DNA from: a virus
Virus record (IMG/VR): IMGVR_UViG_3300037246_001677
Span: 1-64,000 of that record
Length of the DNA: 64,000 bases
Direction: 5' to 3' (one strand)
The notes below the pieces were generated by a model. It was given only the letters and a program-made list of their open reading frames with translations. It was not told the DNA's origin and searched no databases. Below are positions 1 through 64,000 of the stretch, piece by piece. The translations under genes and the position numbers were made by a program. Position 1 is the stretch's first letter. The number at the start of each line of letters is the position of its first letter.

Positions 1-9
1 CCATTTTCT

Positions 10-258
10 TCACTCTCCTTTCGGTTTAAATTTTACTCTCTTTTGTGCCAAAGCATTTGATACACCCGGCATATTTTTTAACTCTCTTAAAAACAATTTA
101 TAATCTTCTATACACTGTCTTTTATGGTATACTTCTGATTCACCTTTCTCATTTTTCAAACTTACAATATCCACACCAGATTCACAGTACATACATTTTT
201 CCTGATCTACCATAAATTCAGGTGGGAAAAATGATTTACATCCCTGACATTGTCCCAT
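10..258 (-). CDS. Small Cys-rich hypothetical protein
   Basis: 82-aa ORF with two CxxC motifs, in the leftward gene run. Confidence 0.6.
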   Translation of the reverse strand: MGQCQGCKSFFPPEFMVDQEKCMYCESGVDIVSLKNEKGESEVYHKRQCIEDYKLFLRELKNMPGVSNALAQKRVKFKPKGE

Positions 259-679
259 AATATTCTCTCCCCCTACTTTATTTATATGATGGGATCACTT
301 GTCCCCTCAATTAATTTCTTTTTAAATTCGTCCGCGTCTACTACTTCAAACATGTTCTTACCGTATATGGCATCAAGACATACCTGAAGTACATCCTCTG
401 AAATACCATCGGTTGCTGCTTCTTGTAACTGCATTTCTGCTTCCCACTGTAAAAGTTTAGTCGTCATTCCTATCTTCCTGCCTTTCATTTATAATAAACT
501 CCTTTATATAAACAGTTTCTTTATAAGAATTTAAAGCCGCTCTCCATTTTTTAAAGTATGATCTATTTTTTATTACTTCAAAATATTTATCACGTCTTTC
601 TACAGCCTTGTCGTAATCATCCCATACTTCCAAAACCCGTTTTTCGTTTTGATTCATCCAAAATATTAGATATACCTTT

Positions 680-2545
680 TCACCCATTTAGCATCTCCAT
701 TAAATCCTCATAAGAAATTATTGTTATATCATATGATCTTGCTTTTTTTGCTTTTCCTGTTTGACTATCTGGATCAGCAGTAACTAAAAAAGTAACTGAT
801 TTACTCATACTTCTAACTGTACCACCTTTTTTCTCGATCATCATTTGAAGTTCTTTTCTTCCAAATGGTCCCTTGCCTGTCATACAAAATGATGTTCCTG
901 CTAGGTTTCTAGCCACTTGTTCCCATTGTAGTCCTTTATTTCTAAGAAAATCAAACAAACCCTCACCGACCATTCTAATATTCTTGAAATAATATTTTGC
1001 AGTCACTTCTCCAATGCCATCTATTTCCATTAGTTCACTCGGTAGAAAATTCCATGCTCTTTGCATAAAATGGTCGTCGTTTTCACATTGTGGTCTGAAA
1101 TGGTCATAGACCAACTTCGAAAATGTTTTCCCCACAAAGGGAATACCCAAGGCCCGAATGAATCTATCAGGAGTAGTTTGCAAAGTCTTCTCTATTTCAT
1201 TGACAATCACTCTAGCCCGTTTCATCCCAAAACCTTCATACTTCGCTATTTCAAAATCTGTTATTGTATAACAACTTTCTATCGTATCCAATCCGAGCTT
1301 GATAAGAGTTTTTTGAGTAATGTTCTCAGCGCCCATTGTTCTTAAAAAGTGCTCAACTTGTTTGTATGACTGAGCTTGACAAATTGGATTTTTACAAACC
1401 ACATCCACACCAACTATAACCAAACCACTTTCACATGATGGGCAGTTATGAGGAAGATATGGATAATGCTCAAGTGATGAAACAGATTCAGTAATGTATG
1501 GTATTACATCTCCTGATCTTACCATGTTTACCACAGAACCTTTACCAATCTTGTTGTCTACTATGAACTGTGCATTAAATCCAGTCGCCTTTGATATAGT
1601 AACTCCTTGAATTTCAGTTGGTATAATATGAACCACCGGAACCACCCGACCAGTTCTACTAACTTTCCATTCAACCGTTCTCACCTCAACCTCAACTGGT
1701 TTCTCATTCATTTTGAAAGCAACTTTTAATTTTGGTATCAACACATTTTCTCTTTGATAGTATATGGGTGTTATGACCAACCCATCAACATCATATTCAG
1801 TTGACTCTTTAAATTCACTTAGCTTTTTAACTAAATCGTCCGCTGTGTGCATCTCTTTATTATAAAAGAAATGAAGAGGCACTCTCATTCCGTTTCTTTC
1901 AAAATTATCTCTTATCCATATATATCGTTTATTTTCATTTGTAATTGCTAAAATTTCATAATTCAAAATTTCATAGAAAAATGGAGTAATCTTATCTGAG
2001 TCCTTTTCATAATCACGATTCAAAATACCAGCCGCGCCATTTCTTCTTGTTTTAAAACCAAGTTCATCATGTACATCATCTATCAACATCGCTTCGGCTC
2101 GCATATGAATCTCGCCCCTATATGCTATTGGTTTACAGAAAATTTTAGCCTTTTCTGTAATATCTCTACCATAATATCCATCCCCACGAGTAACTGCTTT
2201 AACTACATATCCATCATTGTAGTCAACTTCAATGCTTACACCATCAAGCTTTTCGGTTGCCACAAATGAATCACTCTCTTGTTTATCCAACCACTCTTGA
2301 GCGCTTTCTTGTTTAATTTTATCAAGTGAACCAAGAATATATTGGAGTTTAACCTTTTCACCAGTTACAGCCGCACCCACCTCATTAAAATAAAGATTGC
2401 CTGGATAAAGTTCCTTAGCTTTATCCTTCAGTTCATCATAGTGCTTATCATCCACAGGTGATGTTCCATCTGTATAATAAAGCCTATCATATTCCTTTAG
2501 TTGCATTATTATATTATCTTCGCTAATGATACCCAAAAAAACCAT
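680..2545 (-). CDS. ligA: NAD-dependent DNA ligase
   Basis: N-terminal YY..D..YD Ia domain, KLDG adenylation motif, TRGDG, OB fold (SRTGR), C4 zinc finger, HhH repeats, C-terminal BRCT. Confidence 0.95.
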   Translation of the reverse strand: MVFLGIISEDNIIMQLKEYDRLYYTDGTSPVDDKHYDELKDKAKELYPGNLYFNEVGAAVTGEKVKLQYILGSLDKIKQESAQEWLDKQESDSFVATEKLDGVSIEVDYNDGYVVKAVTRGDGYYGRDITEKAKIFCKPIAYRGEIHMRAEAMLIDDVHDELGFKTRRNGAAGILNRDYEKDSDKITPFFYEILNYEILAITNENKRYIWIRDNFERNGMRVPLHFFYNKEMHTADDLVKKLSEFKESTEYDVDGLVITPIYYQRENVLIPKLKVAFKMNEKPVEVEVRTVEWKVSRTGRVVPVVHIIPTEIQGVTISKATGFNAQFIVDNKIGKGSVVNMVRSGDVIPYITESVSSLEHYPYLPHNCPSCESGLVIVGVDVVCKNPICQAQSYKQVEHFLRTMGAENITQKTLIKLGLDTIESCYTITDFEIAKYEGFGMKRARVIVNEIEKTLQTTPDRFIRALGIPFVGKTFSKLVYDHFRPQCENDDHFMQRAWNFLPSELMEIDGIGEVTAKYYFKNIRMVGEGLFDFLRNKGLQWEQVARNLAGTSFCMTGKGPFGRKELQMMIEKKGGTVRSMSKSVTFLVTADPDSQTGKAKKARSYDITIISYEDLMEMLNG

Positions 2546-2761
2546 TTATTTCTCCTCTCCATTAAAATCTTTAATTATATCATTAATAGCACCAACATTT
2601 GAAGCCTCTTCATACGAAATTCCAGTATGTTCATATAAATCAACCACTTCACCACATATACATTCCCATGTGACAAACCCACAAGTTGGTGCAAAATACA
2701 CATCATTATCTACATAACCACATTTTTTACACTTCAACTCTAAAACATATCTGGTTCCCAT
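2546..2761 (-). CDS. Zinc-ribbon hypothetical protein
   Basis: CxxC...CxCG motifs; abuts flanking genes. Confidence 0.6.
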   Translation of the reverse strand: MGTRYVLELKCKKCGYVDNDVYFAPTCGFVTWECICGEVVDLYEHTGISYEEASNVGAINDIIKDFNGEEK

Positions 2762-3523
2762 CTATTTTTCCTTTCCGTTGTCTATAATTCTTAAGTTATC
2801 TTTATCACCTTCTTCATCTTCATCCCCGTAAAGTTCTCTTTTATGATACTTGTTTTCTAACTCTTTGTAAAGCACTCTACGGATTTTTTTCAAATCACCA
2901 ACCTTAACATCATCCAGTTGGTCGTCATCCATCAATCTGTTTATAGTATTGTTAATGACCAATTTCTTATCTTCTGATGTTTCAAGTTTTCCATTTGAAG
3001 CCAATGATCTTGCTGTTGCCTCGATAGAATCACAAATCATCAAAACAGCCGACTCAATTGTTTGAGGTTTCTTACACTTATAACGATAAAGGTCATTAAC
3101 ATCGGTCTTTGACTTCTTATAGAAGAAAGCCAAAATAGTATCACCATGATGTTGAGTTATCATTTCGATTAACTCTCTTGGAAATTCGGGCTCGTTAAGA
3201 AGTATGACAGCTGTATCACCAATATGTCGAGTAATGATCTGATAACTTATCAATGGGTCAAGATCGTTGTGCATGTTCGTGCCGTTTTGATTTTCTGAAA
3301 AGGCTTCTGGGCAATTCATTTTCCCAATGTCATGGTACTTTCCTATAACACTCATTATATCAGTATCCAATTTCAACTCAATAGCAACCGCTTCACACAA
3401 ATCCGCAACATTATCCGAATGAGCAAAAGTACCAGGAGCCACCTTTCTAAAAGTCTCAAGCAATGGATGTGAAGCATCCAAAAATGGCTTCAAATCAAAA
3501 ACCCCTTTAGTCTTTTCTTCCAT
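2762..3523 (-). CDS. Stand-alone HD (HDIG) phosphohydrolase resembling the cytosolic domain of 7TM-HD/PgpH proteins
   Basis: APGTFAHS, YHDIGK, F.ENQ, QHHG.T, KPQTIESAVLMICDSIEA motifs; no TM segments. Confidence 0.8.
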   Translation of the reverse strand: MEEKTKGVFDLKPFLDASHPLLETFRKVAPGTFAHSDNVADLCEAVAIELKLDTDIMSVIGKYHDIGKMNCPEAFSENQNGTNMHNDLDPLISYQIITRHIGDTAVILLNEPEFPRELIEMITQHHGDTILAFFYKKSKTDVNDLYRYKCKKPQTIESAVLMICDSIEATARSLASNGKLETSEDKKLVINNTINRLMDDDQLDDVKVGDLKKIRRVLYKELENKYHKRELYGDEDEEGDKDNLRIIDNGKEK

Positions 3524-3611
3524 GGTTCTCTCCTTTTATGGTACAAATTATTAGTACAATAATATCATATCACATTCAAATTGTAAATTGTTTTTCTTAA
3601 ATTCAGGTAGG

Positions 3612-4187
3612 TTATGTTGATATTAGAATAGAGTGTAAACTCTTATGGATCCCCCAAATGCCAAGGCGCCTTATTTCATTCCAATCATCAACAACGGGTA
3701 GGTAGTCAAACTGAAGTGGGTCGACAAGTTTTTTTTCTCTCCCCAAAAAATACTTAAATGTGTCTAGCATCATAAAAGTCATCCACTTCAAAGTTTCTGT
3801 CTCCTCCGCTAAATCATATATAAATTCATTCTGCCGTTTTATTGTTTCTTCAATGCTCAAATTGGCATATGTAGCCATTTTTTTAACATCTGCCATACTA
3901 GTCAATTTAAATGGTTCAAAAAACAAAAACGGTTTACTCATAATAAGTTCCCGTTTTATCTCTATTCTATTGCCTTCTTTATCCACAACATCCCCTTTTA
4001 TCATTTTAGACAGGGATGTATTAAGCTTAAATTTCTTTGCTTGAAAATCGGCTTTAACAACTTCTTTTATTCTATTTTCACCATCACCCCAAACAAAAGA
4101 TGATCTTCTTCTATCTAATTTATATCCATACTCTTCGGCAATTATATTTTCAAATTTATCACCACTTTTAACTCTTTTTTGAATCAC
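3612..4187 (-). CDS. Hypothetical protein, possibly PD-(D/E)xK nuclease-like
   Basis: 191-aa ORF; GD-x7-IEIK-like motif only. Confidence 0.4.
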   Translation of the reverse strand: MIQKRVKSGDKFENIIAEEYGYKLDRRRSSFVWGDGENRIKEVVKADFQAKKFKLNTSLSKMIKGDVVDKEGNRIEIKRELIMSKPFLFFEPFKLTSMADVKKMATYANLSIEETIKRQNEFIYDLAEETETLKWMTFMMLDTFKYFLGREKKLVDPLQFDYLPVVDDWNEIRRLGIWGIHKSLHSILIST

Positions 4188-4201
4188 AATTTCTCCTTTC
4201 T

Positions 4202-4273
4202 TGGTAGCGAAATGGGGAATCGAACCCCACCATCAAGGATATGAGCCCTGAGTCAACACCGTGTTGCATCGCC
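4202..4273 (-). tRNA. tRNA-Met/Ile2-like (CAT), weak acceptor stem
   Basis: Reverse complement has CAGGG-CTCATAT-CCTTG arm, GGGGTTCGATTCCCC T-arm, 3' CCA. Confidence 0.7.
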
Positions 4274-4494
4274 TTATAGTTGATTTCTTATAATATTTAT
4301 AACTGTTTTTAATACACTATCTCTATATTCACTTGACTCAAATACAGCAGTATGTTCTCCATGTGTGCCATAGTCAAAACATATACATGGGTTTGTTGAA
4401 TAAGTAAATGGATTGAAACTAATCAATCTATCTGAAATAACAAAATATTTACCATTTTCATCATAAACACAATTCATAACATTTTATCCTTTCG

Positions 4495-4571
4495 TGGAGG
4501 CCGCCAAGGGAGTCGAACCCTTTATGACAGTTGGGTTGCAACCAACTCGCTTACCACTTGCATACACGGCC
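4495..4571 (-). tRNA. tRNA-Cys(GCA)
   Basis: GTTGG-TTGCAAC-CCAAC arm, T-arm, U73 + CCA. Confidence 0.9.
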
Positions 4572-4720
4572 TTATATTTCTTCTACTTTTAATGCTCGAA
4601 TACTAAAAGGTGCATTATCAGCATATTCCAGCATGTTTTCTTGTATCATATCACGAATTTCATCTTTTGTAAACTCTTCATCTTTATCTTTAATAAAGAT
4701 CATAGCCACATATTCTTTAC

Positions 4721-4921
4721 TCATTTTAACTCCTTTCCGGTTACTTTTTTGATTAATTCTTTAAATTTATTCCAATCACCTTTTTTGATTAGTTTCTCCA
4801 TTTCGGAAATTTCAGATTTTGAAGCAACTTGATAAAAACTCACAATCTCCTCAAAACCAATGTTTCCCGGATATGCAGCCTCGCTCAAACCAGGCATTAA
4901 TATGTATTTTTTTAATCTCAT
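4721..4921 (-). CDS. Small hypothetical protein with MRLKKYIL N-terminus
   Basis: N-terminus resembles those of the 54.5-62 kb late block. Confidence 0.55.
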   Translation of the reverse strand: MRLKKYILMPGLSEAAYPGNIGFEEIVSFYQVASKSEISEMEKLIKKGDWNKFKELIKKVTGKELK

Positions 4922-5252
4922 TATACTACTTTATGTGGCCCTTTCGGATAATGTGGCCCTTTCAAATTTCCAGATTTTCTGCCTTGTGTTGGTTTCATTG
5001 TTATTTTTACCTTTTTATCTATTCTTATCATTTAAAGTTCCTCCTCCATCACAAAAAATCCTGTATGTTGTCTTAATTCCATCAACATCATTCTTTCTGT
5101 AAATTCATCTATTGTTTCAAAATTTATTATCTTTACTTTACTACCTCTGCAGTTGGGACAGTAGGCGAATCCACCTAACCAATCCCAACCACAATCTCTG
5201 CATTCAAAACTAAGCACGTATGACATAAATCCTCCACAGAGGTATTTATGCT

Positions 5253-6428
5253 TTACTTGGACTTTAAGTTCAATACCGGAATCAATCTATCAACAATAGT
5301 TGCTGTTGGTCCAAGATATTTCTCTATTAAAGCAGGGTCCTTATAGGCTTCCTTTACTTCATCCACAGGAACATAAGAAGTAAAGATTCCCTTTTTCTTC
5401 ATTCTTTCTTGAGCAACTTCAGAAGAAAATTTGCTCTTAGCCCAAGTCCTGGAACCTAATCTACCAGCACCATGAGGAGCAGAGTAATTCCATTCAGGAT
5501 TTGACTTACCCTCACAGATAGTTATACCATCTTCCATGTTCCAAGGTATAATCATCTTTTGACCCTCGTAGGAGGTAATTGCACCTTTTCTAATTATAAA
5601 ATCATTAAAGTCAATGTAGTTATGTACGGAAACTATTGTTTCACTCACTTCTAAATTAAGTGCCTCCACAACTACGTCACACATGACCTTACGATTTTCA
5701 TTTGCATATTTTTGAGCAATTACCATATCTACGAGGTAATCAAAAGCCTCGCGACCTTCAAGATATGCTAATTCACCTCTGCCAGCTTTTCTTTGGTGAT
5801 ACAATGCAACCTTCAAACCAAATTGTCTGGAACCAGAGTGAAAAGTAATCCAATAATCACCTGTTTCTTCTGACTTACCTATTTCTATGAAGTGGTTACC
5901 ACCACCCAATGTACCAATAGACTTACAGAATCTATCATAGTCCATTCCAATTTCATAACATAAATCCATGAAGTCATATTCTGGTAAACCATACACAACA
6001 CCAAACTTACGGTTATATGCCATTGTGAACAAACGTAACTCTTCTTTTAATTCCTTATGGAATCTATCATCATTCTCTACTGAGAAAAATGTATTAGAAT
6101 GAACAGAATATCCAAAAGGAATAAGTTTTCTTATTTTTTCATCAATCTCTTTTTTTGTATGTGTTTCAAAAACTCTTTTACCAACATTGACTGAAAGCAT
6201 ACCACAGCCAATATCTACACCTACAACATTTGGTATGACTTTTTCTGTCATTGGCATTGTAAAACCAATGACTGTACCAGCGCCTTTATGGCAATCTGGC
6301 ATTATTGCTATATAGTTAGTGAAAGCTTCGTGATTCAAGAAACCATAAATTTGGGTTACCGTTGCTGGGTCCATTTCATCAATCATCGAAGTAGCTTCAC
6401 CATATTTTCCTTTATACAATATAGGCAC
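5253..6428 (-). CDS. rtcB: RtcB family RNA ligase
   Basis: MPDCHKG, VGVDIGCGM, GTLGGGNHFIE, HSGSR, HNY, RKGA, SAPHGAGR, DE..AYK motifs. Confidence 0.95.
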   Translation of the reverse strand: MPILYKGKYGEATSMIDEMDPATVTQIYGFLNHEAFTNYIAIMPDCHKGAGTVIGFTMPMTEKVIPNVVGVDIGCGMLSVNVGKRVFETHTKKEIDEKIRKLIPFGYSVHSNTFFSVENDDRFHKELKEELRLFTMAYNRKFGVVYGLPEYDFMDLCYEIGMDYDRFCKSIGTLGGGNHFIEIGKSEETGDYWITFHSGSRQFGLKVALYHQRKAGRGELAYLEGREAFDYLVDMVIAQKYANENRKVMCDVVVEALNLEVSETIVSVHNYIDFNDFIIRKGAITSYEGQKMIIPWNMEDGITICEGKSNPEWNYSAPHGAGRLGSRTWAKSKFSSEVAQERMKKKGIFTSYVPVDEVKEAYKDPALIEKYLGPTATIVDRLIPVLNLKSK

Positions 6429-6647
6429 TTAAATCACCATCCTTTCAATTTTTATTTTAACAATGATGGCACCAACAATCAAATTCATCTGATTTAAACC
6501 ATCCAAGTGTTTCTAAATCTGTTTTATCTACATCATTGAACTCTGTATTAAGATTTGGTCCATATATAATATCATGGTCTGCTTCAAAAAAATCATCTAA
6601 ATCATTTCTTTTAAATATCATACATGAAATTAACATTTGACTATATT

Positions 6648-7382
6648 TCATTTTGAACCCCTCTCAATTATAGCTTTGTCTTCTAAATGCATCGCTTTCT
6701 CCCACTCTAAATCCCTACAATATCTACAATAACCTATATCCTCAATGGATTCATTATGCGCATCTAAATCATCACATGAATCATCTTCCCATTTTTCTCC
6801 GGTTAAAGTATCCTTTTCGAAATCCAAGTCAACTTCACTGGTTTGATGTTCAACGGCATCATAAATACCTTCTTTATCACATTCTGCCAAATACTCATCT
6901 AATCTATTCCAAGCCGCTTCATCCTCTTCTTTCTTTCTATCTTCGAGGAAAGAATTTCTTAGATTTTCAAGATAAGTTTCTTTATTTTCAGCATCTTTCT
7001 TTTTTTGATTTTCTTTTATCTCCAGTTCAATATCATCAATGACTTCAACTCCTTCATTGAACTCATCTCCTAATTCAACGAGAGTCATAACACGGCCTGC
7101 CATCACACACTCTTCTTCAAAACATTCAAGTGAGTTAGTAATTTCTATAACCATTTCATTTATAAGTTCTACGTGTTTTTCTTTGTCAAAGTCCATATTC
7201 AACATAGAACCAGAAAAAGCCATGATGCTAGAAAGCACTTGCTTTCTGACAGTTTTCAACTCTTCTTCAATTTCCTCATAGGACCTTGGAATTGAACCAA
7301 AATGTTCGAAAGTGTAAAGATGTTTTCTTCCAATGTCTGCTATAATTTTTCCTTTATATGTTACCAATAAATCAACACCCAT
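6648..7382 (-). CDS. Acidic hypothetical protein
   Basis: 244-aa ORF with GGAG RBS in leftward run. Confidence 0.65.
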   Translation of the reverse strand: MGVDLLVTYKGKIIADIGRKHLYTFEHFGSIPRSYEEIEEELKTVRKQVLSSIMAFSGSMLNMDFDKEKHVELINEMVIEITNSLECFEEECVMAGRVMTLVELGDEFNEGVEVIDDIELEIKENQKKKDAENKETYLENLRNSFLEDRKKEEDEAAWNRLDEYLAECDKEGIYDAVEHQTSEVDLDFEKDTLTGEKWEDDSCDDLDAHNESIEDIGYCRYCRDLEWEKAMHLEDKAIIERGSK

Positions 7383-7396
7383 TATATTAATTCTCC

Positions 7397-7777
7397 TTAA
7401 AATTCAAGTTTTTCAATTTCTATTCTTTCTAGTATAACATATTTATTCGTGTTTGTATCCATTATGTGATGATATGCCAGGCATCGTTCATAGTAGTGTT
7501 CTATTTCATCACCCATAACTTCTTTAAAAGGTTTACTTAAAACATATAACTCAACATCACGGATCATATGAATTTTCGCAGCTTTTTCCCCCAGAGGACC
7601 GAAAAGTTCCTTGCACTTAGCAACACCTTTTCTGTTATGGCGAAATTTACGATGATATTCAAAGTGTATATGAGGTGGATATTTTTTGATATAAAAATCC
7701 AAGTAGGCATGCACCTTCTCGAACGGCGCCCCAATTAATCTCATACAATCTTCAATATGCGTTTTACGCCTCGCCAT
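7397..7777 (-). CDS. His-rich hypothetical protein (possible metal-binding, HD-like)
   Basis: H...HAYLD...HRKFRHN...HMIRD. Confidence 0.55.
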   Translation of the reverse strand: MARRKTHIEDCMRLIGAPFEKVHAYLDFYIKKYPPHIHFEYHRKFRHNRKGVAKCKELFGPLGEKAAKIHMIRDVELYVLSKPFKEVMGDEIEHYYERCLAYHHIMDTNTNKYVILERIEIEKLEF

Positions 7778-7893
7778 TTTCTTTTTTGTCCTCCGTTTCT
7801 TCTTCTATTTTACCAAATTTAATAACTAACCAACTTACAAATAAAATTGCGCCTTGAACAAGCGCCCAATTTCTCCACAACTCCCATGGTAAA

Positions 7894-8307
7894 TCAAACA
7901 TTTGTAAACTCTGATACATGAATAAACTCCGATACATGAATAAAGTCCGCATCAATCAAATCGAATGCTGGTTTATATTTTAAACTATCATCTATAAGAT
8001 AGTCAATTCCAAAAGTCCTACACATTCTGGCTTTTGAATCCCACCAGGTTTCTTCATCACACCAAGGCGTTCCCTTTTCATCATAAGTAAATTGAATACC
8101 ATTCAATGTTAAATAATCAACAACGGAATGCACAAGCATATTATTTGGATTTATTCCAATTTCACATAGCCCATCATATATTTCCTTTTTTGTCGGACCA
8201 GAAACAACACAAACCTGGTGGCCAATCAACCTAAGCATTTCAATCATTGGCTTAAATTTCTCTGGATATGTATCCAAAACACCATGTAAGTCAAATCCTA
8301 TTTTCAT
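7894..8307 (-). CDS. HAD-superfamily phosphatase-like protein
   Basis: IGFDLHGVL motif I variant, VSG, K, LIDD motif IV. Confidence 0.7.
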   Translation of the reverse strand: MKIGFDLHGVLDTYPEKFKPMIEMLRLIGHQVCVVSGPTKKEIYDGLCEIGINPNNMLVHSVVDYLTLNGIQFTYDEKGTPWCDEETWWDSKARMCRTFGIDYLIDDSLKYKPAFDLIDADFIHVSEFIHVSEFTNV

Positions 8308-8339
8308 ATCGTTTCCTTTCTAAAATGCCGCTTTTTAAG

Positions 8340-8873
8340 TTATATTAGGTTAACTCCATACAGGGTCTCCATTCTCTTCAATGCCATTTCGTGCATTTCA
8401 GGATCAAAATCTGCAACCATGTCTTTGTAAACATTGATTTTGTAGTCTCTATTCGCCAGACCACCGACTGTATCCATAACACAGATTGAAGTACAAATAC
8501 CAACCACTTCAACTGTATCAGGATTACCATCCCAAATTAGAGAATCGTCGAGTTCAGTGTCATAGAAACCACTGTAGCGAGTTTTTTCAATCATTTCGTG
8601 ATTATCATAATCTACCACAAGTTCCGCTAACTCGTCGATAATCATTGCGCCTTCTGTACCAGCCACACAATGTTTCGGGAATCTTTTAAATTCCAGATCA
8701 TCCTCGTCATGTGCATCAGCCAAGAAAAGTATCACATCTTTATTTTCCTTGTACTTCTTAACCAATTCAACGACTCCTGGAATTATTGCCTCCGCTGTTG
8801 GTCCACAATAAAGTTTACCATCGGGTTTTAAAAAGTCATTCAGCATGTCTACTACGATTAATGTTTTACTCAT
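8340..8873 (-). CDS. pncA: Nicotinamidase / isochorismatase-family cysteine hydrolase
   Basis: VVDMLNDF, DAH, HC..GT.GA, KTRYSGF, TSICV; in the same run as pncB. Confidence 0.85.
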   Translation of the reverse strand: MSKTLIVVDMLNDFLKPDGKLYCGPTAEAIIPGVVELVKKYKENKDVILFLADAHDEDDLEFKRFPKHCVAGTEGAMIIDELAELVVDYDNHEMIEKTRYSGFYDTELDDSLIWDGNPDTVEVVGICTSICVMDTVGGLANRDYKINVYKDMVADFDPEMHEMALKRMETLYGVNLI

Positions 8874-9047
8874 TAGGTACCTCCTCTGTAAGATTTATTA
8901 TTTCGTCTTCCTCTTCTTCCTGTTCTTCTTCTTGTTCTTGTTCTTCAACTTCATATCTCTCAATGTATTTGTCCCATTGAGTCATAAAAATTTCTCTATA
9001 CTTTACTTGAAGTTCCACAAATTCTGTTTTTGTCATGTTCGTAGCTC

Positions 9048-10202
9048 CTATACATTAAATGTTTTCTTTAAGTATGCCAGATAGGAACTATCCATGCACA
9101 TTCCTTTACCAGGTGAATCCGAAATCTTTGCTACCGGTTTTTTATTACATTCTATCATTTTTATCACAATTTGTAAAGGTGTGAAACCGCAATTGTTAGT
9201 TAGGAATGTGCCGATACCAAAAGATATATTAATTCTACCTTCAAAATGGTTTTGAATCTCATTCGCCTTTTCAAATGTCAAACCATCTGAAAATACAGCT
9301 GTTCTCGAAGTTGGGTCAATTTCAAGACTTATATAGTGATTTATCAGTTTTTCACCCCAATCCAAGGGATCACCTGAGTCATGTCGACAACCATCAAAGA
9401 GTTTTGCAAAGTATTTATCAAAATCATTTAGGAAGGCATCGAACCCGACCACATCAGACAGAGCGATACCAAGATCGCCTCTATACTCTTTTGCCCAAAC
9501 CTCAAGTGCTACTTTTTGTGAGTCAACCACTCTTGTTAAGGCTTGATGTGCTTGTAACCATTCATGTGCCATGGTCCCAATATATTTTATATTGAATTTC
9601 TTTGCCATTTCAACATTAGAAGTACCTATCAAATTATCAGGCACTAATTTAAGCAACCTTTGAATTACCAACTCTTGATAATCCTTACAAAATCGTCTTC
9701 GTGTCCCAAAATCAGCAAATTTGTAATTTACAAACGCCAATTCTTTTTCGATATTTTTCAGACCATCCACCATTGCCATGCCCATACCACTAACTCTCAT
9801 TTCAGCAAAGGTTTCTGAAATAATTGATAGTAAAGGAACCTCAAAAAGTATTGTCTGAATCCATGGTCCCTCTATCTCTAATTCAAGACCATGTTTAGTA
9901 TTCTTAATGCTGATATAACGTCTCTTGAATGTAAAATCCTCAAGGAAGTCAATATAGTCTGGTGTCAGAAAAGGAATGTTATATAGATAATGTAGCTCAT
10001 TCGACTGAAAACGAGTTTTACAAAAATCGCCTATTTTAGATATTACTTTTGCATTCATCGCACCAATATCAACATTCGACAATTCCTTTGGATTCCTACA
10101 TTGGTACTTAAACTTTACCCAGGCATCTGGGTAATTATGTAACACAGCCTGTTGCATAGTGAATTTGTATAAATCATTATCTATCGCTGAATAACTTTTC
10201 AT
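9048..10202 (-). CDS. pncB: Nicotinate phosphoribosyltransferase
   Basis: DNDLYKFTMQQAV, DFGTRRR, GTSNV, GTMAHEW, RHDSGDP, FSDGL, FGIGT, KISDSPGK. Confidence 0.93.
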   Translation of the reverse strand: MKSYSAIDNDLYKFTMQQAVLHNYPDAWVKFKYQCRNPKELSNVDIGAMNAKVISKIGDFCKTRFQSNELHYLYNIPFLTPDYIDFLEDFTFKRRYISIKNTKHGLELEIEGPWIQTILFEVPLLSIISETFAEMRVSGMGMAMVDGLKNIEKELAFVNYKFADFGTRRRFCKDYQELVIQRLLKLVPDNLIGTSNVEMAKKFNIKYIGTMAHEWLQAHQALTRVVDSQKVALEVWAKEYRGDLGIALSDVVGFDAFLNDFDKYFAKLFDGCRHDSGDPLDWGEKLINHYISLEIDPTSRTAVFSDGLTFEKANEIQNHFEGRINISFGIGTFLTNNCGFTPLQIVIKMIECNKKPVAKISDSPGKGMCMDSSYLAYLKKTFNV

Positions 10203-10355
10203 TCCTATCTCCTTTCTTAGTCAAATTACATCTTTCTGTGTAACAATCATCATTTCCCAAATTACAATCAAAGCATTCATTGGGATATGGACACACACAT
10301 ATAATATGCTCTTTAATAAAATTATTTAACCAATTTTTCATTTGTTCTCCTTTCC

Positions 10356-10967
10356 TTATTCCCAGTATTGTTGCCAATCATTATTATACATTACTTTTAG
10401 TTTTTCAAGATATTCCCAGGTTTTTATCTTACACATCCAGAGTTTATGTCCTTTACCACCTTTACAAACAACACCTTCATTAACTGGATAATTTCCCTCA
10501 CGAACATCCCGAATAAATTGTTTGTTCAAATTACCTTTATAAACCAAATGAGCCGCAAAAGGTAATTCACCGAAATTGTCATAAAACTCTTTAGGTCCCA
10601 TTATACCTTTTTTATGAATATTAACATCAATTAACATTAAGTTCATTTCATCTTTTGGGTCATGTAAACCAGCAAAACTGTTTTGACCAACATATTCCAT
10701 AAAAACAGTTACTTTTTGAAGTTTTTTACCATAGTGGTGAAACATACTTTCCTCAATCCACTTTGCATGTAGATTCAGGAACAAAGGTTTCACATTAGGA
10801 AATTGTAAGTCATATTCACCAATTAAATGAGTTCTGCAACCAAACTTCCACCACCCATTTTTCTTAGTCCATTCAAATCGCATATTAGAGCCATCATACT
10901 TATAAAAAGCATAGCATGGCTTTCTTGGTGCTTTGCTGGAACCTATTATGGATGGATATTGTTTCAT
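10356..10967 (-). CDS. ATP-dependent RNA-ligase-like nucleotidyltransferase
   Basis: KYDGSN motif I, FMEY, EGVV motif IV, KIKT motif V. Confidence 0.7.
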   Translation of the reverse strand: MKQYPSIIGSSKAPRKPCYAFYKYDGSNMRFEWTKKNGWWKFGCRTHLIGEYDLQFPNVKPLFLNLHAKWIEESMFHHYGKKLQKVTVFMEYVGQNSFAGLHDPKDEMNLMLIDVNIHKKGIMGPKEFYDNFGELPFAAHLVYKGNLNKQFIRDVREGNYPVNEGVVCKGGKGHKLWMCKIKTWEYLEKLKVMYNNDWQQYWE

Positions 10968-11432
10968 TTATTTCCTCTATGTTAATATACCGCTGTCATA
11001 CAAAAAGTAAATTATTAAAGTTATGTCCCCCAATACCAAAAGAAACCCCATTATACTTCTAATCATATTTAATCCTTTCCATCGCATGGAATCATATTCC
11101 ATGCGATCTTCCATGCGATGTTAAAGTCTGTTGTCAAAGAATTTTTCCGACTTAGATACTATAACTGTATAGCATGGACAGTTTTGACATTCAAACTCTG
11201 TTTGAATTTCATCGTCATCCATCAAATTAGGGTTATAGAAAATTACATCATAACTGCCACAACTCGGGCATTTATGTTTTTTTAATAAATCATATATTTC
11301 TCTTTTTGATAAAGTTATTTCTTTCATCTTAAATATCTCCTTATCTTATTCCAAGTAGTAACTAACCACTTAGTCAGTTCAACAAAACATGTTTTTTCAA
11401 TTTCAGTCATTATTCTCATTTCGATCTCCTTT

Positions 11433-11867
11433 TTAACATGATGGACAATCTCCTCTACCCTTATTTCCACACACTTTACATGGTTCTATGTATTTGATTT
11501 TCTTTGGTTCCGGTTCCTTTTCTGGATATGGATTTTCTTTATACCACTCTTCCGGAGCATTACCCTGTATAGCATCTAATGGAACCATACCGTATTCATC
11601 CAAAGTGTGAATATGAAGCATACTTCTAAGAGATTCGGCTTGTTGAAGTGAAAGAACTGAAACATCAAATTTCTTAAGTATTTCTTCAGCACTCTCAAAT
11701 TCAATATATTGATTGGTGCCAATATTCCAGTCAATGGGATATTGTATAGCTCTTATTTCCCTAAGCAAATATTCATATTCTGCCGGACGCATCAGACAAA
11801 AACCTTCAACATCCATTTCATCTGCCCAGTTATATTTGGTTTTTAGTAAAAACATTGATAATGCCAT
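11433..11867 (-). CDS. Hypothetical protein
   Basis: ORF with AAGGAG RBS in leftward run. Confidence 0.6.
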   Translation of the reverse strand: MALSMFLLKTKYNWADEMDVEGFCLMRPAEYEYLLREIRAIQYPIDWNIGTNQYIEFESAEEILKKFDVSVLSLQQAESLRSMLHIHTLDEYGMVPLDAIQGNAPEEWYKENPYPEKEPEPKKIKYIEPCKVCGNKGRGDCPSC

Positions 11868-11880
11868 TTATTTCTCCTTT

Positions 11881-12213
11881 TTACATTGATGCCCAACCAA
11901 AAAAGATATACGCTCTTATTCCCTTTTTACCTTTTAGGCTTGGATATTGTTTTTTTGCTTTTTGAAGATAACTTCTTTTTAGTTCAACACACCAACAATC
12001 TCTCTTTTCAACATCGTTATCATGCTTCTCTAAATATTTTTGAGGACTCATGCGAGCCGGTAATTCAACCACTTTAGTTAAATCAGTTGTTGAGATTGTG
12101 CCGTTATACGGGTCAGTTCCATATTCACTTGTGGCTTGATCGTATAACTCATTAAATGCCTCTTGTGGTGTTTTTTTACCAATATAAAAATTTGAAAAAT
12201 AACATGCTCCCAT
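11881..12213 (-). CDS. Phage hypothetical protein
   Basis: GGAG RBS; MGA..F ... Y.GTIST ... FFGWAS pattern. Confidence 0.6.
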   Translation of the reverse strand: MGACYFSNFYIGKKTPQEAFNELYDQATSEYGTDPYNGTISTTDLTKVVELPARMSPQKYLEKHDNDVEKRDCWCVELKRSYLQKAKKQYPSLKGKKGIRAYIFFGWASM

Positions 12214-13145
12214 TATTTTGGTCTCCTTATTTCTTCACTAGTTGGTTTTGGTGGTCTCGGTCTCGGCCATGGTATATGTCCCATTATCCATACCTCCTTG
12301 ATTTTGAAGTTTGACCGCAGTCAGGACAAACAAAGGTCAATATATCAGCACCTTGCATGTCCTCTTCAATATTGACAAATTCTGTTTTGTCCTCATTTAT
12401 CCACATCTTACAATGACCACACCGAACTTGAATTTTCTTTTGATATTGTTTTCCCATTTTATTCCAACCATACCTTTTCAACCGTTACAATTGAGTTTTT
12501 AAGTGTTTCAGACATAAGTAAAACCACGTCACCCTCCGAATTTGTGAAAGAAGCAACACCACCAGGTCCAGCAATGAGTGAAGTAACTTCTACAACATAA
12601 TCCTGGAATGAATCTTTACCAGATGGAATTTCATCCGATTTACCATAATAGACACCTAAAGGCGTCTCAAATTTCACTCTTACAGTTATTTTAGTCATCT
12701 TTTCCGCCATCCCATTTGAAGTCATCGCAATATTTTTCAGCGACTCTCATTGCCAATTCGAGTTTAGAAGTACAAGGTCCCAAATTAGCCGCCTCTGCCA
12801 ATTTTCTTAAATATTTTTCCGGGTAGTGCTTTACTAAAGCCTCTACCAAAGAGTCATTTTTGTTACACATGCCTTTAATCCTTTCTTGATTTTATTTTTA
12901 AGACATTTCTCTTCTTTATATTCTACTAAATAATCTTGGCACATTTTCAAAACTTCAGAATCATCGAGTTGAGTTGGTTGGTGTGCTTTCGTAGCCTTCC
13001 AAATTAATTCACAAAGAGTCAAATCCGGCGTTTCGTACCATATCTCTTTTAATTCGAGCATGATATGTTCTTTCTTAGCCAGTAATTGTTTTTCTGTAAA
13101 TTTATATGTGCTTTTCATATAGAGTAATCCTCCTCGATTTTTTCT

Positions 13146-13505
13146 TTACCATGATGTGTCCACCACATAATCACCTTTTTGAATTTTTCCCCGTCTTGCT
13201 AAATCATTCAAATAATTGCGAGTCATGTACATTTCTTCTCTTAATTCAACTTGTTTCATGTCATATTCACTTAACTCACCATCCACTGTAAACTCGGAAC
13301 TGGTATAGTTACCAATTTCCTCAGAAGCAGTGATAGAGTACTCTTTGAAACCATACTCCTTTTCGATTATTTTTTCAACATCGTGACCTTCACAGTGAAC
13401 AATCACTTTTGTCTCGCCTAAGTCATATTTGACTGGTTCTACGATACATTTTCTTAATATATCAGCCATAGAAGGAGTATCATCAACTACAAGTATTTTT
13501 TTCAT
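13146..13505 (-). CDS. Hypothetical protein
   Basis: AGGAG RBS; 119-aa ORF. Confidence 0.55.
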   Translation of the reverse strand: MKKILVVDDTPSMADILRKCIVEPVKYDLGETKVIVHCEGHDVEKIIEKEYGFKEYSITASEEIGNYTSSEFTVDGELSEYDMKQVELREEMYMTRNYLNDLARRGKIQKGDYVVDTSW

Positions 13506-13818
13506 TTTATGCTCCTATGTAGGGACGACCACTACCTTGATTATCCCATGGCTTTTCTTTTTTAAACGCATGTCTCCAATCACAAGAGAACAGAAACATA
13601 TTGAGTTCCTCTAAAAAATCCAAAATCCAATTAATAGGTCTATATAACATTTTAATGTCCCTCCATTTTAATTTCATAAGAAGTTATTTCACATGACTTC
13701 AACATTAAGTTTAAAACTTTAATGTTTGAATCGAAGTCGGATTCATCAATTAATCTTTCAATCGTATGATACCGTGATTGTAAATCTTCAGCCCAGTTCA
13801 CTTTTATTTTATATCTCA

Positions 13819-14043
13819 TTATTCCCAAACCTCCTCTGATAAGTCAACCGGCCATTTTCCTTGGATTTGACCACAATCTAAACAGTATCTAAATTCTATA
13901 TAATCACCACCACCGATATTCATGTTATTAGGGACATATCCATGATAATTTAGTCCTTCGGATATACAGGACATGTTGAACAAGTCACTGCATTTTCCTG
14001 AAATATCAGCAATTTTTTCACTATCACATGTTGAACATTTCAT
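13819..14043 (-). CDS. Cys-rich hypothetical protein
   Basis: CxxC, GGGDY, CLDCGQ; overlapping stop/start. Confidence 0.6.
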   Translation of the reverse strand: MKCSTCDSEKIADISGKCSDLFNMSCISEGLNYHGYVPNNMNIGGGDYIEFRYCLDCGQIQGKWPVDLSEEVWE

Positions 14044-15804
14044 TATATTTTCCTTTCGAGTCCGATTAAGTACTCTTCCATTTGCAATTTCATTTCTTTA
14101 GTTTTATTAAAATTGTCTAAGTTGAAAAAACTGTACCTTTTTAAATTTTCCGCTGTTGTCCCACCTGGTAAACCAGAACAAAGTATAACATAATGTAACC
14201 ATTCATTATCTATGTAACCTTTGCATCTTAAAGCCACATCAATTATTCTATGACTAACACCACAATACGGACATATCATTATATCCAATCCTCCTCTATT
14301 AATTCTAAAAATTTATCATTTAGCATGCCAAAATTCCTCCACAAGTTTATCAAATTCTGTTAAATCATCTTTATGTGACGCTTCTACTAAATTTTCAAAT
14401 TTTTCATCAGCAATTGCCTTTTTAGCTTTTTGCTGTCTTACATGTTTTCGTTCTATGATGCGATCGACAGAACCAATTATATCATCAGTGTCATAGTGAA
14501 CATGAGATACACAATTTTGGTCCCACCAACCATTAACATCACCGTTTTTATCAGTTAACGGATATGCAAGAAAGTAATCACCTTTTTTCGGTTTGATTAA
14601 GTATAAGTGATTCTCTAATTTCATTTCGCTCTCCTTATATTCGTTATATTTGATAATGCACAGCGACCACCTTCGAAAAATGCCATCTTTGCAGTGGTTT
14701 TAAGTAATTTGAACCAATCCTTTTTGGTCTTTACATAGACTTCCAGACCGGCGGGATAAAATTTGTTAGGTTTGAGTTTTCCAGGAACACCATGATTTTC
14801 CTTATGTGCCCCTTGAAGTCGTTTGACATGTTTTTCATCAACTTCACCTAAGAATATAAGGCTAAAATCGCCATCTACATAGTTAGGAGTTGAACTAACG
14901 ATTTTGACTTCTTGTTTGTTCATGGCATCATATAGTCGAATGTCAACATATTTCAGATATTCATTATCCATGTAGTCATTGATTTTAATGACCACACCAG
15001 TATAATTATCGTTACCGTTTAAAACTCGAATATTATGTCCAACTTCAATTTTTTTCATTTTGGTTTCCTTCGTCAGTAAAGTATCCAATATTAAATGAAT
15101 GACTTTCAACATCAGTGATTACATCTTCAACAATATCAATTATTCTATTACGGCAAGTATCTATAATAGAATTAGCGGCTTTTATACATGCTTTTTTAGA
15201 ATCTATATTATCGCGCTTCATTATCGCAATAGCATTCAAACCATAGCCAATACCCAAAAATATAGCACTTATGTGATTAATTATTTTTCCTTTTGTTTTC
15301 ATTTGGCTTCCTTTCCTCTTCAATTTCCTTCATGCTCTTTTTGAAGCAATAATCTATATTACAAGGATAGACAAATTGTGGATAAAAGACCGATAATTTA
15401 CAATATCCCCAATCGTCTAAATATTCGCATTTTTTGTCCATGTTAAAAGAACACCTTAGCAATTAAGATTACTACCACTATCACAATCCAAGTTTTTTTG
15501 TTAAAAATTAAGTCAAACATATAACTTCTCCTTATACCAAATTAGTGGTTTATTATCTAAAACTCGTTTAACGGCGGACCTCACAAAATCGCCATTCAGC
15601 CTTACAGTCACTCGACCTCCGAACTGATGGTCAATAACTCGACATTTGTAAATGTCCTTACCGCTCTTATAGTCAACACCTATCAACTTTATTTGTCCGT
15701 TGAAATTCAGACAGAACTTTATTGCATTTACATACATTCGATTTTTAGTGTCACAAATGTTCATGTCTAAATCCTTTCGTTCAAATTTTCCAATCTTTAT
15801 GAGT

Positions 15805-15833
15805 ATTATATCATAAACACTCGAAAATGTAAA
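15805..15833 (-). promoter_or_regulatory. Early-type promoter TTTACA-N17-TATAAT
   Basis: Matches the motif recurring across the window; other minus-strand copies at 16334-16362, 17305-17333, 17860-17888. Confidence 0.75.
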
Positions 15834-15835
15834 CG

Positions 15836-15871
15836 AAAAAAGGGGTTTGACTTATCATCAAACCCCTTTTT
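15836..15871. terminator. Bidirectional intrinsic terminator after HU gene
   Basis: AAAAAAGGGGTTTGA...TCAAACCCCTTTTT hairpin. Confidence 0.8.
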
Positions 15872-15890
15872 AATTGGTAAATTGAAAAAA

Positions 15891-16232
15891 CTACTCGGCG
15901 GCGGGTACCTCGGCGGGTGCCTCAGTCGGCTCATCGACTTCAGGTGCTACGTAAGTCAAGATGAGTTCCTTCATGGCCTTGGAAGGCTTGAACTTCGGAA
16001 CCATTTTAGCCGGAACATCAATCGGCTCACCGGTTTGAGGGTTGCGGGCCTTTCTAGCGGCTCTCAGGACCACTTTAAAGGTACCAAAACCAACCAGGGT
16101 GACTTTCCCATCTTCGAAAAGTCCTTCCTTAATACCGTTCATAACATGACCGATAATCAGGTTGGCATCCTTTTTTGTAATTTCCGCGGCCTCGGCGACT
16201 TTGTTTGTAAGTGCTTTCTTGTTCATAAACAT
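15891..16232 (-). CDS. hup: HU-family DNA-binding protein
   Basis: MNKKAL, VTLVGFGTF, RAARKARNPQTGE, PKFKPSK; acidic tail. Confidence 0.93.
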   Translation of the reverse strand: MFMNKKALTNKVAEAAEITKKDANLIIGHVMNGIKEGLFEDGKVTLVGFGTFKVVLRAARKARNPQTGEPIDVPAKMVPKFKPSKAMKELILTYVAPEVDEPTEAPAEVPAAE

Positions 16233-16811
16233 TCTCCTTTTTTTGATTTTTACTGTGTTTTCAAAACCAAATCCAAAGGTATCTAGTTTTCACAGTTTGT
16301 TAAAAGTTATTCTCAATTTCGATCCATGAGAAGATTATATCCTAAATTCTATCCAAAGTAAATCTGATTTTTGATTTTTTTCCAGAATTTCTCCTTTTGT
16401 TTTAAGATTTAATCCCTTATTTATACCATCATAACGCACTGAAATGATGATGTAAATAAGAAATTAAAAAAATTACCTAGTCTAATCAGGGCTTTTTTGG
16501 AAACAGGACTTCCGTTTGCAAACCTTTCAACTTAAGACAAGTGTCGTCCACCGGTAATGATTGCTCTCCTTTTAAGCTCAACCGGACTTGTGTCCGCATG
16601 TCTTTACAGTCAGGATTTAAGACTGCTTTTGATCTTAAAATGTAAACTATAAGTGATAGTTTTCGCGTGTCCAAGACGCTGGGCGACTCGACTCAGGCTA
16701 TTCCGTATGAAATATAGTCATTTTAAAAATCCAAGTTACATAACTGCCGTTATGTCCCTTTTTTTATTATAATCGAACCGGGGCGGAATGTAAACCACCC
16801 CGGAATAATCG

Positions 16812-17081
16812 CTAGAATGCTGGTACAACTACTGTATTGCCAGCCATAATACCTTCAATTTCAGGTGTAATGTCTGTTAAAGCCTTGACCTCATTGAAGG
16901 TCAAACGACCGGCTTTTCCGAAGCCCTCACGACCGTCTTTGCGAAGGTAAACACGAGGACCGATCTGGAGCTTGAGTTCACCACCATTGTACTGCATGAT
17001 GGAAACCCTTAAATGCTTGTCCTCGGGATCGCCAATAACCCAACCCCGAAGTTCCTTATCCAAGGATTTATTAAATGCCAT
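16812..17081 (-). CDS. PC4/YdbC-like nucleic-acid-binding protein
   Basis: VSIMQYNGGELKLQI...FGKAGRLT pattern. Confidence 0.5.
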   Translation of the reverse strand: MAFNKSLDKELRGWVIGDPEDKHLRVSIMQYNGGELKLQIGPRVYLRKDGREGFGKAGRLTFNEVKALTDITPEIEGIMAGNTVVVPAF

Positions 17082-17340
17082 GTGGTTTTTCTCCTTTCGT
17101 TGATTTTTTTAAGCATTGTGCGTGTCGTTGAATCCATCCATTTTTGTCTTCAACTCCACCAAATATAACACATAAATTTTTATTTGTAAAAGAGAATTTT
17201 AAAAATTTACAAAATTTACCTTTTTCTATAGCACATGTGGTTTTCCCACATTCTATTTCTATAGTTAAAAGATTCATTTTGTTTCCTTTCGTTGATTTTT
17301 AAGAATTATAACACTGTCAAGAACGAATGTAAATCAAAAT

Positions 17341-17426
17341 TGGTCGGGATGCAGGATTCGAACCCGCGATAGACTTTGGCGTGAACTGCCTTCGCACCAA
17401 CGCTCTTCCTCTGAGCTATATACCCG
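17341..17426 (-). ncRNA. tRNA-like RNA with elongated anticodon arm
   Basis: Intact D-arm (GCTC/GAGC), T-arm GGTTCGAATCC, CCA; anticodon arm replaced by a 10-bp stem with 5-nt loop. Confidence 0.65.
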
Positions 17427-18358
17427 TAAATTGGGTGAATCGTTTTTTGTCAGGCAGAAATTCAAAAACTGCCATCGCGCTCATTATCGAGTCAGCGATA
17501 ATATGGGCTAGGCAACGAGTCGTAGGGTAAGCTGCGAACCCAATACAAGGGCTTTTATACGAGATCATTCATTGCCTTAAATCGGTTAAACCATCGAATT
17601 TATTAAGATTTGAAACTTTTTGAGTCGACTCAAAGGGTTAAAATTGATAAGAAGTCATATTAATAACCTAATCTACTGGTGCCTGGCGCCTTAAAGCATT
17701 TTTAATTAGGGGAACTAGCACAGCTAGTTCATTACGACTTGTTTGTTAGGGGTTAAAAAACTTTGTGGGCTTTCGTGTCTAATTTTGCTATTCAAATTTA
17801 ATTTCCTATTGCCCGCTCTCAAATGAATTATCGAGCCTCTAATTTCCGAACTTAAAATCATTATATCAAAATTAAATCGTCATGTAAATTAAAAATTTTG
17901 TAAACTGTTAAAAGGTTATTTGAAAAGTTAATTTGTTTCCTCATTTGATGAAACCATAATATCGTATTCGAACTCAGATGTAAATTTAAAATTGAATTAC
18001 ATTTTCGAAACTCGAACTACCAGATCGTAATTGATTTGAACTTCCAACCGTGATCTGAGAACCATCATATCGTACCGGAATGATAAGGTAAACAAAAATA
18101 ATATCCCCAATGATTTCGGGCCCTTGCCAGGATTCTCAATATTTCCGATGGCCTAACCCCCTGATTTCATAGGCCAAAACGTGGGTCCAGGACAACCCAG
18201 GTGACCGTGGTTGGGTTTAAATCGTTTTCCCATACCAAGGGTCGACTGGCCGAACCATGGTGCCCATTAGCGATTAGGTCAATATCCCCAATAAAATCAG
18301 GGCGTTAGGGTGCCTCATTATATTATGAGGCAGGCACACGTGCCTCATGTAATACGAG

Positions 18359-18510
18359 GCGCATCCAAATGGAGGCGCATCCAAACGGATGCGCATCCAA
18401 ACGGATGCGCATCCAAACGGAAGCGCAGGATTTTCCTACACCATAATGTGCCCTCAAATGGATGCGCATCCAAACGGAGACGCAGGATTTCCCGGCACCC
18501 TAATGTGCCC
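18359..18510 (+). repeat. Tandem 16-bp GCGCATCCAAAYGGAN repeats (5 copies) with a duplicated ~57-bp superunit
   Basis: Units at 18359, 18375, 18391, 18407, 18464; GCATCC/GGATGC is self-complementary. Confidence 0.9.
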
Positions 18511-18739
18511 CATTAAGCGAGGCACTCTAAACCACTGAAATCATTACACATATTGACGATTCGAGCCAGGCCGGTCTGAATCCGTCCAGTCGACCTCTGG
18601 TATCAAAATCCGTTCAAAACCCAACCTGGTCGATCTGGTGGGTCCTCAGCCTATATTCTGGGGATTCCCCACGGCCCCGGAATCATTGGAAAAAATCGAC
18701 CTGATCTAAGGCCCTGATTTTATTGGGGATAATTTATCG

Positions 18740-18768
18740 TTTACCATCCGATGCCCGTTTGATATAAT
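18740..18768 (+). promoter_or_regulatory. Early-type promoter TTTACC-N17-TATAAT
   Basis: Same motif at 18849, 19217, 19854, 21666, 24610, 26762, 29512, 32968, 36633, 44161, 47317. Confidence 0.8.
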
Positions 18769-19297
18769 CTTTTCAGATGTGAGGAATAAATTAAATGATT
18801 TCAAGCGGTTGTGATTAAGGTTCTGAATTTATTGAAAATTATTTCTGGTTTACGAGTTCGAATTTATTTGATATAATTCTTTCATCAGTTGGAAATAACC
18901 CTTTAAAAAATTAACTTTTCAAAATAACCTTTAACCGTATTATTCGATGGCGACAAATTGTATTTGTCGATGGCAGACCAATCCTTTGGGGCCCCAGATT
19001 GTAAGCCATAATTCTACCATCAAATTTCAATTTCTCTAAACTCTTTAAATTTTTAAACCCGGGTTTAATTAATTCTCAAATGTTTCAAATGTTTTAAAGA
19101 TTGTATTGACATTACATTTATGCGCTTTTCCAGTAATGCCCAGTAAGTCGCTGAGTTTGACGTGCAGTTAGAGGCTACCATGTAATGTCACTAGAATTTT
19201 TAATAAAAAATTCTGATTTACCTTTGAAAATTGTTCTGATATAATGGTTTTCATCAAATGAGGAAAAATAAAAATAAATCGAAAGGAAATTATAGAT

Positions 19298-19492
19298 ATG
19301 ACAAAAATTCACGGTAACTCCAAATCCACTGTAGTTTTGAAGGAAGGTCGTACATTAATGGCTAACGCTGGTGGTAACACCCCTAAAGCTCGGGTTTTCA
19401 AATCTCGCTTTAATGCCGAAAAATTTGTCCGTAACATGATTCGGATGTCTAACAAACTCCGTTTCAAGGACTTCGAGTTCATCACTTTCTAG
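19298..19492 (+). CDS. Early hypothetical protein
   Basis: GAAAGGA RBS after promoter at 19217. Confidence 0.65.
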   Translation: MTKIHGNSKSTVVLKEGRTLMANAGGNTPKARVFKSRFNAEKFVRNMIRMSNKLRFKDFEFITF

Positions 19493-19539
19493 TCCATACC
19501 ACCAGTTTTCAGGGTTTCTGGATAAAAAACCCACTGCTT

Positions 19540-19845
19540 TTGATTGCCTGGGTACCTTCTGGTAAGTCCCCCAGAAATTTTAAGGATCCTCGGGTTATGG
19601 TGAGCCAAGCCTGTGTAACAGCAGGACGGTAAAGGACCGGCTCTGGCAATCAATTATGTCGGCTTGTAGGAAACGCGATGGTTTCCGACTAATAAATTAA
19701 CCATAAAAGTCTCCCGGTGTCGACTGCCGTAACCCGTCGGGACTGGACAATCCACTTGTCCATTGTGGTCGAGCCAACGGTAAAGGATGGTTAGTGCCTG
19801 TGAGCTAGGTTGGACGCCTGAAAATCGCATACCCATCTACCACAT
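19540..19845 (+). ncRNA. Putative structured ncRNA(s)
   Basis: GC-richer intergenic DNA; TTGATTGCC/GGCAATCAA closing stem; repeated GAGCCAA...ACGGTAAAGGA. Confidence 0.5.
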
Positions 19846-20103
19846 TTTTTTAGTTTACATAAATAATTCAGTATGATATAATTCTTTTAATAAATCGAAA
19901 GGGGAATATAAAAATGGCAAGAAAATACAATGTTTTAAAAGACAGAGAAGCCAAAGTAGACAACACTTTGGGTAAATATAACTACGGTACCGGCTTTGGT
20001 TGGTGCTCCAAAAAGAATAAAGGTAAAGCCAAACAGCACTACAAATCTGGTGGACACCAAAAATAAACCCCTCACTTCCCGCCCTTACCCCGTATGGGGT
20101 AAC

Positions 20104-20143
20104 AAAAAGAGTCCGGGTTGGCTATGCAACCTGGACTTTTTTT
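20104..20143 (+). terminator. Intrinsic terminator
   Basis: AGTCCGGGTTG/CAACCTGGACT stem + T-run. Confidence 0.75.
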
Positions 20144-20191
20144 GTTACAGTATACGAATTATGCAACATAAAAAATTGAAAGGAAATTGAC

Positions 20192-20377
20192 ATGACAGCA
20201 AAAGTTATGAAACATGAGGCAAAACGGTTCGCGAGTATGACTCACAAACAATTAACCACAAGGCTTTACAAATTGACGAACATGGAAAAACTTCATGCCT
20301 TCGTTGACTTTGCGGAAATGTTCGGTTATGATGATCTTGCCGACTTGGCAATCGAAAAAATTGACTTTCTGTCGTAA
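20192..20377 (+). CDS. Hypothetical protein
   Basis: GAAAGGA RBS; 61 aa. Confidence 0.6.
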   Translation: MTAKVMKHEAKRFASMTHKQLTTRLYKLTNMEKLHAFVDFAEMFGYDDLADLAIEKIDFLS

Positions 20378-20402
20378 AAATCTTTGAAAGGAGACCGTTT
20401 AC

Positions 20403-21131
20403 ATGACTAATAAATCGCTGTTTAGACAAATGGCGGGCCAGGTACACCCGGATAAATCAACTATATCCGAGCATGCCAGTGGCGCCAAAATGCGGGAAGT
20501 CTTAAAACACCGTAACGAGCCTGAAGTCTTACTGGCATTGGCTCGGAAATGGGGTTTACAGTTAGACGGTTCCTTTAATACTAACACTTTTGATAGAAAT
20601 TCCAGTCAATTTGCTGGTCAGGTTTTTGAGGCAGTCGTTGGTGCGATTGTAAAGCACTCTTTTACCTACGGCAGAGGTGGAAAATCCATATACGGAGTCA
20701 TTGTTAGCATCCGCAAGATTACCAAAGGGTATCGTAAGGGTGCTAATGAGTTCAAATTATATGACTTTAAAGATGGAACTATCTGGACTTTAAAGACTTT
20801 TGACAAACAACCTTTTAATAAAGTCGTTGGAATGTCTGCAAATGGTGAATTAAGAGAAGGTAAAGACAAATTAAACGATATAATCAGAGGCAATAGAGCA
20901 GTCAAAAAACTTCGCCAAAATATGGCTGACAACACTTTTAAAGGTCTTGGATTAAAGATAAACAAGAACTATATCGGTTCTGGCATACGAGTACTTATCG
21001 AATATAAGAATGATATATATAAATGGCATGTACTTGTTAGAACTACTCCAAAATCCGTATATGTTCCGAATGGTCACAAAGACAGGCGGATTCCAATATC
21101 GTCTGTAATACAAATAAAATTGGTAGCTTAG
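20403..21131 (+). CDS. Basic hypothetical protein with N-terminal J-domain-like HPD motif
   Basis: FRQMAGQVHPDK; AAGGAG RBS. Confidence 0.55.
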   Translation: MTNKSLFRQMAGQVHPDKSTISEHASGAKMREVLKHRNEPEVLLALARKWGLQLDGSFNTNTFDRNSSQFAGQVFEAVVGAIVKHSFTYGRGGKSIYGVIVSIRKITKGYRKGANEFKLYDFKDGTIWTLKTFDKQPFNKVVGMSANGELREGKDKLNDIIRGNRAVKKLRQNMADNTFKGLGLKINKNYIGSGIRVLIEYKNDIYKWHVLVRTTPKSVYVPNGHKDRRIPISSVIQIKLVA

Positions 21132-21342
21132 GAGGCATTTACAATGGGCGACATTTATGTTAATATTTATGAAGGTGACGCTTTTGAAAAGCGAATAACT
21201 TTAAAAGAAATAAACCCTGGTGTTTACAAGCTAGATGATCCTTCAGCCGATCCGGATAGGATTTTCCTTCGGAATGGCAGTGATGTTAGTGAAATAGTCA
21301 TGTATGCTTTGATGCACTTAGGTTTAAGGAAGGGAAAATAAA

Positions 21343-21657
21343 ATGGAAAAATATGTAACTGGAACCGACCAAACGGTCTGGGTTCACACAAAAGATAAAT
21401 GCAAAGGCAATTACTGTTGCATACACAATCCAAGCGATCACATAATGAAGGACTGGCCTACTCACTGGCGAGACGATCGCAGGCTGATGGAACGGATTTG
21501 TAAGCATGGTGTTGGCCACCCCGATCCGGATGACTTAGCCTTCAAAGCCCGCAACGGTTACCCCGACAGCGAGGGAGTACATGGATGCGATGGTTGTTGT
21601 GTAGGCACACCATACAGAAATGTAGTCAACGACAATCTTTGTCCAGTCGGAAAATAA
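21343..21657 (+). CDS. Cys/His-rich phage hypothetical protein
   Basis: CCIHNPSDH...ERICKHGVGHPDPD...HGCDGCC. Confidence 0.65.
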   Translation: MEKYVTGTDQTVWVHTKDKCKGNYCCIHNPSDHIMKDWPTHWRDDRRLMERICKHGVGHPDPDDLAFKARNGYPDSEGVHGCDGCCVGTPYRNVVNDNLCPVGK

Positions 21658-21732
21658 ATTTTTAATTTACATAAAAAAATTTGTGTGTTATAATTCTTTC
21701 ATAAATCGAAAAATAAAACGAAAGGAAATAAA

Positions 21733-22587
21733 ATGACATATATTGAAGATCGAAGTCCTTTTTTCAATGTTCGTAAAGAAAAAGTTCTCACCGAGTCGGG
21801 TCTGGAAGTACCGAATAAGGTTGCCTTAGTTAATGAGGACTTAGGTTCTATCGTTGGATTTGTTTCACCTGGATATGATGTTGTTAGAAACGAAACAATT
21901 TCTGATTTATTCGCCGGGGCAATCAGTGATCTGAAAGTAGCGAAAGTTGTAGATCACATGGATGCCACGACTAAACGGTGGAAACGACGGATTATATTTG
22001 ACGACGGTCGTTTGACTTCTGAAATTACAACCAGTGATGTGGTTGGTGTTTTACTTGAAGTCTATAACGGTTATGATGCCAGAACAGCCTACGGTTATTC
22101 ACTTATGGGTTACCGTTGGTTTTGTGAAAATGGCATGGTCATGGGTAAAAAGGAGTTATTCTCTGAATCCTTTGCCCACTATGATGGAAATGTTGACAAA
22201 CTTCGTGAGTCATTTGGAATGAAGTTCAATGCTTTTCATCAAAATGCGAAAACCTGGCAGGAATGGTCGAAAACTAAATTCGATGAAAATGACTTTAGGA
22301 CATTCGTCGATAAACATACCAAACCCGAAGGTGGCCGAGCGGCTAAAAATCAATATTTGACTCCCAATATTGGCAGTGGTGTCAAACAATATTTTCAACC
22401 TTTACTCGCTCAGCAACGATTGCCTGAAACCAAATGGGGTGCTTTTAATGTCCTCACATGGTTGGCAACTCACGAAACTAAAGCCCGCAAGGGTTCCAAC
22501 CTGTTTTCTAACAGGTATAAGAACATGTCTCGACTCGCCGGTGATTTCTACTCTGGTGAAGAGTCAAAAGCACTCGTTCTTAGATAA
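21733..22587 (+). CDS. DUF932-like protein
   Basis: VG.VS..Y.VV.N, N.YD, R.FCENG, H, TKWGAFN.LT..ATH. Confidence 0.75.
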   Translation: MTYIEDRSPFFNVRKEKVLTESGLEVPNKVALVNEDLGSIVGFVSPGYDVVRNETISDLFAGAISDLKVAKVVDHMDATTKRWKRRIIFDDGRLTSEITTSDVVGVLLEVYNGYDARTAYGYSLMGYRWFCENGMVMGKKELFSESFAHYDGNVDKLRESFGMKFNAFHQNAKTWQEWSKTKFDENDFRTFVDKHTKPEGGRAAKNQYLTPNIGSGVKQYFQPLLAQQRLPETKWGAFNVLTWLATHETKARKGSNLFSNRYKNMSRLAGDFYSGEESKALVLR

Positions 22588-22814
22588 ACGATCTCCCCCA
22601 TGGTTTCCAGGTTCCATTCAAAAACCTGGCTGATTTTTAAAATATACAAAGCCCTGTATACCTGATGAACAGCGTCACTTTTTATCAAAGAATTACTGTC
22701 AATTTAAAGATAATCTAAGAAGCTGGCCAGTGTTAGTTATAGGAGCGATGAAGCAAGACAGAAGCTAGACTCGTGATATAATTAACTAGGCACACTTTTT
22801 TTAACGATTTTGTT

Positions 22815-22914
22815 TAAGGGTTTAGTTTGGTAACTATGTGTGCATTGCACTCCATTAATGCTTCGGCATTGAGTGCTTTGTACGATCAAGTTAGTACTAA
22901 AAGCATAAACCTTA
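22815..22914 (+). ncRNA. Putative rod-shaped ncRNA capped by a UUCG tetraloop
   Basis: TAAGGGTTTA...AATGC-TTCG-GCATT...TAAACCTTA bulged hairpin. Confidence 0.55.
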
Positions 22915-23004
22915 GTCCTATGGGTTTTGGTCGGCCGTTTATGGCCGTTAGCGCGCAACCTATGACTCATAGGCCGGAATGATGGATAGCTTCCTGAAAC
23001 CGAA

Positions 23005-23077
23005 CGGGTGGTACGCTAACTGGCAAAGCGGCGGTGAAAAACCGTGTTTGCAGGTTCGAATCCTGTCTGCCCAACCA
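23005..23077 (+). ncRNA. tRNA-like RNA with shortened anticodon arm
   Basis: D-arm CGCT/AGCG, GCGGT-GAAAA-ACCGT arm, T-arm GCAGGTTCGAATCCTGT, C1:A72 mismatch, CCA. Confidence 0.65.
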
Positions 23078-23299
23078 AACCAATTTCGGGATTTGATTTG
23101 ATAAGAGAAAACTGTACTTCACTACGGTGTAGACGGTTGACAATTAAATCTAAATTCAAACCACCAAACCGGTGGAATATCAAGATGCCGTTTGTACATG
23201 GCTCTGTTTATCCTGGCAACCATCGCTCAGGAACGGTGAGAGAAGAACTATACTCGTGCTGGTAATAAAAAGACAGGAAGCGCTTTGTATAGTTCAGGG

Positions 23300-23375
23300 A
23301 AACTGAATTGTCGTCTAATTGCTAAGACTACTTTGCGCAAAAGTGATGTTGGTTAGAATCCAACCTGTTCAGTTT
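23300..23375 (+). ncRNA. tRNA-like RNA without CCA
   Basis: AAACTGAAT/GTTCAGTTT stem, D-arm GTCT/AGAC, ACTTT-GCGCA-AAAGT, T-arm GTTGG-TTAGAAT-CCAAC. Confidence 0.55.
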
Positions 23376-24023
23376 AATTCAAATAAAAGGGGAAACAATA
23401 TGTCTACAGCATTTAAAAAAAATATTGGAAAAACATTGATTAGAAAAAATGGTAAGAAGTGTACGATCTTGGCAGCTAAGAAACATTCTTATCATGTTAT
23501 GTCAAGTGACCGCGATGTTGATGAAAACGGTTGTGTCAAGACCTTCGATATTTGGGGCTTTGATATTGAAAACCATAACGCTCAGGTACTTCACGAAATT
23601 TAAGAAACAGGAGACAAAAATATGAAAAAAGATCAATTATATACAATGACAGATGAACACAGAGTCGCTAGACACAAGGCCGGTAAGGAAATATGTAAAG
23701 TAATTGATGAATTTACTGAAAATGTATTTTATCAATGCGAACTTCGTGGTTATCTTTTGTCTGATGAAGAAGTAATTGACATTACGGTCGCCGCAATGTA
23801 TGATCTTCTTCGTAACACAAAAGATTATGACGGGATGTAAAAATGAATAAATTATTAGAAAACTTATTAGAAATACATGAAATAATGAGTGATGTTGAAA
23901 AATTTGTTAATATCAAGGGACATATTGAAAGCCTTGATACTAACGGCGAAGGATACAAACAAATTGTCAATGAAACCGATATTCTTATTAGAGTATTGGA
24001 ACGATTTTCAAAAAGGAAATAAA

Positions 24024-24413
24024 ATGGACAAAGAAAAAGCTAAAACTTTAAGAGATAAATTGAATATAGCACTTAGAGGCGTTGAGGTTGGTCTTGGTGT
24101 AAAAATCAGTGTTGGTAGAATAACTTACTCAGATACCGATTTTAAACTTCAACTGTCTGGTATTGACTCAATTGCCGGTGCTGATAACTTTTTAGAAACC
24201 GAGTTCTTGACAAAATGTGGTATTTATGATCTAAGAATGGAAGACCTTGGTAGACTTGTTAGAATCAACGGCAGTGTTCATAAAATTATAGGTCTGAAAG
24301 TTAGAAATAGAAAATATCCTATCATAACTGAAAGACAAGACAACAAAAAACAATATAAACTAACTGCAAGGCAGGTAACAGAAGCCATAAGGAGGATTGA
24401 TGGAACGCGATAA
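24024..24413 (+). CDS. Phage hypothetical protein
   Basis: AAAGGA RBS before MDKEKAK; IIGLK.RNRKYPI motif. Confidence 0.6.
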   Translation: MDKEKAKTLRDKLNIALRGVEVGLGVKISVGRITYSDTDFKLQLSGIDSIAGADNFLETEFLTKCGIYDLRMEDLGRLVRINGSVHKIIGLKVRNRKYPIITERQDNKKQYKLTARQVTEAIRRIDGTR

Positions 24414-24672
24414 ACTTAAAAAATGTAAGTTTCTAGCATATGAAATGATTAAATATGATGATACTAAAATACGTGGTGTGAATATGTGTATCCAGCTCGA
24501 GCAAGCTACACAACTAAAACGGATCGCGGATGCTCTGGAAGCAGCCAATAAAGAAGTAGATAGAAAGGCGATGTCGAGAGGACGTTGTGGTCCAATGTAA
24601 ACGACCCGATTTACATTGGAAATTCCATGTGATATAATAAAGGGATAGAATCAAATAAAAAAGGGAAAAATT

Positions 24673-25233
24673 ATGGAATTTGTGACTACTGAAAGAGGAA
24701 GACACACAATCCAATTTGAAAATGGTTATATGATATTTTCAAGGATTACTGCTGACATTGACAGGGGATATAAATATATTGTTTATTCTGGGACTAACAC
24801 AACCACAACATGTGTTAGCTCTTCAAGAGCAAAAAAGAAAAGATATGTAAAGATAATTGAGGGTGAAAACTTCACGGTTCGAGTCAAAGACCTGAGGCGA
24901 GATGATAAAAGTGCTTTTCCAAAAAATATTGTCTCCAAAATCTCACTATCGTTTCTAAAAAAACTTATTATGGAAAATATTGAAGGCGATTATTTACCTT
25001 TTAGCAAAATTCCGATAATATCAAAGGCAATCAATGATCTTGAAAGTGATTCTGACACTTGGGATAACGATCCAGATATTGATGATAATTGGGATGACGA
25101 CGAGAATGAAGTCAAACCAAAGAAAACTTTGAAAAAAGGAGTAAAACATGGCAAAAAAAGGAAATTAGGAGTTAGACAAAAAGTTTCATTAAAAAGAGTA
25201 AAGAAGAAAAAAACTTTAAAGAAAGGAAAATAA
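24673..25233 (+). CDS. Hypothetical protein with acidic then Lys-rich tail
   Basis: Follows promoter at 24610. Confidence 0.6.
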   Translation: MEFVTTERGRHTIQFENGYMIFSRITADIDRGYKYIVYSGTNTTTTCVSSSRAKKKRYVKIIEGENFTVRVKDLRRDDKSAFPKNIVSKISLSFLKKLIMENIEGDYLPFSKIPIISKAINDLESDSDTWDNDPDIDDNWDDDENEVKPKKTLKKGVKHGKKRKLGVRQKVSLKRVKKKKTLKKGK

Positions 25234-25907
25234 ATGGCAAAGAAAAAGTCCAAGAAAAAAGCAGTCAAAAAGGTCGTAACAAATGCAATGTTTGCTGAAA
25301 CAAACGAAGCATTCCTAACGGCAGTTGAACTCGTAAAAACAGTCAACGGCATGGACAAAATTCAACCCACAACTCGCCAGGCCAGCAAATGGCGAAATAA
25401 AAAGGGAGTTGTTTACAAGCACTCCAAAGGTATGTTATAATAGGAAAATAAATCAAATGGAGGATAATTCGTTATGGAGAACAAAACCTGTGAAGTAATA
25501 GATTTAGATGGATGGCGGTTTATGTTCAGTGAATGTAATGAGTGGCCAGAAGATTTGATGGATGTACCGGAAAGTGAAGAAAGCACTAAAGGATATATGC
25601 CATGTTAATTAAATCTGTGAAATATAAAGGAAAAAGCCTTAACTGTTTGAAATTCAAAAGAATTATCGGTAAAAATGGTAAACTTAAAGCCGAAAATATT
25701 CATGTTGTTATGACAAACATGGAGCTAATGACATTATGTAAAAAAATCAACGAAAGATTTAGCAACGAGCAATTTCTAGCAGTTAAAGTTCCAAAGAAAA
25801 CTGTTCCACCAAAACCAATCAAGAAAAAGCCCAAAACGGTTGCTCTGTTTGGTATGGTTGACACAGAAATTGATGTATAAATGGAAAAACACGAAAGGAA
25901 AGTAAAA

Positions 25908-26486
25908 ATGTCTTATAAATTATTTAGAGCAATCACTTTAGCTGGTTGCATTTTCACATTGACAATAGCAGGCTGTTCCACTGTTTTTAAAACAACTGAG
26001 GACAGATGTATGGAATTAGCCATGAGTGGTAAAATGACTTCCATGAATACAAATTACAATAAATGTATGGAAGCAGCCACAAAACAAAACTTTTTAGCTT
26101 ATAAGGGCGGTCCAGATGGTCCAGATGGACCTGGTGCAGATGGACCTGGTGCCGGTGGAAGTACTGGTGGCGGTTCGACTGGTTCCGGTGGAAGTACTGG
26201 TGGCGGTTCGACTGGTTCCGGTGGAAGTACTGGTGGCGGTTCGACTGGTGGCGGTTCGACTGGTGGTCCTGGTTCCGGTGGTCCTGGTCCTGGTTCCGGT
26301 GGTCCTGGTCCTGGTTCCGGTGGTGGTCCTGGTAATGGTAATGGAAACGCTGGTAATTCAGGAAACGGTGGTGGAAACACTAACGGTAGCGGTCCTGGTT
26401 CTGGTAATAATGGTCAAAATAACGGCCAAGGACATGGTGCCTCCAACGGTGGTGGTGGAAATGGCAATGGTGCCGGTAATCCCTAA
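25908..26486 (+). CDS. Gly-rich repeat putative lipoprotein
   Basis: Hydrophobic signal with IAGC lipobox; GGSTG, GPGSG and GN repeats. Confidence 0.7.
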   Translation: MSYKLFRAITLAGCIFTLTIAGCSTVFKTTEDRCMELAMSGKMTSMNTNYNKCMEAATKQNFLAYKGGPDGPDGPGADGPGAGGSTGGGSTGSGGSTGGGSTGSGGSTGGGSTGGGSTGGPGSGGPGPGSGGPGPGSGGGPGNGNGNAGNSGNGGGNTNGSGPGSGNNGQNNGQGHGASNGGGGNGNGAGNP

Positions 26487-27033
26487 TGGAAAATAAATTA
26501 ATATGCACAAGAAAGTTCTACCTTCATGGAAGTAAAGAATACAACTGGGGTGAAATGGAAGATATGGTACAAGAAGGATTCTTTAATGGATGGTCTGATG
26601 TCAAAAAAGATGATTTCAGAGAACAATTCATCTATTCGCTCTATGAGGTAGAACTTGAATTACAAATTTATGACGATGGTACTACCAAAATTGTTGAAGT
26701 GGATGGTAACAAAGTTGTTCGTGAGCAGAAACAAATGCCATTATTCAATCAAGAAAATTAGTTTACATCTGTGTGAAAAAAAGTTATAATAAATCTTAAT
26801 CAAATGGAAAAAGATGTATAAATAAGAATAGGAGAAAATGATGGGAAAATCAGATAAAAAATATAACGTCGGAAATGGGAAAGGAAACACGACGCGCTGG
26901 TTTAGGTATTCTAAAACAAATACCATGGCCATATCTGAACTCCCAGGCACACAAAATTTAAGATCACTTCATATTATAAATCCATCAGAGGAAAAAGCAA
27001 TATGAAGTAATAGCAGAAACATAAGATATTAAC

Positions 27034-27066
27034 AAAGGGTTTCTGCTGAAGTAGAAACCCTTTTTT
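27034..27066 (+). terminator. Intrinsic terminator-like hairpin
   Basis: AAAGGGTTTCTGC/GTAGAAACCC + T6. Confidence 0.7.
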
Positions 27067-27078
27067 ATTGTTTTATTA

Positions 27079-27153
27079 GCGGGTATGGTGTTAACGGCAG
27101 CATAAGAGATTTCCAATCTTTTGGTGTCGGTTCGAATCCGACTACTCGCTCCA
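27079..27153 (+). tRNA. tRNA-Gly(TCC)
   Basis: Cloverleaf, loop TTTCCAA, CCA. Confidence 0.93.
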
Positions 27154-27158
27154 TTTTA

Positions 27159-27316
27159 AATGTACCCCACAAAAATAACTGTAAGAAAGCAGACCAATTG
27201 TGGACCTAAGACGAGCAACAGTCAAAACGGGTGAAAAATCATCGTCAGTCCTGTTGACGTAAGCCGAGCATGACATAAGCGGGGCTTCTAAGTGCAAATC
27301 TTGTCAGGGGTACATT
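27159..27316 (+). ncRNA. Structured ncRNA of unknown family
   Basis: AATGTACCCC/GGGGTACATT closing stem; crossing GACGA/TCGTC and CAACAG/CTGTTG pairings. Confidence 0.65.
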
Positions 27317-27325
27317 AAAAAATTC

Positions 27326-27400
27326 GCGGGTATGATGTTAACGGTAGCATGTTAGCTTGCCAAGCTAATCGTGTCGGTTCGAATCCGATTACTCGCTCCA
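27326..27400 (+). tRNA. tRNA-Gly(GCC)
   Basis: Cloverleaf, loop TTGCCAA, CCA. Confidence 0.93.
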
Positions 27401-27404
27401 TTAT

Positions 27405-27507
27405 GGCCCTGACACAACTATTCTAGCCGATGGTGGGTGTGTCCAAATTTAAGATTGCTAGAGGTCTTAAATTTGGGTTCTGGTTCGACTCCAAGACAGG
27501 GACACCA
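27405..27507 (+). ncRNA. Aberrant tRNA-like RNA
   Basis: CCCTG/CAGGG acceptor-like stem, TTCGACT T-loop, CCA, 13-bp hairpin CCAAATTTAAGAT/GTCTTAAATTTGG. Confidence 0.6.
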
Positions 27508-27514
27508 AATTTAA

Positions 27515-27621
27515 GTGAGAAATGGTTGGCGCATGAGGGCCCGGTTATTTCAGAGGATATTGCAATATCGTTATGAAATTCCATGAAATGTGTTGGTGGT
27601 TCGATTCCACCTCTTGCACCA
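27515..27621 (+). ncRNA. Aberrant tRNA-like RNA
   Basis: T-arm GGTGG-TTCGATT-CCACC, 6-bp acceptor, CCA; long irregular arm replaces D/anticodon arms. Confidence 0.55.
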
Positions 27622-27702
27622 ATTTTAAGTCATTACCAGTGGTAATTGACTCTGTAAAGGTTAGCTCGGAACCAGCCTGGCAAATCCGAGTTACAAATTT
27701 TC

Positions 27703-27777
27703 AGCCCTTTAGTAGAATGGCGATAACGTCTGGTTTACACCCAGAAGACGATGGTTCGATTCCTTCAAGGGCTACCA
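27703..27777 (+). tRNA. tRNA-Val(TAC)
   Basis: TCTGG-TTTACAC-CCAGA, T-arm, CCA. Confidence 0.88.
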
Positions 27778-27784
27778 AGATTTT

Positions 27785-27860
27785 CGGAGATGTGGTGTAA
27801 TCTGGTAACACGGGTGGTTTGGGACCACCAGACGCGGTTCAAATCCGACATCCCCGACCA
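27785..27860 (+). tRNA. tRNA-Pro(TGG)
   Basis: GGTGG-TTTGGGA-CCACC, C1-G72, CCA. Confidence 0.88.
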
Positions 27861-27866
27861 TAATTT

Positions 27867-27940
27867 CGGGAATTGGTGTAGTGGTAGCATGGGGCGTTCG
27901 GAGCGCTCTGACACTGGTTCGATCCCAGTATTCCCGACCA
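27867..27940 (+). tRNA. tRNA-Pro(CGG)
   Basis: GGGCG-TTCGGAG-CGCTC, CCA. Confidence 0.9.
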
Positions 27941-27946
27941 TAATTT

Positions 27947-28075
27947 TGATGTATTGTAGTCGTGGGTTCCTTCTGAACAGTTGACTAAAGGAACATCTGG
28001 CCCGGCGATCGTGGAGTCCTCCCTGCCGGGGAATAACTGAGGACCTTAGGCTGTTCACACGACTAGAGTACATCA
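27947..28075 (+). ncRNA. Structured ncRNA with two apparent pseudoknots
   Basis: ~18-bp closing stem; GTTCCTT/AAGGAAC crossing TGAACAGT/GCTGTTCA; CCCGGC/GCCGGG crossing GTCCTC/GAGGAC. Confidence 0.7.
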
Positions 28076-28084
28076 GACAATTTT

Positions 28085-28160
28085 GGCCCCATAGTTCAAC
28101 GGCATAGAACATGAGTCTTCTAAACTCAATATGAAGGTTCGATTCCTTCTGGGGTCTCCA
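28085..28160 (+). tRNA. tRNA-Arg(TCT)
   Basis: TGAGT-CTTCTAA-ACTCA, CCA. Confidence 0.92.
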
Positions 28161-28171
28161 TAAAGATTTTA

Positions 28172-28246
28172 GCCGGTATGATGTTAACGGTAGCATATCA
28201 GTTTTGTAATCTGAGTGTGCGGGTTCGATTCCTGTTACCGGCTCCA
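28172..28246 (+). tRNA. tRNA-Thr(TGT)
   Basis: Loop TTTGTAA, CCA. Confidence 0.9.
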
Positions 28247-28258
28247 TAAAAAGTATTT

Positions 28259-28333
28259 GCTTCGGTCGTCTATCGGTCAGGATAACAGGCTTTCAACCTG
28301 TCGAGCGGGGTTCGATTCCCCGTCGAAGCACCA
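28259..28333 (+). tRNA. tRNA-Glu(TTC)
   Basis: ACAGG-CTTTCAA-CCTGT, CCA. Confidence 0.92.
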
Positions 28334-28336
28334 ATT

Positions 28337-28402
28337 TGGGAGTAAAGAGAATACTAGTAAAACTCTTATAATGGCAATGTTGGTTCGATTCCAACCTCCT
28401 CA
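28337..28402 (+). ncRNA. tRNA-like RNA or pseudo-tRNA lacking an anticodon arm
   Basis: TGGGGAG/CTCCTCA acceptor, AAGAG/CTCTT arm, GTTGG-TTCGATT-CCAAC; no anticodon stem or CCA. Confidence 0.55.
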
Positions 28403-28416
28403 TATAAATTAAACAT

Positions 28417-28490
28417 TCCGGTGTAGTTCAAGGGCAGAACGTACGGCTGTTAACCGTAGAATACTGGTTCGATTCCAGTCTCCGGAGCCA
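28417..28490 (+). tRNA. tRNA-Asn(GTT)
   Basis: TACGG-CTGTTAA-CCGTA, U1-A72, G73, CCA. Confidence 0.93.
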
Positions 28491-28500
28491 ACAAATTATA

Positions 28501-28573
28501 AGGGTCGTGGGAGATGGTCTCCAATCTGGCTCCAAACCAGTAGGAAAGGGTTCGATTCCTTTACGGCCTGCCA
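28501..28573 (+). tRNA. tRNA-Trp(CCA)
   Basis: CTGG-CTCCAAA-CCAG, G73, CCA. Confidence 0.87.
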
Positions 28574-28583
28574 CAAAATTCAT

Positions 28584-28659
28584 GGGAGCGTAGTGATAAT
28601 TGGGAACACATCTGGTTTGCACCCAGAAATTGCAGGTTCGAGTCCTGTCGCCTCCACCA
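28584..28659 (+). tRNA. tRNA-Ala(TGC)
   Basis: Loop TTTGCAC, G3:U70, CCA. Confidence 0.92.
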
Positions 28660-28662
28660 TTT

Positions 28663-28780
28663 TTAGTACTAGTTCAACATCCAGAATGTCGAAACCTGGT
28701 TTGCAGGAGTATGGATGGACAATTGGGGTTGCTATCGACAAGCAATCAGAGGTGTCAAGTCGCTTCGTTCTGGTACTTAA
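28663..28780 (+). ncRNA. Structured ncRNA with a possible kissing loop
   Basis: AGTACTAG/CTGGTACT closing stem; CATCCA/TGGATG; TGTCGA complementary to hairpin loop TCGACA. Confidence 0.65.
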
Positions 28781-28787
28781 CAATTTT

Positions 28788-28862
28788 GGGTCATTAGCTC
28801 AATGGTCGAGCACCAAGCTGTTAACTTGGATTATTTCGGTTCAAGTCCGAAGTGGCCCTCCA
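28788..28862 (+). tRNA. tRNA with GTT (Asn) anticodon and atypical acceptor (G1-C72, U73)
   Basis: CCAAG-CTGTTAA-CTTGG, CCA. Confidence 0.85.
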
Positions 28863-28870
28863 CAAAATTT

Positions 28871-28948
28871 GCATCGGTAGCTCAGTCTGGTAGAGCACTT
28901 GGGTGAAGTCCAGGGTTGTCGTGGGTTCAATTCCTACTCGGTGCACCA
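28871..28948 (+). tRNA. tRNA-Phe(GAA)
   Basis: CTTGG-GTGAAGT-CCAGG, CCA. Confidence 0.88.
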
Positions 28949-29426
28949 AATTAAAAATGAAAGGATAAAGTCATGTTTAAAATGTTTTTCATAGAACTTA
29001 CAAACATTGGATCAGAAATAAATTTATCCTTAATAAAAACAGATAAAGAACATCCAGTACTTAATCAAATAACTGTAAGAATATATCATAAACTATATGG
29101 AACAGGAAAATGAAATGTAATAACTGTATAAAAAAAGAAAATTGTGAAATAAATGATGATTTTTTAATGGACCTCAATAATCAATGTGAAGGTGATATTA
29201 TGAATAAAAGGTGGAAATTAAATCAACAAAATTATGACGAAAAGGTCGAATTTAGTTTAATAGACACCAAACTAAATATTACTGTACAAATGTCCCTGAC
29301 AAATTGGATGTTAATTGATGTGTTTACAACTGTCGGTGGATTTGATAAAGTGGAACTCGATGAAAGTGTTGACGAGAAAAAACTTTTAGATTATTTAGAA
29401 TGGGAAAAGAGTAGAAATTAAAATTT

Positions 29427-29500
29427 GGGCTGTTAGTTCAGTGGTAGAACAGTGGGCTTTTAACCCTCAGATCAGAGTTCGATTCTCTGGCGGCCCACCA
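29427..29500 (+). tRNA. tRNA-Lys(TTT)
   Basis: Loop CTTTTAA, CCA. Confidence 0.9.
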
Positions 29501-29647
29501 ATTTTAAAAGATTTACAAAGTTATTGTGATTTGATATAATAAAAGAAAAACTATGAAAAAGGAAAACGATGAACCCAAAAAAAATAAAATGGGATACTTC
29601 AGGTAAACCAAAATCTAAAATAAAATCAAGATAGTAAAGATAAATGA

Positions 29648-29726
29648 TGCGGTGTAGGGGAGCCGGGACGTCCCCGCTAGCCTCATAAGCTAGAGATCGG
29701 TGGTTCAAATCCATCCACCGCTACCA
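29648..29726 (+). tRNA. tRNA-Met(CAT), 1:72 mismatch (initiator-like)
   Basis: CTAGC-CTCATAA-GCTAG, TTCAAAT T-loop, CCA. Confidence 0.88.
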
Positions 29727-29730
29727 ATTT

Positions 29731-29860
29731 GGAGTGACATGGAAAACAGAGGCGAGTAATTGATCTTCGATTATGGTTGTGTAAATAGACATGTAGAATC
29801 CACATAATTGAACACAGGCCCAGATCAAAAGAAAGCCATCTTTAGTACTTCGCTCCACCA
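29731..29860 (+). ncRNA. Rod-like ncRNA with a tRNA-type acceptor stem and CCA
   Basis: GGAGTGA/TCGCTCC-A-CCA enclosing AGAGGC/GCCATCT, TTGATCT/AGATCAA and TCGATTATG/CATAATTGA stems; no T-arm. Confidence 0.65.
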
Positions 29861-29865
29861 TATTT

Positions 29866-29958
29866 GGGGGCTATTCCGGTGAGCGGACTGTAAATCCGTT
29901 GCACGCAAAAACTTCATCGGCGGTTGTGCAGGTGGTTCAATTCCTCTAGCCCTCACCA
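29866..29958 (+). tRNA. tRNA-Tyr(GTA), D-arm-less with enlarged variable arm
   Basis: GCGGA-CTGTAAA-TCCGT; only 10 nt between acceptor and anticodon stems; CCA. Confidence 0.8.
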
Positions 29959-30034
29959 AATTAAACAAAGGAGATAATATGACTGTATTTGATACCGACA
30001 TCCATTAAGGTAAATAACTTAATGGAGGTATAAA

Positions 30035-30355
30035 ATGAAAAATGGTGATGTTGTTTATACTTATGACTGGCAAAAAGGTTATACAAAAAGAGTAGCGGTT
30101 CCTTTTCGTTACAGATTTGATCCGGTTCCGGGTATTAGCAGATGGAAAGGCAGTTATTTTAGTTGCTATTACAAAACTCCCAGACACATAAACGAAAAAA
30201 AACAATGGTTCAGCAGTGATGGATACGGAAGAACGAAAAGAAGTCCAGAAAATCTCCAGAACCCTTGGAATGACTCTCCAAGAGCAGATCGTTATTATGA
30301 TAGTTCTTGGAAAAAATCCAGAAAGGTAAATAGACAATGGCAGAAGAATCTTTAG
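30035..30355 (+). CDS. Basic aromatic-rich hypothetical protein
   Basis: GGAGG RBS; L..PW.D..R...SWK...K..RQW pattern. Confidence 0.65.
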   Translation: MKNGDVVYTYDWQKGYTKRVAVPFRYRFDPVPGISRWKGSYFSCYYKTPRHINEKKQWFSSDGYGRTKRSPENLQNPWNDSPRADRYYDSSWKKSRKVNRQWQKNL

Positions 30356-30494
30356 CAGTCAAATATTTAGAATACATGGACAAAGAAGATCGTGGTGAAA
30401 CATTTGATGACTTCTTTGACTGGGTTGGTACTAAAAAACAATACAGAACAGATTTTGCAGTTTGCGCAATTTTAAATCAAGCAGAAAAAATTAT

Positions 30495-30568
30495 AGCCCA
30501 ATAGTGTAACGGCAGCACTAGAGACTTTGAATCTCTCAGTCCGGGTTCGAATCCCAGTTGGGCCGCCA
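30495..30568 (+). tRNA. tRNA-Gln(TTG)
   Basis: AGAGA-CTTTGAA-TCTCT, CCA. Confidence 0.9.
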
Positions 30569-30638
30569 TATTAACCGTAGCAGGTAAGGTTCCTTCGCTT
30601 TAGTAAAAAACCTGGGAGTGGTTCTCCCAAACATTTAT

Positions 30639-30713
30639 GGTGTTGTTAAGATAGCGGTAGTCGTCGAGGTTGTGGCCCTCGGAGGACGGGTTCGAATCCC
30701 GTACATCACCCCA
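30639..30713 (+). tRNA. tRNA-His(GTG)
   Basis: CGAGG-TTGTGGC-CCTCG, G-1/C73, CCA. Confidence 0.87.
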
Positions 30714-30978
30714 ACTTTAAAAAGGAAAATGTGGATGGAAATAAAAGTCGGTGTTAATATAATAAGACAAGTGTTTGCTCCAGATTATGATTGGTCCGTT
30801 CTTTATTTTAAAAATGTCAAAATATGGGAAGGTCATAATTGTGAGAGTGAAAACATTAGGAAAGTATCAGAAGCACTTGGTGCTGTTTTCGTTCAATATG
30901 AGTTTACAGATGAAAATGAAATTGATGGTTGTACACCAGATTCATTCGTACACATTCGGGGAATAAAAGAATTATAAT

Positions 30979-31053
30979 GGGTTCTTGGTGAAATGGTATC
31001 ACGGCGGGCTCTTAACCCGTTAATTAAAGGTTCGAATCCTTTAGGGCCCACCA
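30979..31053 (+). tRNA. tRNA-Lys(CTT)
   Basis: GCGGG-CTCTTAA-CCCGT, CCA. Confidence 0.92.
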
Positions 31054-31060
31054 AATTTAA

Positions 31061-31143
31061 AAATCAGTAGCGTAGTGAAGAGTTACTTCGAATTATTACT
31101 TGAAATAATACCAAACAGTCTCTTTGTGATTGTACTCTGATTT
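31061..31143 (+). ncRNA. Y-RNA-like ncRNA copy 1 (minimal; carries an anticodon stem-loop mimic)
   Basis: Shares GTAGTGAAGAGTTACTTCG...CTCTTTGTGATTGTAC scaffold with RNAs upstream of Ro60; internal TATTA-CTTGAAA-TAATA. Confidence 0.7.
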
Positions 31144-31362
31144 AAAATAAAACATGTGAAAGGAATTAAAATGGCTTATAGAAAGCAAGTGAAAAAAGAA
31201 AAAAGTTTGACTTTGGAGGATTTACAAGCAATACGTGACCAGGCAAGAGGTAGCATAGCTTTAAGAGATGCCGATGAGCAAATTAATCTTCACTTTCTTC
31301 CACCAAAACCAAGAAGAAAGAAAAAGCAAAAGAAGGAAAGACGATATAGAGAAAGATAATAT

Positions 31363-31440
31363 AGGAGTGTAGGCCAATTTGGTAGAGTCACTGCGTTTAG
31401 ACCGCAGACAGTGTGGGTTCGAATCCCATCGCTCCTACCA
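31363..31440 (+). tRNA. tRNA-Leu(TAG), short variable loop
   Basis: CTGCG-TTTAGAC-CGCAG, CCA. Confidence 0.9.
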
Positions 31441-31582
31441 TAATAAAAATAAAAATATAAGAAAGGAAATTCAATGACAGAATTGTTAACTTTTATACAG
31501 ATGTGGTGGCAAGAATTGTTGTTTTCAGTTTCAATATTAATGTTTATAGCTGGTGTTTCAATAAAATTGTCGGAGGGTAGTA

Positions 31583-31951
31583 ATGAAACAGTCAAAATAT
31601 CTAAAAATGAATGGCTTAAAGGACGGGTATCTATACAAACTTACAGCCAGAAATGGTAATTATGGTGTGTGGATAGAAGAAAAGAAAGGCTTCGTTCTCA
31701 GCAGATTTAAATTTGGTGATAATTTTCCATTTGTGGAATACCATTACGATAGTGATCCTCACTTTGGGACTGCCAAGCCTTTAGAAGAAGTAGAGAAATG
31801 CTCGGTTGACACTGAAAATTATACCTCAAAGGAAATGTTAGATTATCTAAATAGTGTAGATAATAATACAAGATGTCAGCTATGTGGGCAATCAAAAGGT
31901 GATTGGTTAACTCATCTTGCAGATTGTCCGAATAAAAACAAAATAGATTAG
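31583..31951 (+). CDS. Hypothetical protein
   Basis: 122-aa ORF with GGAGG upstream, between tRNAs. Confidence 0.6.
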   Translation: MKQSKYLKMNGLKDGYLYKLTARNGNYGVWIEEKKGFVLSRFKFGDNFPFVEYHYDSDPHFGTAKPLEEVEKCSVDTENYTSKEMLDYLNSVDNNTRCQLCGQSKGDWLTHLADCPNKNKID

Positions 31952-32028
31952 CCGAAGTAGCCCAAATAGGTAGAGGCACATGGTCGAGGGCCATGACAGT
32001 GTGGGTTCGAATCCCACTTTCGGTACCA
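31951..32028 (+). tRNA. tRNA-Leu(GAG), short variable loop, C33
   Basis: CATGG-TCGAGGG-CCATG, CCA. Confidence 0.85.
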
Positions 32029-32034
32029 AAATTT

Positions 32035-32112
32035 AGGGGCGTAGGCCAACTAGGTAGAGTCATCAGGCTTAAACCCTGTACAGTGTGGGTTCGAATCCCA
32101 CCGCCCCTACCA
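32035..32112 (+). tRNA. tRNA-Leu(TAA), short variable loop
   Basis: CAGG-CTTAAAC-CCTG, CCA. Confidence 0.88.
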
Positions 32113-32348
32113 ATTTTAAAGAAAGGATCCAATATGAAATATGCCCATCCAGATATAAACATTTGTGTTCCATTAATTCCAATAGTACTGCTAATGGATA
32201 AATATCTTGGAATACCAGCACCTGAAATATTTACAGTATTTATATGGGTATCTACTGGACTGGTATGGTTAATATGGAAATTCTCTGTGAAAGATTGGAC
32301 AACAAAAACTAAAACTAACAAATATTGGTATAACTACTGGAAAAACAA

Positions 32349-32426
32349 GGGGGTGTAGGCCAACTTGGTAGAGTCACTGGATTCAAAATTCAGACAGTGT
32401 GGGTTCGAATCCCACCACCCCTACCA
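32349..32426 (+). tRNA. tRNA-Leu(CAA), short variable loop
   Basis: CTGGA-TTCAAAA-TTCAG, CCA. Confidence 0.9.
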
Positions 32427-32738
32427 TAGAAAGGAATAAAATATGCACACAGAATTACAAGTATTGGATGATATAGATAATGAAAAATGTTGGAAATGTA
32501 GAAAAGATGAAATGTGTCTTGATGAAGAAGGTGGATTACATCAAGGATTTACATGTAAGTCTTGTGGAGCAGAAGTAATCATCACATATAAAAGAGTGAT
32601 GGTATATCCAATTGTTCTATGTGATTCAGAAGCAGATGAAGAAATAGAAGTATATAAATAATAGTCTCACCTGCCATGTGTAGGAGGAGCATTCGGAACC
32701 GCAATCACGAGATTGCGGTTCCAGCCTAACAATATAAA

Positions 32739-32877
32739 TAATCGGTAGCGTAGTGAAGAGTTACTTCGGAATCATAATCCCGAGATTGGAGGTTCGAGTC
32801 CTTCTTTCCCCGCCTATGGGGAAATGGTCTAACTGGTTAAGACACGTAAACGTCTCTTTATGGTAGTACTCCGATTA
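32739..32877 (+). ncRNA. YrlA-like Y RNA (copy 2) with a circularly permuted tRNA-like domain
   Basis: Conserved scaffold enclosing GGA-ATCATAA-TCC, T-arm GGAGG-TTCGAGT-CCTTC, loop-closed acceptor TTTCCCC/GGGGAAA, D-arm GTCT/AGAC. Confidence 0.8.
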
Positions 32878-32888
32878 TTAGAATTTTC

Positions 32889-32963
32889 GCCTATGTGGTG
32901 TAATGGTAGCACGCCAGACTGTCGATCTGGAAGCGACGGTTCGATTTCCGTTCATGGGCGCCA
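32889..32963 (+). tRNA. tRNA-Asp(GTC)
   Basis: CCAGA-CTGTCGA-TCTGG, G73, CCA. Confidence 0.9.
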
Positions 32964-33012
32964 TTAGTTTACAAAGTCATTTTGATTTGATATAATAAAG
33001 AATAAAGGTTAA

Positions 33013-33073
33013 GCCGACCACATCGAAAATCGCATTACTTCGGTTGGAACCCTGCTATGCGAGCGAAATCGGC
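33013..33073 (+). ncRNA. Divergent mini Y-RNA-like element (copy 3)
   Basis: GCCGA/TCGGC and TCGCAT/ATGCGA stems around TTACTTCG + GG-TTGGAAC-CC; directly after promoter 32968-32996. Confidence 0.45.
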
Positions 33074-33085
33074 AAACAATTTCAT

Positions 33086-33159
33086 GGTCTGGTCGTCCAA
33101 CGGTAGGACGCGCGCCCGATAAGCGTGAAACATAGGTTCGATCCCTATTCAGACTACCA
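33086..33159 (+). tRNA. tRNA-Ile(GAT), C33
   Basis: CGCGC-CCGATAA-GCGTG, CCA. Confidence 0.88.
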
Positions 33160-33169
33160 CAATTAACAT

Positions 33170-33261
33170 GGTCCGATAGTACAACGGTAGTACAGCGGTT
33201 TTATAAGCCGTAAGCCCCGGATTAGGGCGGAATATAGGTTCGAATCCTATTCGGACTACCA
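33170..33261 (+). tRNA. tRNA-Ile(TAT) with long variable arm
   Basis: GCGGT-TTTATAA-GCCGT; GCCC/GGGC variable hairpin; CCA. Confidence 0.85.
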
Positions 33262-33276
33262 AAAAAGGATAAAGAA

Positions 33277-33561
33277 ATGGAACATACAGATAAATGTTTG
33301 AGCGGCAGTGAATGTAATTGCGCTGTTGAGAACGAGAACGAGAAAGAAAAAGTTGAAAAAGCTTTAAACAAAATCAGACCGATGCTACAGGCGGATGGTG
33401 GTGATGTAGAGCTTGTGGACGTTCAAGATGGAGTTGTAACTGTTCGCTTGCAAGGAGCATGTGGTAGTTGTCCAATGTCACAATTAACATTAAAAAACGG
33501 AATTGAGCGGATTTTGAAAGAAGAAGTGCCTGAGGTGGTATCCGTAGAATCTGTTCAGTAG
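33277..33561 (+). CDS. NifU/Nfu-family Fe-S carrier domain protein
   Basis: [15 protein letters not shown]...[20 protein letters not shown]. Confidence 0.93.
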
Positions 33562-33752
33562 GAGAAAAAAATTATGTTTTTCTGTATAAAATGCAAACAA
33601 CAATTCGGTTCACACATGTCAAGATATGGAGATTGTCCATACTGTGGCACAATCAACATGGTTGCTCAAAAAACAAAAGACTTAGGAATTAATGTTCTGT
33701 TTAAAAATTCAAACCCAATAAAAAAGTTATTGAAACTTATAAACAAAAATTA

Positions 33753-33846
33753 GGAGGGTGACCGGCTGGACGAGGAGCTTGTCTTGAAAACAAGTAGGTC
33801 CTGTTAGTAGCGGGGCTTAGGGGTTCGAGTCCCCTGCCCTCCTCCA
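33753..33846 (+). tRNA. tRNA-Ser(TGA)
   Basis: CTTGT-CTTGAAA-ACAAG, long variable arm, CCA. Confidence 0.9.
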
Positions 33847-34290
33847 TTTTTACCATGCGGGTGTGGATTATATCTGGTAAAACCGTATACCCCGGTGATG
33901 TAATGGGAAACACCCCCGCTAAATTTTTAGAAAGGAATTAATGTGATAAGTAATAAGGTAATGAAAACAGACGAGTTCAAAGATTCTATTTATTATCGTA
34001 TAGCATGTGGATGTGGTAGCAACGACCATGACTTAACAATAGAATTTGAATATGACAAAGACCTACCAGATATGGTTTCCTTAAACCTTTATAAAAAATT
34101 AGTATGGACTTCTCATTATGGTACTGGTAATTTTATAACAAGATTTTGGAAAAGAATAACAGGAGCCTTAAAAGTTTTATTTTTAGGTTATATTGAAGTA
34201 GAAGAGTCATTAATACTAAGAGACGAAGGACACATTGACTCATTTATAAAGGCTCTGGAAGAAGGAAAACAATATATTCAAAAACTAAAC

Positions 34291-34377
34291 GGAGAGTGAC
34301 CGGCTGGACGAGGAGCTAGTTTCGAAAACTAGTAGGAGGTAACACTTCTAAGGGTTCGAGTCCCTTACTCTCCTCCA
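34291..34377 (+). tRNA. tRNA-Ser(CGA)
   Basis: CTAGT-TTCGAAA-ACTAG, long variable arm, CCA. Confidence 0.9.
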
Positions 34378-34601
34378 CATGAAAGGAAAAATAATGTTAT
34401 TTGAACTCAATAAAGAAGATGTAGAAGAATATAAAAAATGGAAAAAACAACATGATAAAACCTGCCAAAGTCTATATGTTGGTGCTATAGGAGGAAGATT
34501 AAATTTCTCGTTTACACCCACTGGATTAGGTGATATAATTAGAATAAAATGTGCATGTGGTGAAGAGTTGGATTTAACACATTCTGAAAGGTGGTAAATT
34601 A

Positions 34602-35078
34602 ATGATTAGACAAATATGGGACTTTCCAAGGAATGTCAAATATGGCGTTAAAAATCTGATAACATGGTTTCCAATCATTTGGCGTGATAGATGGTGGGAT
34701 ACTCTTTTTGTTTATCCAATACTTCATAAAAAACTTACCATGATGGAAAAACATTTCAGAGAAGATGGGTGTCATGTTTACAATGAAAAAGATGCAGATA
34801 AAATTAAAATCTGTGTTCTTCTTCTTAAAAGAATTATGGATGATGGTTATTTCAAAAACGCATTCAAAAGACATAATGAAAAATGGGGTGATTCTAATGT
34901 TTCATTTGAAGAGTCATTCATAAAAATTACTTATGAAAAAGCAAACACAGAAGAAGATAAAAAAGAGGAAAGAAAAGATTTCAAACGTGCCATCAAACAT
35001 GAAGAGATGTTGAACCAACAAGATATTAACTACCTGTTCAAAATGATGTCAAAACATCTTAGAACATGGTGGGATTAA
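34602..35078 (+). CDS. Phage hypothetical protein
   Basis: WFPIIWRDRWWD ... WWD C-terminus. Confidence 0.65.
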   Translation: MIRQIWDFPRNVKYGVKNLITWFPIIWRDRWWDTLFVYPILHKKLTMMEKHFREDGCHVYNEKDADKIKICVLLLKRIMDDGYFKNAFKRHNEKWGDSNVSFEESFIKITYEKANTEEDKKEERKDFKRAIKHEEMLNQQDINYLFKMMSKHLRTWWD

Positions 35079-35084
35079 ATTTAA

Positions 35085-35159
35085 GCCTCCGTAGTTCAAT
35101 GGATAGAACACTCGGCTACGAACCGGGAAACGCGGGATCAATACCTGCCGGGGGTACCA
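35085..35159 (+). tRNA. tRNA-Arg(ACG), atypical T-loop
   Basis: CTCGG-CTACGAA-CCGGG; T-loop ATCAATA; CCA. Confidence 0.85.
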
Positions 35160-35321
35160 AATATAAATGGAGTGGTTATTTTTAATGGGAATCGCGATTC
35201 CCGATTGATTTAGAATTAACTTACTCAAAATGCAGAGATCGGATTTCAAAGGGGACTTTGCCCTCTGCTGTTTCTTGGCCGTCCCGGGCCGCCAAGTGAT
35301 AAATTAGTCCTTTACTTTTTT

Positions 35322-35396
35322 ATCTCTATAGCTCAATGGATAGAGCCTATGTTTCCTAAACATAAGACCGGGGTTCGATTCCCCGTAGGGATTCCA
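35322..35396 (+). tRNA. tRNA-Arg(CCT)
   Basis: TATGT-TTCCTAA-ACATA, CCA. Confidence 0.9.
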
Positions 35397-35404
35397 CAGT
35401 TTGT

Positions 35405-35563
35405 GAAGAAACTGATATGGATATAAGTGTAGGTAAATGTCGACTTGCTAAAACTTATATTTGAAGTAGTCGAAAAACGACCTTATCCGTCAGAGTTTTG
35501 AAAAGGAGTACGGACCCTGTTAGTAAACCGGTTAAAGAAAGCAGGTGCTATGTCAGTTTCTTC
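35405..35563 (+). ncRNA. Structured ncRNA of unknown family
   Basis: 16-bp closing stem GAAGAAACTGATATGG/CTATGTCAGTTTCTTC with several internal hairpins. Confidence 0.65.
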
Positions 35564-36035
35564 CAACCACAGAATAAAAAGAAAGGAAATAAAATGTTAA
35601 AAAGTGTAATGTTACAAAATTTAAATTTGTTACGCAAATCAAATTTGGCAAATAAGTTAAAGTGTCTACATAAAGGACATATATGGTGTATCGCTCAACC
35701 TGATCCAGATGGTGAAGTTGATTTACCAAATGGAGAAACAGTGTATGGTTGTTTAGATATATATGCCTGCTTCAGATGTGGTAAGGTAAAAAGTGTTTTC
35801 ACACCAGAAAAGGAAATTCCAGAAGAAGATTGGTCCGAATTTAATTAATAAGAAAGGAACAAAAAATGTTAAAGAAAATAATGACTCCAATTACTTTTTT
35901 AATGGAAAAAGGTTTAGATGGCAAAACAGGAAATTTTTGGGATTATGTTTGCCAATACATTATGGCTTGTGGTATAGGTGCCCATATTTTTATTGGTTTC
36001 CTTATTATAATGTCGTTATTTTAAAGGATTAGAAT

Positions 36036-36455
36036 ATGTTTGATATTTCAAAAATAAACTGTCCAAAGGTGGCTGTAGATGCAGTCATTCAATTAGAAGG
36101 CACAAAGAATATTGTTCTGATAAAAAGAAAATATCCACCATTAGGTCTTGCTCTTCCAGGTGGGTTCGTTGATTATGGTGAGTCATTAGAGGATGCCGTA
36201 ATTAGAGAAGTCAAAGAAGAAACGGGTTTGGAATTTTATAATATGAATCAGTTAAGCGCAAGATCAAACCCAAATAGAGACCCACGAGGTCATATAATTT
36301 CTATTCCTTGGTGGGGATTTGGAAAGGGTGATCCTGTCGCACAAGATGATGCAAAAGAGATATTTATAATATCAAGAACAAAAACCATGATACAGGAATA
36401 TGCTTTCGAAGATCATAGAAGAATGATCTTAGAATATATTTTTGCCTGTGATTAA
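36036..36455 (+). CDS. Nudix hydrolase (ADP-ribose pyrophosphatase-like)
   Basis: LPGGFVDYGESLEDAVIREVKEETGL Nudix box; RDPR; AQDDA; AF.DH. Confidence 0.9.
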   Translation: MFDISKINCPKVAVDAVIQLEGTKNIVLIKRKYPPLGLALPGGFVDYGESLEDAVIREVKEETGLEFYNMNQLSARSNPNRDPRGHIISIPWWGFGKGDPVAQDDAKEIFIISRTKTMIQEYAFEDHRRMILEYIFACD

Positions 36456-36458
36456 TAA

Positions 36459-36533
36459 GCCACCTTAGTTAACCTGGTATAACCAATGTTTCGTAATCAT
36501 TAATAGCAGGTTCAAGTCCTGCAGGTGGCCCCA
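36459..36533 (+). tRNA. tRNA-Thr(CGT)
   Basis: Loop TTCGTAA, CCA. Confidence 0.87.
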
Positions 36534-36540
36534 CACATAA

Positions 36541-36614
36541 GCCGTCATAGTTCAAAGGTAGAACGCGTCTTTGGTAAGGACGAAGTTTGAGTTCGATTCT
36601 CAATGGTGGCTCCA
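36541..36614 (+). tRNA. tRNA-Thr(GGT)
   Basis: CGTCT-TTGGTAA-GGACG, CCA. Confidence 0.9.
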
Positions 36615-36848
36615 CACAAAAGAAGTACTCTATTTACATTCCGTAAAATCTATGATATAATAAATAAAAAATCAAAAAAAGGAGAAGCTTTATGAAATGT
36701 GTAAAAAACATGGAGAGTGGAAAAATCAACCGTATGTCGGATATCCTCGCTCGATCTTTAATTGAGAGTAACCCAGGCAAATGGTCTTTTGCGCCTAAAA
36801 ATGAGTGGAAAGCACAAGCAAAAAATATTGCTGGTAGGAGGAAGTTCT

Positions 36849-37730
36849 ATGCACAAGGATGATGGTGGTCAAATTGTAGAAAAGGGTTTCGGGTCGATTT
36901 ATGACTACGGTGACCAAGGTAAACCAACATCAGATTATTACTCAGTCATTGAGCAATCCCATTCTCGAACAGGAGAATCAAAAGGAACTTCTGCAAAAAC
37001 AGGACTGTTAGTCATTGGTCTTGCTTCTTGCTTAATAATCGGAAGCGCTTGGATCGGAATTAAATCTCTGCCTGATGTAAGTGATTTTGCTCATAAACTT
37101 CCATTCATTGAATTGTTTAAAGATCATCCTGAAATAATTGGCGCATCTCAGGAACTAAAACAAACACCTGGTTTTGATAACAGACCATCAGTCAATACCA
37201 AACCAATTGCACCTATATATCAAATTGATGCAATTATGAATGATGGAAATACTGTAAGAGTTGATGTAAAAGTTGAATTTGAAATACCAGAAGGTAATGC
37301 AGTTTCCAATGCAAGATTAGAATATATTGTAAGTATGTCAGTAAAAGAATTAATCACTCAATATAGTGCTGAAGAACTGTATAAATCAAATCGTGCTCAA
37401 CTTAACAGAATGATTATGAGTAAAATAACTCGAAGAGCACAAGAAACATTAACTGTTACAAATATAACATTACACTCTCTTGATTTATATTTCAATGCAA
37501 GAACAAAAGAAATATTCGATGCCAAAATAAATCAAGAACAACAGATTCTGAGATTCAAAAGTCAATTACAAATTACAAAAGCAAGACAGAAAGTCATGGC
37601 AGAAGAAATGAAAGCTGATTTATTTAACAGTAGAAAACAATGGGAGTTAGAACGAGAAAAATCAATCTATGAGGCTAAAACTAAAAAAATGGTTAATGAA
37701 ATTTTAAAGAAGAGAATGAATGATAAATAA
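36849..37730 (+). CDS. Membrane-anchored SPFH/band-7-like protein
   Basis: GGAGG RBS, one TM helix, DG..V.VDV.V.F and Y.AEELY..R motifs, coiled-coil tail. Confidence 0.65.
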   Translation: MHKDDGGQIVEKGFGSIYDYGDQGKPTSDYYSVIEQSHSRTGESKGTSAKTGLLVIGLASCLIIGSAWIGIKSLPDVSDFAHKLPFIELFKDHPEIIGASQELKQTPGFDNRPSVNTKPIAPIYQIDAIMNDGNTVRVDVKVEFEIPEGNAVSNARLEYIVSMSVKELITQYSAEELYKSNRAQLNRMIMSKITRRAQETLTVTNITLHSLDLYFNARTKEIFDAKINQEQQILRFKSQLQITKARQKVMAEEMKADLFNSRKQWELEREKSIYEAKTKKMVNEILKKRMNDK

Positions 37731-37738
37731 CTTATAAT

Positions 37739-37823
37739 GGTGGGGGCATCAATGGTGATAATCTCGTTGGAAGCGAGTGGCGTGTAACAAGCGTAGCAGG
37801 TTCGATTCCTGTTCCCACCGCCA
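37739..37823 (+). tRNA. tRNA-Ser(GGA)
   Basis: CTCG-TTGGAAG-CGAG, variable arm, G73, CCA. Confidence 0.87.
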
Positions 37824-38222
37824 TAGAAAGGAGTTAATTAAAATGGATCCTTATGTATTATCAGCTTTAATTTCTGCAATAGCAGTTGTTGTTGGAATAT
37901 ACTGTGGATCATCCAAGTGGTTTGATAAGATTATGAGGAATATAGGTGAATTGTTATTAAAAAAATAATGTGAAAGGATAAAGTAAAATGAAATTTGTAG
38001 GCACCACCAAATACACTCTTATTGAAGTTAAAATAGAAGAAATGAGTTTGTTGACTAAACTATTAAGGTTAGATGATAAAACTATGAAGGGTGAGGGATT
38101 CTCTAATGCTGAAATTACATTATCACACACAATGCATAGAGATATTCTAAAGTATCAATAAGGAAGTTAAAATGGGTCAAGATTATTTAGACTTAGCAGA
38201 ATACATTATTAATGGAGTTAAC

Positions 38223-38399
38223 ATGGGAAAGAAGAAGAAAAAAGTGGTATTTGATAAAGAAAAATCTGATCTATACGGCAGTGCAAGGATTAAGATAGGT
38301 CGTAAGGGAGAGGTGTTTAAGGATAAGTCAAAATACTCACGTAAGAAAAAACATAGAAAGACTTTTGAGGAATTTATAAGGGAAAATGGAAATGATTAG
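38223..38399 (+). CDS. Small basic protein with an ArfA-like KxYxRKxKH motif
   Basis: FKDKSKYSRKKKHRK; GGAG RBS. Confidence 0.45.
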   Translation: MGKKKKKVVFDKEKSDLYGSARIKIGRKGEVFKDKSKYSRKKKHRKTFEEFIRENGND

Positions 38400-39091
38400 G
38401 AATTTTATTCTTGTGTTAAGTATTTTAATATGTGGTAGTGTAATAGGATTTATTGGGTATACTTCTTTATTCTATTATCTATTTGAGTATTTAAATGTGT
38501 CTATATAAGAATACTTGTTCTTACCTATACGTGGAGTGTATATCTTCCCGCCGCGTCGCCGTGCTTATTATAACAAATTTTTAACATAATGTAAACAAAA
38601 TTTATTAAATATTTTAAAATAAATTGTAGGAAGAAAAATGAAACACAAATGGAAATATGAAACAGTGGTAAGGATGGCTATGGGTGATAATCCACAAAGA
38701 CCACTTAAGATTTTAAGTATAAATTCTTATGGTTGGGATGAGCCATGGAGTGTTAGATTTATAGATGAATGTGGGGAACAGAAAGTAATAAAAATACCAG
38801 CAGAGTTGATAGAAAATTGTAAAAAAATTATTGTAAAGGAAAAAATGTGATGACGAACATAGAAAAATGGCCATGTTATATAATTTTTAATGATGATACG
38901 ATAGTTATTTTTAAAAGAGACATACCAAAGCATCTTTTCAAAATTGAAAAGAAAAAAGTTAAAGATTTCGGTATTATTGATAGAGGAAAATGGACATGCT
39001 GGAGCAATAAAGGAGAAAAACCAAATCCTTCAGTAGAATCAACATGTCTTATAAGAAAATTTTTATGTGTATAAAAGGAAAAATGTAAAAA

Positions 39092-39712
39092 ATGAAGTAT
39101 GAAACAGCGTGGAAAATACAGGGGATGATTGATGATGTGTATTACAAATTCCATAGTGGAATAACATTCACTAGGTCAAAGGAATTTGATAATAATGATA
39201 TTTACAATACTTTTCTAATATCAGACACCCACTTCAATCACTACCCTAAAACATGGGACTGGCCCGCTAGACCAGAGGGTTGGGAACAAACTATAATAGA
39301 TAACTGGAACAGAGTTATCTTTAAAGATAGTAAAGTAATACATCTCGGTGATTTTGGTTTTGGCACCAAGGAAATGATAAAGAAGTCAAGAGATAAACTA
39401 AACGGTGAAATATATCTACTTAAAGGAAACCATGATAGACATGGTGCTAAGTGGTATGAAGATGTTGGCATAAAATTAATTAAGAAAAATTTTGCAATAC
39501 AAACATCAGGAGAGATTTTCGTATTTTCACACCGACCAATAAAGGATGAAATGCCAGATAAAATGGTTAACATTCATGGTCATTGTCATGAAAAGCGTGG
39601 GTTTATAACTGATAAACATATTCATATATCAGTTGAACAAACAAATTTCAAACCGATACAGTTTCCTGAATTGGTAATGAAGTGGAGAAAATTCGATTAT
39701 AAAACAAAATAA
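39092..39712 (+). CDS. Calcineurin-like metallophosphoesterase
   Basis: SDTHF, HLGD, GNHD, SH.P, HGHCH. Confidence 0.9.
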   Translation: MKYETAWKIQGMIDDVYYKFHSGITFTRSKEFDNNDIYNTFLISDTHFNHYPKTWDWPARPEGWEQTIIDNWNRVIFKDSKVIHLGDFGFGTKEMIKKSRDKLNGEIYLLKGNHDRHGAKWYEDVGIKLIKKNFAIQTSGEIFVFSHRPIKDEMPDKMVNIHGHCHEKRGFITDKHIHISVEQTNFKPIQFPELVMKWRKFDYKTK

Positions 39713-40575
39713 TGGATTGGAAGAAGTTTACATTTACATCAGTTTTAGGTATAATAATAATATTAGCGTCATTTTTTATGATAACGGAGTCCGCCAGGTA
39801 CTACAATTTTTTTTATGATTCAGGAGCCTGGCAGCCATTGTTTTTGGCAAGTCTTTTAGAGGTATTCGTTTTGACTCTCGCTGCGATAAAAATAGGAACC
39901 AAAAGGACTTTTCACTTCATTCAAAAGATAATTATGATTAGTGTTTTTGCCATAATAATCACAGCAGCTGGTATTCAAGCAATTAACCCAACGTTGGAAA
40001 GCATTGAAATAGTTTCAAAACAAGAAGCACTTTCTGACATTTTAAAAGAAGAATATAAAACCCTACAGCAAGATCGCGTTGTTTTTGAAAAACAGAAACA
40101 GCGACGTAACACTGCGATCGCGGCGGCTGAAAGAAGAAAAATAGTAAAGGATTTGAAGGAGCTGTTTAACCAGGATATCAAGACAGACAAAGGTCGAGTA
40201 GCCCTATTAAATATTTTACTCTTATTTATGATTAGGTTTATAGTTCAGTTATCAAATGTTTTTTGTGCGTCAATGTTAGGTGTTTATTTTAGAGATAGAA
40301 AAACTGAAATAAAGGAGAAACGCACTATGAAATGGAACATTTTAAAGTTTTTTAAAAAGAAACAAAAAGTAGAAGAGCAAAAAGTAGAACAGCAAAAAGA
40401 ACAATTGACACCACGTCAATTTGTTTTATCTAAATTTCCAAATGCGGTTTGTATGAAATCTGATGCGTTTGGAGAAGGAAAATATATCATATCAAAAGGT
40501 TCTGAAAAAATATCTATTGGTAGATCAAAAACAAAGGCTTGGAGACAAGCCAGTCATAATTTGAAAGGAAAATAA
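39712..40575 (+). CDS. Multi-pass membrane protein with coiled coil
   Basis: 3 N-terminal TM helices, coiled coil, a 4th TM. Confidence 0.65.
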   Translation: MDWKKFTFTSVLGIIIILASFFMITESARYYNFFYDSGAWQPLFLASLLEVFVLTLAAIKIGTKRTFHFIQKIIMISVFAIIITAAGIQAINPTLESIEIVSKQEALSDILKEEYKTLQQDRVVFEKQKQRRNTAIAAAERRKIVKDLKELFNQDIKTDKGRVALLNILLLFMIRFIVQLSNVFCASMLGVYFRDRKTEIKEKRTMKWNILKFFKKKQKVEEQKVEQQKEQLTPRQFVLSKFPNAVCMKSDAFGEGKYIISKGSEKISIGRSKTKAWRQASHNLKGK

Positions 40576-40791
40576 AATGGTACACGGCGAAGTATGTCCA
40601 ATATGTAATTCAAAAAATACAGGTGATGGTGAAATGAGTTATACTTATGATGATCCAGCAAAGGTAGCAGCAACCTGGAGTTGTCAGGATTGTGGGGCTA
40701 TTTATAGTGTGATCTATAAAGCAGAAAAAATGGAAATTGAAAAATTTATAGAAGAGGAAGATGAATGGGAACCAGAATATGAGGTAACTTT

Positions 40792-41193
40792 ATGAGCAAA
40801 GTCATTGGAATAATAGGCTCACGGAGACGTGATGCTGACGAGGATTACCACCAAGTTTACAATGAGTTTAAAAAGTGGTATGATAAGGGTGATAAAATTT
40901 GTTCCGGTGGATGTCCAAAAGGTGGAGATCGTTTTGCTGAGATAATTGCCAGAAAAATGGGTTTGACTAAGGAAAATGGTGGTTTGATAATTCATTATCC
41001 TAAGAAACCCCGTCCCGGTTCACCAAGGTGGGCATGGGCAAAAGTAAACTTTGAAAGAAATACTTTGGTAGCAAACGACTCAGATATTATAATAGCTTGT
41101 GTTGCTCCTGATAGGACAGGTGGAACGGAAGATACGATAAAAAAATTCCTAAAGAAAACCACAGGATCGGAAGTTAAAACAAGGATAGTGTAA
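40792..41193 (+). CDS. SLOG/DprA-like nucleotide-binding protein
   Basis: IGIIGSR, SGGCPKGGD, RN..VA..SD, GGTEDT. Confidence 0.75.
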   Translation: MSKVIGIIGSRRRDADEDYHQVYNEFKKWYDKGDKICSGGCPKGGDRFAEIIARKMGLTKENGGLIIHYPKKPRPGSPRWAWAKVNFERNTLVANDSDIIIACVAPDRTGGTEDTIKKFLKKTTGSEVKTRIV

Positions 41194-41390
41194 TGTTTGA
41201 AGATTTAATAAAAGACAAACCAGAAAAAGAGAAACCAGAAAAAATTGATAAAGATCATTTTATAAAAATTTTATCGGATAACGTAAGACAGAAACAAAAA
41301 ATTATAGATGATCTTATATCTGAGCTAACAAAAAAACAAGTTACTATTGATGGTATGAGAAAAGAAATAGATTATTTAACAGACCTATAA

Positions 41391-41502
41391 GCGGCGATGG
41401 TGTAACCCGATAAATAGTTTTTATGAGGAATCTATTTTGATGGGGAGGTAGCACACTCGCTGTCCAAGCGGGAGGTGGGGTTCGATCCCCCGAGTCGCTC
41501 CA
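41391..41502 (+). tRNA. tRNA-Gly(TCC)-like with a ~40-nt hairpin inserted in the D-loop
   Basis: GTGT/GCAC D-stem flanks the insert; CTCGC-TGTCCAA-GCGGG; T-arm; U73 CCA; imperfect acceptor stem. Confidence 0.65.
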
Positions 41503-41940
41503 AAAGAAAAGAAAGGAAAACAAAATGTTAGTCATAGTTAAAGAACGAGGTGATATTAGGGAAAAAATGGGTATATTACAAATCGACGATGAGCATAAAG
41601 AAATAACTATTATTCAACATCCGAATTTTGAAGAAGGTGACACCCATCATATTTCAATGTTAAATCATTTAGTTAAATCTATGAGAAAGGATAAATAATG
41701 ACTAAAGGAATAATCGCCATAAGAGAAGTAAAGTCAAATCAGACTATGCTATCACTTGAAGATTATAATGTTAGAGCAAATGCTGAAAAATTTGCAGCAG
41801 ACTATCTTCAAGACAAATGGGATCAAGAAGGCCAAGCCACTAGATGGATGTGGTATGCTGGTTACTTCGTTTTGGGATGTTTCTTTTGGGAAACACTACC
41901 GTTGATGATAGGATTAATAACATTTTTTATAAACTTATAA

Positions 41941-42029
41941 GGCGAGGTAGACAGATGGGAGAGTCAAGCGGTTTGCTAAACCGTTCAGCGGTAACACGTT
42001 TGCAGGTTCGAGTCCTGTTCTCGCCGCCA
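41941..42029 (+). tRNA. tRNA-Ser(GCT)
   Basis: GCGGT-TTGCTAA-ACCGT, variable arm, CCA. Confidence 0.9.
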
Positions 42030-42442
42030 CTTTATAAAGGAACATGATGGAAGATAATGAAAAAGTAATTAAAGCAGCAGTCAATATTATTGTTGAATCA
42101 ATATTAAATCTTATTCAAGATGATCCACATCTATGGAGTAAAAGACCATGTTCAACATGCAGAGCTGTTTCTTCTATAATTGGCAAACCATTTGGTTGTG
42201 TTCTTAAAGCCGTTAAAAAGGAATAAAATGAGAGAATTAATATTATTACCAATACTTCTTTTAATTGTTAGTTGTTGTACACCAGACAAACCAGTTGCAG
42301 CCATTAAACCATTTCATTACAATAGAAATATAATTTGGAAAGCCTATGACTGTGACTGTAATAAAGATATAGATTATTGGCAACACTATGATGAAAATGG
42401 TAAATTTGGAAGTAAAATATATACGAAAGGAAACGAAGGAAA

Positions 42443-42562
42443 ATGCGAATAATAAAATGTAGAGAAAAGGGCGGCCCGTAGATTAAAGCACCGCCATAGA
42501 GCATTGCTAGAGCGCCTCCATGTGGCTTTCAGACAACATATAACCGATTAATGTTGATTTAA
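42443..42562 (+). promoter_or_regulatory. Putative leader peptide MRIIKCREKGGP*IKAPP*SIARAPPCGFQTTYNRLMLI* with two in-frame TAG codons
   Basis: Manual translation; TAG at 42479-42481 and 42497-42499; locally GC-rich. Confidence 0.65.
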
Positions 42563-42585
42563 AACCACAAAATGGGAGGTCAAAA

Positions 42586-42900
42586 ATGACTTATAAAGAA
42601 TTAAAATTAAAGATAAAACAAGAGCAGAAAGCATTGGCAAGAGCAATCAGAAAAGGTAAAAGCGCAAGAAAACCAAGTAATCGTAACGAGGAAAACATTG
42701 GTTTTTATGAAGCACTTTTCTGGAATAGAATTAACTATAGATACAATCACATTGTGTATTGTAATATGTTTAACAGAACACCGTATGAAAAAATTGAGCA
42801 ACCCAGAGAATGGAATACAGCCAATAAACATCGGCTCGATACAATTAGAAAAGAATGGGAGTCCTTGCTTGATGAGCAAATTATTTGTGACAATTCGTAA
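42586..42900 (+). CDS. Basic helical hypothetical protein overlapping the Pth2-like gene
   Basis: GGGAGG RBS; overlaps the next ORF. Confidence 0.7.
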   Translation: MTYKELKLKIKQEQKALARAIRKGKSARKPSNRNEENIGFYEALFWNRINYRYNHIVYCNMFNRTPYEKIEQPREWNTANKHRLDTIRKEWESLLDEQIICDNS

Positions 42901-43165
42901 GGACCTAAGTCATTCACAACGGGCAGTTCAAGCAGGCCATGCTGTGGCAGAGTATATGCTTAACTGCCCGAATAGCAGTTGGAGGAATCAAACCCTTATC
43001 TATCTGGGAGTTAAAGGTTTGACCCAACTGGAAAATTTAAAAATGAAATTGAGACTACGTGGTACTAAGTTCGTGGAATTTAAGGAACCGGATATTGGCA
43101 ATCAAACCACAGCAATAGCTAGTGATATAGATGATCCAATATTCAATAAATTAAATCTGTTATAA
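42872..43165 (+). CDS. Peptidyl-tRNA hydrolase, PTH2-like
   Basis: KLFVTIRKDL...AVQAGHAVAE...TLIYL...F.EPDIGNQTTAIA; start reassigned to ATG 42872. Confidence 0.72.
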   Translation: MSKLFVTIRKDLSHSQRAVQAGHAVAEYMLNCPNSSWRNQTLIYLGVKGLTQLENLKMKLRLRGTKFVEFKEPDIGNQTTAIASDIDDPIFNKLNLL

Positions 43166-43239
43166 TGGTCAGTAGTTCAGTGGCAGAACGGGTGATTCTA
43201 AACCACCGGTCGTGGGTTCAATTCCCACCTGGCCATCCA
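43166..43239 (+). tRNA. Amber suppressor tRNA (anticodon CTA)
   Basis: TGGTCAG/CTGGCCA acceptor, GTTC/GAAC D-arm, GGTGA-TTCTAAA-CCACC, T-arm, CCA. Confidence 0.88.
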
Positions 43240-43596
43240 AAAAGGAGAAAGTAAAAATGAGAATGAGTCAAAGAATGATGGATTCATTGGATAGATGGAT
43301 AACCGGAAATTATGGTGAGGATCAATTTAAGGATGAAGAGGAAGAAGATGAATTTTGTGATGAAGACTGCAGTAAATGTAAAATGAAAGTTAACTACACT
43401 ATGTTCGATCAAGAGGATGATGGGGACATAGGGCCAAAACCGTTCTAAAAAGGAGGTAAAATATGTTACAAAGTGATTTTGGAACCCTAGCTAATTTATT
43501 AATTATGGTGGGAGCATTAGCATTTTTAATATACATGACTATTGGTTATGGTGGTGCTTTGAATGTCCCATTTCTATAAGGAGATAAAAGACTAAA

Positions 43597-44061
43597 ATGT
43601 TTGAACCAAAAATATATGTGGCTAGTGATCGAGAAGGTTGTGTAATGAAACAAGAAATTGTACAACATCTCACTACAACAAACAAACAATATTCAATAGA
43701 AGATATTGGACCGAAACTTGGGGAAGATATTGATTTCCCAACCCACGCTTTAATGATTGCTGATTTAGTTAAGGAAAATCCAGGTGAGCATTTTGGAGTA
43801 CTCATAAGTACAACTGGAAATGAAATGGCCGTTGCCGCAAATAAGATAAAAGACATTAGAGCGGTTGTTTGCTGGAACATACAGACTGCTGAACAAGGTA
43901 GAAAAATACTCGATGCTAACATAATATGTATACCAGCCGATATAACAACTCAAGACAGCCCACTTAAAATTATAGATGCGTTTATAAAAAGAGGCGCGTC
44001 TAAAAACATGAAACATTTTAGGAGAAGATGGTTATTAGAAAAATTAGTTGATGCCTTGTAG
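43597..44061 (+). CDS. RpiB/LacAB-family sugar-phosphate isomerase-like protein (catalytic motifs degenerate)
   Basis: ASDREG, DFP, GVLISTTGNEMAVAANKI, DANIIC. Confidence 0.75.
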   Translation: MFEPKIYVASDREGCVMKQEIVQHLTTTNKQYSIEDIGPKLGEDIDFPTHALMIADLVKENPGEHFGVLISTTGNEMAVAANKIKDIRAVVCWNIQTAEQGRKILDANIICIPADITTQDSPLKIIDAFIKRGASKNMKHFRRRWLLEKLVDAL

Positions 44062-44126
44062 TGTAACGGTAGCACACAACACTCTGAATGTTGCGGGTAT
44101 AGGTTCGAATCCTATCAGGGCAGCCA
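44052..44126 (+). tRNA. tRNA-Gln(CTG)
   Basis: CAACA-CTCTGAA-TGTTG, U1-A72, CCA. Confidence 0.92.
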
Positions 44127-44131
44127 CTTTT

Positions 44132-44157
44132 AAAGGGAGCATTGGCTTCCTTTTTTT
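44132..44157 (+). terminator. Intrinsic terminator
   Basis: GGGAGC/GCTTCC hairpin + T-run. Confidence 0.7.
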
Positions 44158-44712
44158 ATGTTTACAACTAATTGAATTTGTTGTATAATATTAGAAAATA
44201 TGTAAGGAGTTTTGGAAATGAATAAAATTCTGTTGAAGTTGTTTAAAAAATACTTTATCTTTAAAATTCAGAGCGAGTGGAAAGAAGAGTTAAAAGAAAT
44301 AGATGAAGTTAAATTAAAAAAGTGGATGGACGACGAACTGCTTTTGAAAATAGATATTTCCTCAAAAGAAATACTAGAAAAATTGAGAGAAGAAATAAAA
44401 GATAAATGGGAATATATTCTATGGTATGATATAAACAATTTTATAGAGGACTGTAAAGAAGAGAAAGAAAAAGAGAAAGAAAAAGAGGATGAATGGAACA
44501 CAGAAACAAATATAGACGATGGAAAAACTATGTTGATTTGTCCAGACGCAGATGAAAATTGTTCTGAATGTGATCACCAAAAACCACATCTTTATAATAG
44601 TGAATGTGATACAGAATGTGATATTTCAGATATTCGTAAAAAATGTGAAGTATGGGAATTAGAAGAAGAAAGCTTAGAACAAGAAGTAAAAGAAACAGGG
44701 GGAGTATGACTT

Positions 44713-45612
44713 GTGATAGATAGAAGATTATGGACTTTCGTCTATGAACCAAAAACAATAGATGAAATGATACTAAACAAAGATATAAAACCAGTACTAA
44801 AAGAAGCACTTAATAAATTACCATCACTATTATTATATGGAACACCTGGTGTTGGTAAGGGTACTTTTGCAAATATAATATTAAAACACACAGGATTTGA
44901 CAAGATGTGGATAAACGCATCAGATGAAACAGGAATTGATGCCATTAGGGAAAGAATAAGACCTTTCGCCACTTCTATGTCAATGACTGACATGAAAATA
45001 ATAGTACTAAATGAGGCAGACTCTCTAACCTCAGGGCAACAGGGTGCGCAGAAAATGCTCCGGCAATTGATGGAAGACGTTCACAAAATTACAAGGTTTA
45101 TACTTCTTTGTAATTACGAACATAATATAATAGACGAGATTAAGTCGAGATGTCAAACCATAAAAATTGACAACCCACCGGCCAAAGAGATAGGGAAGCT
45201 CTGCCTTAACATTTTAAGAAACGAGAAAGTAAAATTCAACGTAAAGGATGTTGTTGCAATAGTTGAAAAATGCTATCCTGACATTAGAAAAACAATTAAT
45301 GTTCTACAATTAAACACTGTAAATAAAAAGCTAGTAGGCTCAAGGCTAAGTGTTTCAGAGGATGTATGGAAAAAAATTCATTCGTTAATGTTAAAACAAG
45401 ATGTTGAAAATGCCAGGAAAGAATTGAAGAGTAATTATATTGATTATCCAGATTTGTATAAGTACTTATATGAAAATGCTGGTGATTTTAAAGAACCAGG
45501 TGGTGCAATAATTTTAATAGGAGAGCACCTAAATAGAAATACATTCTATCCTATAAAAGAAATAAACTTCATGCACATGTTTGTGCAAATGATATTCCAA
45601 AAGGTGATATGA
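44713..45612 (+). CDS. Clamp-loader AAA+ subunit (T4 gp44/RFC-like)
   Basis: W...Y.P..IDE, GTPGVGKGT, NASDE.GID, SRC motif, PD.R. Confidence 0.92.
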   Translation: MIDRRLWTFVYEPKTIDEMILNKDIKPVLKEALNKLPSLLLYGTPGVGKGTFANIILKHTGFDKMWINASDETGIDAIRERIRPFATSMSMTDMKIIVLNEADSLTSGQQGAQKMLRQLMEDVHKITRFILLCNYEHNIIDEIKSRCQTIKIDNPPAKEIGKLCLNILRNEKVKFNVKDVVAIVEKCYPDIRKTINVLQLNTVNKKLVGSRLSVSEDVWKKIHSLMLKQDVENARKELKSNYIDYPDLYKYLYENAGDFKEPGGAIILIGEHLNRNTFYPIKEINFMHMFVQMIFQKVI

Positions 45613-46211
45613 TATGTTTGAAGATATTTTAGAAAAATCAAGTTTAAATCATAACGAGAAAGTTGTACTATCAGTTATTAGAACTTTGAATGAGTTGGTA
45701 GAAAAGGGTATACTATCAGAAGGACCATTTACTTTTCCTGATCCAAAGAAAGTAGATGAGATATTAGGGGATTTTCAACCAACAGAAGATGAAATAAGAG
45801 ATACAATTATCTGGATGAAATCGAAAGGATATATGCAATGATAACTTTAAGATTTGATGGTGAGGTAATTAAATACTGTGAAATATCAGAAACAGAAGTA
45901 TTGGAAGATGAGTGGGCAGTTAATTACTTAACCGATGAAAAGGTTGCAGGTAGAATTGATAACCCATTAACCTATGCTTTTATAAAGGAGTTATTGACAA
46001 AAGATGAAGAAAATAAAGATAACTAAACACGTTGAAATTATTTATACACCAGATGAATTACTATACGATGGTATGTCATTTGAAGAAATAGCCAAGGAAG
46101 ATGTTAGAATGGTTGGTCGATATGGTCAGTCATATCTTATATCTGCTGAAGGCGGTGTTGATGAACAAGAAACAATAACATGGGAAATAATAGACGAGGA
46201 AGTAATCACAG

Positions 46212-46586
46212 ATGGCGAGTGCAGCTAAAAAGGCATTAAATTTATTTGATTTTTTAAATCAAATATATCTTAAAAATCAAAAATATCCATATGATAAGAA
46301 AGTGGCTCCGGCTTATATGTTATCGTTGTGGTTAAGTCATGACAAACATCTTATTAATATAGTGGATAAAATAGTTCGTTTACAATTTACCCTGCCAGAT
46401 GATATAATTTATAATTACTACATGAGTAAAATACCAAAAGGTAGACGATATATAAAGTGGATAAAAAAGACACCGGAAGATAAGAAAAATAAAAAGAAGT
46501 TAGAGTTAATTATGGAAGGTACTAACCTATCAAAAAGAGAAGCGAAAATGATTCTAACACTTGAGGAGAAAATAAGTGAGAATTAA
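46212..46586 (+). CDS. Clamp-loader small subunit (T4 gp62-like)
   Basis: LFDFLN.I, YM...WLS, IPKGRRYIKW; lies between loader and clamp. Confidence 0.75.
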   Translation: MASAAKKALNLFDFLNQIYLKNQKYPYDKKVAPAYMLSLWLSHDKHLINIVDKIVRLQFTLPDDIIYNYYMSKIPKGRRYIKWIKKTPEDKKNKKKLELIMEGTNLSKREAKMILTLEEKISEN

Positions 46587-47310
46587 TGTAGACAATTTCA
46601 AAGAGTTAATTAAAAAAGCTACAGTTAATTTTAGTATAGAAACTGTGCAACTCCGGTTTGGTGGAGGTAAAATCCAAACAAATATGTTATCAAGTGATGG
46701 TAATACTATATCATTGCTTGATGTTCCAAATGATGTTCTTGATGTTATTGATGAAGTTGATTTTAACTTTTCAGACCCATCACAAGGAGTCATACCATAT
46801 CTGAATTTATTTGATAATGAAAACGTAACTGTTCGATTATATGAAAATAGATTAACTTTAGTAGATGGACAACAAAGAAGTAATATTGGATTTTGTTCAC
46901 CGCTTGTAGTTAACTTGTTAGGCGTGGACGCGATCAAAGAAGATGTTGATTGGTTTTTTACTATGGATGTTGATGATGAGTTTGGTGATATTTTCAAAAA
47001 AATTAGAAAGATAGGAGCAAGATTTGGTAAAGTTTATTTTGAAGTTAAAGACAAAGTTATGTCGATAGAAACTTCTGATAAGACAAATCAATACTCAAAT
47101 GGACTTAGGTTCAAATTAAATGAATGTGAAAAACGTGATTTGATTCTATCATTTGACTATAAAAGTATGGTAAACCTAATGAATGTAATTGGTGAAAGGG
47201 AAAACTTCAAATTCAAATTAACATACAAAGAAGATCAAGAACTTGGAATGTTGTATGCCCAATTAGCTGACGGCTCAGAGAAGTATTGTTTACTGTCAAA
47301 AGAGTTATAA
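46576..47310 (+). CDS. Sliding-clamp-like protein (gp45/PCNA-like)
   Basis: 244-aa beta-rich acidic protein following the clamp-loader genes. Confidence 0.65.
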   Translation: MRINVDNFKELIKKATVNFSIETVQLRFGGGKIQTNMLSSDGNTISLLDVPNDVLDVIDEVDFNFSDPSQGVIPYLNLFDNENVTVRLYENRLTLVDGQQRSNIGFCSPLVVNLLGVDAIKEDVDWFFTMDVDDEFGDIFKKIRKIGARFGKVYFEVKDKVMSIETSDKTNQYSNGLRFKLNECEKRDLILSFDYKSMVNLMNVIGERENFKFKLTYKEDQELGMLYAQLADGSEKYCLLSKEL

Positions 47311-47316
47311 AAAAGG

Positions 47317-47345
47317 TTTACTTTTGGAGTAAAATGAGTTATAAT
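47317..47345 (+). promoter_or_regulatory. Early-type promoter of the Ubl operon
   Basis: TTTACT-N17-TATAAT. Confidence 0.7.
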
Positions 47346-47377
47346 TGGTAAAAATAGTAAAAAGGAGGATGTTAAAA

Positions 47378-47656
47378 ATGGATGAACAATACTGGGATCA
47401 AGAAGTCGGAGTAGAAGAAGAAGAAGTTATGGATAAGGCCGACGCGCCTGGTTCTTTCGTTAGAGTAAACGGAGCTAATGTTCCCGTAGCAGCAGGAACT
47501 AATTCTTTAGAAGCAATTAAATCTGTGGCTAAAGATGCAGGACTTGGTAAGTTTCGTGTTTACTTCAATGGTAATGAGATTAAACCCTCAGAAGCACCAG
47601 CGGAAATTCCGGAAGGCGCCATGATCGAACTTCGCCCCTATGATGTGGCTGGTTAA
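47378..47656 (+). CDS. Ubiquitin-like (beta-grasp) protein ending ...YDVAG
   Basis: AAGGAGG RBS; VRVNG...helix...FRVYFNG.EI...EG..IEL.P pattern; C-terminal Gly; upstream of E1 and JAB genes. Confidence 0.7.
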   Translation: MDEQYWDQEVGVEEEEVMDKADAPGSFVRVNGANVPVAAGTNSLEAIKSVAKDAGLGKFRVYFNGNEIKPSEAPAEIPEGAMIELRPYDVAG

Positions 47657-47680
47657 TTCCAACCATTTCAACGAGTAAAT

Positions 47681-47709
47681 AGGGGGCTGAACAGGCCCCC
47701 TTAATTTTT
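47681..47709 (+). terminator. Hairpin / partial terminator after the Ubl gene
   Basis: AGGGGGC/GCCCCCT stem followed by T-rich tract. Confidence 0.6.
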
Positions 47710-47732
47710 GTTATGATTAGGAGAGTAGATTA

Positions 47733-48593
47733 ATGGATATTAATGAAAAAGCAGAAGAAGTTAAAACTGTTATGTTTGATTGTCTTGATAGTGTAGACAT
47801 TGACAAAATTGTTTCTGATGGATTAACTATACGGGTAGGCCATAAAGTACTAAAGCTATCTGTTGTTAGTCAATCCATGATACCAGAAGTTGATGAAATT
47901 AAATCAGAATTTCGTGAAAAGCTAAACACACAGCAAAGAGCAATCAAACAAAAGATAAACGAAAAGATAAACGAAATTACAGAATATCATCACTCAATGA
48001 AAATTGAATATAAGAGAAAAGAACAAGAGCTAAAAGATATTCTAGCTAGGTCAGCTCCTATGCCAGATATACTTTATAGACATGCTCAGAACGGTCTTTC
48101 TGTTGCAAAAGGTGAAAACAAAAATGAATTAGTATGGTTAGTTCAAGGTGTTTACTGGCCTAAAACATATGACCATGTTCAAATAGATCCAAAGTTTTCA
48201 AAGAAAATGATTTCGAATGTTGTCTATCTAATAAACACAAAAGATAATAGAGTAACTGGTGTATCAACAAGAAAACCAATCGGTCTTGACTACTTCTCAC
48301 ATTATCACCAAAGCAGACCTGATTGTTGGGGCAAGTGGAAAAATAAACCGTCTTGGTCCACACCAGATGATATTATAAAAATTGCAAGAGAAGCAGAAGC
48401 AGTACTTGAAAATATTAACTCTGGTTCAATAGCTGAACAAAATCCAAGAGGTCTACCAAGACACAATACTTTAAAAAGACATTTGGTTGACAAAAAAGAT
48501 AGTGCCAGAATGGGCGCGCTCAATCAAACAACAAAAAGAACTGGTATAACAGAAGAGGTAAGAAGTGAAGATAGGGATGTTTGGTCACTATAA
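47733..48593 (+). CDS. Putative E2-like conjugating enzyme with N-terminal coiled coil
   Basis: HYHQSRPDCWG recalls the H...C-x-G active-site region of prokaryotic E2s; operon position. Confidence 0.5.
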   Translation: MDINEKAEEVKTVMFDCLDSVDIDKIVSDGLTIRVGHKVLKLSVVSQSMIPEVDEIKSEFREKLNTQQRAIKQKINEKINEITEYHHSMKIEYKRKEQELKDILARSAPMPDILYRHAQNGLSVAKGENKNELVWLVQGVYWPKTYDHVQIDPKFSKKMISNVVYLINTKDNRVTGVSTRKPIGLDYFSHYHQSRPDCWGKWKNKPSWSTPDDIIKIAREAEAVLENINSGSIAEQNPRGLPRHNTLKRHLVDKKDSARMGALNQTTKRTGITEEVRSEDRDVWSL

Positions 48594-48611
48594 AAGAAAG
48601 GAAAAGATGAA

Positions 48612-49199
48612 ATGAGTTTGTATCAAAGACAGAGTACTTTGAATCTTAATCAAAAACAATCAATAACTGTTGTTGGTTGTGGTGGTATAGGATATTGGGT
48701 AGCCAAGTTTGCTGCTATGTCTGGTATTAATCCAATTTACTTATTCGATCCAGATACCTTTGAGGAACATAACTTCAACAGGATTGATTTACAAACAAAA
48801 TTTATTGGGAGAAACAAAGCAGACATTACAAGATTAATGATTCTTACGATAAGAGAAAATTGCTCTACTTATGCTTTTCCATATGAGTACTCAGAATTAT
48901 CCGCTGAAAGAACAGACTGGGTAGTTGACTGCACTGATAAGTATGAAGCACAGGTTAAAAATCAAAAAATAGCTAAAAACATTGGATCAAGATATTTAAA
49001 AGCCGGTTATGATGGTGAGGATTTTTCCATACATGACTCTGTTGCTGAATGGGGAGAAGCGGAAGATGGGTACCAAGTTGTTCCTTCATGGGTAGTACCA
49101 GCAACAATTGTAGCAGCACTTACAATAGGGAAGGTGATGAAATATGTTGATAAAGAAGTTATATCAAATATACAAAGTCTTTATGGATTTAGGAGATAA
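48612..49199 (+). CDS. ThiF/MoeB-family E1-like adenylyltransferase
   Basis: RQ, VVGCGGIG, D.D.FE..N.NR, G.NK, VVDCTD. Confidence 0.9.
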   Translation: MSLYQRQSTLNLNQKQSITVVGCGGIGYWVAKFAAMSGINPIYLFDPDTFEEHNFNRIDLQTKFIGRNKADITRLMILTIRENCSTYAFPYEYSELSAERTDWVVDCTDKYEAQVKNQKIAKNIGSRYLKAGYDGEDFSIHDSVAEWGEAEDGYQVVPSWVVPATIVAALTIGKVMKYVDKEVISNIQSLYGFRR

Positions 49200-49209
49200 A
49201 ATAATACCA

Positions 49210-50229
49210 ATGAATGAAGTATTCCAAAATTGTAGATTTTGTAATAAATTAACTGCGAAAAAAGTTATAAATTCCATACCAGGAATGGACACTTTTTATT
49301 GTACTCATTGTAAACACACATACACAATAACTGGAGATAATATGGGAAAGAGGAACAAAAAGAAGAATAAAACAACTAAAAGTGTATCTGCCGCAAATCA
49401 AAATGTAATAAACAAAACAGTTGTTAATGATCCCAATGATTCATGGGAAGTAGAAATTGATTGTGTAGAGTCTTGTAGCAAAGCACCTGATACAATCAAT
49501 ATATGGTTTTTGCCACTGGCCAAGAGAAAAGTGGATGCTTTAATGAAAGAGTATACTAATATAGAGTGGTTAGCATATTTACTTGGTGAAAAAGGAGGAA
49601 GAGAAATTGTAGATATTTTTATTCCAGATCAATCAATATCCGCAGCTAAAGTTGATGATATTGAATGTGATGAATATAATGACTTATCTGTAATTGGAGT
49701 CATTCACTCTCACCACACAATGGGAAACACTTTTTCTCAAACAGACCATGATTGGATAAATCAAAATCATAATATTTCTTTATGTATATCAACCACTGGT
49801 ATAGCGGGACAGTATAGATACAAAACGGCATGTGGGGCATTTAAAATAATTGATGTAAGTGCAAAACTAAGAGTTAATCTTGACTTTAACGATGAAGAGT
49901 TTATAGAATCAGTTAAAGATAAATTAATAAAGAAAACTTATACTTCATATGGTTATGGTGCTGGTTATGTTGGTGCTGGTCACGGTTCTTGGAACCAACA
50001 AAATCCATGGGGCGGTGGTGCTGGTGCTCAAAACTGGCCAGTGGTAACAGAATTAGAAACAGACGAAGGCGATGATAACAAAAATTTAGATAATTTTTTA
50101 ACATCAGAAGAAAAAGCAGAACTAGAGGTAGAAGTGGCAGAACTAAACTTTGAAAAGGAATTGACATTGGCAGAAGAGCTTGAATTGATGGATGGAATGA
50201 ACAGCCCGGAAGACAAGGAAGACAATTAA
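49210..50229 (+). CDS. JAB/MPN+ metalloprotease (possible N-terminal Zn ribbon; alternative start 49342)
   Basis: EW...L.G, P.Q, HSHH.MG..FS.TD JAMM motif; acidic tail. Confidence 0.85.
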   Translation: MNEVFQNCRFCNKLTAKKVINSIPGMDTFYCTHCKHTYTITGDNMGKRNKKKNKTTKSVSAANQNVINKTVVNDPNDSWEVEIDCVESCSKAPDTINIWFLPLAKRKVDALMKEYTNIEWLAYLLGEKGGREIVDIFIPDQSISAAKVDDIECDEYNDLSVIGVIHSHHTMGNTFSQTDHDWINQNHNISLCISTTGIAGQYRYKTACGAFKIIDVSAKLRVNLDFNDEEFIESVKDKLIKKTYTSYGYGAGYVGAGHGSWNQQNPWGGGAGAQNWPVVTELETDEGDDNKNLDNFLTSEEKAELEVEVAELNFEKELTLAEELELMDGMNSPEDKEDN

Positions 50230-50281
50230 AAAGGAAAGGTTTACTTTTTACTCTGGATATGATATAAATATTATATACAAA

Positions 50282-50490
50282 ATGGTAATAGCGTAGTTAA
50301 GAGATACTTCGATACTGATAATATCAGCATTTTGAACCTAAAGCCTTCGGGTGAGTAAGGATCAAAAGCTATAAGGTAAGTAATAATTATTACTTACCGA
50401 CTTTTATCTTCGGGGCGCAAGCCTCTCCACAACTATATAGAGATGTGGATGATAAAAGTTAGTCCACTCTTAGTGATTGTACTTTACCAT
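50282..50490 (+). ncRNA. Y-RNA-like ncRNA copy 4, upstream of Ro60
   Basis: ATGGTAA/TTACCAT ends; GTAGTTAAGAGATACTTCG...CTCTTAGTGATTGTAC scaffold; GATA-CTGATAA-TATC; promoter at 50240-50268. Confidence 0.72.
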
Positions 50491-50503
50491 CACAACTTGC
50501 AAC

Positions 50504-50721
50504 AATTGTGGTATCGTAGGCAAGGGATACTTCGAATAGATGACGATTGATGCTTCGGCATCATTATTTGCAACAAAAAAGTACTCACTGAGTACTCGGT
50601 GGTACGACATCGTAATGGTCGATGTAAAAACACCAACCAAAACCCAGTTGCTTTTATAAAAAAGGATTCAAATCAAGTATTACTAAACTAGGGTTACCCT
50701 TGGTGGCTATAATCCACAATT
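50504..50721 (+). ncRNA. Y-RNA-like ncRNA copy 5, upstream of Ro60
   Basis: AATTGTGG/CCACAATT ends; GTAGGCAAGGGATACTTCG...CCCTTGGTGGCTATA with compensatory change; internal hairpins. Confidence 0.7.
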
Positions 50722-50770
50722 TTTATAGAATGTAGTCCTTAACGTTTAATATTAGGAGGTATTTGTTAAT

Positions 50771-52351
50771 ATGGCAAGATTTAATGAAAAAACAACTCAA
50801 AAAACTGAAATGCTAGCTGGTGGACAAGGATTCAAAATGACTCCAGAAATGGAGTTATATGCTTGTACGTGTGCTAGCATTCTCACACCACAGTACTACA
50901 CACCAAACACAAACGACCAAATAAACAAGATCAAAACTTTAATCAGAAAGTGTGATCCTGTTTTTGTTGCGCAACTTGCAGTATATGCAAGGGAGCAAAT
51001 GTACCTTAGAACTATACCTATGGTTCTAACGGTAGAATTGGCTAAGTGCCATAAGGGAGATAATCTGTTACGAAGACTGTCTCGAAGAGTAATCCAACGG
51101 GCAGATGAAATCACAGAGCTATTGGCTTACTATGTTAAGGCAAATGGCCTGCAGTCAAAATTCGTAGAGTCAAAGGGTGGACACAATATAGAGAAGAAAA
51201 TCTATAAGTTGTCTAATCAATTAAGAAAAGGTGTCGCTGATGCCTTCTTTAAATTTGATGAATATCAATTTGCAAAGTACAACCGTGCTGGAGAAATCAA
51301 GCTACGTGATGCTTTGTTCTTGACTCACCCAAAACCAAGAACAGATGCCCAAAAAGTGCTATTTGAAAAGATAGCGCAAAATAATCTGTCTACTCCGTAT
51401 ACTTGGGAAACACAGCTAAGTAAAGCGGGCCAAGAAGGTAAAGATAAGAAGTCAGTTTGGACAGAACTTATTATGTCTGGCAGAATGAACTACATGTCTA
51501 TGTTAAGGAATTTAAGGAATTTTCTCGATGCAGAAGTTTCTGAAATAGTACTTAACAAAGTTGCTGATCGTATTGCCGATCCTAACGAAGTTCGGAAAAG
51601 TAAGCAATTTCCATTTAGGTTCTTATCAGCTTATAGAAGTATTGGTGGAGGACCATCCGATAAGTATAGTTGGGGTGACATCCATGCCACAGAGCAACAC
51701 AACAACCTATTTACACCAATTATTTTAGAAGCACTTGAAAAGGCCGTTCTAATATCCATTGAGAACATCCCAATGCTATCAAACAATACTGTTTTAGTGG
51801 CAACCGATGTTTCCGCATCAATGCAATGCACTATTTCGGAAAAGTCAACCATTCAAAACTATGATATTGGAGCACTACTTGGAATGCTGGTTCAGGCCAG
51901 AGTTCCTAACTCAGTAATTGGAATGTTTGGAGACACCTGGAAAGTCTTAACAGATGCACCAGTTGAAAATGTCCTTGCAGCAACTAACGAAGTCCATCGT
52001 AGAGAAGGAGAAGTTGGCTATGCAACTCATGGATATAAAGTGCTTTCATGGGCACTTGACCAAAAGAAGGTTTTTGATAGAATCTTCTACTTCACTGATG
52101 GTCAAATGTACGGTCGTGGTAGTCGCGATCTACGAGGCATTAACGAAAAGTGGAAATTATATAAAAGCACTATTAACCCACATGCTAAACTCTACTTGTT
52201 CAACCTTGGGTCATATGGACAAACCCCTATTGACCTGAAACAGGACGATGTTCACATGATAACTGGTTGGAATGATAAGATTTTCACCATACTTGAGAGC
52301 ATTGAAAATGGTGGACAAGTACTTGATGAAATTAAGGAGATTACAATATGA
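50771..52351 (+). CDS. Ro60/TROVE-domain RNA-binding protein with vWA domain
   Basis: AGG..F, YAR..M.LR, QRADE, FDEYQFAKY, TWET.LS, LRNLRN, PFRFL.AY, MIDAS DVSASM, FTDGQ. Confidence 0.95.
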   Translation: MARFNEKTTQKTEMLAGGQGFKMTPEMELYACTCASILTPQYYTPNTNDQINKIKTLIRKCDPVFVAQLAVYAREQMYLRTIPMVLTVELAKCHKGDNLLRRLSRRVIQRADEITELLAYYVKANGLQSKFVESKGGHNIEKKIYKLSNQLRKGVADAFFKFDEYQFAKYNRAGEIKLRDALFLTHPKPRTDAQKVLFEKIAQNNLSTPYTWETQLSKAGQEGKDKKSVWTELIMSGRMNYMSMLRNLRNFLDAEVSEIVLNKVADRIADPNEVRKSKQFPFRFLSAYRSIGGGPSDKYSWGDIHATEQHNNLFTPIILEALEKAVLISIENIPMLSNNTVLVATDVSASMQCTISEKSTIQNYDIGALLGMLVQARVPNSVIGMFGDTWKVLTDAPVENVLAATNEVHRREGEVGYATHGYKVLSWALDQKKVFDRIFYFTDGQMYGRGSRDLRGINEKWKLYKSTINPHAKLYLFNLGSYGQTPIDLKQDDVHMITGWNDKIFTILESIENGGQVLDEIKEITI

Positions 52352-52696
52352 TTAGAATAGATAAAAACAGAGGAGGTACTCAATGACTGAACAGCCCTAA
52401 ATAGGAGGTGATTTCATTGGGTAGCAATTCTAAATCTGGAGGCAACAGCCGCAAGATCGGTAGAGCCTCGCGCAAACCAGCTCATGTTAGATATAATAAC
52501 GAGATGCGCTGGATAAGAAACAAAATCAAGAAAATCAAGAAGCAAGAAAAATTTGAAGCTAAAAAAGCTAAAAAACTTAATAGATAGAAGTAGTTATTTC
52601 GGTTCGCTCGGGCAAGACAAGAACCTATTTAGAAGCTCACCGAGAAGGTGATAGCTTTGAAAGACTCGTTTGAGTAGCCCCATCAATTAAGTTTTG

Positions 52697-52730
52697 AAAC
52701 CCCCTGTGATATTCTCACAGGGGTTTTTTT
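52697..52730 (+). terminator. Intrinsic terminator
   Basis: AAACCCCTGTGA/TCACAGGGGTTT hairpin + T-run. Confidence 0.85.
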
Positions 52731-52742
52731 ATGTCTAAATAA

Positions 52743-52750
52743 TATAAATA
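52743..52750 (+). promoter_or_regulatory. T4-type late promoter TATAAATA
   Basis: Exact motif just after a terminator and before the lysis-like/virion gene block. Confidence 0.65.
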
Positions 52751-52775
52751 CCTATAGTAAATTAGCAGGTGGGCT

Positions 52776-53042
52776 ATGTCTGAAAAACAAGAAAATAACT
52801 GTAATAATAGTAAAAACGGCGATAAGAGATTAAGATGGAAAAATAGAAGAAGGATGGCGTGGACTTCTCTTATATCAATGATAGTCATAACACTACTTCT
52901 TTTCTTTGCTGTTCCAGAATCCAGACTGACAATATTGTCGGATGTAATAACATGGTATTATTTCATAATGGGTGGAATAATAACTGCATATATGGGATTC
53001 ACCACAATATCGTCAATAAAAGGACAGGGAAAAATACAATAA
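52776..53042 (+). CDS. Two-TM holin-like protein
   Basis: W.NRRRMAW + 2 TM helices; next to a DUF5675-like gene. Confidence 0.55.
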   Translation: MSEKQENNCNNSKNGDKRLRWKNRRRMAWTSLISMIVITLLLFFAVPESRLTILSDVITWYYFIMGGIITAYMGFTTISSIKGQGKIQ

Positions 53043-53464
53043 TGGAACAACAAGTGTTTTTAATCAGAACAAGTGTTAGCGATCAAGGTACGTCTGGAAT
53101 GTTAGTAATGGGTGGTTTTAATTGTTATACTTTAGAGCTTCCATGGAAAAATAATCAAAGAAGTATATCATGTGTTCCACAAGGAGAATACACAGTTATT
53201 CAAAGAGCTTCACCTAAATATGGAAAAATATATTGGGTAACAAATGTTCCCAATAGAAGTTATATTTTAGTTCACTCGGGAAACTATGCAGGCGATGTAA
53301 GTAAAGGATATAAAACCCACGTAAGGGGATGTATATTACTTGGCCAGAAAATGGGAACATTGGGTGGACAAAAAGCAGTACTTAATTCAAGAATAACATT
53401 AAGAAAATTCATGAATTATACTGGAATGCAACCGTTCAAATTAACAATAGTAGGCGGACAATAA
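53042..53464 (+). CDS. DUF5675-like protein (possible peptidoglycan peptidase)
   Basis: T.G.L, CYTLELPW, SC.P.G.Y, VP.RS.IL.H.GN, GCILLG. Confidence 0.75.
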   Translation: MEQQVFLIRTSVSDQGTSGMLVMGGFNCYTLELPWKNNQRSISCVPQGEYTVIQRASPKYGKIYWVTNVPNRSYILVHSGNYAGDVSKGYKTHVRGCILLGQKMGTLGGQKAVLNSRITLRKFMNYTGMQPFKLTIVGGQ

Positions 53465-53904
53465 TAAAAGGAGAAATATTATGAAACAAACAGTTTTCAA
53501 CGCATTAACAAAAGTAGAGTCAGTATCTGCTGCATTAAACTTAGGCAACGGAACTAATTTTCTGTTCAACGAAACCCAAGTAAGAACAGGAAAACAAGGC
53601 GGTGGATATAAAAATCAAAGAAATTCTCAATCACTTGCAGCTTTGAGACATAAAATACATTTTTATACACGTGATACTAGCTCAACAATAGGATATCATC
53701 AGAAGTTTGATATTCTTGAATCTGATGATGCAACAAAACAAAGTAAAACATCTACAAGACCAGGACTCAGTAGAAATCCCGCAAGAGACGACGATGATAG
53801 ATTAAGATATAATGAACCAGATGATTGGTCATAAAAACGGGGGTAATTGTGAAAAAATAGTAAAAATGTGTAAGTCGGTTAAATAAAAATAGGGGGAATG
53901 TGAA

Positions 53905-54537
53905 ATGCCTTGGAATTTAATATTCGGTGGTATAACTGGTTTAATCGGTTCAATTACTACCTCAATAACAAACTACAAGATACAAAAACTTAAAAATCAA
54001 CATGAATTAGCCATGGTTGAAGCAGAAACAACAGCTATGGTAGCGGAAGCTAAAGCCAACATTCAAATAACTCAAGCAGAGACAGAAGCAGCAGTTGAGT
54101 TAGCTGATTCCCAAGCATACTTAAAGAGCATTGAACTTGGTAATAAAAACTTATTTGGAGAAAAATGGGTAGATAAGCTATTCTTAGTACAAGGATGGCT
54201 TAAGTTTATAACTATACCAGTTGGAGTAGTAATAGCATTCCTATTTGGTATTGTAGATTTTATGAAAGCCTTTACCAGACCTGGCATCACGTGGTTATTC
54301 ACTGGTGCCACGTTGTTCTTAGCGTATACTGCCTGGGGAGTTTTAAGTGCTTCTGGATTGGATGCGATGGATACATCACAAGCGTTGCTAATTTTATCAC
54401 AAATTATAGACATAGTACTTTACTTGACTGTATCTTGTGTAACATGGTGGTTTGGTGATAGACGAATCGCTAAGTTCTTATCAAGATTAAAAGATGGAAA
54501 TGATAAAAGCCAAAGTCAAACGATACCAATGATGTAA
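53905..54537 (+). CDS. Membrane protein, 3TM-holin-like
   Basis: RP.IT, TM helices, WWFGDR. Confidence 0.6.
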   Translation: MPWNLIFGGITGLIGSITTSITNYKIQKLKNQHELAMVEAETTAMVAEAKANIQITQAETEAAVELADSQAYLKSIELGNKNLFGEKWVDKLFLVQGWLKFITIPVGVVIAFLFGIVDFMKAFTRPGITWLFTGATLFLAYTAWGVLSASGLDAMDTSQALLILSQIIDIVLYLTVSCVTWWFGDRRIAKFLSRLKDGNDKSQSQTIPMM

Positions 54538-54546
54538 GGAGTAAAA

Positions 54547-54897
54547 ATGAGATTAACGAGATTTCTTAAAGAGGAAGATCATACAAGTAAAGGTCTTGAG
54601 GTTCCAGAGCCAGAAGTTGGAGAAAAATATAGCAAGGAAGAAGTTAAAAAATATATTTCTCTTATTAAAAATGCTATTAGCTCTCAGAAAAAAGATGGCG
54701 ATGGAGCAATTCTAAAAGACCTTGAAGATAAATTAGATAAATGGCAAAATGTAGAAGCAGAAACAAAACCAGCGGGACCCGTTGTTCCGGCAGTGGATGT
54801 TCTGGCTGCTCAACCGCCAGAAGATGGTGCTCCACCAGCAGAAGGTGGACCACCTGCTAAAAAAGATAAGAAAAAGAAAAAAGACGAGGAAGAATGA
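54547..54897 (+). CDS. Putative internal virion protein
   Basis: MRLTRFLKEE N-terminus. Confidence 0.6.
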   Translation: MRLTRFLKEEDHTSKGLEVPEPEVGEKYSKEEVKKYISLIKNAISSQKKDGDGAILKDLEDKLDKWQNVEAETKPAGPVVPAVDVLAAQPPEDGAPPAEGGPPAKKDKKKKKDEEE

Positions 54898-54918
54898 TAA
54901 TCTGGAGGCGGAAGCAGC

Positions 54919-55638
54919 ATGAGATTAGAAAAATTTATGATAATTGAGGGTATCAATGATAAAGGTATTTTCAAGGCTGTTTTTATGGCTGGACATCCAG
55001 GCGCTGGCAAAAGCTATGTTTTAACTAAAGTAAAATCTGGTTCAATAGACCCACGTTGGGTTAACACAGATAAAGTATTTCCAATATTCAAAAAATGGTG
55101 GAACTCAGATTGGCCAAAAATAAGTCATAATGTAAGAGTAGTTAATAGAAATCAGTTGTCTGGATATATTAACTCAATGCTTCCACTTGCAATTGATGGA
55201 ACAGCTAATATAGTTTCTACTGTTATGAGAAGGAAAAATATTCTTGAATCAATCGGATATGATACAGCAATGATATTTGTAAATACTTCTCTTGAAACTG
55301 CTTTAAAAAGAGCAGAAGAAAGAGAAAAAAAGACTGGCAGAAAAGTAGACCAAGAATTTATAAAGAGTGTATATACGGACATACAAAAACATAAAAATTA
55401 TTATAGAAGTAAATTCGATACTTGGATAGAAGTTGATAATGATGTTGGAGATTTAACAGAAAAAGTAATTATTAATTCCTTTAAATTTATGGGTAACTTC
55501 TATAACTCAGCAATTCAAAATCCAATCGGTAAAGAAAAAGTTGAAAAGATGAAAAAGAATGGTTGGAAATACTTAGACCCAAATGTAACTAGTATGAAAA
55601 TAATAAAAAACACTATCAGTGGATGGTATACAAAATGA
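54919..55638 (+). CDS. P-loop kinase (zeta-toxin/PNK-like)
   Basis: FMAGHPGAGKS, N.D, IDGT, T..E.AL.R...R; MRLEKFMIIE N-terminus. Confidence 0.75.
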   Translation: MRLEKFMIIEGINDKGIFKAVFMAGHPGAGKSYVLTKVKSGSIDPRWVNTDKVFPIFKKWWNSDWPKISHNVRVVNRNQLSGYINSMLPLAIDGTANIVSTVMRRKNILESIGYDTAMIFVNTSLETALKRAEEREKKTGRKVDQEFIKSVYTDIQKHKNYYRSKFDTWIEVDNDVGDLTEKVIINSFKFMGNFYNSAIQNPIGKEKVEKMKKNGWKYLDPNVTSMKIIKNTISGWYTK

Positions 55639-56330
55639 GATTAAAAGGATACTTAAAAGAAGTAACACAGCCAACTGTAAAAATGACAATTGATGCTCTA
55701 AAAATAGCATTTGGTAAAATCCAACAAATAATGGGCCAGGTAGACCTTTTTGATATAGATGATAAAACAGCAATAAATTTACTTAGAAAAGGATTCGATG
55801 AGATTTCTATAAAATTAGAAATGGGAAAACAAAAAGGAGGCGTTAGGAAGTACTTGGCAGGCGGAGAATTTGGTGGAAATTATGGAGAAGATTATGCTTG
55901 GAAAATTATACTGTTACCTGACTTTTCAAAAGTTTTTAGAAAATTTGCCAAAGAAAGGAGCATGAAAAATTTCATGAGCCACACCAAAAATCCTCTTTTT
56001 AGAGAGTTTGTAGAATTGGTCTCACATGAAATAATGCATTCACAGCAGGCTTTAAATTCTGCTGGTAAAGCTTTTGATCCAGAAGTACAAGGAATAACAA
56101 CAACTTATACTGGTAATATGAAAGAATATTTAAAAAATCCATTGGAAATAGAACCATACGCACAACAAGCAGCAATAGATGCAATAAGAAAAGGACATTC
56201 AGTTTATATAGCAACAATGAGAGACCTCTTTCCACCTAAAAGTAAAGTATGGAAGAAATTTGCAAAGAAGTATAAATTCTATATGGAGATACTCAAAAAA
56301 GAAGGGGATATTAAACCCTATAAAAAATGA
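55635..56330 (+). CDS. Putative zincin-like metallopeptidase
   Basis: HEIMH..Q and Y...P.E..A motifs; MRLKGYLKE N-terminus. Confidence 0.55.
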   Translation: MRLKGYLKEVTQPTVKMTIDALKIAFGKIQQIMGQVDLFDIDDKTAINLLRKGFDEISIKLEMGKQKGGVRKYLAGGEFGGNYGEDYAWKIILLPDFSKVFRKFAKERSMKNFMSHTKNPLFREFVELVSHEIMHSQQALNSAGKAFDPEVQGITTTYTGNMKEYLKNPLEIEPYAQQAAIDAIRKGHSVYIATMRDLFPPKSKVWKKFAKKYKFYMEILKKEGDIKPYKK

Positions 56331-57049
56331 AACTCCAAAATTATTTAATAGAAGATAATAAAAGTTTAGCTTACTATACTAAGAAAATTCAAGCCGAGTG
56401 CAAACCATTTCTGAAAGAAATTAAAGGCGCACGTGGAACTTTAACTAGACATCAAAAAGCACCAAATCCAGGTGGCGGTGGATCAATAAAAGTCAAAAAA
56501 GTAAATACTACTCCAGTATTCAAAAAGACAACCAGAAAAGATAGACAACCACTTGACTCACCATTTGACTTCCATATATTAATAGATGATTGGTTTGCAA
56601 ATAGTAAATTTGGATGGAGAGCAAGAAGTAGTGCGTTATTCTGTTGGGGCACGCCATTTCCATTACTCGCGTCAGACTGGATGGTATTTCCTGCTGGTAA
56701 ATTTCAGTATGTTTGGTCACCAAAAGTTACTGATTTATATGGTAAAGTAGAAATATTCTTTGAAAAGGGAAAAGGAGAAAAACGAAAAGCCGAACAAGAA
56801 TCAGATGGGCCAAAAAGTTTCGGTGATCCATATATGGACCGTGCAACTGATGAAGCATGGGAAGTATTTGAAAAGCAATTAGCTCCAACCTATACAAATA
56901 AAAATTTAAAAAAGGCTGTCGTGTCCTCAAAAGAAATAATGGTTAATTGTAGTTACTCATACCTTGTGAGACAAGAATTAATAGAAAATGTAAATGATTT
57001 ACTTGATTTAAGACTACAAGGTGCTAAATTCGTTGGAAGAAAATTATGA
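56327..57049 (+). CDS. Putative virion protein, paralog of 61090-62169
   Basis: Shared C.PF.KE, R.DR.P.D.P, FGW.ARS, FP.GK..Y, DLY, EIM..C..Y. Confidence 0.65.
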   Translation: MKLQNYLIEDNKSLAYYTKKIQAECKPFLKEIKGARGTLTRHQKAPNPGGGGSIKVKKVNTTPVFKKTTRKDRQPLDSPFDFHILIDDWFANSKFGWRARSSALFCWGTPFPLLASDWMVFPAGKFQYVWSPKVTDLYGKVEIFFEKGKGEKRKAEQESDGPKSFGDPYMDRATDEAWEVFEKQLAPTYTNKNLKKAVVSSKEIMVNCSYSYLVRQELIENVNDLLDLRLQGAKFVGRKL

Positions 57050-57564
57050 GACTAAAACAATACTTAATAGAAGTAGAAGATAAAAAAATTTTCCTTGATA
57101 TGGATGGAGTTATAGTAGATTTTATGGCTTCTGTTGGAAAATTATTTAAGTTAACTGACTTCACAAGTTGGGAAGCAATGGGGAAAGAGAAATATCGCGA
57201 AATAAATAAAATGGGTGAAAGATGGTGGAGTCAAATGAAGTGGACAAACGATGGTAAAAAGCTTTGGAATCATCTAAAATCTTATGATGTAACAATTTTG
57301 TCCGCAACTCCAGTTGATCCAGTATCAAGAGCAATATCAATCAAAGGAAAAAGAAATTGGTTAACTAAAAATATTGGCTCATCCTATGCAAGCAACGCAC
57401 TTATAGTAATTGGAATTGATAAACAAAAATACGCTGATAAAAACCATATACTTATAGATGATTCAGAAAGAAATATTAGACAATGGAGAAGTAAAGGCGG
57501 AATTGGTATTCTACATAAAAATACTAGCGATACAATTAAACAATTGGAACAATTAAATATATGA
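57046..57564 (+). CDS. 5'(3')-deoxyribonucleotidase-like HAD phosphatase
   Basis: DMDGVIVDF, ILS, K..W, LIDD..NI..W...GG. Confidence 0.85.
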   Translation: MRLKQYLIEVEDKKIFLDMDGVIVDFMASVGKLFKLTDFTSWEAMGKEKYREINKMGERWWSQMKWTNDGKKLWNHLKSYDVTILSATPVDPVSRAISIKGKRNWLTKNIGSSYASNALIVIGIDKQKYADKNHILIDDSERNIRQWRSKGGIGILHKNTSDTIKQLEQLNI

Positions 57565-58988
57565 AGTTTTTAGACTACATATCAGAAGCAAGAGAAATGT
57601 TAAAAGATTGGCAATCATATGTGAGTAAAAATCCAGAGCTTGCCGCTGGAGTTAAAGTACTCCAAAAAATAAACAAAGCTGGATATAAGGCTTACATTGT
57701 TGGTGGACCAGTACGTGATATTACCCTTGGTATTCAACCCAAAGATATTGATATAGCAACAAATATGCCAATGAAAGAACTTGATAAAATGTTTAGAACT
57801 TATGATATTGGTAAGTCAAAAGATTTTGGTATATTAGTTGTAAAGGAGGGAGGTAATGATTTTGAAGTCGCCCAGTTTAGAACTGATGGAAAATACATTG
57901 ATGGACGAAGACCGGAGTCAGTCAAAATCCAAGGAAGCTTTGAAGATGATGCTGGTCGCAGAGATTTTACAATTAATGCAATGGGAGTTAATGCGAAAGG
58001 AGAGATCATTGACTACTTCGATGGCAAACGAGATATTAAGAACAAAGTGCTCCGCACCGTGGGAGACCCCTTAAAAAGGTTTGGTGAGGACTACTTACGA
58101 ATGATGCGCCTTGCAAGATTTTCTTCAAGACTTGGATTTGAAATTGATCCAGAAACAAAGAAAGCTGCTAAGAAACTTTCACCTAATATACTAAGTCTTG
58201 CACCAGAAAGAGTTAAAGATGAGTTAATGAAGTCAGCCGCCCAGAGTGGTGAGAAGTTTGCTCAATATATTCAGATACTTGGAGACTTAAAAATACTTAG
58301 AATTATCTTACCAGAAGTAATGAATTTAAAATGGTTTAGAGAAAACTTACAACATCACCCAGAAACAAGAGGTGAGGGTGGTACAGTATACAGTCATGTA
58401 ATGGCTGCATTGAAACAAAGTAAAACAGCGGACCCAATTAAAAACCTAGCTATTTTACTACATGATATTGGTAAAGGAGTCACGTTTGCACCGAAGCCAG
58501 GTGCTGGAACACCAACATATTATAGACATGCAAGAAAAAGCGTTCGGTTAGTCAATGCAATTGCTGATAGACTTAAAATGAGTAATAAAGAACGTGATGC
58601 TCTTATATTTGGCGTTGGTAACCACATGAAATTTCATCAAATACTGGATATGAAACCATCTAAAATAGCCAGGCTTGTGTCAGATGAAAACTGGGAAGTA
58701 CTTGTGGCTGTCGGTAAAGCGGATGAGTTTTCTCGTGGTAAAACTTTTATGCACTCTGGTGATTTTGAAAAAATAGTTGATAAGGCAATTAAGATAAAAG
58801 AGAAATATGGAACAAAAGAAGTAGTAAAAAGAATAAAGCTTGTTAATGGAAACCATGTTATGAAAATAACTGGTTTACCACAAGGAAAGAAAGTTGGTGA
58901 TATAATTAGGAAAACAACCGAGTGGATCATGGACAACGATGTAAAAGATAAAGAAGTAATTGATAATTATATAATGAGTTTAGCATGA
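57561..58988 (+). CDS. cca: CCA-adding tRNA nucleotidyltransferase / poly(A) polymerase family with HD domain
   Basis: VGG.VRD, DIDIAT, RRDFTINAM, F.ED.LRM.R..RF, ER...E, HHPE, LLHDIGK. Confidence 0.92.
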   Translation: MKFLDYISEAREMLKDWQSYVSKNPELAAGVKVLQKINKAGYKAYIVGGPVRDITLGIQPKDIDIATNMPMKELDKMFRTYDIGKSKDFGILVVKEGGNDFEVAQFRTDGKYIDGRRPESVKIQGSFEDDAGRRDFTINAMGVNAKGEIIDYFDGKRDIKNKVLRTVGDPLKRFGEDYLRMMRLARFSSRLGFEIDPETKKAAKKLSPNILSLAPERVKDELMKSAAQSGEKFAQYIQILGDLKILRIILPEVMNLKWFRENLQHHPETRGEGGTVYSHVMAALKQSKTADPIKNLAILLHDIGKGVTFAPKPGAGTPTYYRHARKSVRLVNAIADRLKMSNKERDALIFGVGNHMKFHQILDMKPSKIARLVSDENWEVLVAVGKADEFSRGKTFMHSGDFEKIVDKAIKIKEKYGTKEVVKRIKLVNGNHVMKITGLPQGKKVGDIIRKTTEWIMDNDVKDKEVIDNYIMSLA

Positions 58989-59393
58989 GATTAAGAGAAT
59001 TTATAGAGAAGAAAACACAAGAGGAGCTAAGAGGTGATCTTATTAGAGCTATTGACTTGTCTAAGGACACTGAAGATATGATGCAAGCAGTAGCACTTAT
59101 TACTTCTGCTTCACAAGAATTAGAGAATGATACTCTTATTTTTGTTCAACATTATTTTGATAAAAAATGGGGAAATATGAGATCACAAGTGAGAAGCGTG
59201 GGATGAAATTCAAAGAATACATAGAAGAAGGAAAGGAAGCAAAATTCATAAAGGCTATTAAAGGTGCTGTGTCCATGGCTCAAGCCAGAAGATATAAAGA
59301 GTTATTTCATCTAATGGATATGAGTGAGAAAGAAAGAGAAAAAATAAAAAAAGCACTAGATATTAAGTTATCATCATTAGAGAAGAAAAGGAA

Positions 59394-60818
59394 ATGAATA
59401 AATTCAATGACTTCATATTTGATGGATTAGGACCAGCGGATCAGTTCAAAAAAATAAAAGTAATAAATGAAAAATCAGATAAAACATTTGACTTCAACGT
59501 TTTAATACTTACTAGCAAAGCTGATGAAAATCCAGATGGTCTTTACCAAACTGCAGAACGACTTGCTGATGAATGTACTAAAAAGGGAATATCAAATTAT
59601 ATAATGTTTTCAGAATCAGCAAGGTTAGAGTTGGACGATGATGGAAATTATACTGCATATAACTTAGAAGACCCCACTGGTTTTCCAGTTCTACCAGACA
59701 AAACTGTCGCCATAAACAGAGGTTCTGTTATGGAAAAGTTTAACTCACGTAATATAATTTCACAATTAGAAAGGGGAAACATCTTTTGTATAAACTGTAG
59801 AGAGTGTATAGAAGTGTGTAATGATAAGTATAGAACAATATTAAGACTCGCGGACGCTGGTATTGCCTCACCAAAAACAGTGCTCATACAGGGAGAAGAA
59901 GGAATAGATGATGCAGTAGAACAAATTGGTGGTAAATTCCCATATATATTAAAAACATTATTTGGGTCCAAAGGAATTGGGGTTATGTTTGTTGAATCAT
60001 TAAAATCATTAAAATCAATGCTTCAGCTTATATGGAAAGTAAGTGAAGATGAAGAACTTATACTTCAAGAATACATACCAACAGATTATGATGTAAGAGT
60101 TCACGTTTTAGGTGATGAAGTTATTGCCGCTATGAGAAGATATATAATAAAAGATGACTTCAGAAGTAACTACTCACAAGGTGGTAAAGTAACCAAACAT
60201 AAATTATCAGATATTGAAAAAGAAGCTTGTATTAAATCCTCAAAAGCCGTTGGTGCTTCATGGAGTGGTGTGGATTACATTCTTAACAGTAAAAAAGAGC
60301 CATTAGTAATAGAAGTAAATGCTTCACCGGGAACCGAAGGCATAGAAGAGGCAACTAAAGAAAATGTAGTTGGTAAAATATTAGATTGGGCCGGTGATAA
60401 AAGTAACTGGGATAAAGTATCCAAAGAAATTGGATATAAAGAAATGGTTAAAGTTAATGGATTTGACCTTGTAGCTAAATTTGATACAGGAAATGGACTT
60501 CTTTCTGTAATGCACGCTGATAAATATGAAATTAATAAGAAGAAGAAATTGGTTACTTGGACATCACATGGTAAAAAGTTTGAGAATGAATTAAAAGACA
60601 TAGAGGAAGTAGAAGTTGGTGGAGCTAAAAATTATACTGAAAAAAGACCAGAAATAGAACTAGATATGTTCTTTGATGGTGTGTTATATAAAGAAGTGGG
60701 GTTTACCTTAGATGATAGATCAGACAGGACACCAATATTAATAGATCGTAGTTTTATGAAAAGAGCAAATGTTTCGGTCAATCCAGCCAAACAGTTTGTA
60801 ATAACTGTAGAGGAGTAA
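59394..60818 (+). CDS. RimK-family ATP-grasp ligase fused to a retropepsin-like protease domain
   Basis: DK..T...L, K...GSKG.GV, QEYI, DFRSN, GVD, IEVNASPG; C-terminal AKFDTGN...ILIDR. Confidence 0.88.
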   Translation: MNKFNDFIFDGLGPADQFKKIKVINEKSDKTFDFNVLILTSKADENPDGLYQTAERLADECTKKGISNYIMFSESARLELDDDGNYTAYNLEDPTGFPVLPDKTVAINRGSVMEKFNSRNIISQLERGNIFCINCRECIEVCNDKYRTILRLADAGIASPKTVLIQGEEGIDDAVEQIGGKFPYILKTLFGSKGIGVMFVESLKSLKSMLQLIWKVSEDEELILQEYIPTDYDVRVHVLGDEVIAAMRRYIIKDDFRSNYSQGGKVTKHKLSDIEKEACIKSSKAVGASWSGVDYILNSKKEPLVIEVNASPGTEGIEEATKENVVGKILDWAGDKSNWDKVSKEIGYKEMVKVNGFDLVAKFDTGNGLLSVMHADKYEINKKKKLVTWTSHGKKFENELKDIEEVEVGGAKNYTEKRPEIELDMFFDGVLYKEVGFTLDDRSDRTPILIDRSFMKRANVSVNPAKQFVITVEE

Positions 60819-60820
60819 TA

Positions 60821-61093
60821 ATGAAACTTGATAAGTACTTAAAAGAAGAAAGACTGCATAGTAAAGATAAAAGAGCTATAATGGGATTTATGAAAAATCC
60901 ACCTAAATCTAAAACCGCCCATAAGATGCAGAGTGGTGAATTATTTAAGGTGGAGCCTACCAGTAATGGAGTCAAATTTATTTACGACAAGGATGACTTT
61001 GAACTTGTCACTACTCTTGTAGACATAGCAGACTCCCTTGGTGGGTATAAATTTCAATCAAAACCAGGTGTATTTATAGTGATGGTAAAATGA
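60821..61093 (+). CDS. Putative internal virion protein
   Basis: MKLDKYLKEE N-terminus. Confidence 0.6.
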   Translation: MKLDKYLKEERLHSKDKRAIMGFMKNPPKSKTAHKMQSGELFKVEPTSNGVKFIYDKDDFELVTTLVDIADSLGGYKFQSKPGVFIVMVK

Positions 61094-62169
61094 AATTTAC
61101 TGAGTATATAGATGAGTCCTCAAAGCGTGAATTGAAATTATATGGTATGATTCAATCTTTATACAAAAATTGCGCTCCATTTATAAAAGAGTTAAGAAAG
61201 TCAGGTGAAAATAAAGTACTGTGGAGAGGAACCAATAAAATCAGCACAACAACAATAAAACAAGTAACTCCAAGACAAGACCGTGCTCCAAAAGATATGC
61301 CAGTAGAAATACACGACGAACTTGATGTAAGATTCAAAAAGAAATTTGGATGGATGGCGAGAAGTGAAGGTGTGTTTATTACATCACAAAGAGCATCAGC
61401 GGAAACTTATGGTGATGGTTATATATTTTTTCCAGTAGGAAAATATGAGTACTTATATAATCCATTTATTAGTGATTTATATTCAGAAGTGGATTCTGAT
61501 TTAGATATATATAATGCATTTGTTGAAGGAGAAAATGCTGAATGGGAAATGGAATGGGAAAATGAGTATGGAGAAAATGAGTATGGAACATGGTATTATT
61601 TAGGAACAGACACAGGAGAGTCTGACACAGAAGAAGCAACAATAGCAGCAGCAGAGGCAGAAGGAATTGAATATGATGAACATGATCTTGAAAACATAGA
61701 AAATGATTTAGAGTGGACTCCTGAAGTGTCATTACAAGATTATTTGGATGAAAAAAAAGAAGGAGCAAAAGAAGAAGGAGTATATAATTTAGAACAAGTT
61801 TTGAAAGGTTATAGGTCCACTAATTTAGGATTGGCTATAAAAAGGAAAGTGGAAATTATGTTCAAATGTAAAAGTTATTATTTAATCGAAGGTCATTTCA
61901 AAAAGGATATTATAAAATATGTGTTGGAAGGTAAACCAATGAAGTTTAATCCTAAGCAAAAAGAACTTCCATTTGTCAGGGATCCAAATTGGAGAAAAAA
62001 ACCAGGGGTAAAACCAGCATTCATTGATCCATACAGCTTAGAAGACTGGAAAGTATCCGGACTTGGTATGAAAGCAGCCCATCAAAAGTTTGGTAAGTTA
62101 ATGTCAAAAGCTAAAAAGGGACACCAGAAACCAGTAATTAAAAATAAACTTAAGAAATTAATTAAGTAA
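61090..62169 (+). CDS. Putative virion protein, possible R-S-E ADP-ribosyltransferase-like fold with acidic insert
   Basis: LWRG, VFITS, EIM; MKFTEYIDE N-terminus; paralog of 56327. Confidence 0.5.
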   Translation: MKFTEYIDESSKRELKLYGMIQSLYKNCAPFIKELRKSGENKVLWRGTNKISTTTIKQVTPRQDRAPKDMPVEIHDELDVRFKKKFGWMARSEGVFITSQRASAETYGDGYIFFPVGKYEYLYNPFISDLYSEVDSDLDIYNAFVEGENAEWEMEWENEYGENEYGTWYYLGTDTGESDTEEATIAAAEAEGIEYDEHDLENIENDLEWTPEVSLQDYLDEKKEGAKEEGVYNLEQVLKGYRSTNLGLAIKRKVEIMFKCKSYYLIEGHFKKDIIKYVLEGKPMKFNPKQKELPFVRDPNWRKKPGVKPAFIDPYSLEDWKVSGLGMKAAHQKFGKLMSKAKKGHQKPVIKNKLKKLIK

Positions 62170-63610
62170 TCTCTATCTTATCAATATCAATGGTATCACC
62201 CTCTTCAAATAAGTACTCTGATATATGAAATTTTTCGGAGTCGTAGTATCTATACCTTACATCACCATGCTTTTCAAAGAAAGTAGTGTGGTCATGTAAG
62301 TCAAAGATGTACGCTCCGTTTTCTTTGTCCGCGTGGCTCCTCAAAGCCCTACCTATTGACTGCAGTACTCTAATTTTAGATTTAAATGGCGAGGCCAAAA
62401 TAATATACTTCAAGTTTGGAATATTGATCCCCTGTTGAAAAATACCATAAGTAGCTATAAGTGCTACATCCTTACGGTCTTTCATTTTATTTCTCCACTC
62501 TTCTCTTAACTCAACAGAATCCCTACCTGACAAGAACACTACTTCTTTATTAGTGATTAAATTATCTTTTAGATAATCACCTTCTTTCTCCACTTTACCA
62601 ACCAACAATAATGTATTGTGGTCAAAACGATCAACCAACCTATTAATGATAGATAATCTAAACTCGTTTGTAAAAACTTCATCTTTAACTTCATCATAAG
62701 TACCTTCATGTCGATCTCCTTTATATTCTAAATTTAACACATTAACATTACACTTACTGATAAATCCTTTATCAGCTAATAACCCCGATGGATACTCTTT
62801 TAGAATTGGGCCAAGATATGATTTAGTGTTCCAATTATCAAGTACTCCGGAGTGCATGGTTCCTGTAAATCCTAATCTATATCTTGCTCTAACTGACTTC
62901 ACTAAAATCTTTTTTAATTCAAAGGCTTTTGATTGGTGTACTTCATCTACAATCACACAATTATAATTCATCAACTTATCATGGTTATTCTTAAGCGTCT
63001 GCCAAGTTGATATAGTTATTGGATAATCCCATTGCTTTGACTTACCATGTACTCTACCTATAAAATCCTCTGGTATGCCATACTCTATCATATCACCATA
63101 AAATTGCTCAACCAAACTAATTGTAGGCACAATAATTATAGCGTTTTCAACACCAGATTTTTTCCTTTCCAATAGAGTTTTAACTACATATGATATGACT
63201 AATGACTTACCGCTGGCAGTGGCTGACCTAATTATTCCTTTGGTATATTTAAGACAGGCACGTATACTTTCTTTCTGATAATTGCGTGGGTATAGTGATA
63301 GGTTATATCTGGGTATGAATTTTGGTCCTTTAAATAATGACTTCACTTCAGTATCAACAGTTAACTTATGCCTTGGAAAGTGCATCTTATGTATTTTAAT
63401 TAACTCAAATAATAAACCATAAGGTAACGTATCAAACCTATGCATCATACAGGTTTTACCATTCCAACCACCACTTCTATACTGAGGCATATACTGAAAT
63501 CCCTCTACGTATTCAGTAAAGTGTTCTTTCATACCATCAAGATAATCAACATCTTCTGTGTTTATTTTTATCAGCATTGGATTCTGCTGGCTAATATTTA
63601 CTAATTCCAT
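62162..63610 (-). CDS. uvsW: UvsW-like SF2 DNA helicase
   Basis: Y..G.W.GK N-terminus, PR.YQ, SATASGKS, DEVH, GFTGT, QGINIPNL, LQSIGRALR; start taken at MELVN. Confidence 0.9.
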   Translation of the reverse strand: MELVNISQQNPMLIKINTEDVDYLDGMKEHFTEYVEGFQYMPQYRSGGWNGKTCMMHRFDTLPYGLLFELIKIHKMHFPRHKLTVDTEVKSLFKGPKFIPRYNLSLYPRNYQKESIRACLKYTKGIIRSATASGKSLVISYVVKTLLERKKSGVENAIIIVPTISLVEQFYGDMIEYGIPEDFIGRVHGKSKQWDYPITISTWQTLKNNHDKLMNYNCVIVDEVHQSKAFELKKILVKSVRARYRLGFTGTMHSGVLDNWNTKSYLGPILKEYPSGLLADKGFISKCNVNVLNLEYKGDRHEGTYDEVKDEVFTNEFRLSIINRLVDRFDHNTLLLVGKVEKEGDYLKDNLITNKEVVFLSGRDSVELREEWRNKMKDRKDVALIATYGIFQQGINIPNLKYIILASPFKSKIRVLQSIGRALRSHADKENGAYIFDLHDHTTFFEKHGDVRYRYYDSEKFHISEYLFEEGDTIDIDKIEIT

Positions 63611-63821
63611 TTCTTTCATTTTTATCATATACTTTCTGAGCTTGACCACGTAATAACATACTGATTTTATACCAAACAATTGTATCTTCACATCCACATG
63701 GACATAAGTCCGGTGACCAACTACCACCACCTTTAAAATGTCTTTCATGAGTTAAACAATTTTCACAAAATATATCTCTCCCCTTTCCCGTCCATCCTTT
63801 TTCTATTGGTAATTTTGTCAT
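63591..63821 (-). CDS. Small Cys-rich hypothetical protein
   Basis: CxxC and CxCxC motifs. Confidence 0.55.
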   Translation of the reverse strand: MTKLPIEKGWTGKGRDIFCENCLTHERHFKGGGSWSPDLCPCGCEDTIVWYKISMLLRGQAQKVYDKNERNGISKY

Positions 63822-64000
63822 TATACTAAAATATCTTCATCCTTTAAAAATTCTTTTTTTTCTGGGTATTCATGTACTCCAAGTGGTATATAAGGTGTAT
63901 AATAAAAACACTCTTCCCAATTAACATACCATCTACCTTTTAATTTACGCTCACGCTCAACTAATCTTGTCTTTACTATTTTAAATGAAATTTCAGATAA

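What the first reader, a model, noticed from the sequence alone, without database searches (positions are those of the whole stretch)
42443..43239. Candidate amber/termination-sensing module: Pro-amber and RAPP leader, Pth2-like hydrolase, amber suppressor tRNA
Seen: an unannotated frame from ATG 42443 reads MRIIKCREKGGP-TAG-IKAPP-TAG-SIARAPP-CGF...TAA, i.e. two in-frame ambers, each directly after Pro, then RAPP, in a locally GC-rich patch. Downstream are a basic ORF (42586), an overlapping PTH2-like gene (42872) and, starting at the base after its stop, a complete tRNA with CUA anticodon (43166). Established: RAPP/RAGP motifs are nascent-peptide arrest motifs (SecM, ApdA/ApdP class), Pro before a stop slows peptide release, and Pth recycles dropped-off peptidyl-tRNA. 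Inference: ribosomes stall at or read through the ambers depending on release-factor activity or suppressor level, gating a termination-rescue/readthrough kit, possibly with feedback by the tRNA itself.
Basis: partly seen in the sequence, partly recalled or inferred. Interest (0 to 1): 0.92.

Follow-up and report, generated by a model that had tools for sequence, protein, structure and literature searches.

The report
Amber-readthrough-gated stalling leader in phage
A T4-like phage carries a tiny leader whose ribosome-stalling Arg-Ala-Pro-Pro motif is reached only if two UAG stop codons are read through, probably by the phage's own UAG-reading tRNA, and the stall should expose the start signal of two downstream genes.

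Summary
The frame from ATG 42443 reads M..GGP-TAG-IKAPP-TAG-SIARAPP.., followed by a 104-aa basic ORF, an overlapping 97-aa Pth2-fold gene and a tRNA-CUA.

It is not chance. I compared 118 non-identical related loci.
- tRNA-CUA lies within 900 nt downstream in 72 of 87 loci.
- An in-frame R-x-P-P motif lies upstream of the 104-aa ORF in 67 of 81 loci. The nearest stop before it is always TAG, and 63 of the 67 have two or more TAGs.
- R[GDAS]PP is about 200 times over background.
- The Pro codons pair with the ORF's Shine-Dalgarno in 71 of 82 loci, against 1 of 96 and 2 of 223 control ORFs.
- A distant clade puts the stop inside the Pth2-like ORF: TAG where the tRNA is CUA, TGA where it is UCA.

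Best reading: read-through-dependent arrest unmasks the start site. This is inferred, not shown. What the two proteins do is unknown.

The phage uses the standard code. I found no paper describing this design.

This scan has found the same design before on other DNA.

The parts
42228..42452 (+). Upstream 74-aa ORF, lipoprotein-like by its N-terminus (my reading, no family hit). Its TAA stop lies 7 nt after the leader's ATG, so translational coupling is possible.
   Evidence: no Pfam family
42443..42562 (+). Leader frame: 12 codons, TAG, 5 codons ending Pro-Pro, TAG, 3 codons, RAPP, 13 codons, TAA.
   Evidence: The layout is conserved in related loci.
42479..42481 (+). First in-frame amber (TAG), after Pro and followed by A.
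   Evidence: The base after TAG1 is a purine in 62 of 74 loci.
42497..42499 (+). Second in-frame amber (TAG), after Pro-Pro.
   Evidence: Wherever R-x-P-P follows, this stop is TAG, in 47 of 47 loci.
42509..42520 (+). Arg-Ala-Pro-Pro codons (AGA GCG CCT CCA), the presumed arrest site. CCUCCA doubles as the anti-Shine-Dalgarno strand.
42565..42579 (+). 3' strand of the hairpin: CCAC plus UGGGAGG, which is the Shine-Dalgarno of the 104-aa ORF. In the MFE fold it pairs with 42515-42525.
42586..42900 (+). 104-aa basic protein of no known family. It has a conserved N-terminus and a YRHxHIAYC motif, and the model is a long helical hairpin.
42872..43165 (+). 97-aa Pth2-fold protein, overlapping the previous ORF by 29 nt.
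43166..43239 (+). tRNA with anticodon CUA (amber suppressor), with encoded CCA, starting at the base after the Pth2-like stop.
44132..44153 (+). The only terminator-like hairpin found in 41500-44300. It may mark the end of the transcription unit, after tRNA-Gln at 44052-44126.
   Evidence: a consensus match only; 1 found against 1.4 expected

Best explanation
The leader at 42443-42562 acts as a translational sensor of amber suppression.

1. Without a UAG-reading tRNA, ribosomes terminate at TAG 42479. The hairpin that pairs the Pro-Pro codons (CCUCCA, 42515-42520) with the Shine-Dalgarno of the 104-aa ORF (GGGAGG, 42574-42579) stays closed.
2. When the phage's tRNA-CUA (43166-43239) is active, ribosomes read through both ambers. 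Each amber sits after Pro, a context I recall as slow for release factor.
3. [quoted passage not shown]
4. The stalled ribosome covers the anti-Shine-Dalgarno strand. This frees the start site of the 104-aa ORF and, through the 29-nt overlap, of the Pth2-fold gene.

Both proteins would therefore be made only when UAG is being read as sense.

What is shown: the conserved anatomy, the linkage to the tRNA, and the predicted pairing. What is inferred: read-through, arrest, unmasking, and the roles of the two proteins. My guess for the proteins is that they handle peptidyl- or aminoacyl-tRNA by-products of suppression.
For: Anatomy in the window.

Data set: 129 loci that encode a relative of the Pth2-like protein, plus the window. 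This makes 118 loci with non-identical Pth2-like stretches; 12 identical ones were dropped.

- Linkage to the tRNA: tRNA-CUA lies on the same strand within 900 nt after the Pth2-like stop in 72 of 87 loci that have that much DNA. A 73rd overlaps the stop.
- Partner gene: a homologue of the 104-aa ORF lies directly upstream in 89 loci.
- Amber pattern: TAG, then 1-7 sense codons, then CCN, then a stop occurs at -650 to -250 from the Pth2-like start in 68 of 95 loci. Background is 0.056 per 400 nt.
- Arrest motif: [RK][GDASE]PP occurs in 67 of 81 loci with 260 nt upstream (RGPP 48, RDPP 11, RAPP 4, RSPP 3, KDPP 1). In all 67 the nearest upstream in-frame stop is TAG. In 63 there are two or more TAGs in a row, and in 4 there is one.
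- Enrichment: R[GDAS]PP gives 67 hits in 20,898 leader codon positions, against 8 in 503,944 elsewhere. The expected number is 0.33.
- Peptide-level selection: Arg is coded AGA 38, CGT 14, CGG 6, AGG 3, CGC 3, CGA 2. The second Pro uses all four codons. The window against L045/L046 shows AGA to CGA and GCG to GCA.
- Stop logic: where R-x-P-P follows, the second stop is TAG in 47 of 47 loci. Where nothing follows, it is TAA or TGA in 26 of 27.
- Pairing: in MFE folds the Shine-Dalgarno pairs with a CCNCC/CUCC segment 40-100 nt upstream in 71 of 82 loci. The figures for controls are 1 of 96 other ORFs of this genome and 2 of 223 other ORFs in the loci. The window shows the same pairing.
- Second architecture: relatives at 35-39% identity lack the leader and carry the stop at codon 3-11 of the Pth2-like ORF itself. 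It is TAG in L033/34/35, L037 and L043, and TGA in L041 and L042. L041 and L042 have tRNA-UCA. The records of L033, L034, L035 and L037 hold tRNA-CUA.

Literature:
- RAPP and RGPP give robust arrest that EF-P does not relieve. RDPP and RSPP are partly permissive (PMC12992588, abstract and passages).
Against: - No experiment or RNA data bears on read-through, arrest or unmasking.
- The window's hairpin region is not unusually stable: z is -1.24, and 21 of 200 shuffles fold at least as well.
- The window's leader ATG has a poor Shine-Dalgarno spacing and overlaps the upstream ORF.
- 14 of 81 loci lack R-x-P-P and have only the short TAG...PP-stop form.
- 11 of 82 loci lack the predicted pairing.
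- 15 of 87 loci have no tRNA-CUA just downstream.
- The loci are related to each other, so the counts are not independent events.
- CCUCC serves both as Pro-Pro codons and as the anti-Shine-Dalgarno. Part of the Pro-Pro conservation could therefore be selection on RNA; the first Pro is CCT in 52 of 67 loci.
- The amino acid carried by the tRNA is unknown.
- The Pth2-like protein scores below Pfam's cut-off: 19.5 against 23 bits.
- HMMER aligns its invariant Ser-Gln opposite the Gly-Lys of solved Pth2 chains, so its chemistry may differ from Pth2.
- I found no natural read-through target in this genome.
Confidence: 0.75

Rival explanations
1. The leader measures release factor 1 activity rather than the suppressor tRNA. 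Pro-Pro-UAG sites pause ribosomes when RF1 is scarce, and the operon answers a termination deficit, much as prfB senses RF2.
For: Each amber follows Pro or Pro-Pro. I recall this as a slow-release context; Hayes et al. 2002 is seen only as an entry in a reference list. The output depends on the ratio of tRNA to RF1, so the two readings overlap.
Against: A ribosome paused at TAG1 or TAG2 would not cover the anti-Shine-Dalgarno in the window (geometry). Reaching R-x-P-P needs two read-throughs, which is implausible without a cognate tRNA. The module is linked to tRNA-CUA in 72 of 87 loci. The gating stop changes to TGA where the tRNA is UCA.
Confidence: 0.1
2. The real output is transcription, not translation initiation. 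The stalled or translating ribosome blocks Rho or a terminator, so the downstream tRNA-CUA gets transcribed. This would be positive feedback on the suppressor.
For: The tRNA lies downstream on the same strand in 72 of 87 loci, and 0-8 nt after the Pth2-like stop in 24 of those 72. The only terminator-like hairpin in 41500-44300 lies after 44126.
Against: No terminator or rut-like element was identified between the leader and the tRNA. The anti-SD:SD pairing, seen in 71 of 82 loci, is already explained by control of initiation. In some loci the tRNA is upstream or distant. This could act in addition to the main mechanism.
Confidence: 0.08
3. The conserved element is an RNA structure only: a hairpin that hides the Shine-Dalgarno and is opened by a protein or RNA. 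The peptide motifs and the TAGs would be by-products.
For: The first Pro is CCT in 52 of 67 loci, which gives CCUCC. Pairing is widespread.
Against: Arg switches between the AGR and CGN codon families, and the second Pro uses all four codons. The TAGs keep frame with R-x-P-P in 67 of 67 loci. The stop type depends on whether R-x-P-P follows: 47 of 47 against 26 of 27. Rfam finds no match in the region.
Confidence: 0.04
4. The TAGs give programmed read-through that adds a functional C-terminal tail to the upstream protein, with no regulatory role.
For: In many loci TAG1 is the stop codon of a conserved upstream gene ending ..EW(T/H)DD.
Against: In the window and many other loci the leader is a separate mini-ORF of 2-14 codons. 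Only PP and R-x-P-P are conserved in the tail. According to PMC12992588 (passage), R-x-P-P motifs are strongly avoided in bacterial proteomes.
Confidence: 0.03

Closest known systems
RAPP/RGPP-type regulatory arrest peptides (ApdA, ApdP, ApcA; SecM with RAGP; Streptomyces RAPP/RGPP uORFs)
   Same: A short upstream ORF carries an R-A/G-P-P core. [quoted passage not shown] The ORF sits just before the regulated gene.
   Different: The known examples are gated by secretion or membrane insertion of the nascent chain, or their input is unknown. Here the motif lies behind one to three in-frame UAG codons, so the input is stop-codon read-through. The leader has no signal peptide and it is phage-borne. 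The PMC12992588 text has no occurrence of 'phage', 'stop codon' or 'suppressor'.
Stall-dependent Shine-Dalgarno unmasking (secM-secA, mifM-yidC2, ermCL-ermC); recalled, not read here
   Same: The hairpin pairs the leader's stall region with the Shine-Dalgarno of the next gene.
   Different: The trigger is read-through by a suppressor tRNA, not a pulling force or an antibiotic.
prfB (RF2) autoregulation by an in-frame UGA; recalled
   Same: An in-frame stop codon is used as a gauge of termination against an alternative decoding event.
   Different: prfB uses a +1 frameshift inside the coding sequence and controls the release factor itself. Here the alternative event is decoding by a tRNA, and the controlled genes are a Pth2-fold protein and an unknown partner. 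The in-ORF variants (L033, L037, L041-L043) are the nearest in form.
Synthetic amber-in-leader switches and suppressor-tRNA gene circuits
   Same: A review describes engineered systems that place TAG in a leader peptide, so that downstream expression requires suppression (PMC6412442, passages). A related design is a suppressor-tRNA feed-forward loop (PMC7969014, seen as a search listing and abstract start only).
   Different: Those systems are man-made and, in the reviewed case, act through transcription. This one is natural, widespread in phage contigs, and combined with an arrest motif.
Stop-codon-recoded phages (TAG read as Gln, 'code 15')
   Same: These phages also encode suppressor tRNAs (bioRxiv 10.1101/2021.08.26.457843 and PMC9523058, seen as search listings and abstract starts only).
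   Different: This genome and five large relatives keep late genes free of in-frame stops.

Membership tests
RAPP/RGPP-type arrest peptide | R-A/G-P-P core in a short ORF upstream of, and co-directional with, the regulated gene | tested here: met
   RAPP is at 42509-42520. The core occurs in 67 of 81 related loci and is enriched about 200-fold.
RAPP/RGPP-type arrest peptide | The stall site is coupled to an mRNA structure that masks the downstream start site | tested here: met
   Predicted only. The window's MFE fold shows the pairing. It appears in 71 of 82 loci, against 1 of 96 and 2 of 223 controls.
RAPP/RGPP-type arrest peptide | Ribosome arrest demonstrated by toeprint or accumulation of peptidyl-tRNA | not testable with these tools
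   No experiment was possible, and no RNA run was listed.
RAPP/RGPP-type arrest peptide (Sec/YidC monitoring class) | N-terminal signal or membrane segment whose export releases the arrest | tested here: not met
   The leader has 12 codons before TAG1 and no hydrophobic segment. Many relatives have only 2-3 codons there.
Pth2 peptidyl-tRNA hydrolase (PF01981) | Match to the Pfam model at its gathering score | tested here: not met
   The window protein scores 19.5 bits against a cut-off of 23, E 0.0012. All 28 aligned members match at E <= 0.01, the best at 2.2e-6.
Pth2 peptidyl-tRNA hydrolase (PF01981) | Pth2 fold | tested here: met
   The model has pLDDT 93.6. The top Foldseek hits are all Pth2 (2zv3, 3erj, 1q7s, 1xty), with TMq 0.74-0.79 and probability 1.00.
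Pth2 peptidyl-tRNA hydrolase (PF01981) | Catalytic residues (I recall a Lys in the G-K motif and an Asp; the source paper is not held) | tested here: inconclusive
   HMMER aligns the invariant S15-Q16 opposite the G-K of solved Pth2 chains. His23 and Asp74 are invariant.
Amber suppressor tRNA | Complete cloverleaf with anticodon CUA | tested here: met
   ARAGORN and Rfam tRNA at 58.8 bits over the full model.
Amber suppressor tRNA | Is aminoacylated and decodes UAG | not testable with these tools
   Acceptor stems differ widely among 91 distinct tRNA-CUA sequences, and the tRNA's identity is unknown.
Stop-codon-recoded phage (TAG as sense) | In-frame TAG in conserved late genes | tested here: not met
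   Portal, terminase and polymerase are intact under table 11. Reading TAG as sense gives no gain in ORF cover. The portal gene has no internal stops in 5 of 5 large relatives.

The most novel reading that the evidence does not exclude
The module is a self-referential switch for genetic-code state. The phage's suppressor tRNA turns on, through its own read-through of the leader, a Pth2-fold enzyme and a helical partner that act on the suppressor tRNA itself, for example by deacylating or recycling it. Ribosome traffic may also sustain transcription of the tRNA. This would set the level of UAG read-through by feedback. Such a circuit would be a natural stepping stone between standard-code phages and phages that reassign TAG.
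Probability: 0.2. Interest if true: 0.95.

Novelty: new variant of a known kind. Interest (0 to 1): 0.87.

Why it matters
Arrest-peptide leaders are known as sensors of secretion, antibiotics or metabolites. A leader whose input is stop-codon read-through by a cognate suppressor tRNA would be a natural reporter of whether UAG is being read as sense.

It would give a direct handle on two open questions. One is why many standard-code large phages carry suppressor tRNAs; the XacN1 authors could not find targets for theirs (PMC5852040, passage). The other is how phages manage the cost of read-through.

It also assigns a context to two protein families: a Pth2-fold family of about 96 aa with 291 database relatives, and a partner of no known family.

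Finally, it offers ready-made parts for genetic-code engineering.

Tried and rejected
**Searches and tests that gave nothing useful**
- Close relatives in GenBank phages: blastn with 41900-44200 found no match.
- The 104-aa ORF as a single query in IMG/VR: none confirmed. The alignment of Pth2-like proteins worked instead.
- Rfam on 40000-46000 at E <= 10: nothing in 42453-42585.
- Repeats of the intergenic stretch in the genome: none beyond 12-nt chance matches.
- TAG recoding: rejected.
- Domains spanning TAG junctions in four same-frame ORF pairs read with TAG=Q: none.
- Other R-x-P-P leaders or stop-gated ORFs in the 120-kb genome: only this leader. Four other R[GDAS]PP hits have no TAG context, and one TGA candidate at 40765 looks like ordinary gene overlap.
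- The 104-aa protein: no Pfam or PHROG family for it or for 37 relatives. Foldseek's best hit has E 1.9. VIA-align's best has Z 5.6, in the range the tool calls common for helical models. The ESM Atlas gave no usable hit.
- Promoter scan: 16 matches against 10.7 +/- 3.3 expected, so no call is possible.
- tRNA identity: the best resemblance to the genome's other tRNAs is weak. The genome has no tRNA-Tyr, but the CUA tRNA is class I, so I draw no conclusion.
- Complex prediction with the Pth2-like and 104-aa proteins: no verdict.
- The look-up of sequencing runs: no RNA holder listed, only DNA runs.
- The paper on Pth2 active-site residues (PMC2253226) is not held, so those residues are recalled only.
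- Supplements of papers were not opened. Supplementary tables of the phage-recoding papers might list linked genes that I could not see.

**Claim of 'not in print'.** It rests on searches, over CC-licensed PMC and bioRxiv only.
Full report
**What is there**

The window is the first 64 kb of a single 120,170-bp virus record at 35% G+C. The record encodes a T4-type portal, a T4-type large terminase, a family B DNA polymerase, and PrkA and SpoVR homologues. All 35 of its tRNA genes lie in the window.

42443-42562 translates to MRIIKCREKGGP*IKAPP*SIARAPPCGFQTTYNRLMLI*, and both internal stops are TAG. Downstream lie three genes:
- a 104-aa ORF at 42586-42900, pI 9.5;
- an overlapping 97-aa ORF at 42872-43165;
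- a tRNA with anticodon CUA at 43166-43239, beginning at the base after the stop.

**The genome uses the standard code**

- Treating TAG as sense adds almost no ORF cover.
- Same-frame ORF pairs joined by TAG are no commoner than pairs joined by TGA or TAA.
- The late genes are intact.
- In five large relatives (223-315 kb) the portal gene has no internal stop.

**Relatives**

The 97-aa protein has 291 database relatives of about 96 aa. Using an alignment of 28 of them (A1), I fetched 43 IMG/VR loci, 80 metagenome loci and 6 loci from genome bins. With the window this makes 130 loci. 118 remain after dropping 12 whose Pth2-like stretch is identical to another's. Their identity to the window protein runs from 35% to 98%. 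They are relatives of one another, so the counts below are not independent events.

**A conserved three-part module**

- A tRNA-CUA lies on the same strand within 900 nt after the Pth2-like stop in 72 of 87 loci that have that much DNA. One more overlaps the stop.
- 95 of the 184 tRNAs found in these loci are CUA.
- A homologue of the 104-aa ORF, with N-terminus MT(Y/F)KELKxKIKEEQKxLA, lies directly upstream of and mostly overlapping the Pth2-like gene in 89 loci.

**The leader is conserved in frame**

Three-frame translation of the 220 nt upstream of the 104-aa ORF showed the same design in locus after locus. The design is either a mini-ORF or the end of an upstream gene. After that come TAG, 3-7 codons ending Pro-Pro (sometimes x-Pro or Pro-x-Thr), and a second TAG. 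It ends with 2-5 codons and R-G/D/A/S-P-P.

- The pattern TAG, 1-7 sense codons, CCN, stop occurs at -650 to -250 from the Pth2-like start in 68 of 95 loci. Elsewhere there are 102 hits in 728,622 nt.
- [RK][GDASE]PP occurs in 67 of 81 loci with 260 nt of upstream DNA. In all 67 the nearest in-frame stop before it is TAG. In 63 there are two or more consecutive TAGs, and in 4 there is one.
- R[GDAS]PP gives 67 hits in leader regions, against 0.33 expected from the rest of the loci in all six frames.
- Arg is coded by both codon families, and the second Pro by all four codons. The window against its closest relatives shows synonymous changes at Arg and Ala. These points argue for selection on the peptide.
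- If R-x-P-P follows, the second stop is TAG in 47 of 47 loci. If the leader ends there, the stop is TAA or TGA in 26 of 27. A few of those 26 rows are spurious short hits or RGPP-stop ends, and one search lists them.
- The base after TAG1 is a purine in 62 of 74 loci. I recall that a 3' purine favours amber suppression in E. coli. I did not read the source for this.

**Pairing with the start site**

In the window's MFE fold, CCUCCA (the Pro-Pro codons) and GUGG pair with CCAC and UGGGAGG. The latter is the Shine-Dalgarno, 6 nt before ATG 42586.

Across loci, the Shine-Dalgarno of the 104-aa ORF pairs with a CCNCC/CUCC segment 40-100 nt upstream in 71 of 82 cases. The same test gives 1 of 96 for other ORFs of this genome and 2 of 223 for other ORFs in the loci.

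The window's structure alone is not unusually stable (z -1.24). The comparative result carries the weight here.

[quoted passage not shown] That range includes the anti-Shine-Dalgarno strand, while the Shine-Dalgarno 54 nt further on stays free. This geometry is my inference from usual ribosome footprint sizes.

**A second architecture confirms the logic**

Relatives at 35-39% identity lack the leader and instead carry a stop near the start of the Pth2-like ORF itself:
- M-T-TAG-V.. in L033/L034/L035 (identical) and L037;
- M-L-TAG-T.. in L043;
- M-K-TGA-V.. in L041;
- ..C-TGA-V.. in L042.

L041 and L042 carry tRNA-UCA in the locus. The records of L033, L034, L035 and L037 carry tRNA-CUA elsewhere, and the L041 record showed UCA but no CUA in the loci I scanned. 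So the gating stop follows the suppressor's anticodon, in two TGA/UCA cases.

Short leaders of the form M-x-TAG-V-x-x-P-P-TAA, without R-x-P-P, make a third grade. In these the Pro-Pro-stop codons themselves pair with the Shine-Dalgarno.

**The proteins**

*The 97-aa protein.* It scores 19.5 bits on Pfam PTH2, below the 23-bit cut-off. All 28 aligned members match at E <= 0.01. A confident model (pLDDT 93.6) matches only Pth2 structures at the top of the list. HMMER places its invariant Ser-Gln opposite the Gly-Lys of solved Pth2 chains. By recall that Lys is catalytic, so activity is open.

*The 104-aa protein.* It models confidently (pLDDT 92.9) as a long helical hairpin. It has an invariant Arg52, His55 and Glu71 within YRHxHIAYC...IE. 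It has no family and no informative fold match.

**Mechanism and its standing**

The published work establishes these points:
- RAPP and RGPP give robust arrest that EF-P does not relieve.
- RDPP and RSPP are partly permissive, and all of these motifs are avoided in bacterial proteomes (PMC12992588, abstract and passages).

The variants seen here (RGPP, RDPP, RAPP, RSPP) are the same set.

I therefore read the leader as a gauge of amber suppression. Read-through of the ambers brings the ribosome to the arrest motif, and the arrest opens the start site. Read-through, arrest and unmasking are all inferred.

Why the two proteins should be made only under suppression is unknown. My guess is that they handle peptidyl- or aminoacyl-tRNA by-products, or tune the suppressor itself.

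**Prior knowledge**

My searches found natural arrest leaders and synthetic amber-in-leader switches. They found no natural leader gated by a suppressor tRNA, and no paper linking Pth2 with suppressor tRNAs in phages.

This scan has noted the same design before on other DNA: 81 findings in at least 64 genomes. I had reached my reading before that look-up. From it I took the stop-anticodon test, which I then ran myself.

Noticed in passing
window 17100-20200: About 3 kb with almost no ORF of 100 aa or more under table 11 or with TAG=Q. G+C rises locally (0.44 at 18-19 kb), and the coding strand and GC skew switch sign here. Rfam finds no match at gathering score. It could be an origin or control region, or a long non-coding stretch.
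   Followed up: partly
window 27079-36614, 41941-44126: There are 35 tRNA genes covering 19 amino acids plus CUA, but none for Tyr. Rfam adds a weak tRNA at 23005-23074 (35 bits) that ARAGORN does not call. tRNA-Ile(UAU) at 33170-33261 is 92 nt long.
   Followed up: partly
L132:6136-8136 and 10985-12565 (G000 110136-112136, 114985-116565): The phage encodes full-length PrkA (AAA_PrkA plus PrkA, E 2e-110) and SpoVR (E 9e-100) homologues next to the portal and terminase genes.
   Followed up: no
window 20403-21341: An ORF with an HPD motif near its N-terminus ends in TAG at 21131. The same frame stays open for 69 more codons, up to the start of the next gene at 21343. Pfam finds no domain, so a read-through product is neither shown nor excluded.
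   Followed up: partly
L003:3777-4162, L004:4551-4901, L019:856-1251: ARAGORN calls tmRNA genes within 1-2 kb of the Pth2-like/tRNA-CUA module in three large phage contigs.
   Followed up: no
L002-L004, L007, L059, L074 and others, upstream of the leader: In many loci TAG1 is the stop codon of a conserved Cys-rich acidic upstream gene ending ..C..C.(I/L)EW(T/H)DD. The window has an unrelated 74-aa ORF in that position.
   Followed up: no
window 43597-44061 and 44052-44126: An RpiB-like gene (LacAB_rpiB, E 3e-32) ends in a TAG that lies inside tRNA-Gln(CUG). A terminator-like hairpin follows at 44132-44153.
   Followed up: no
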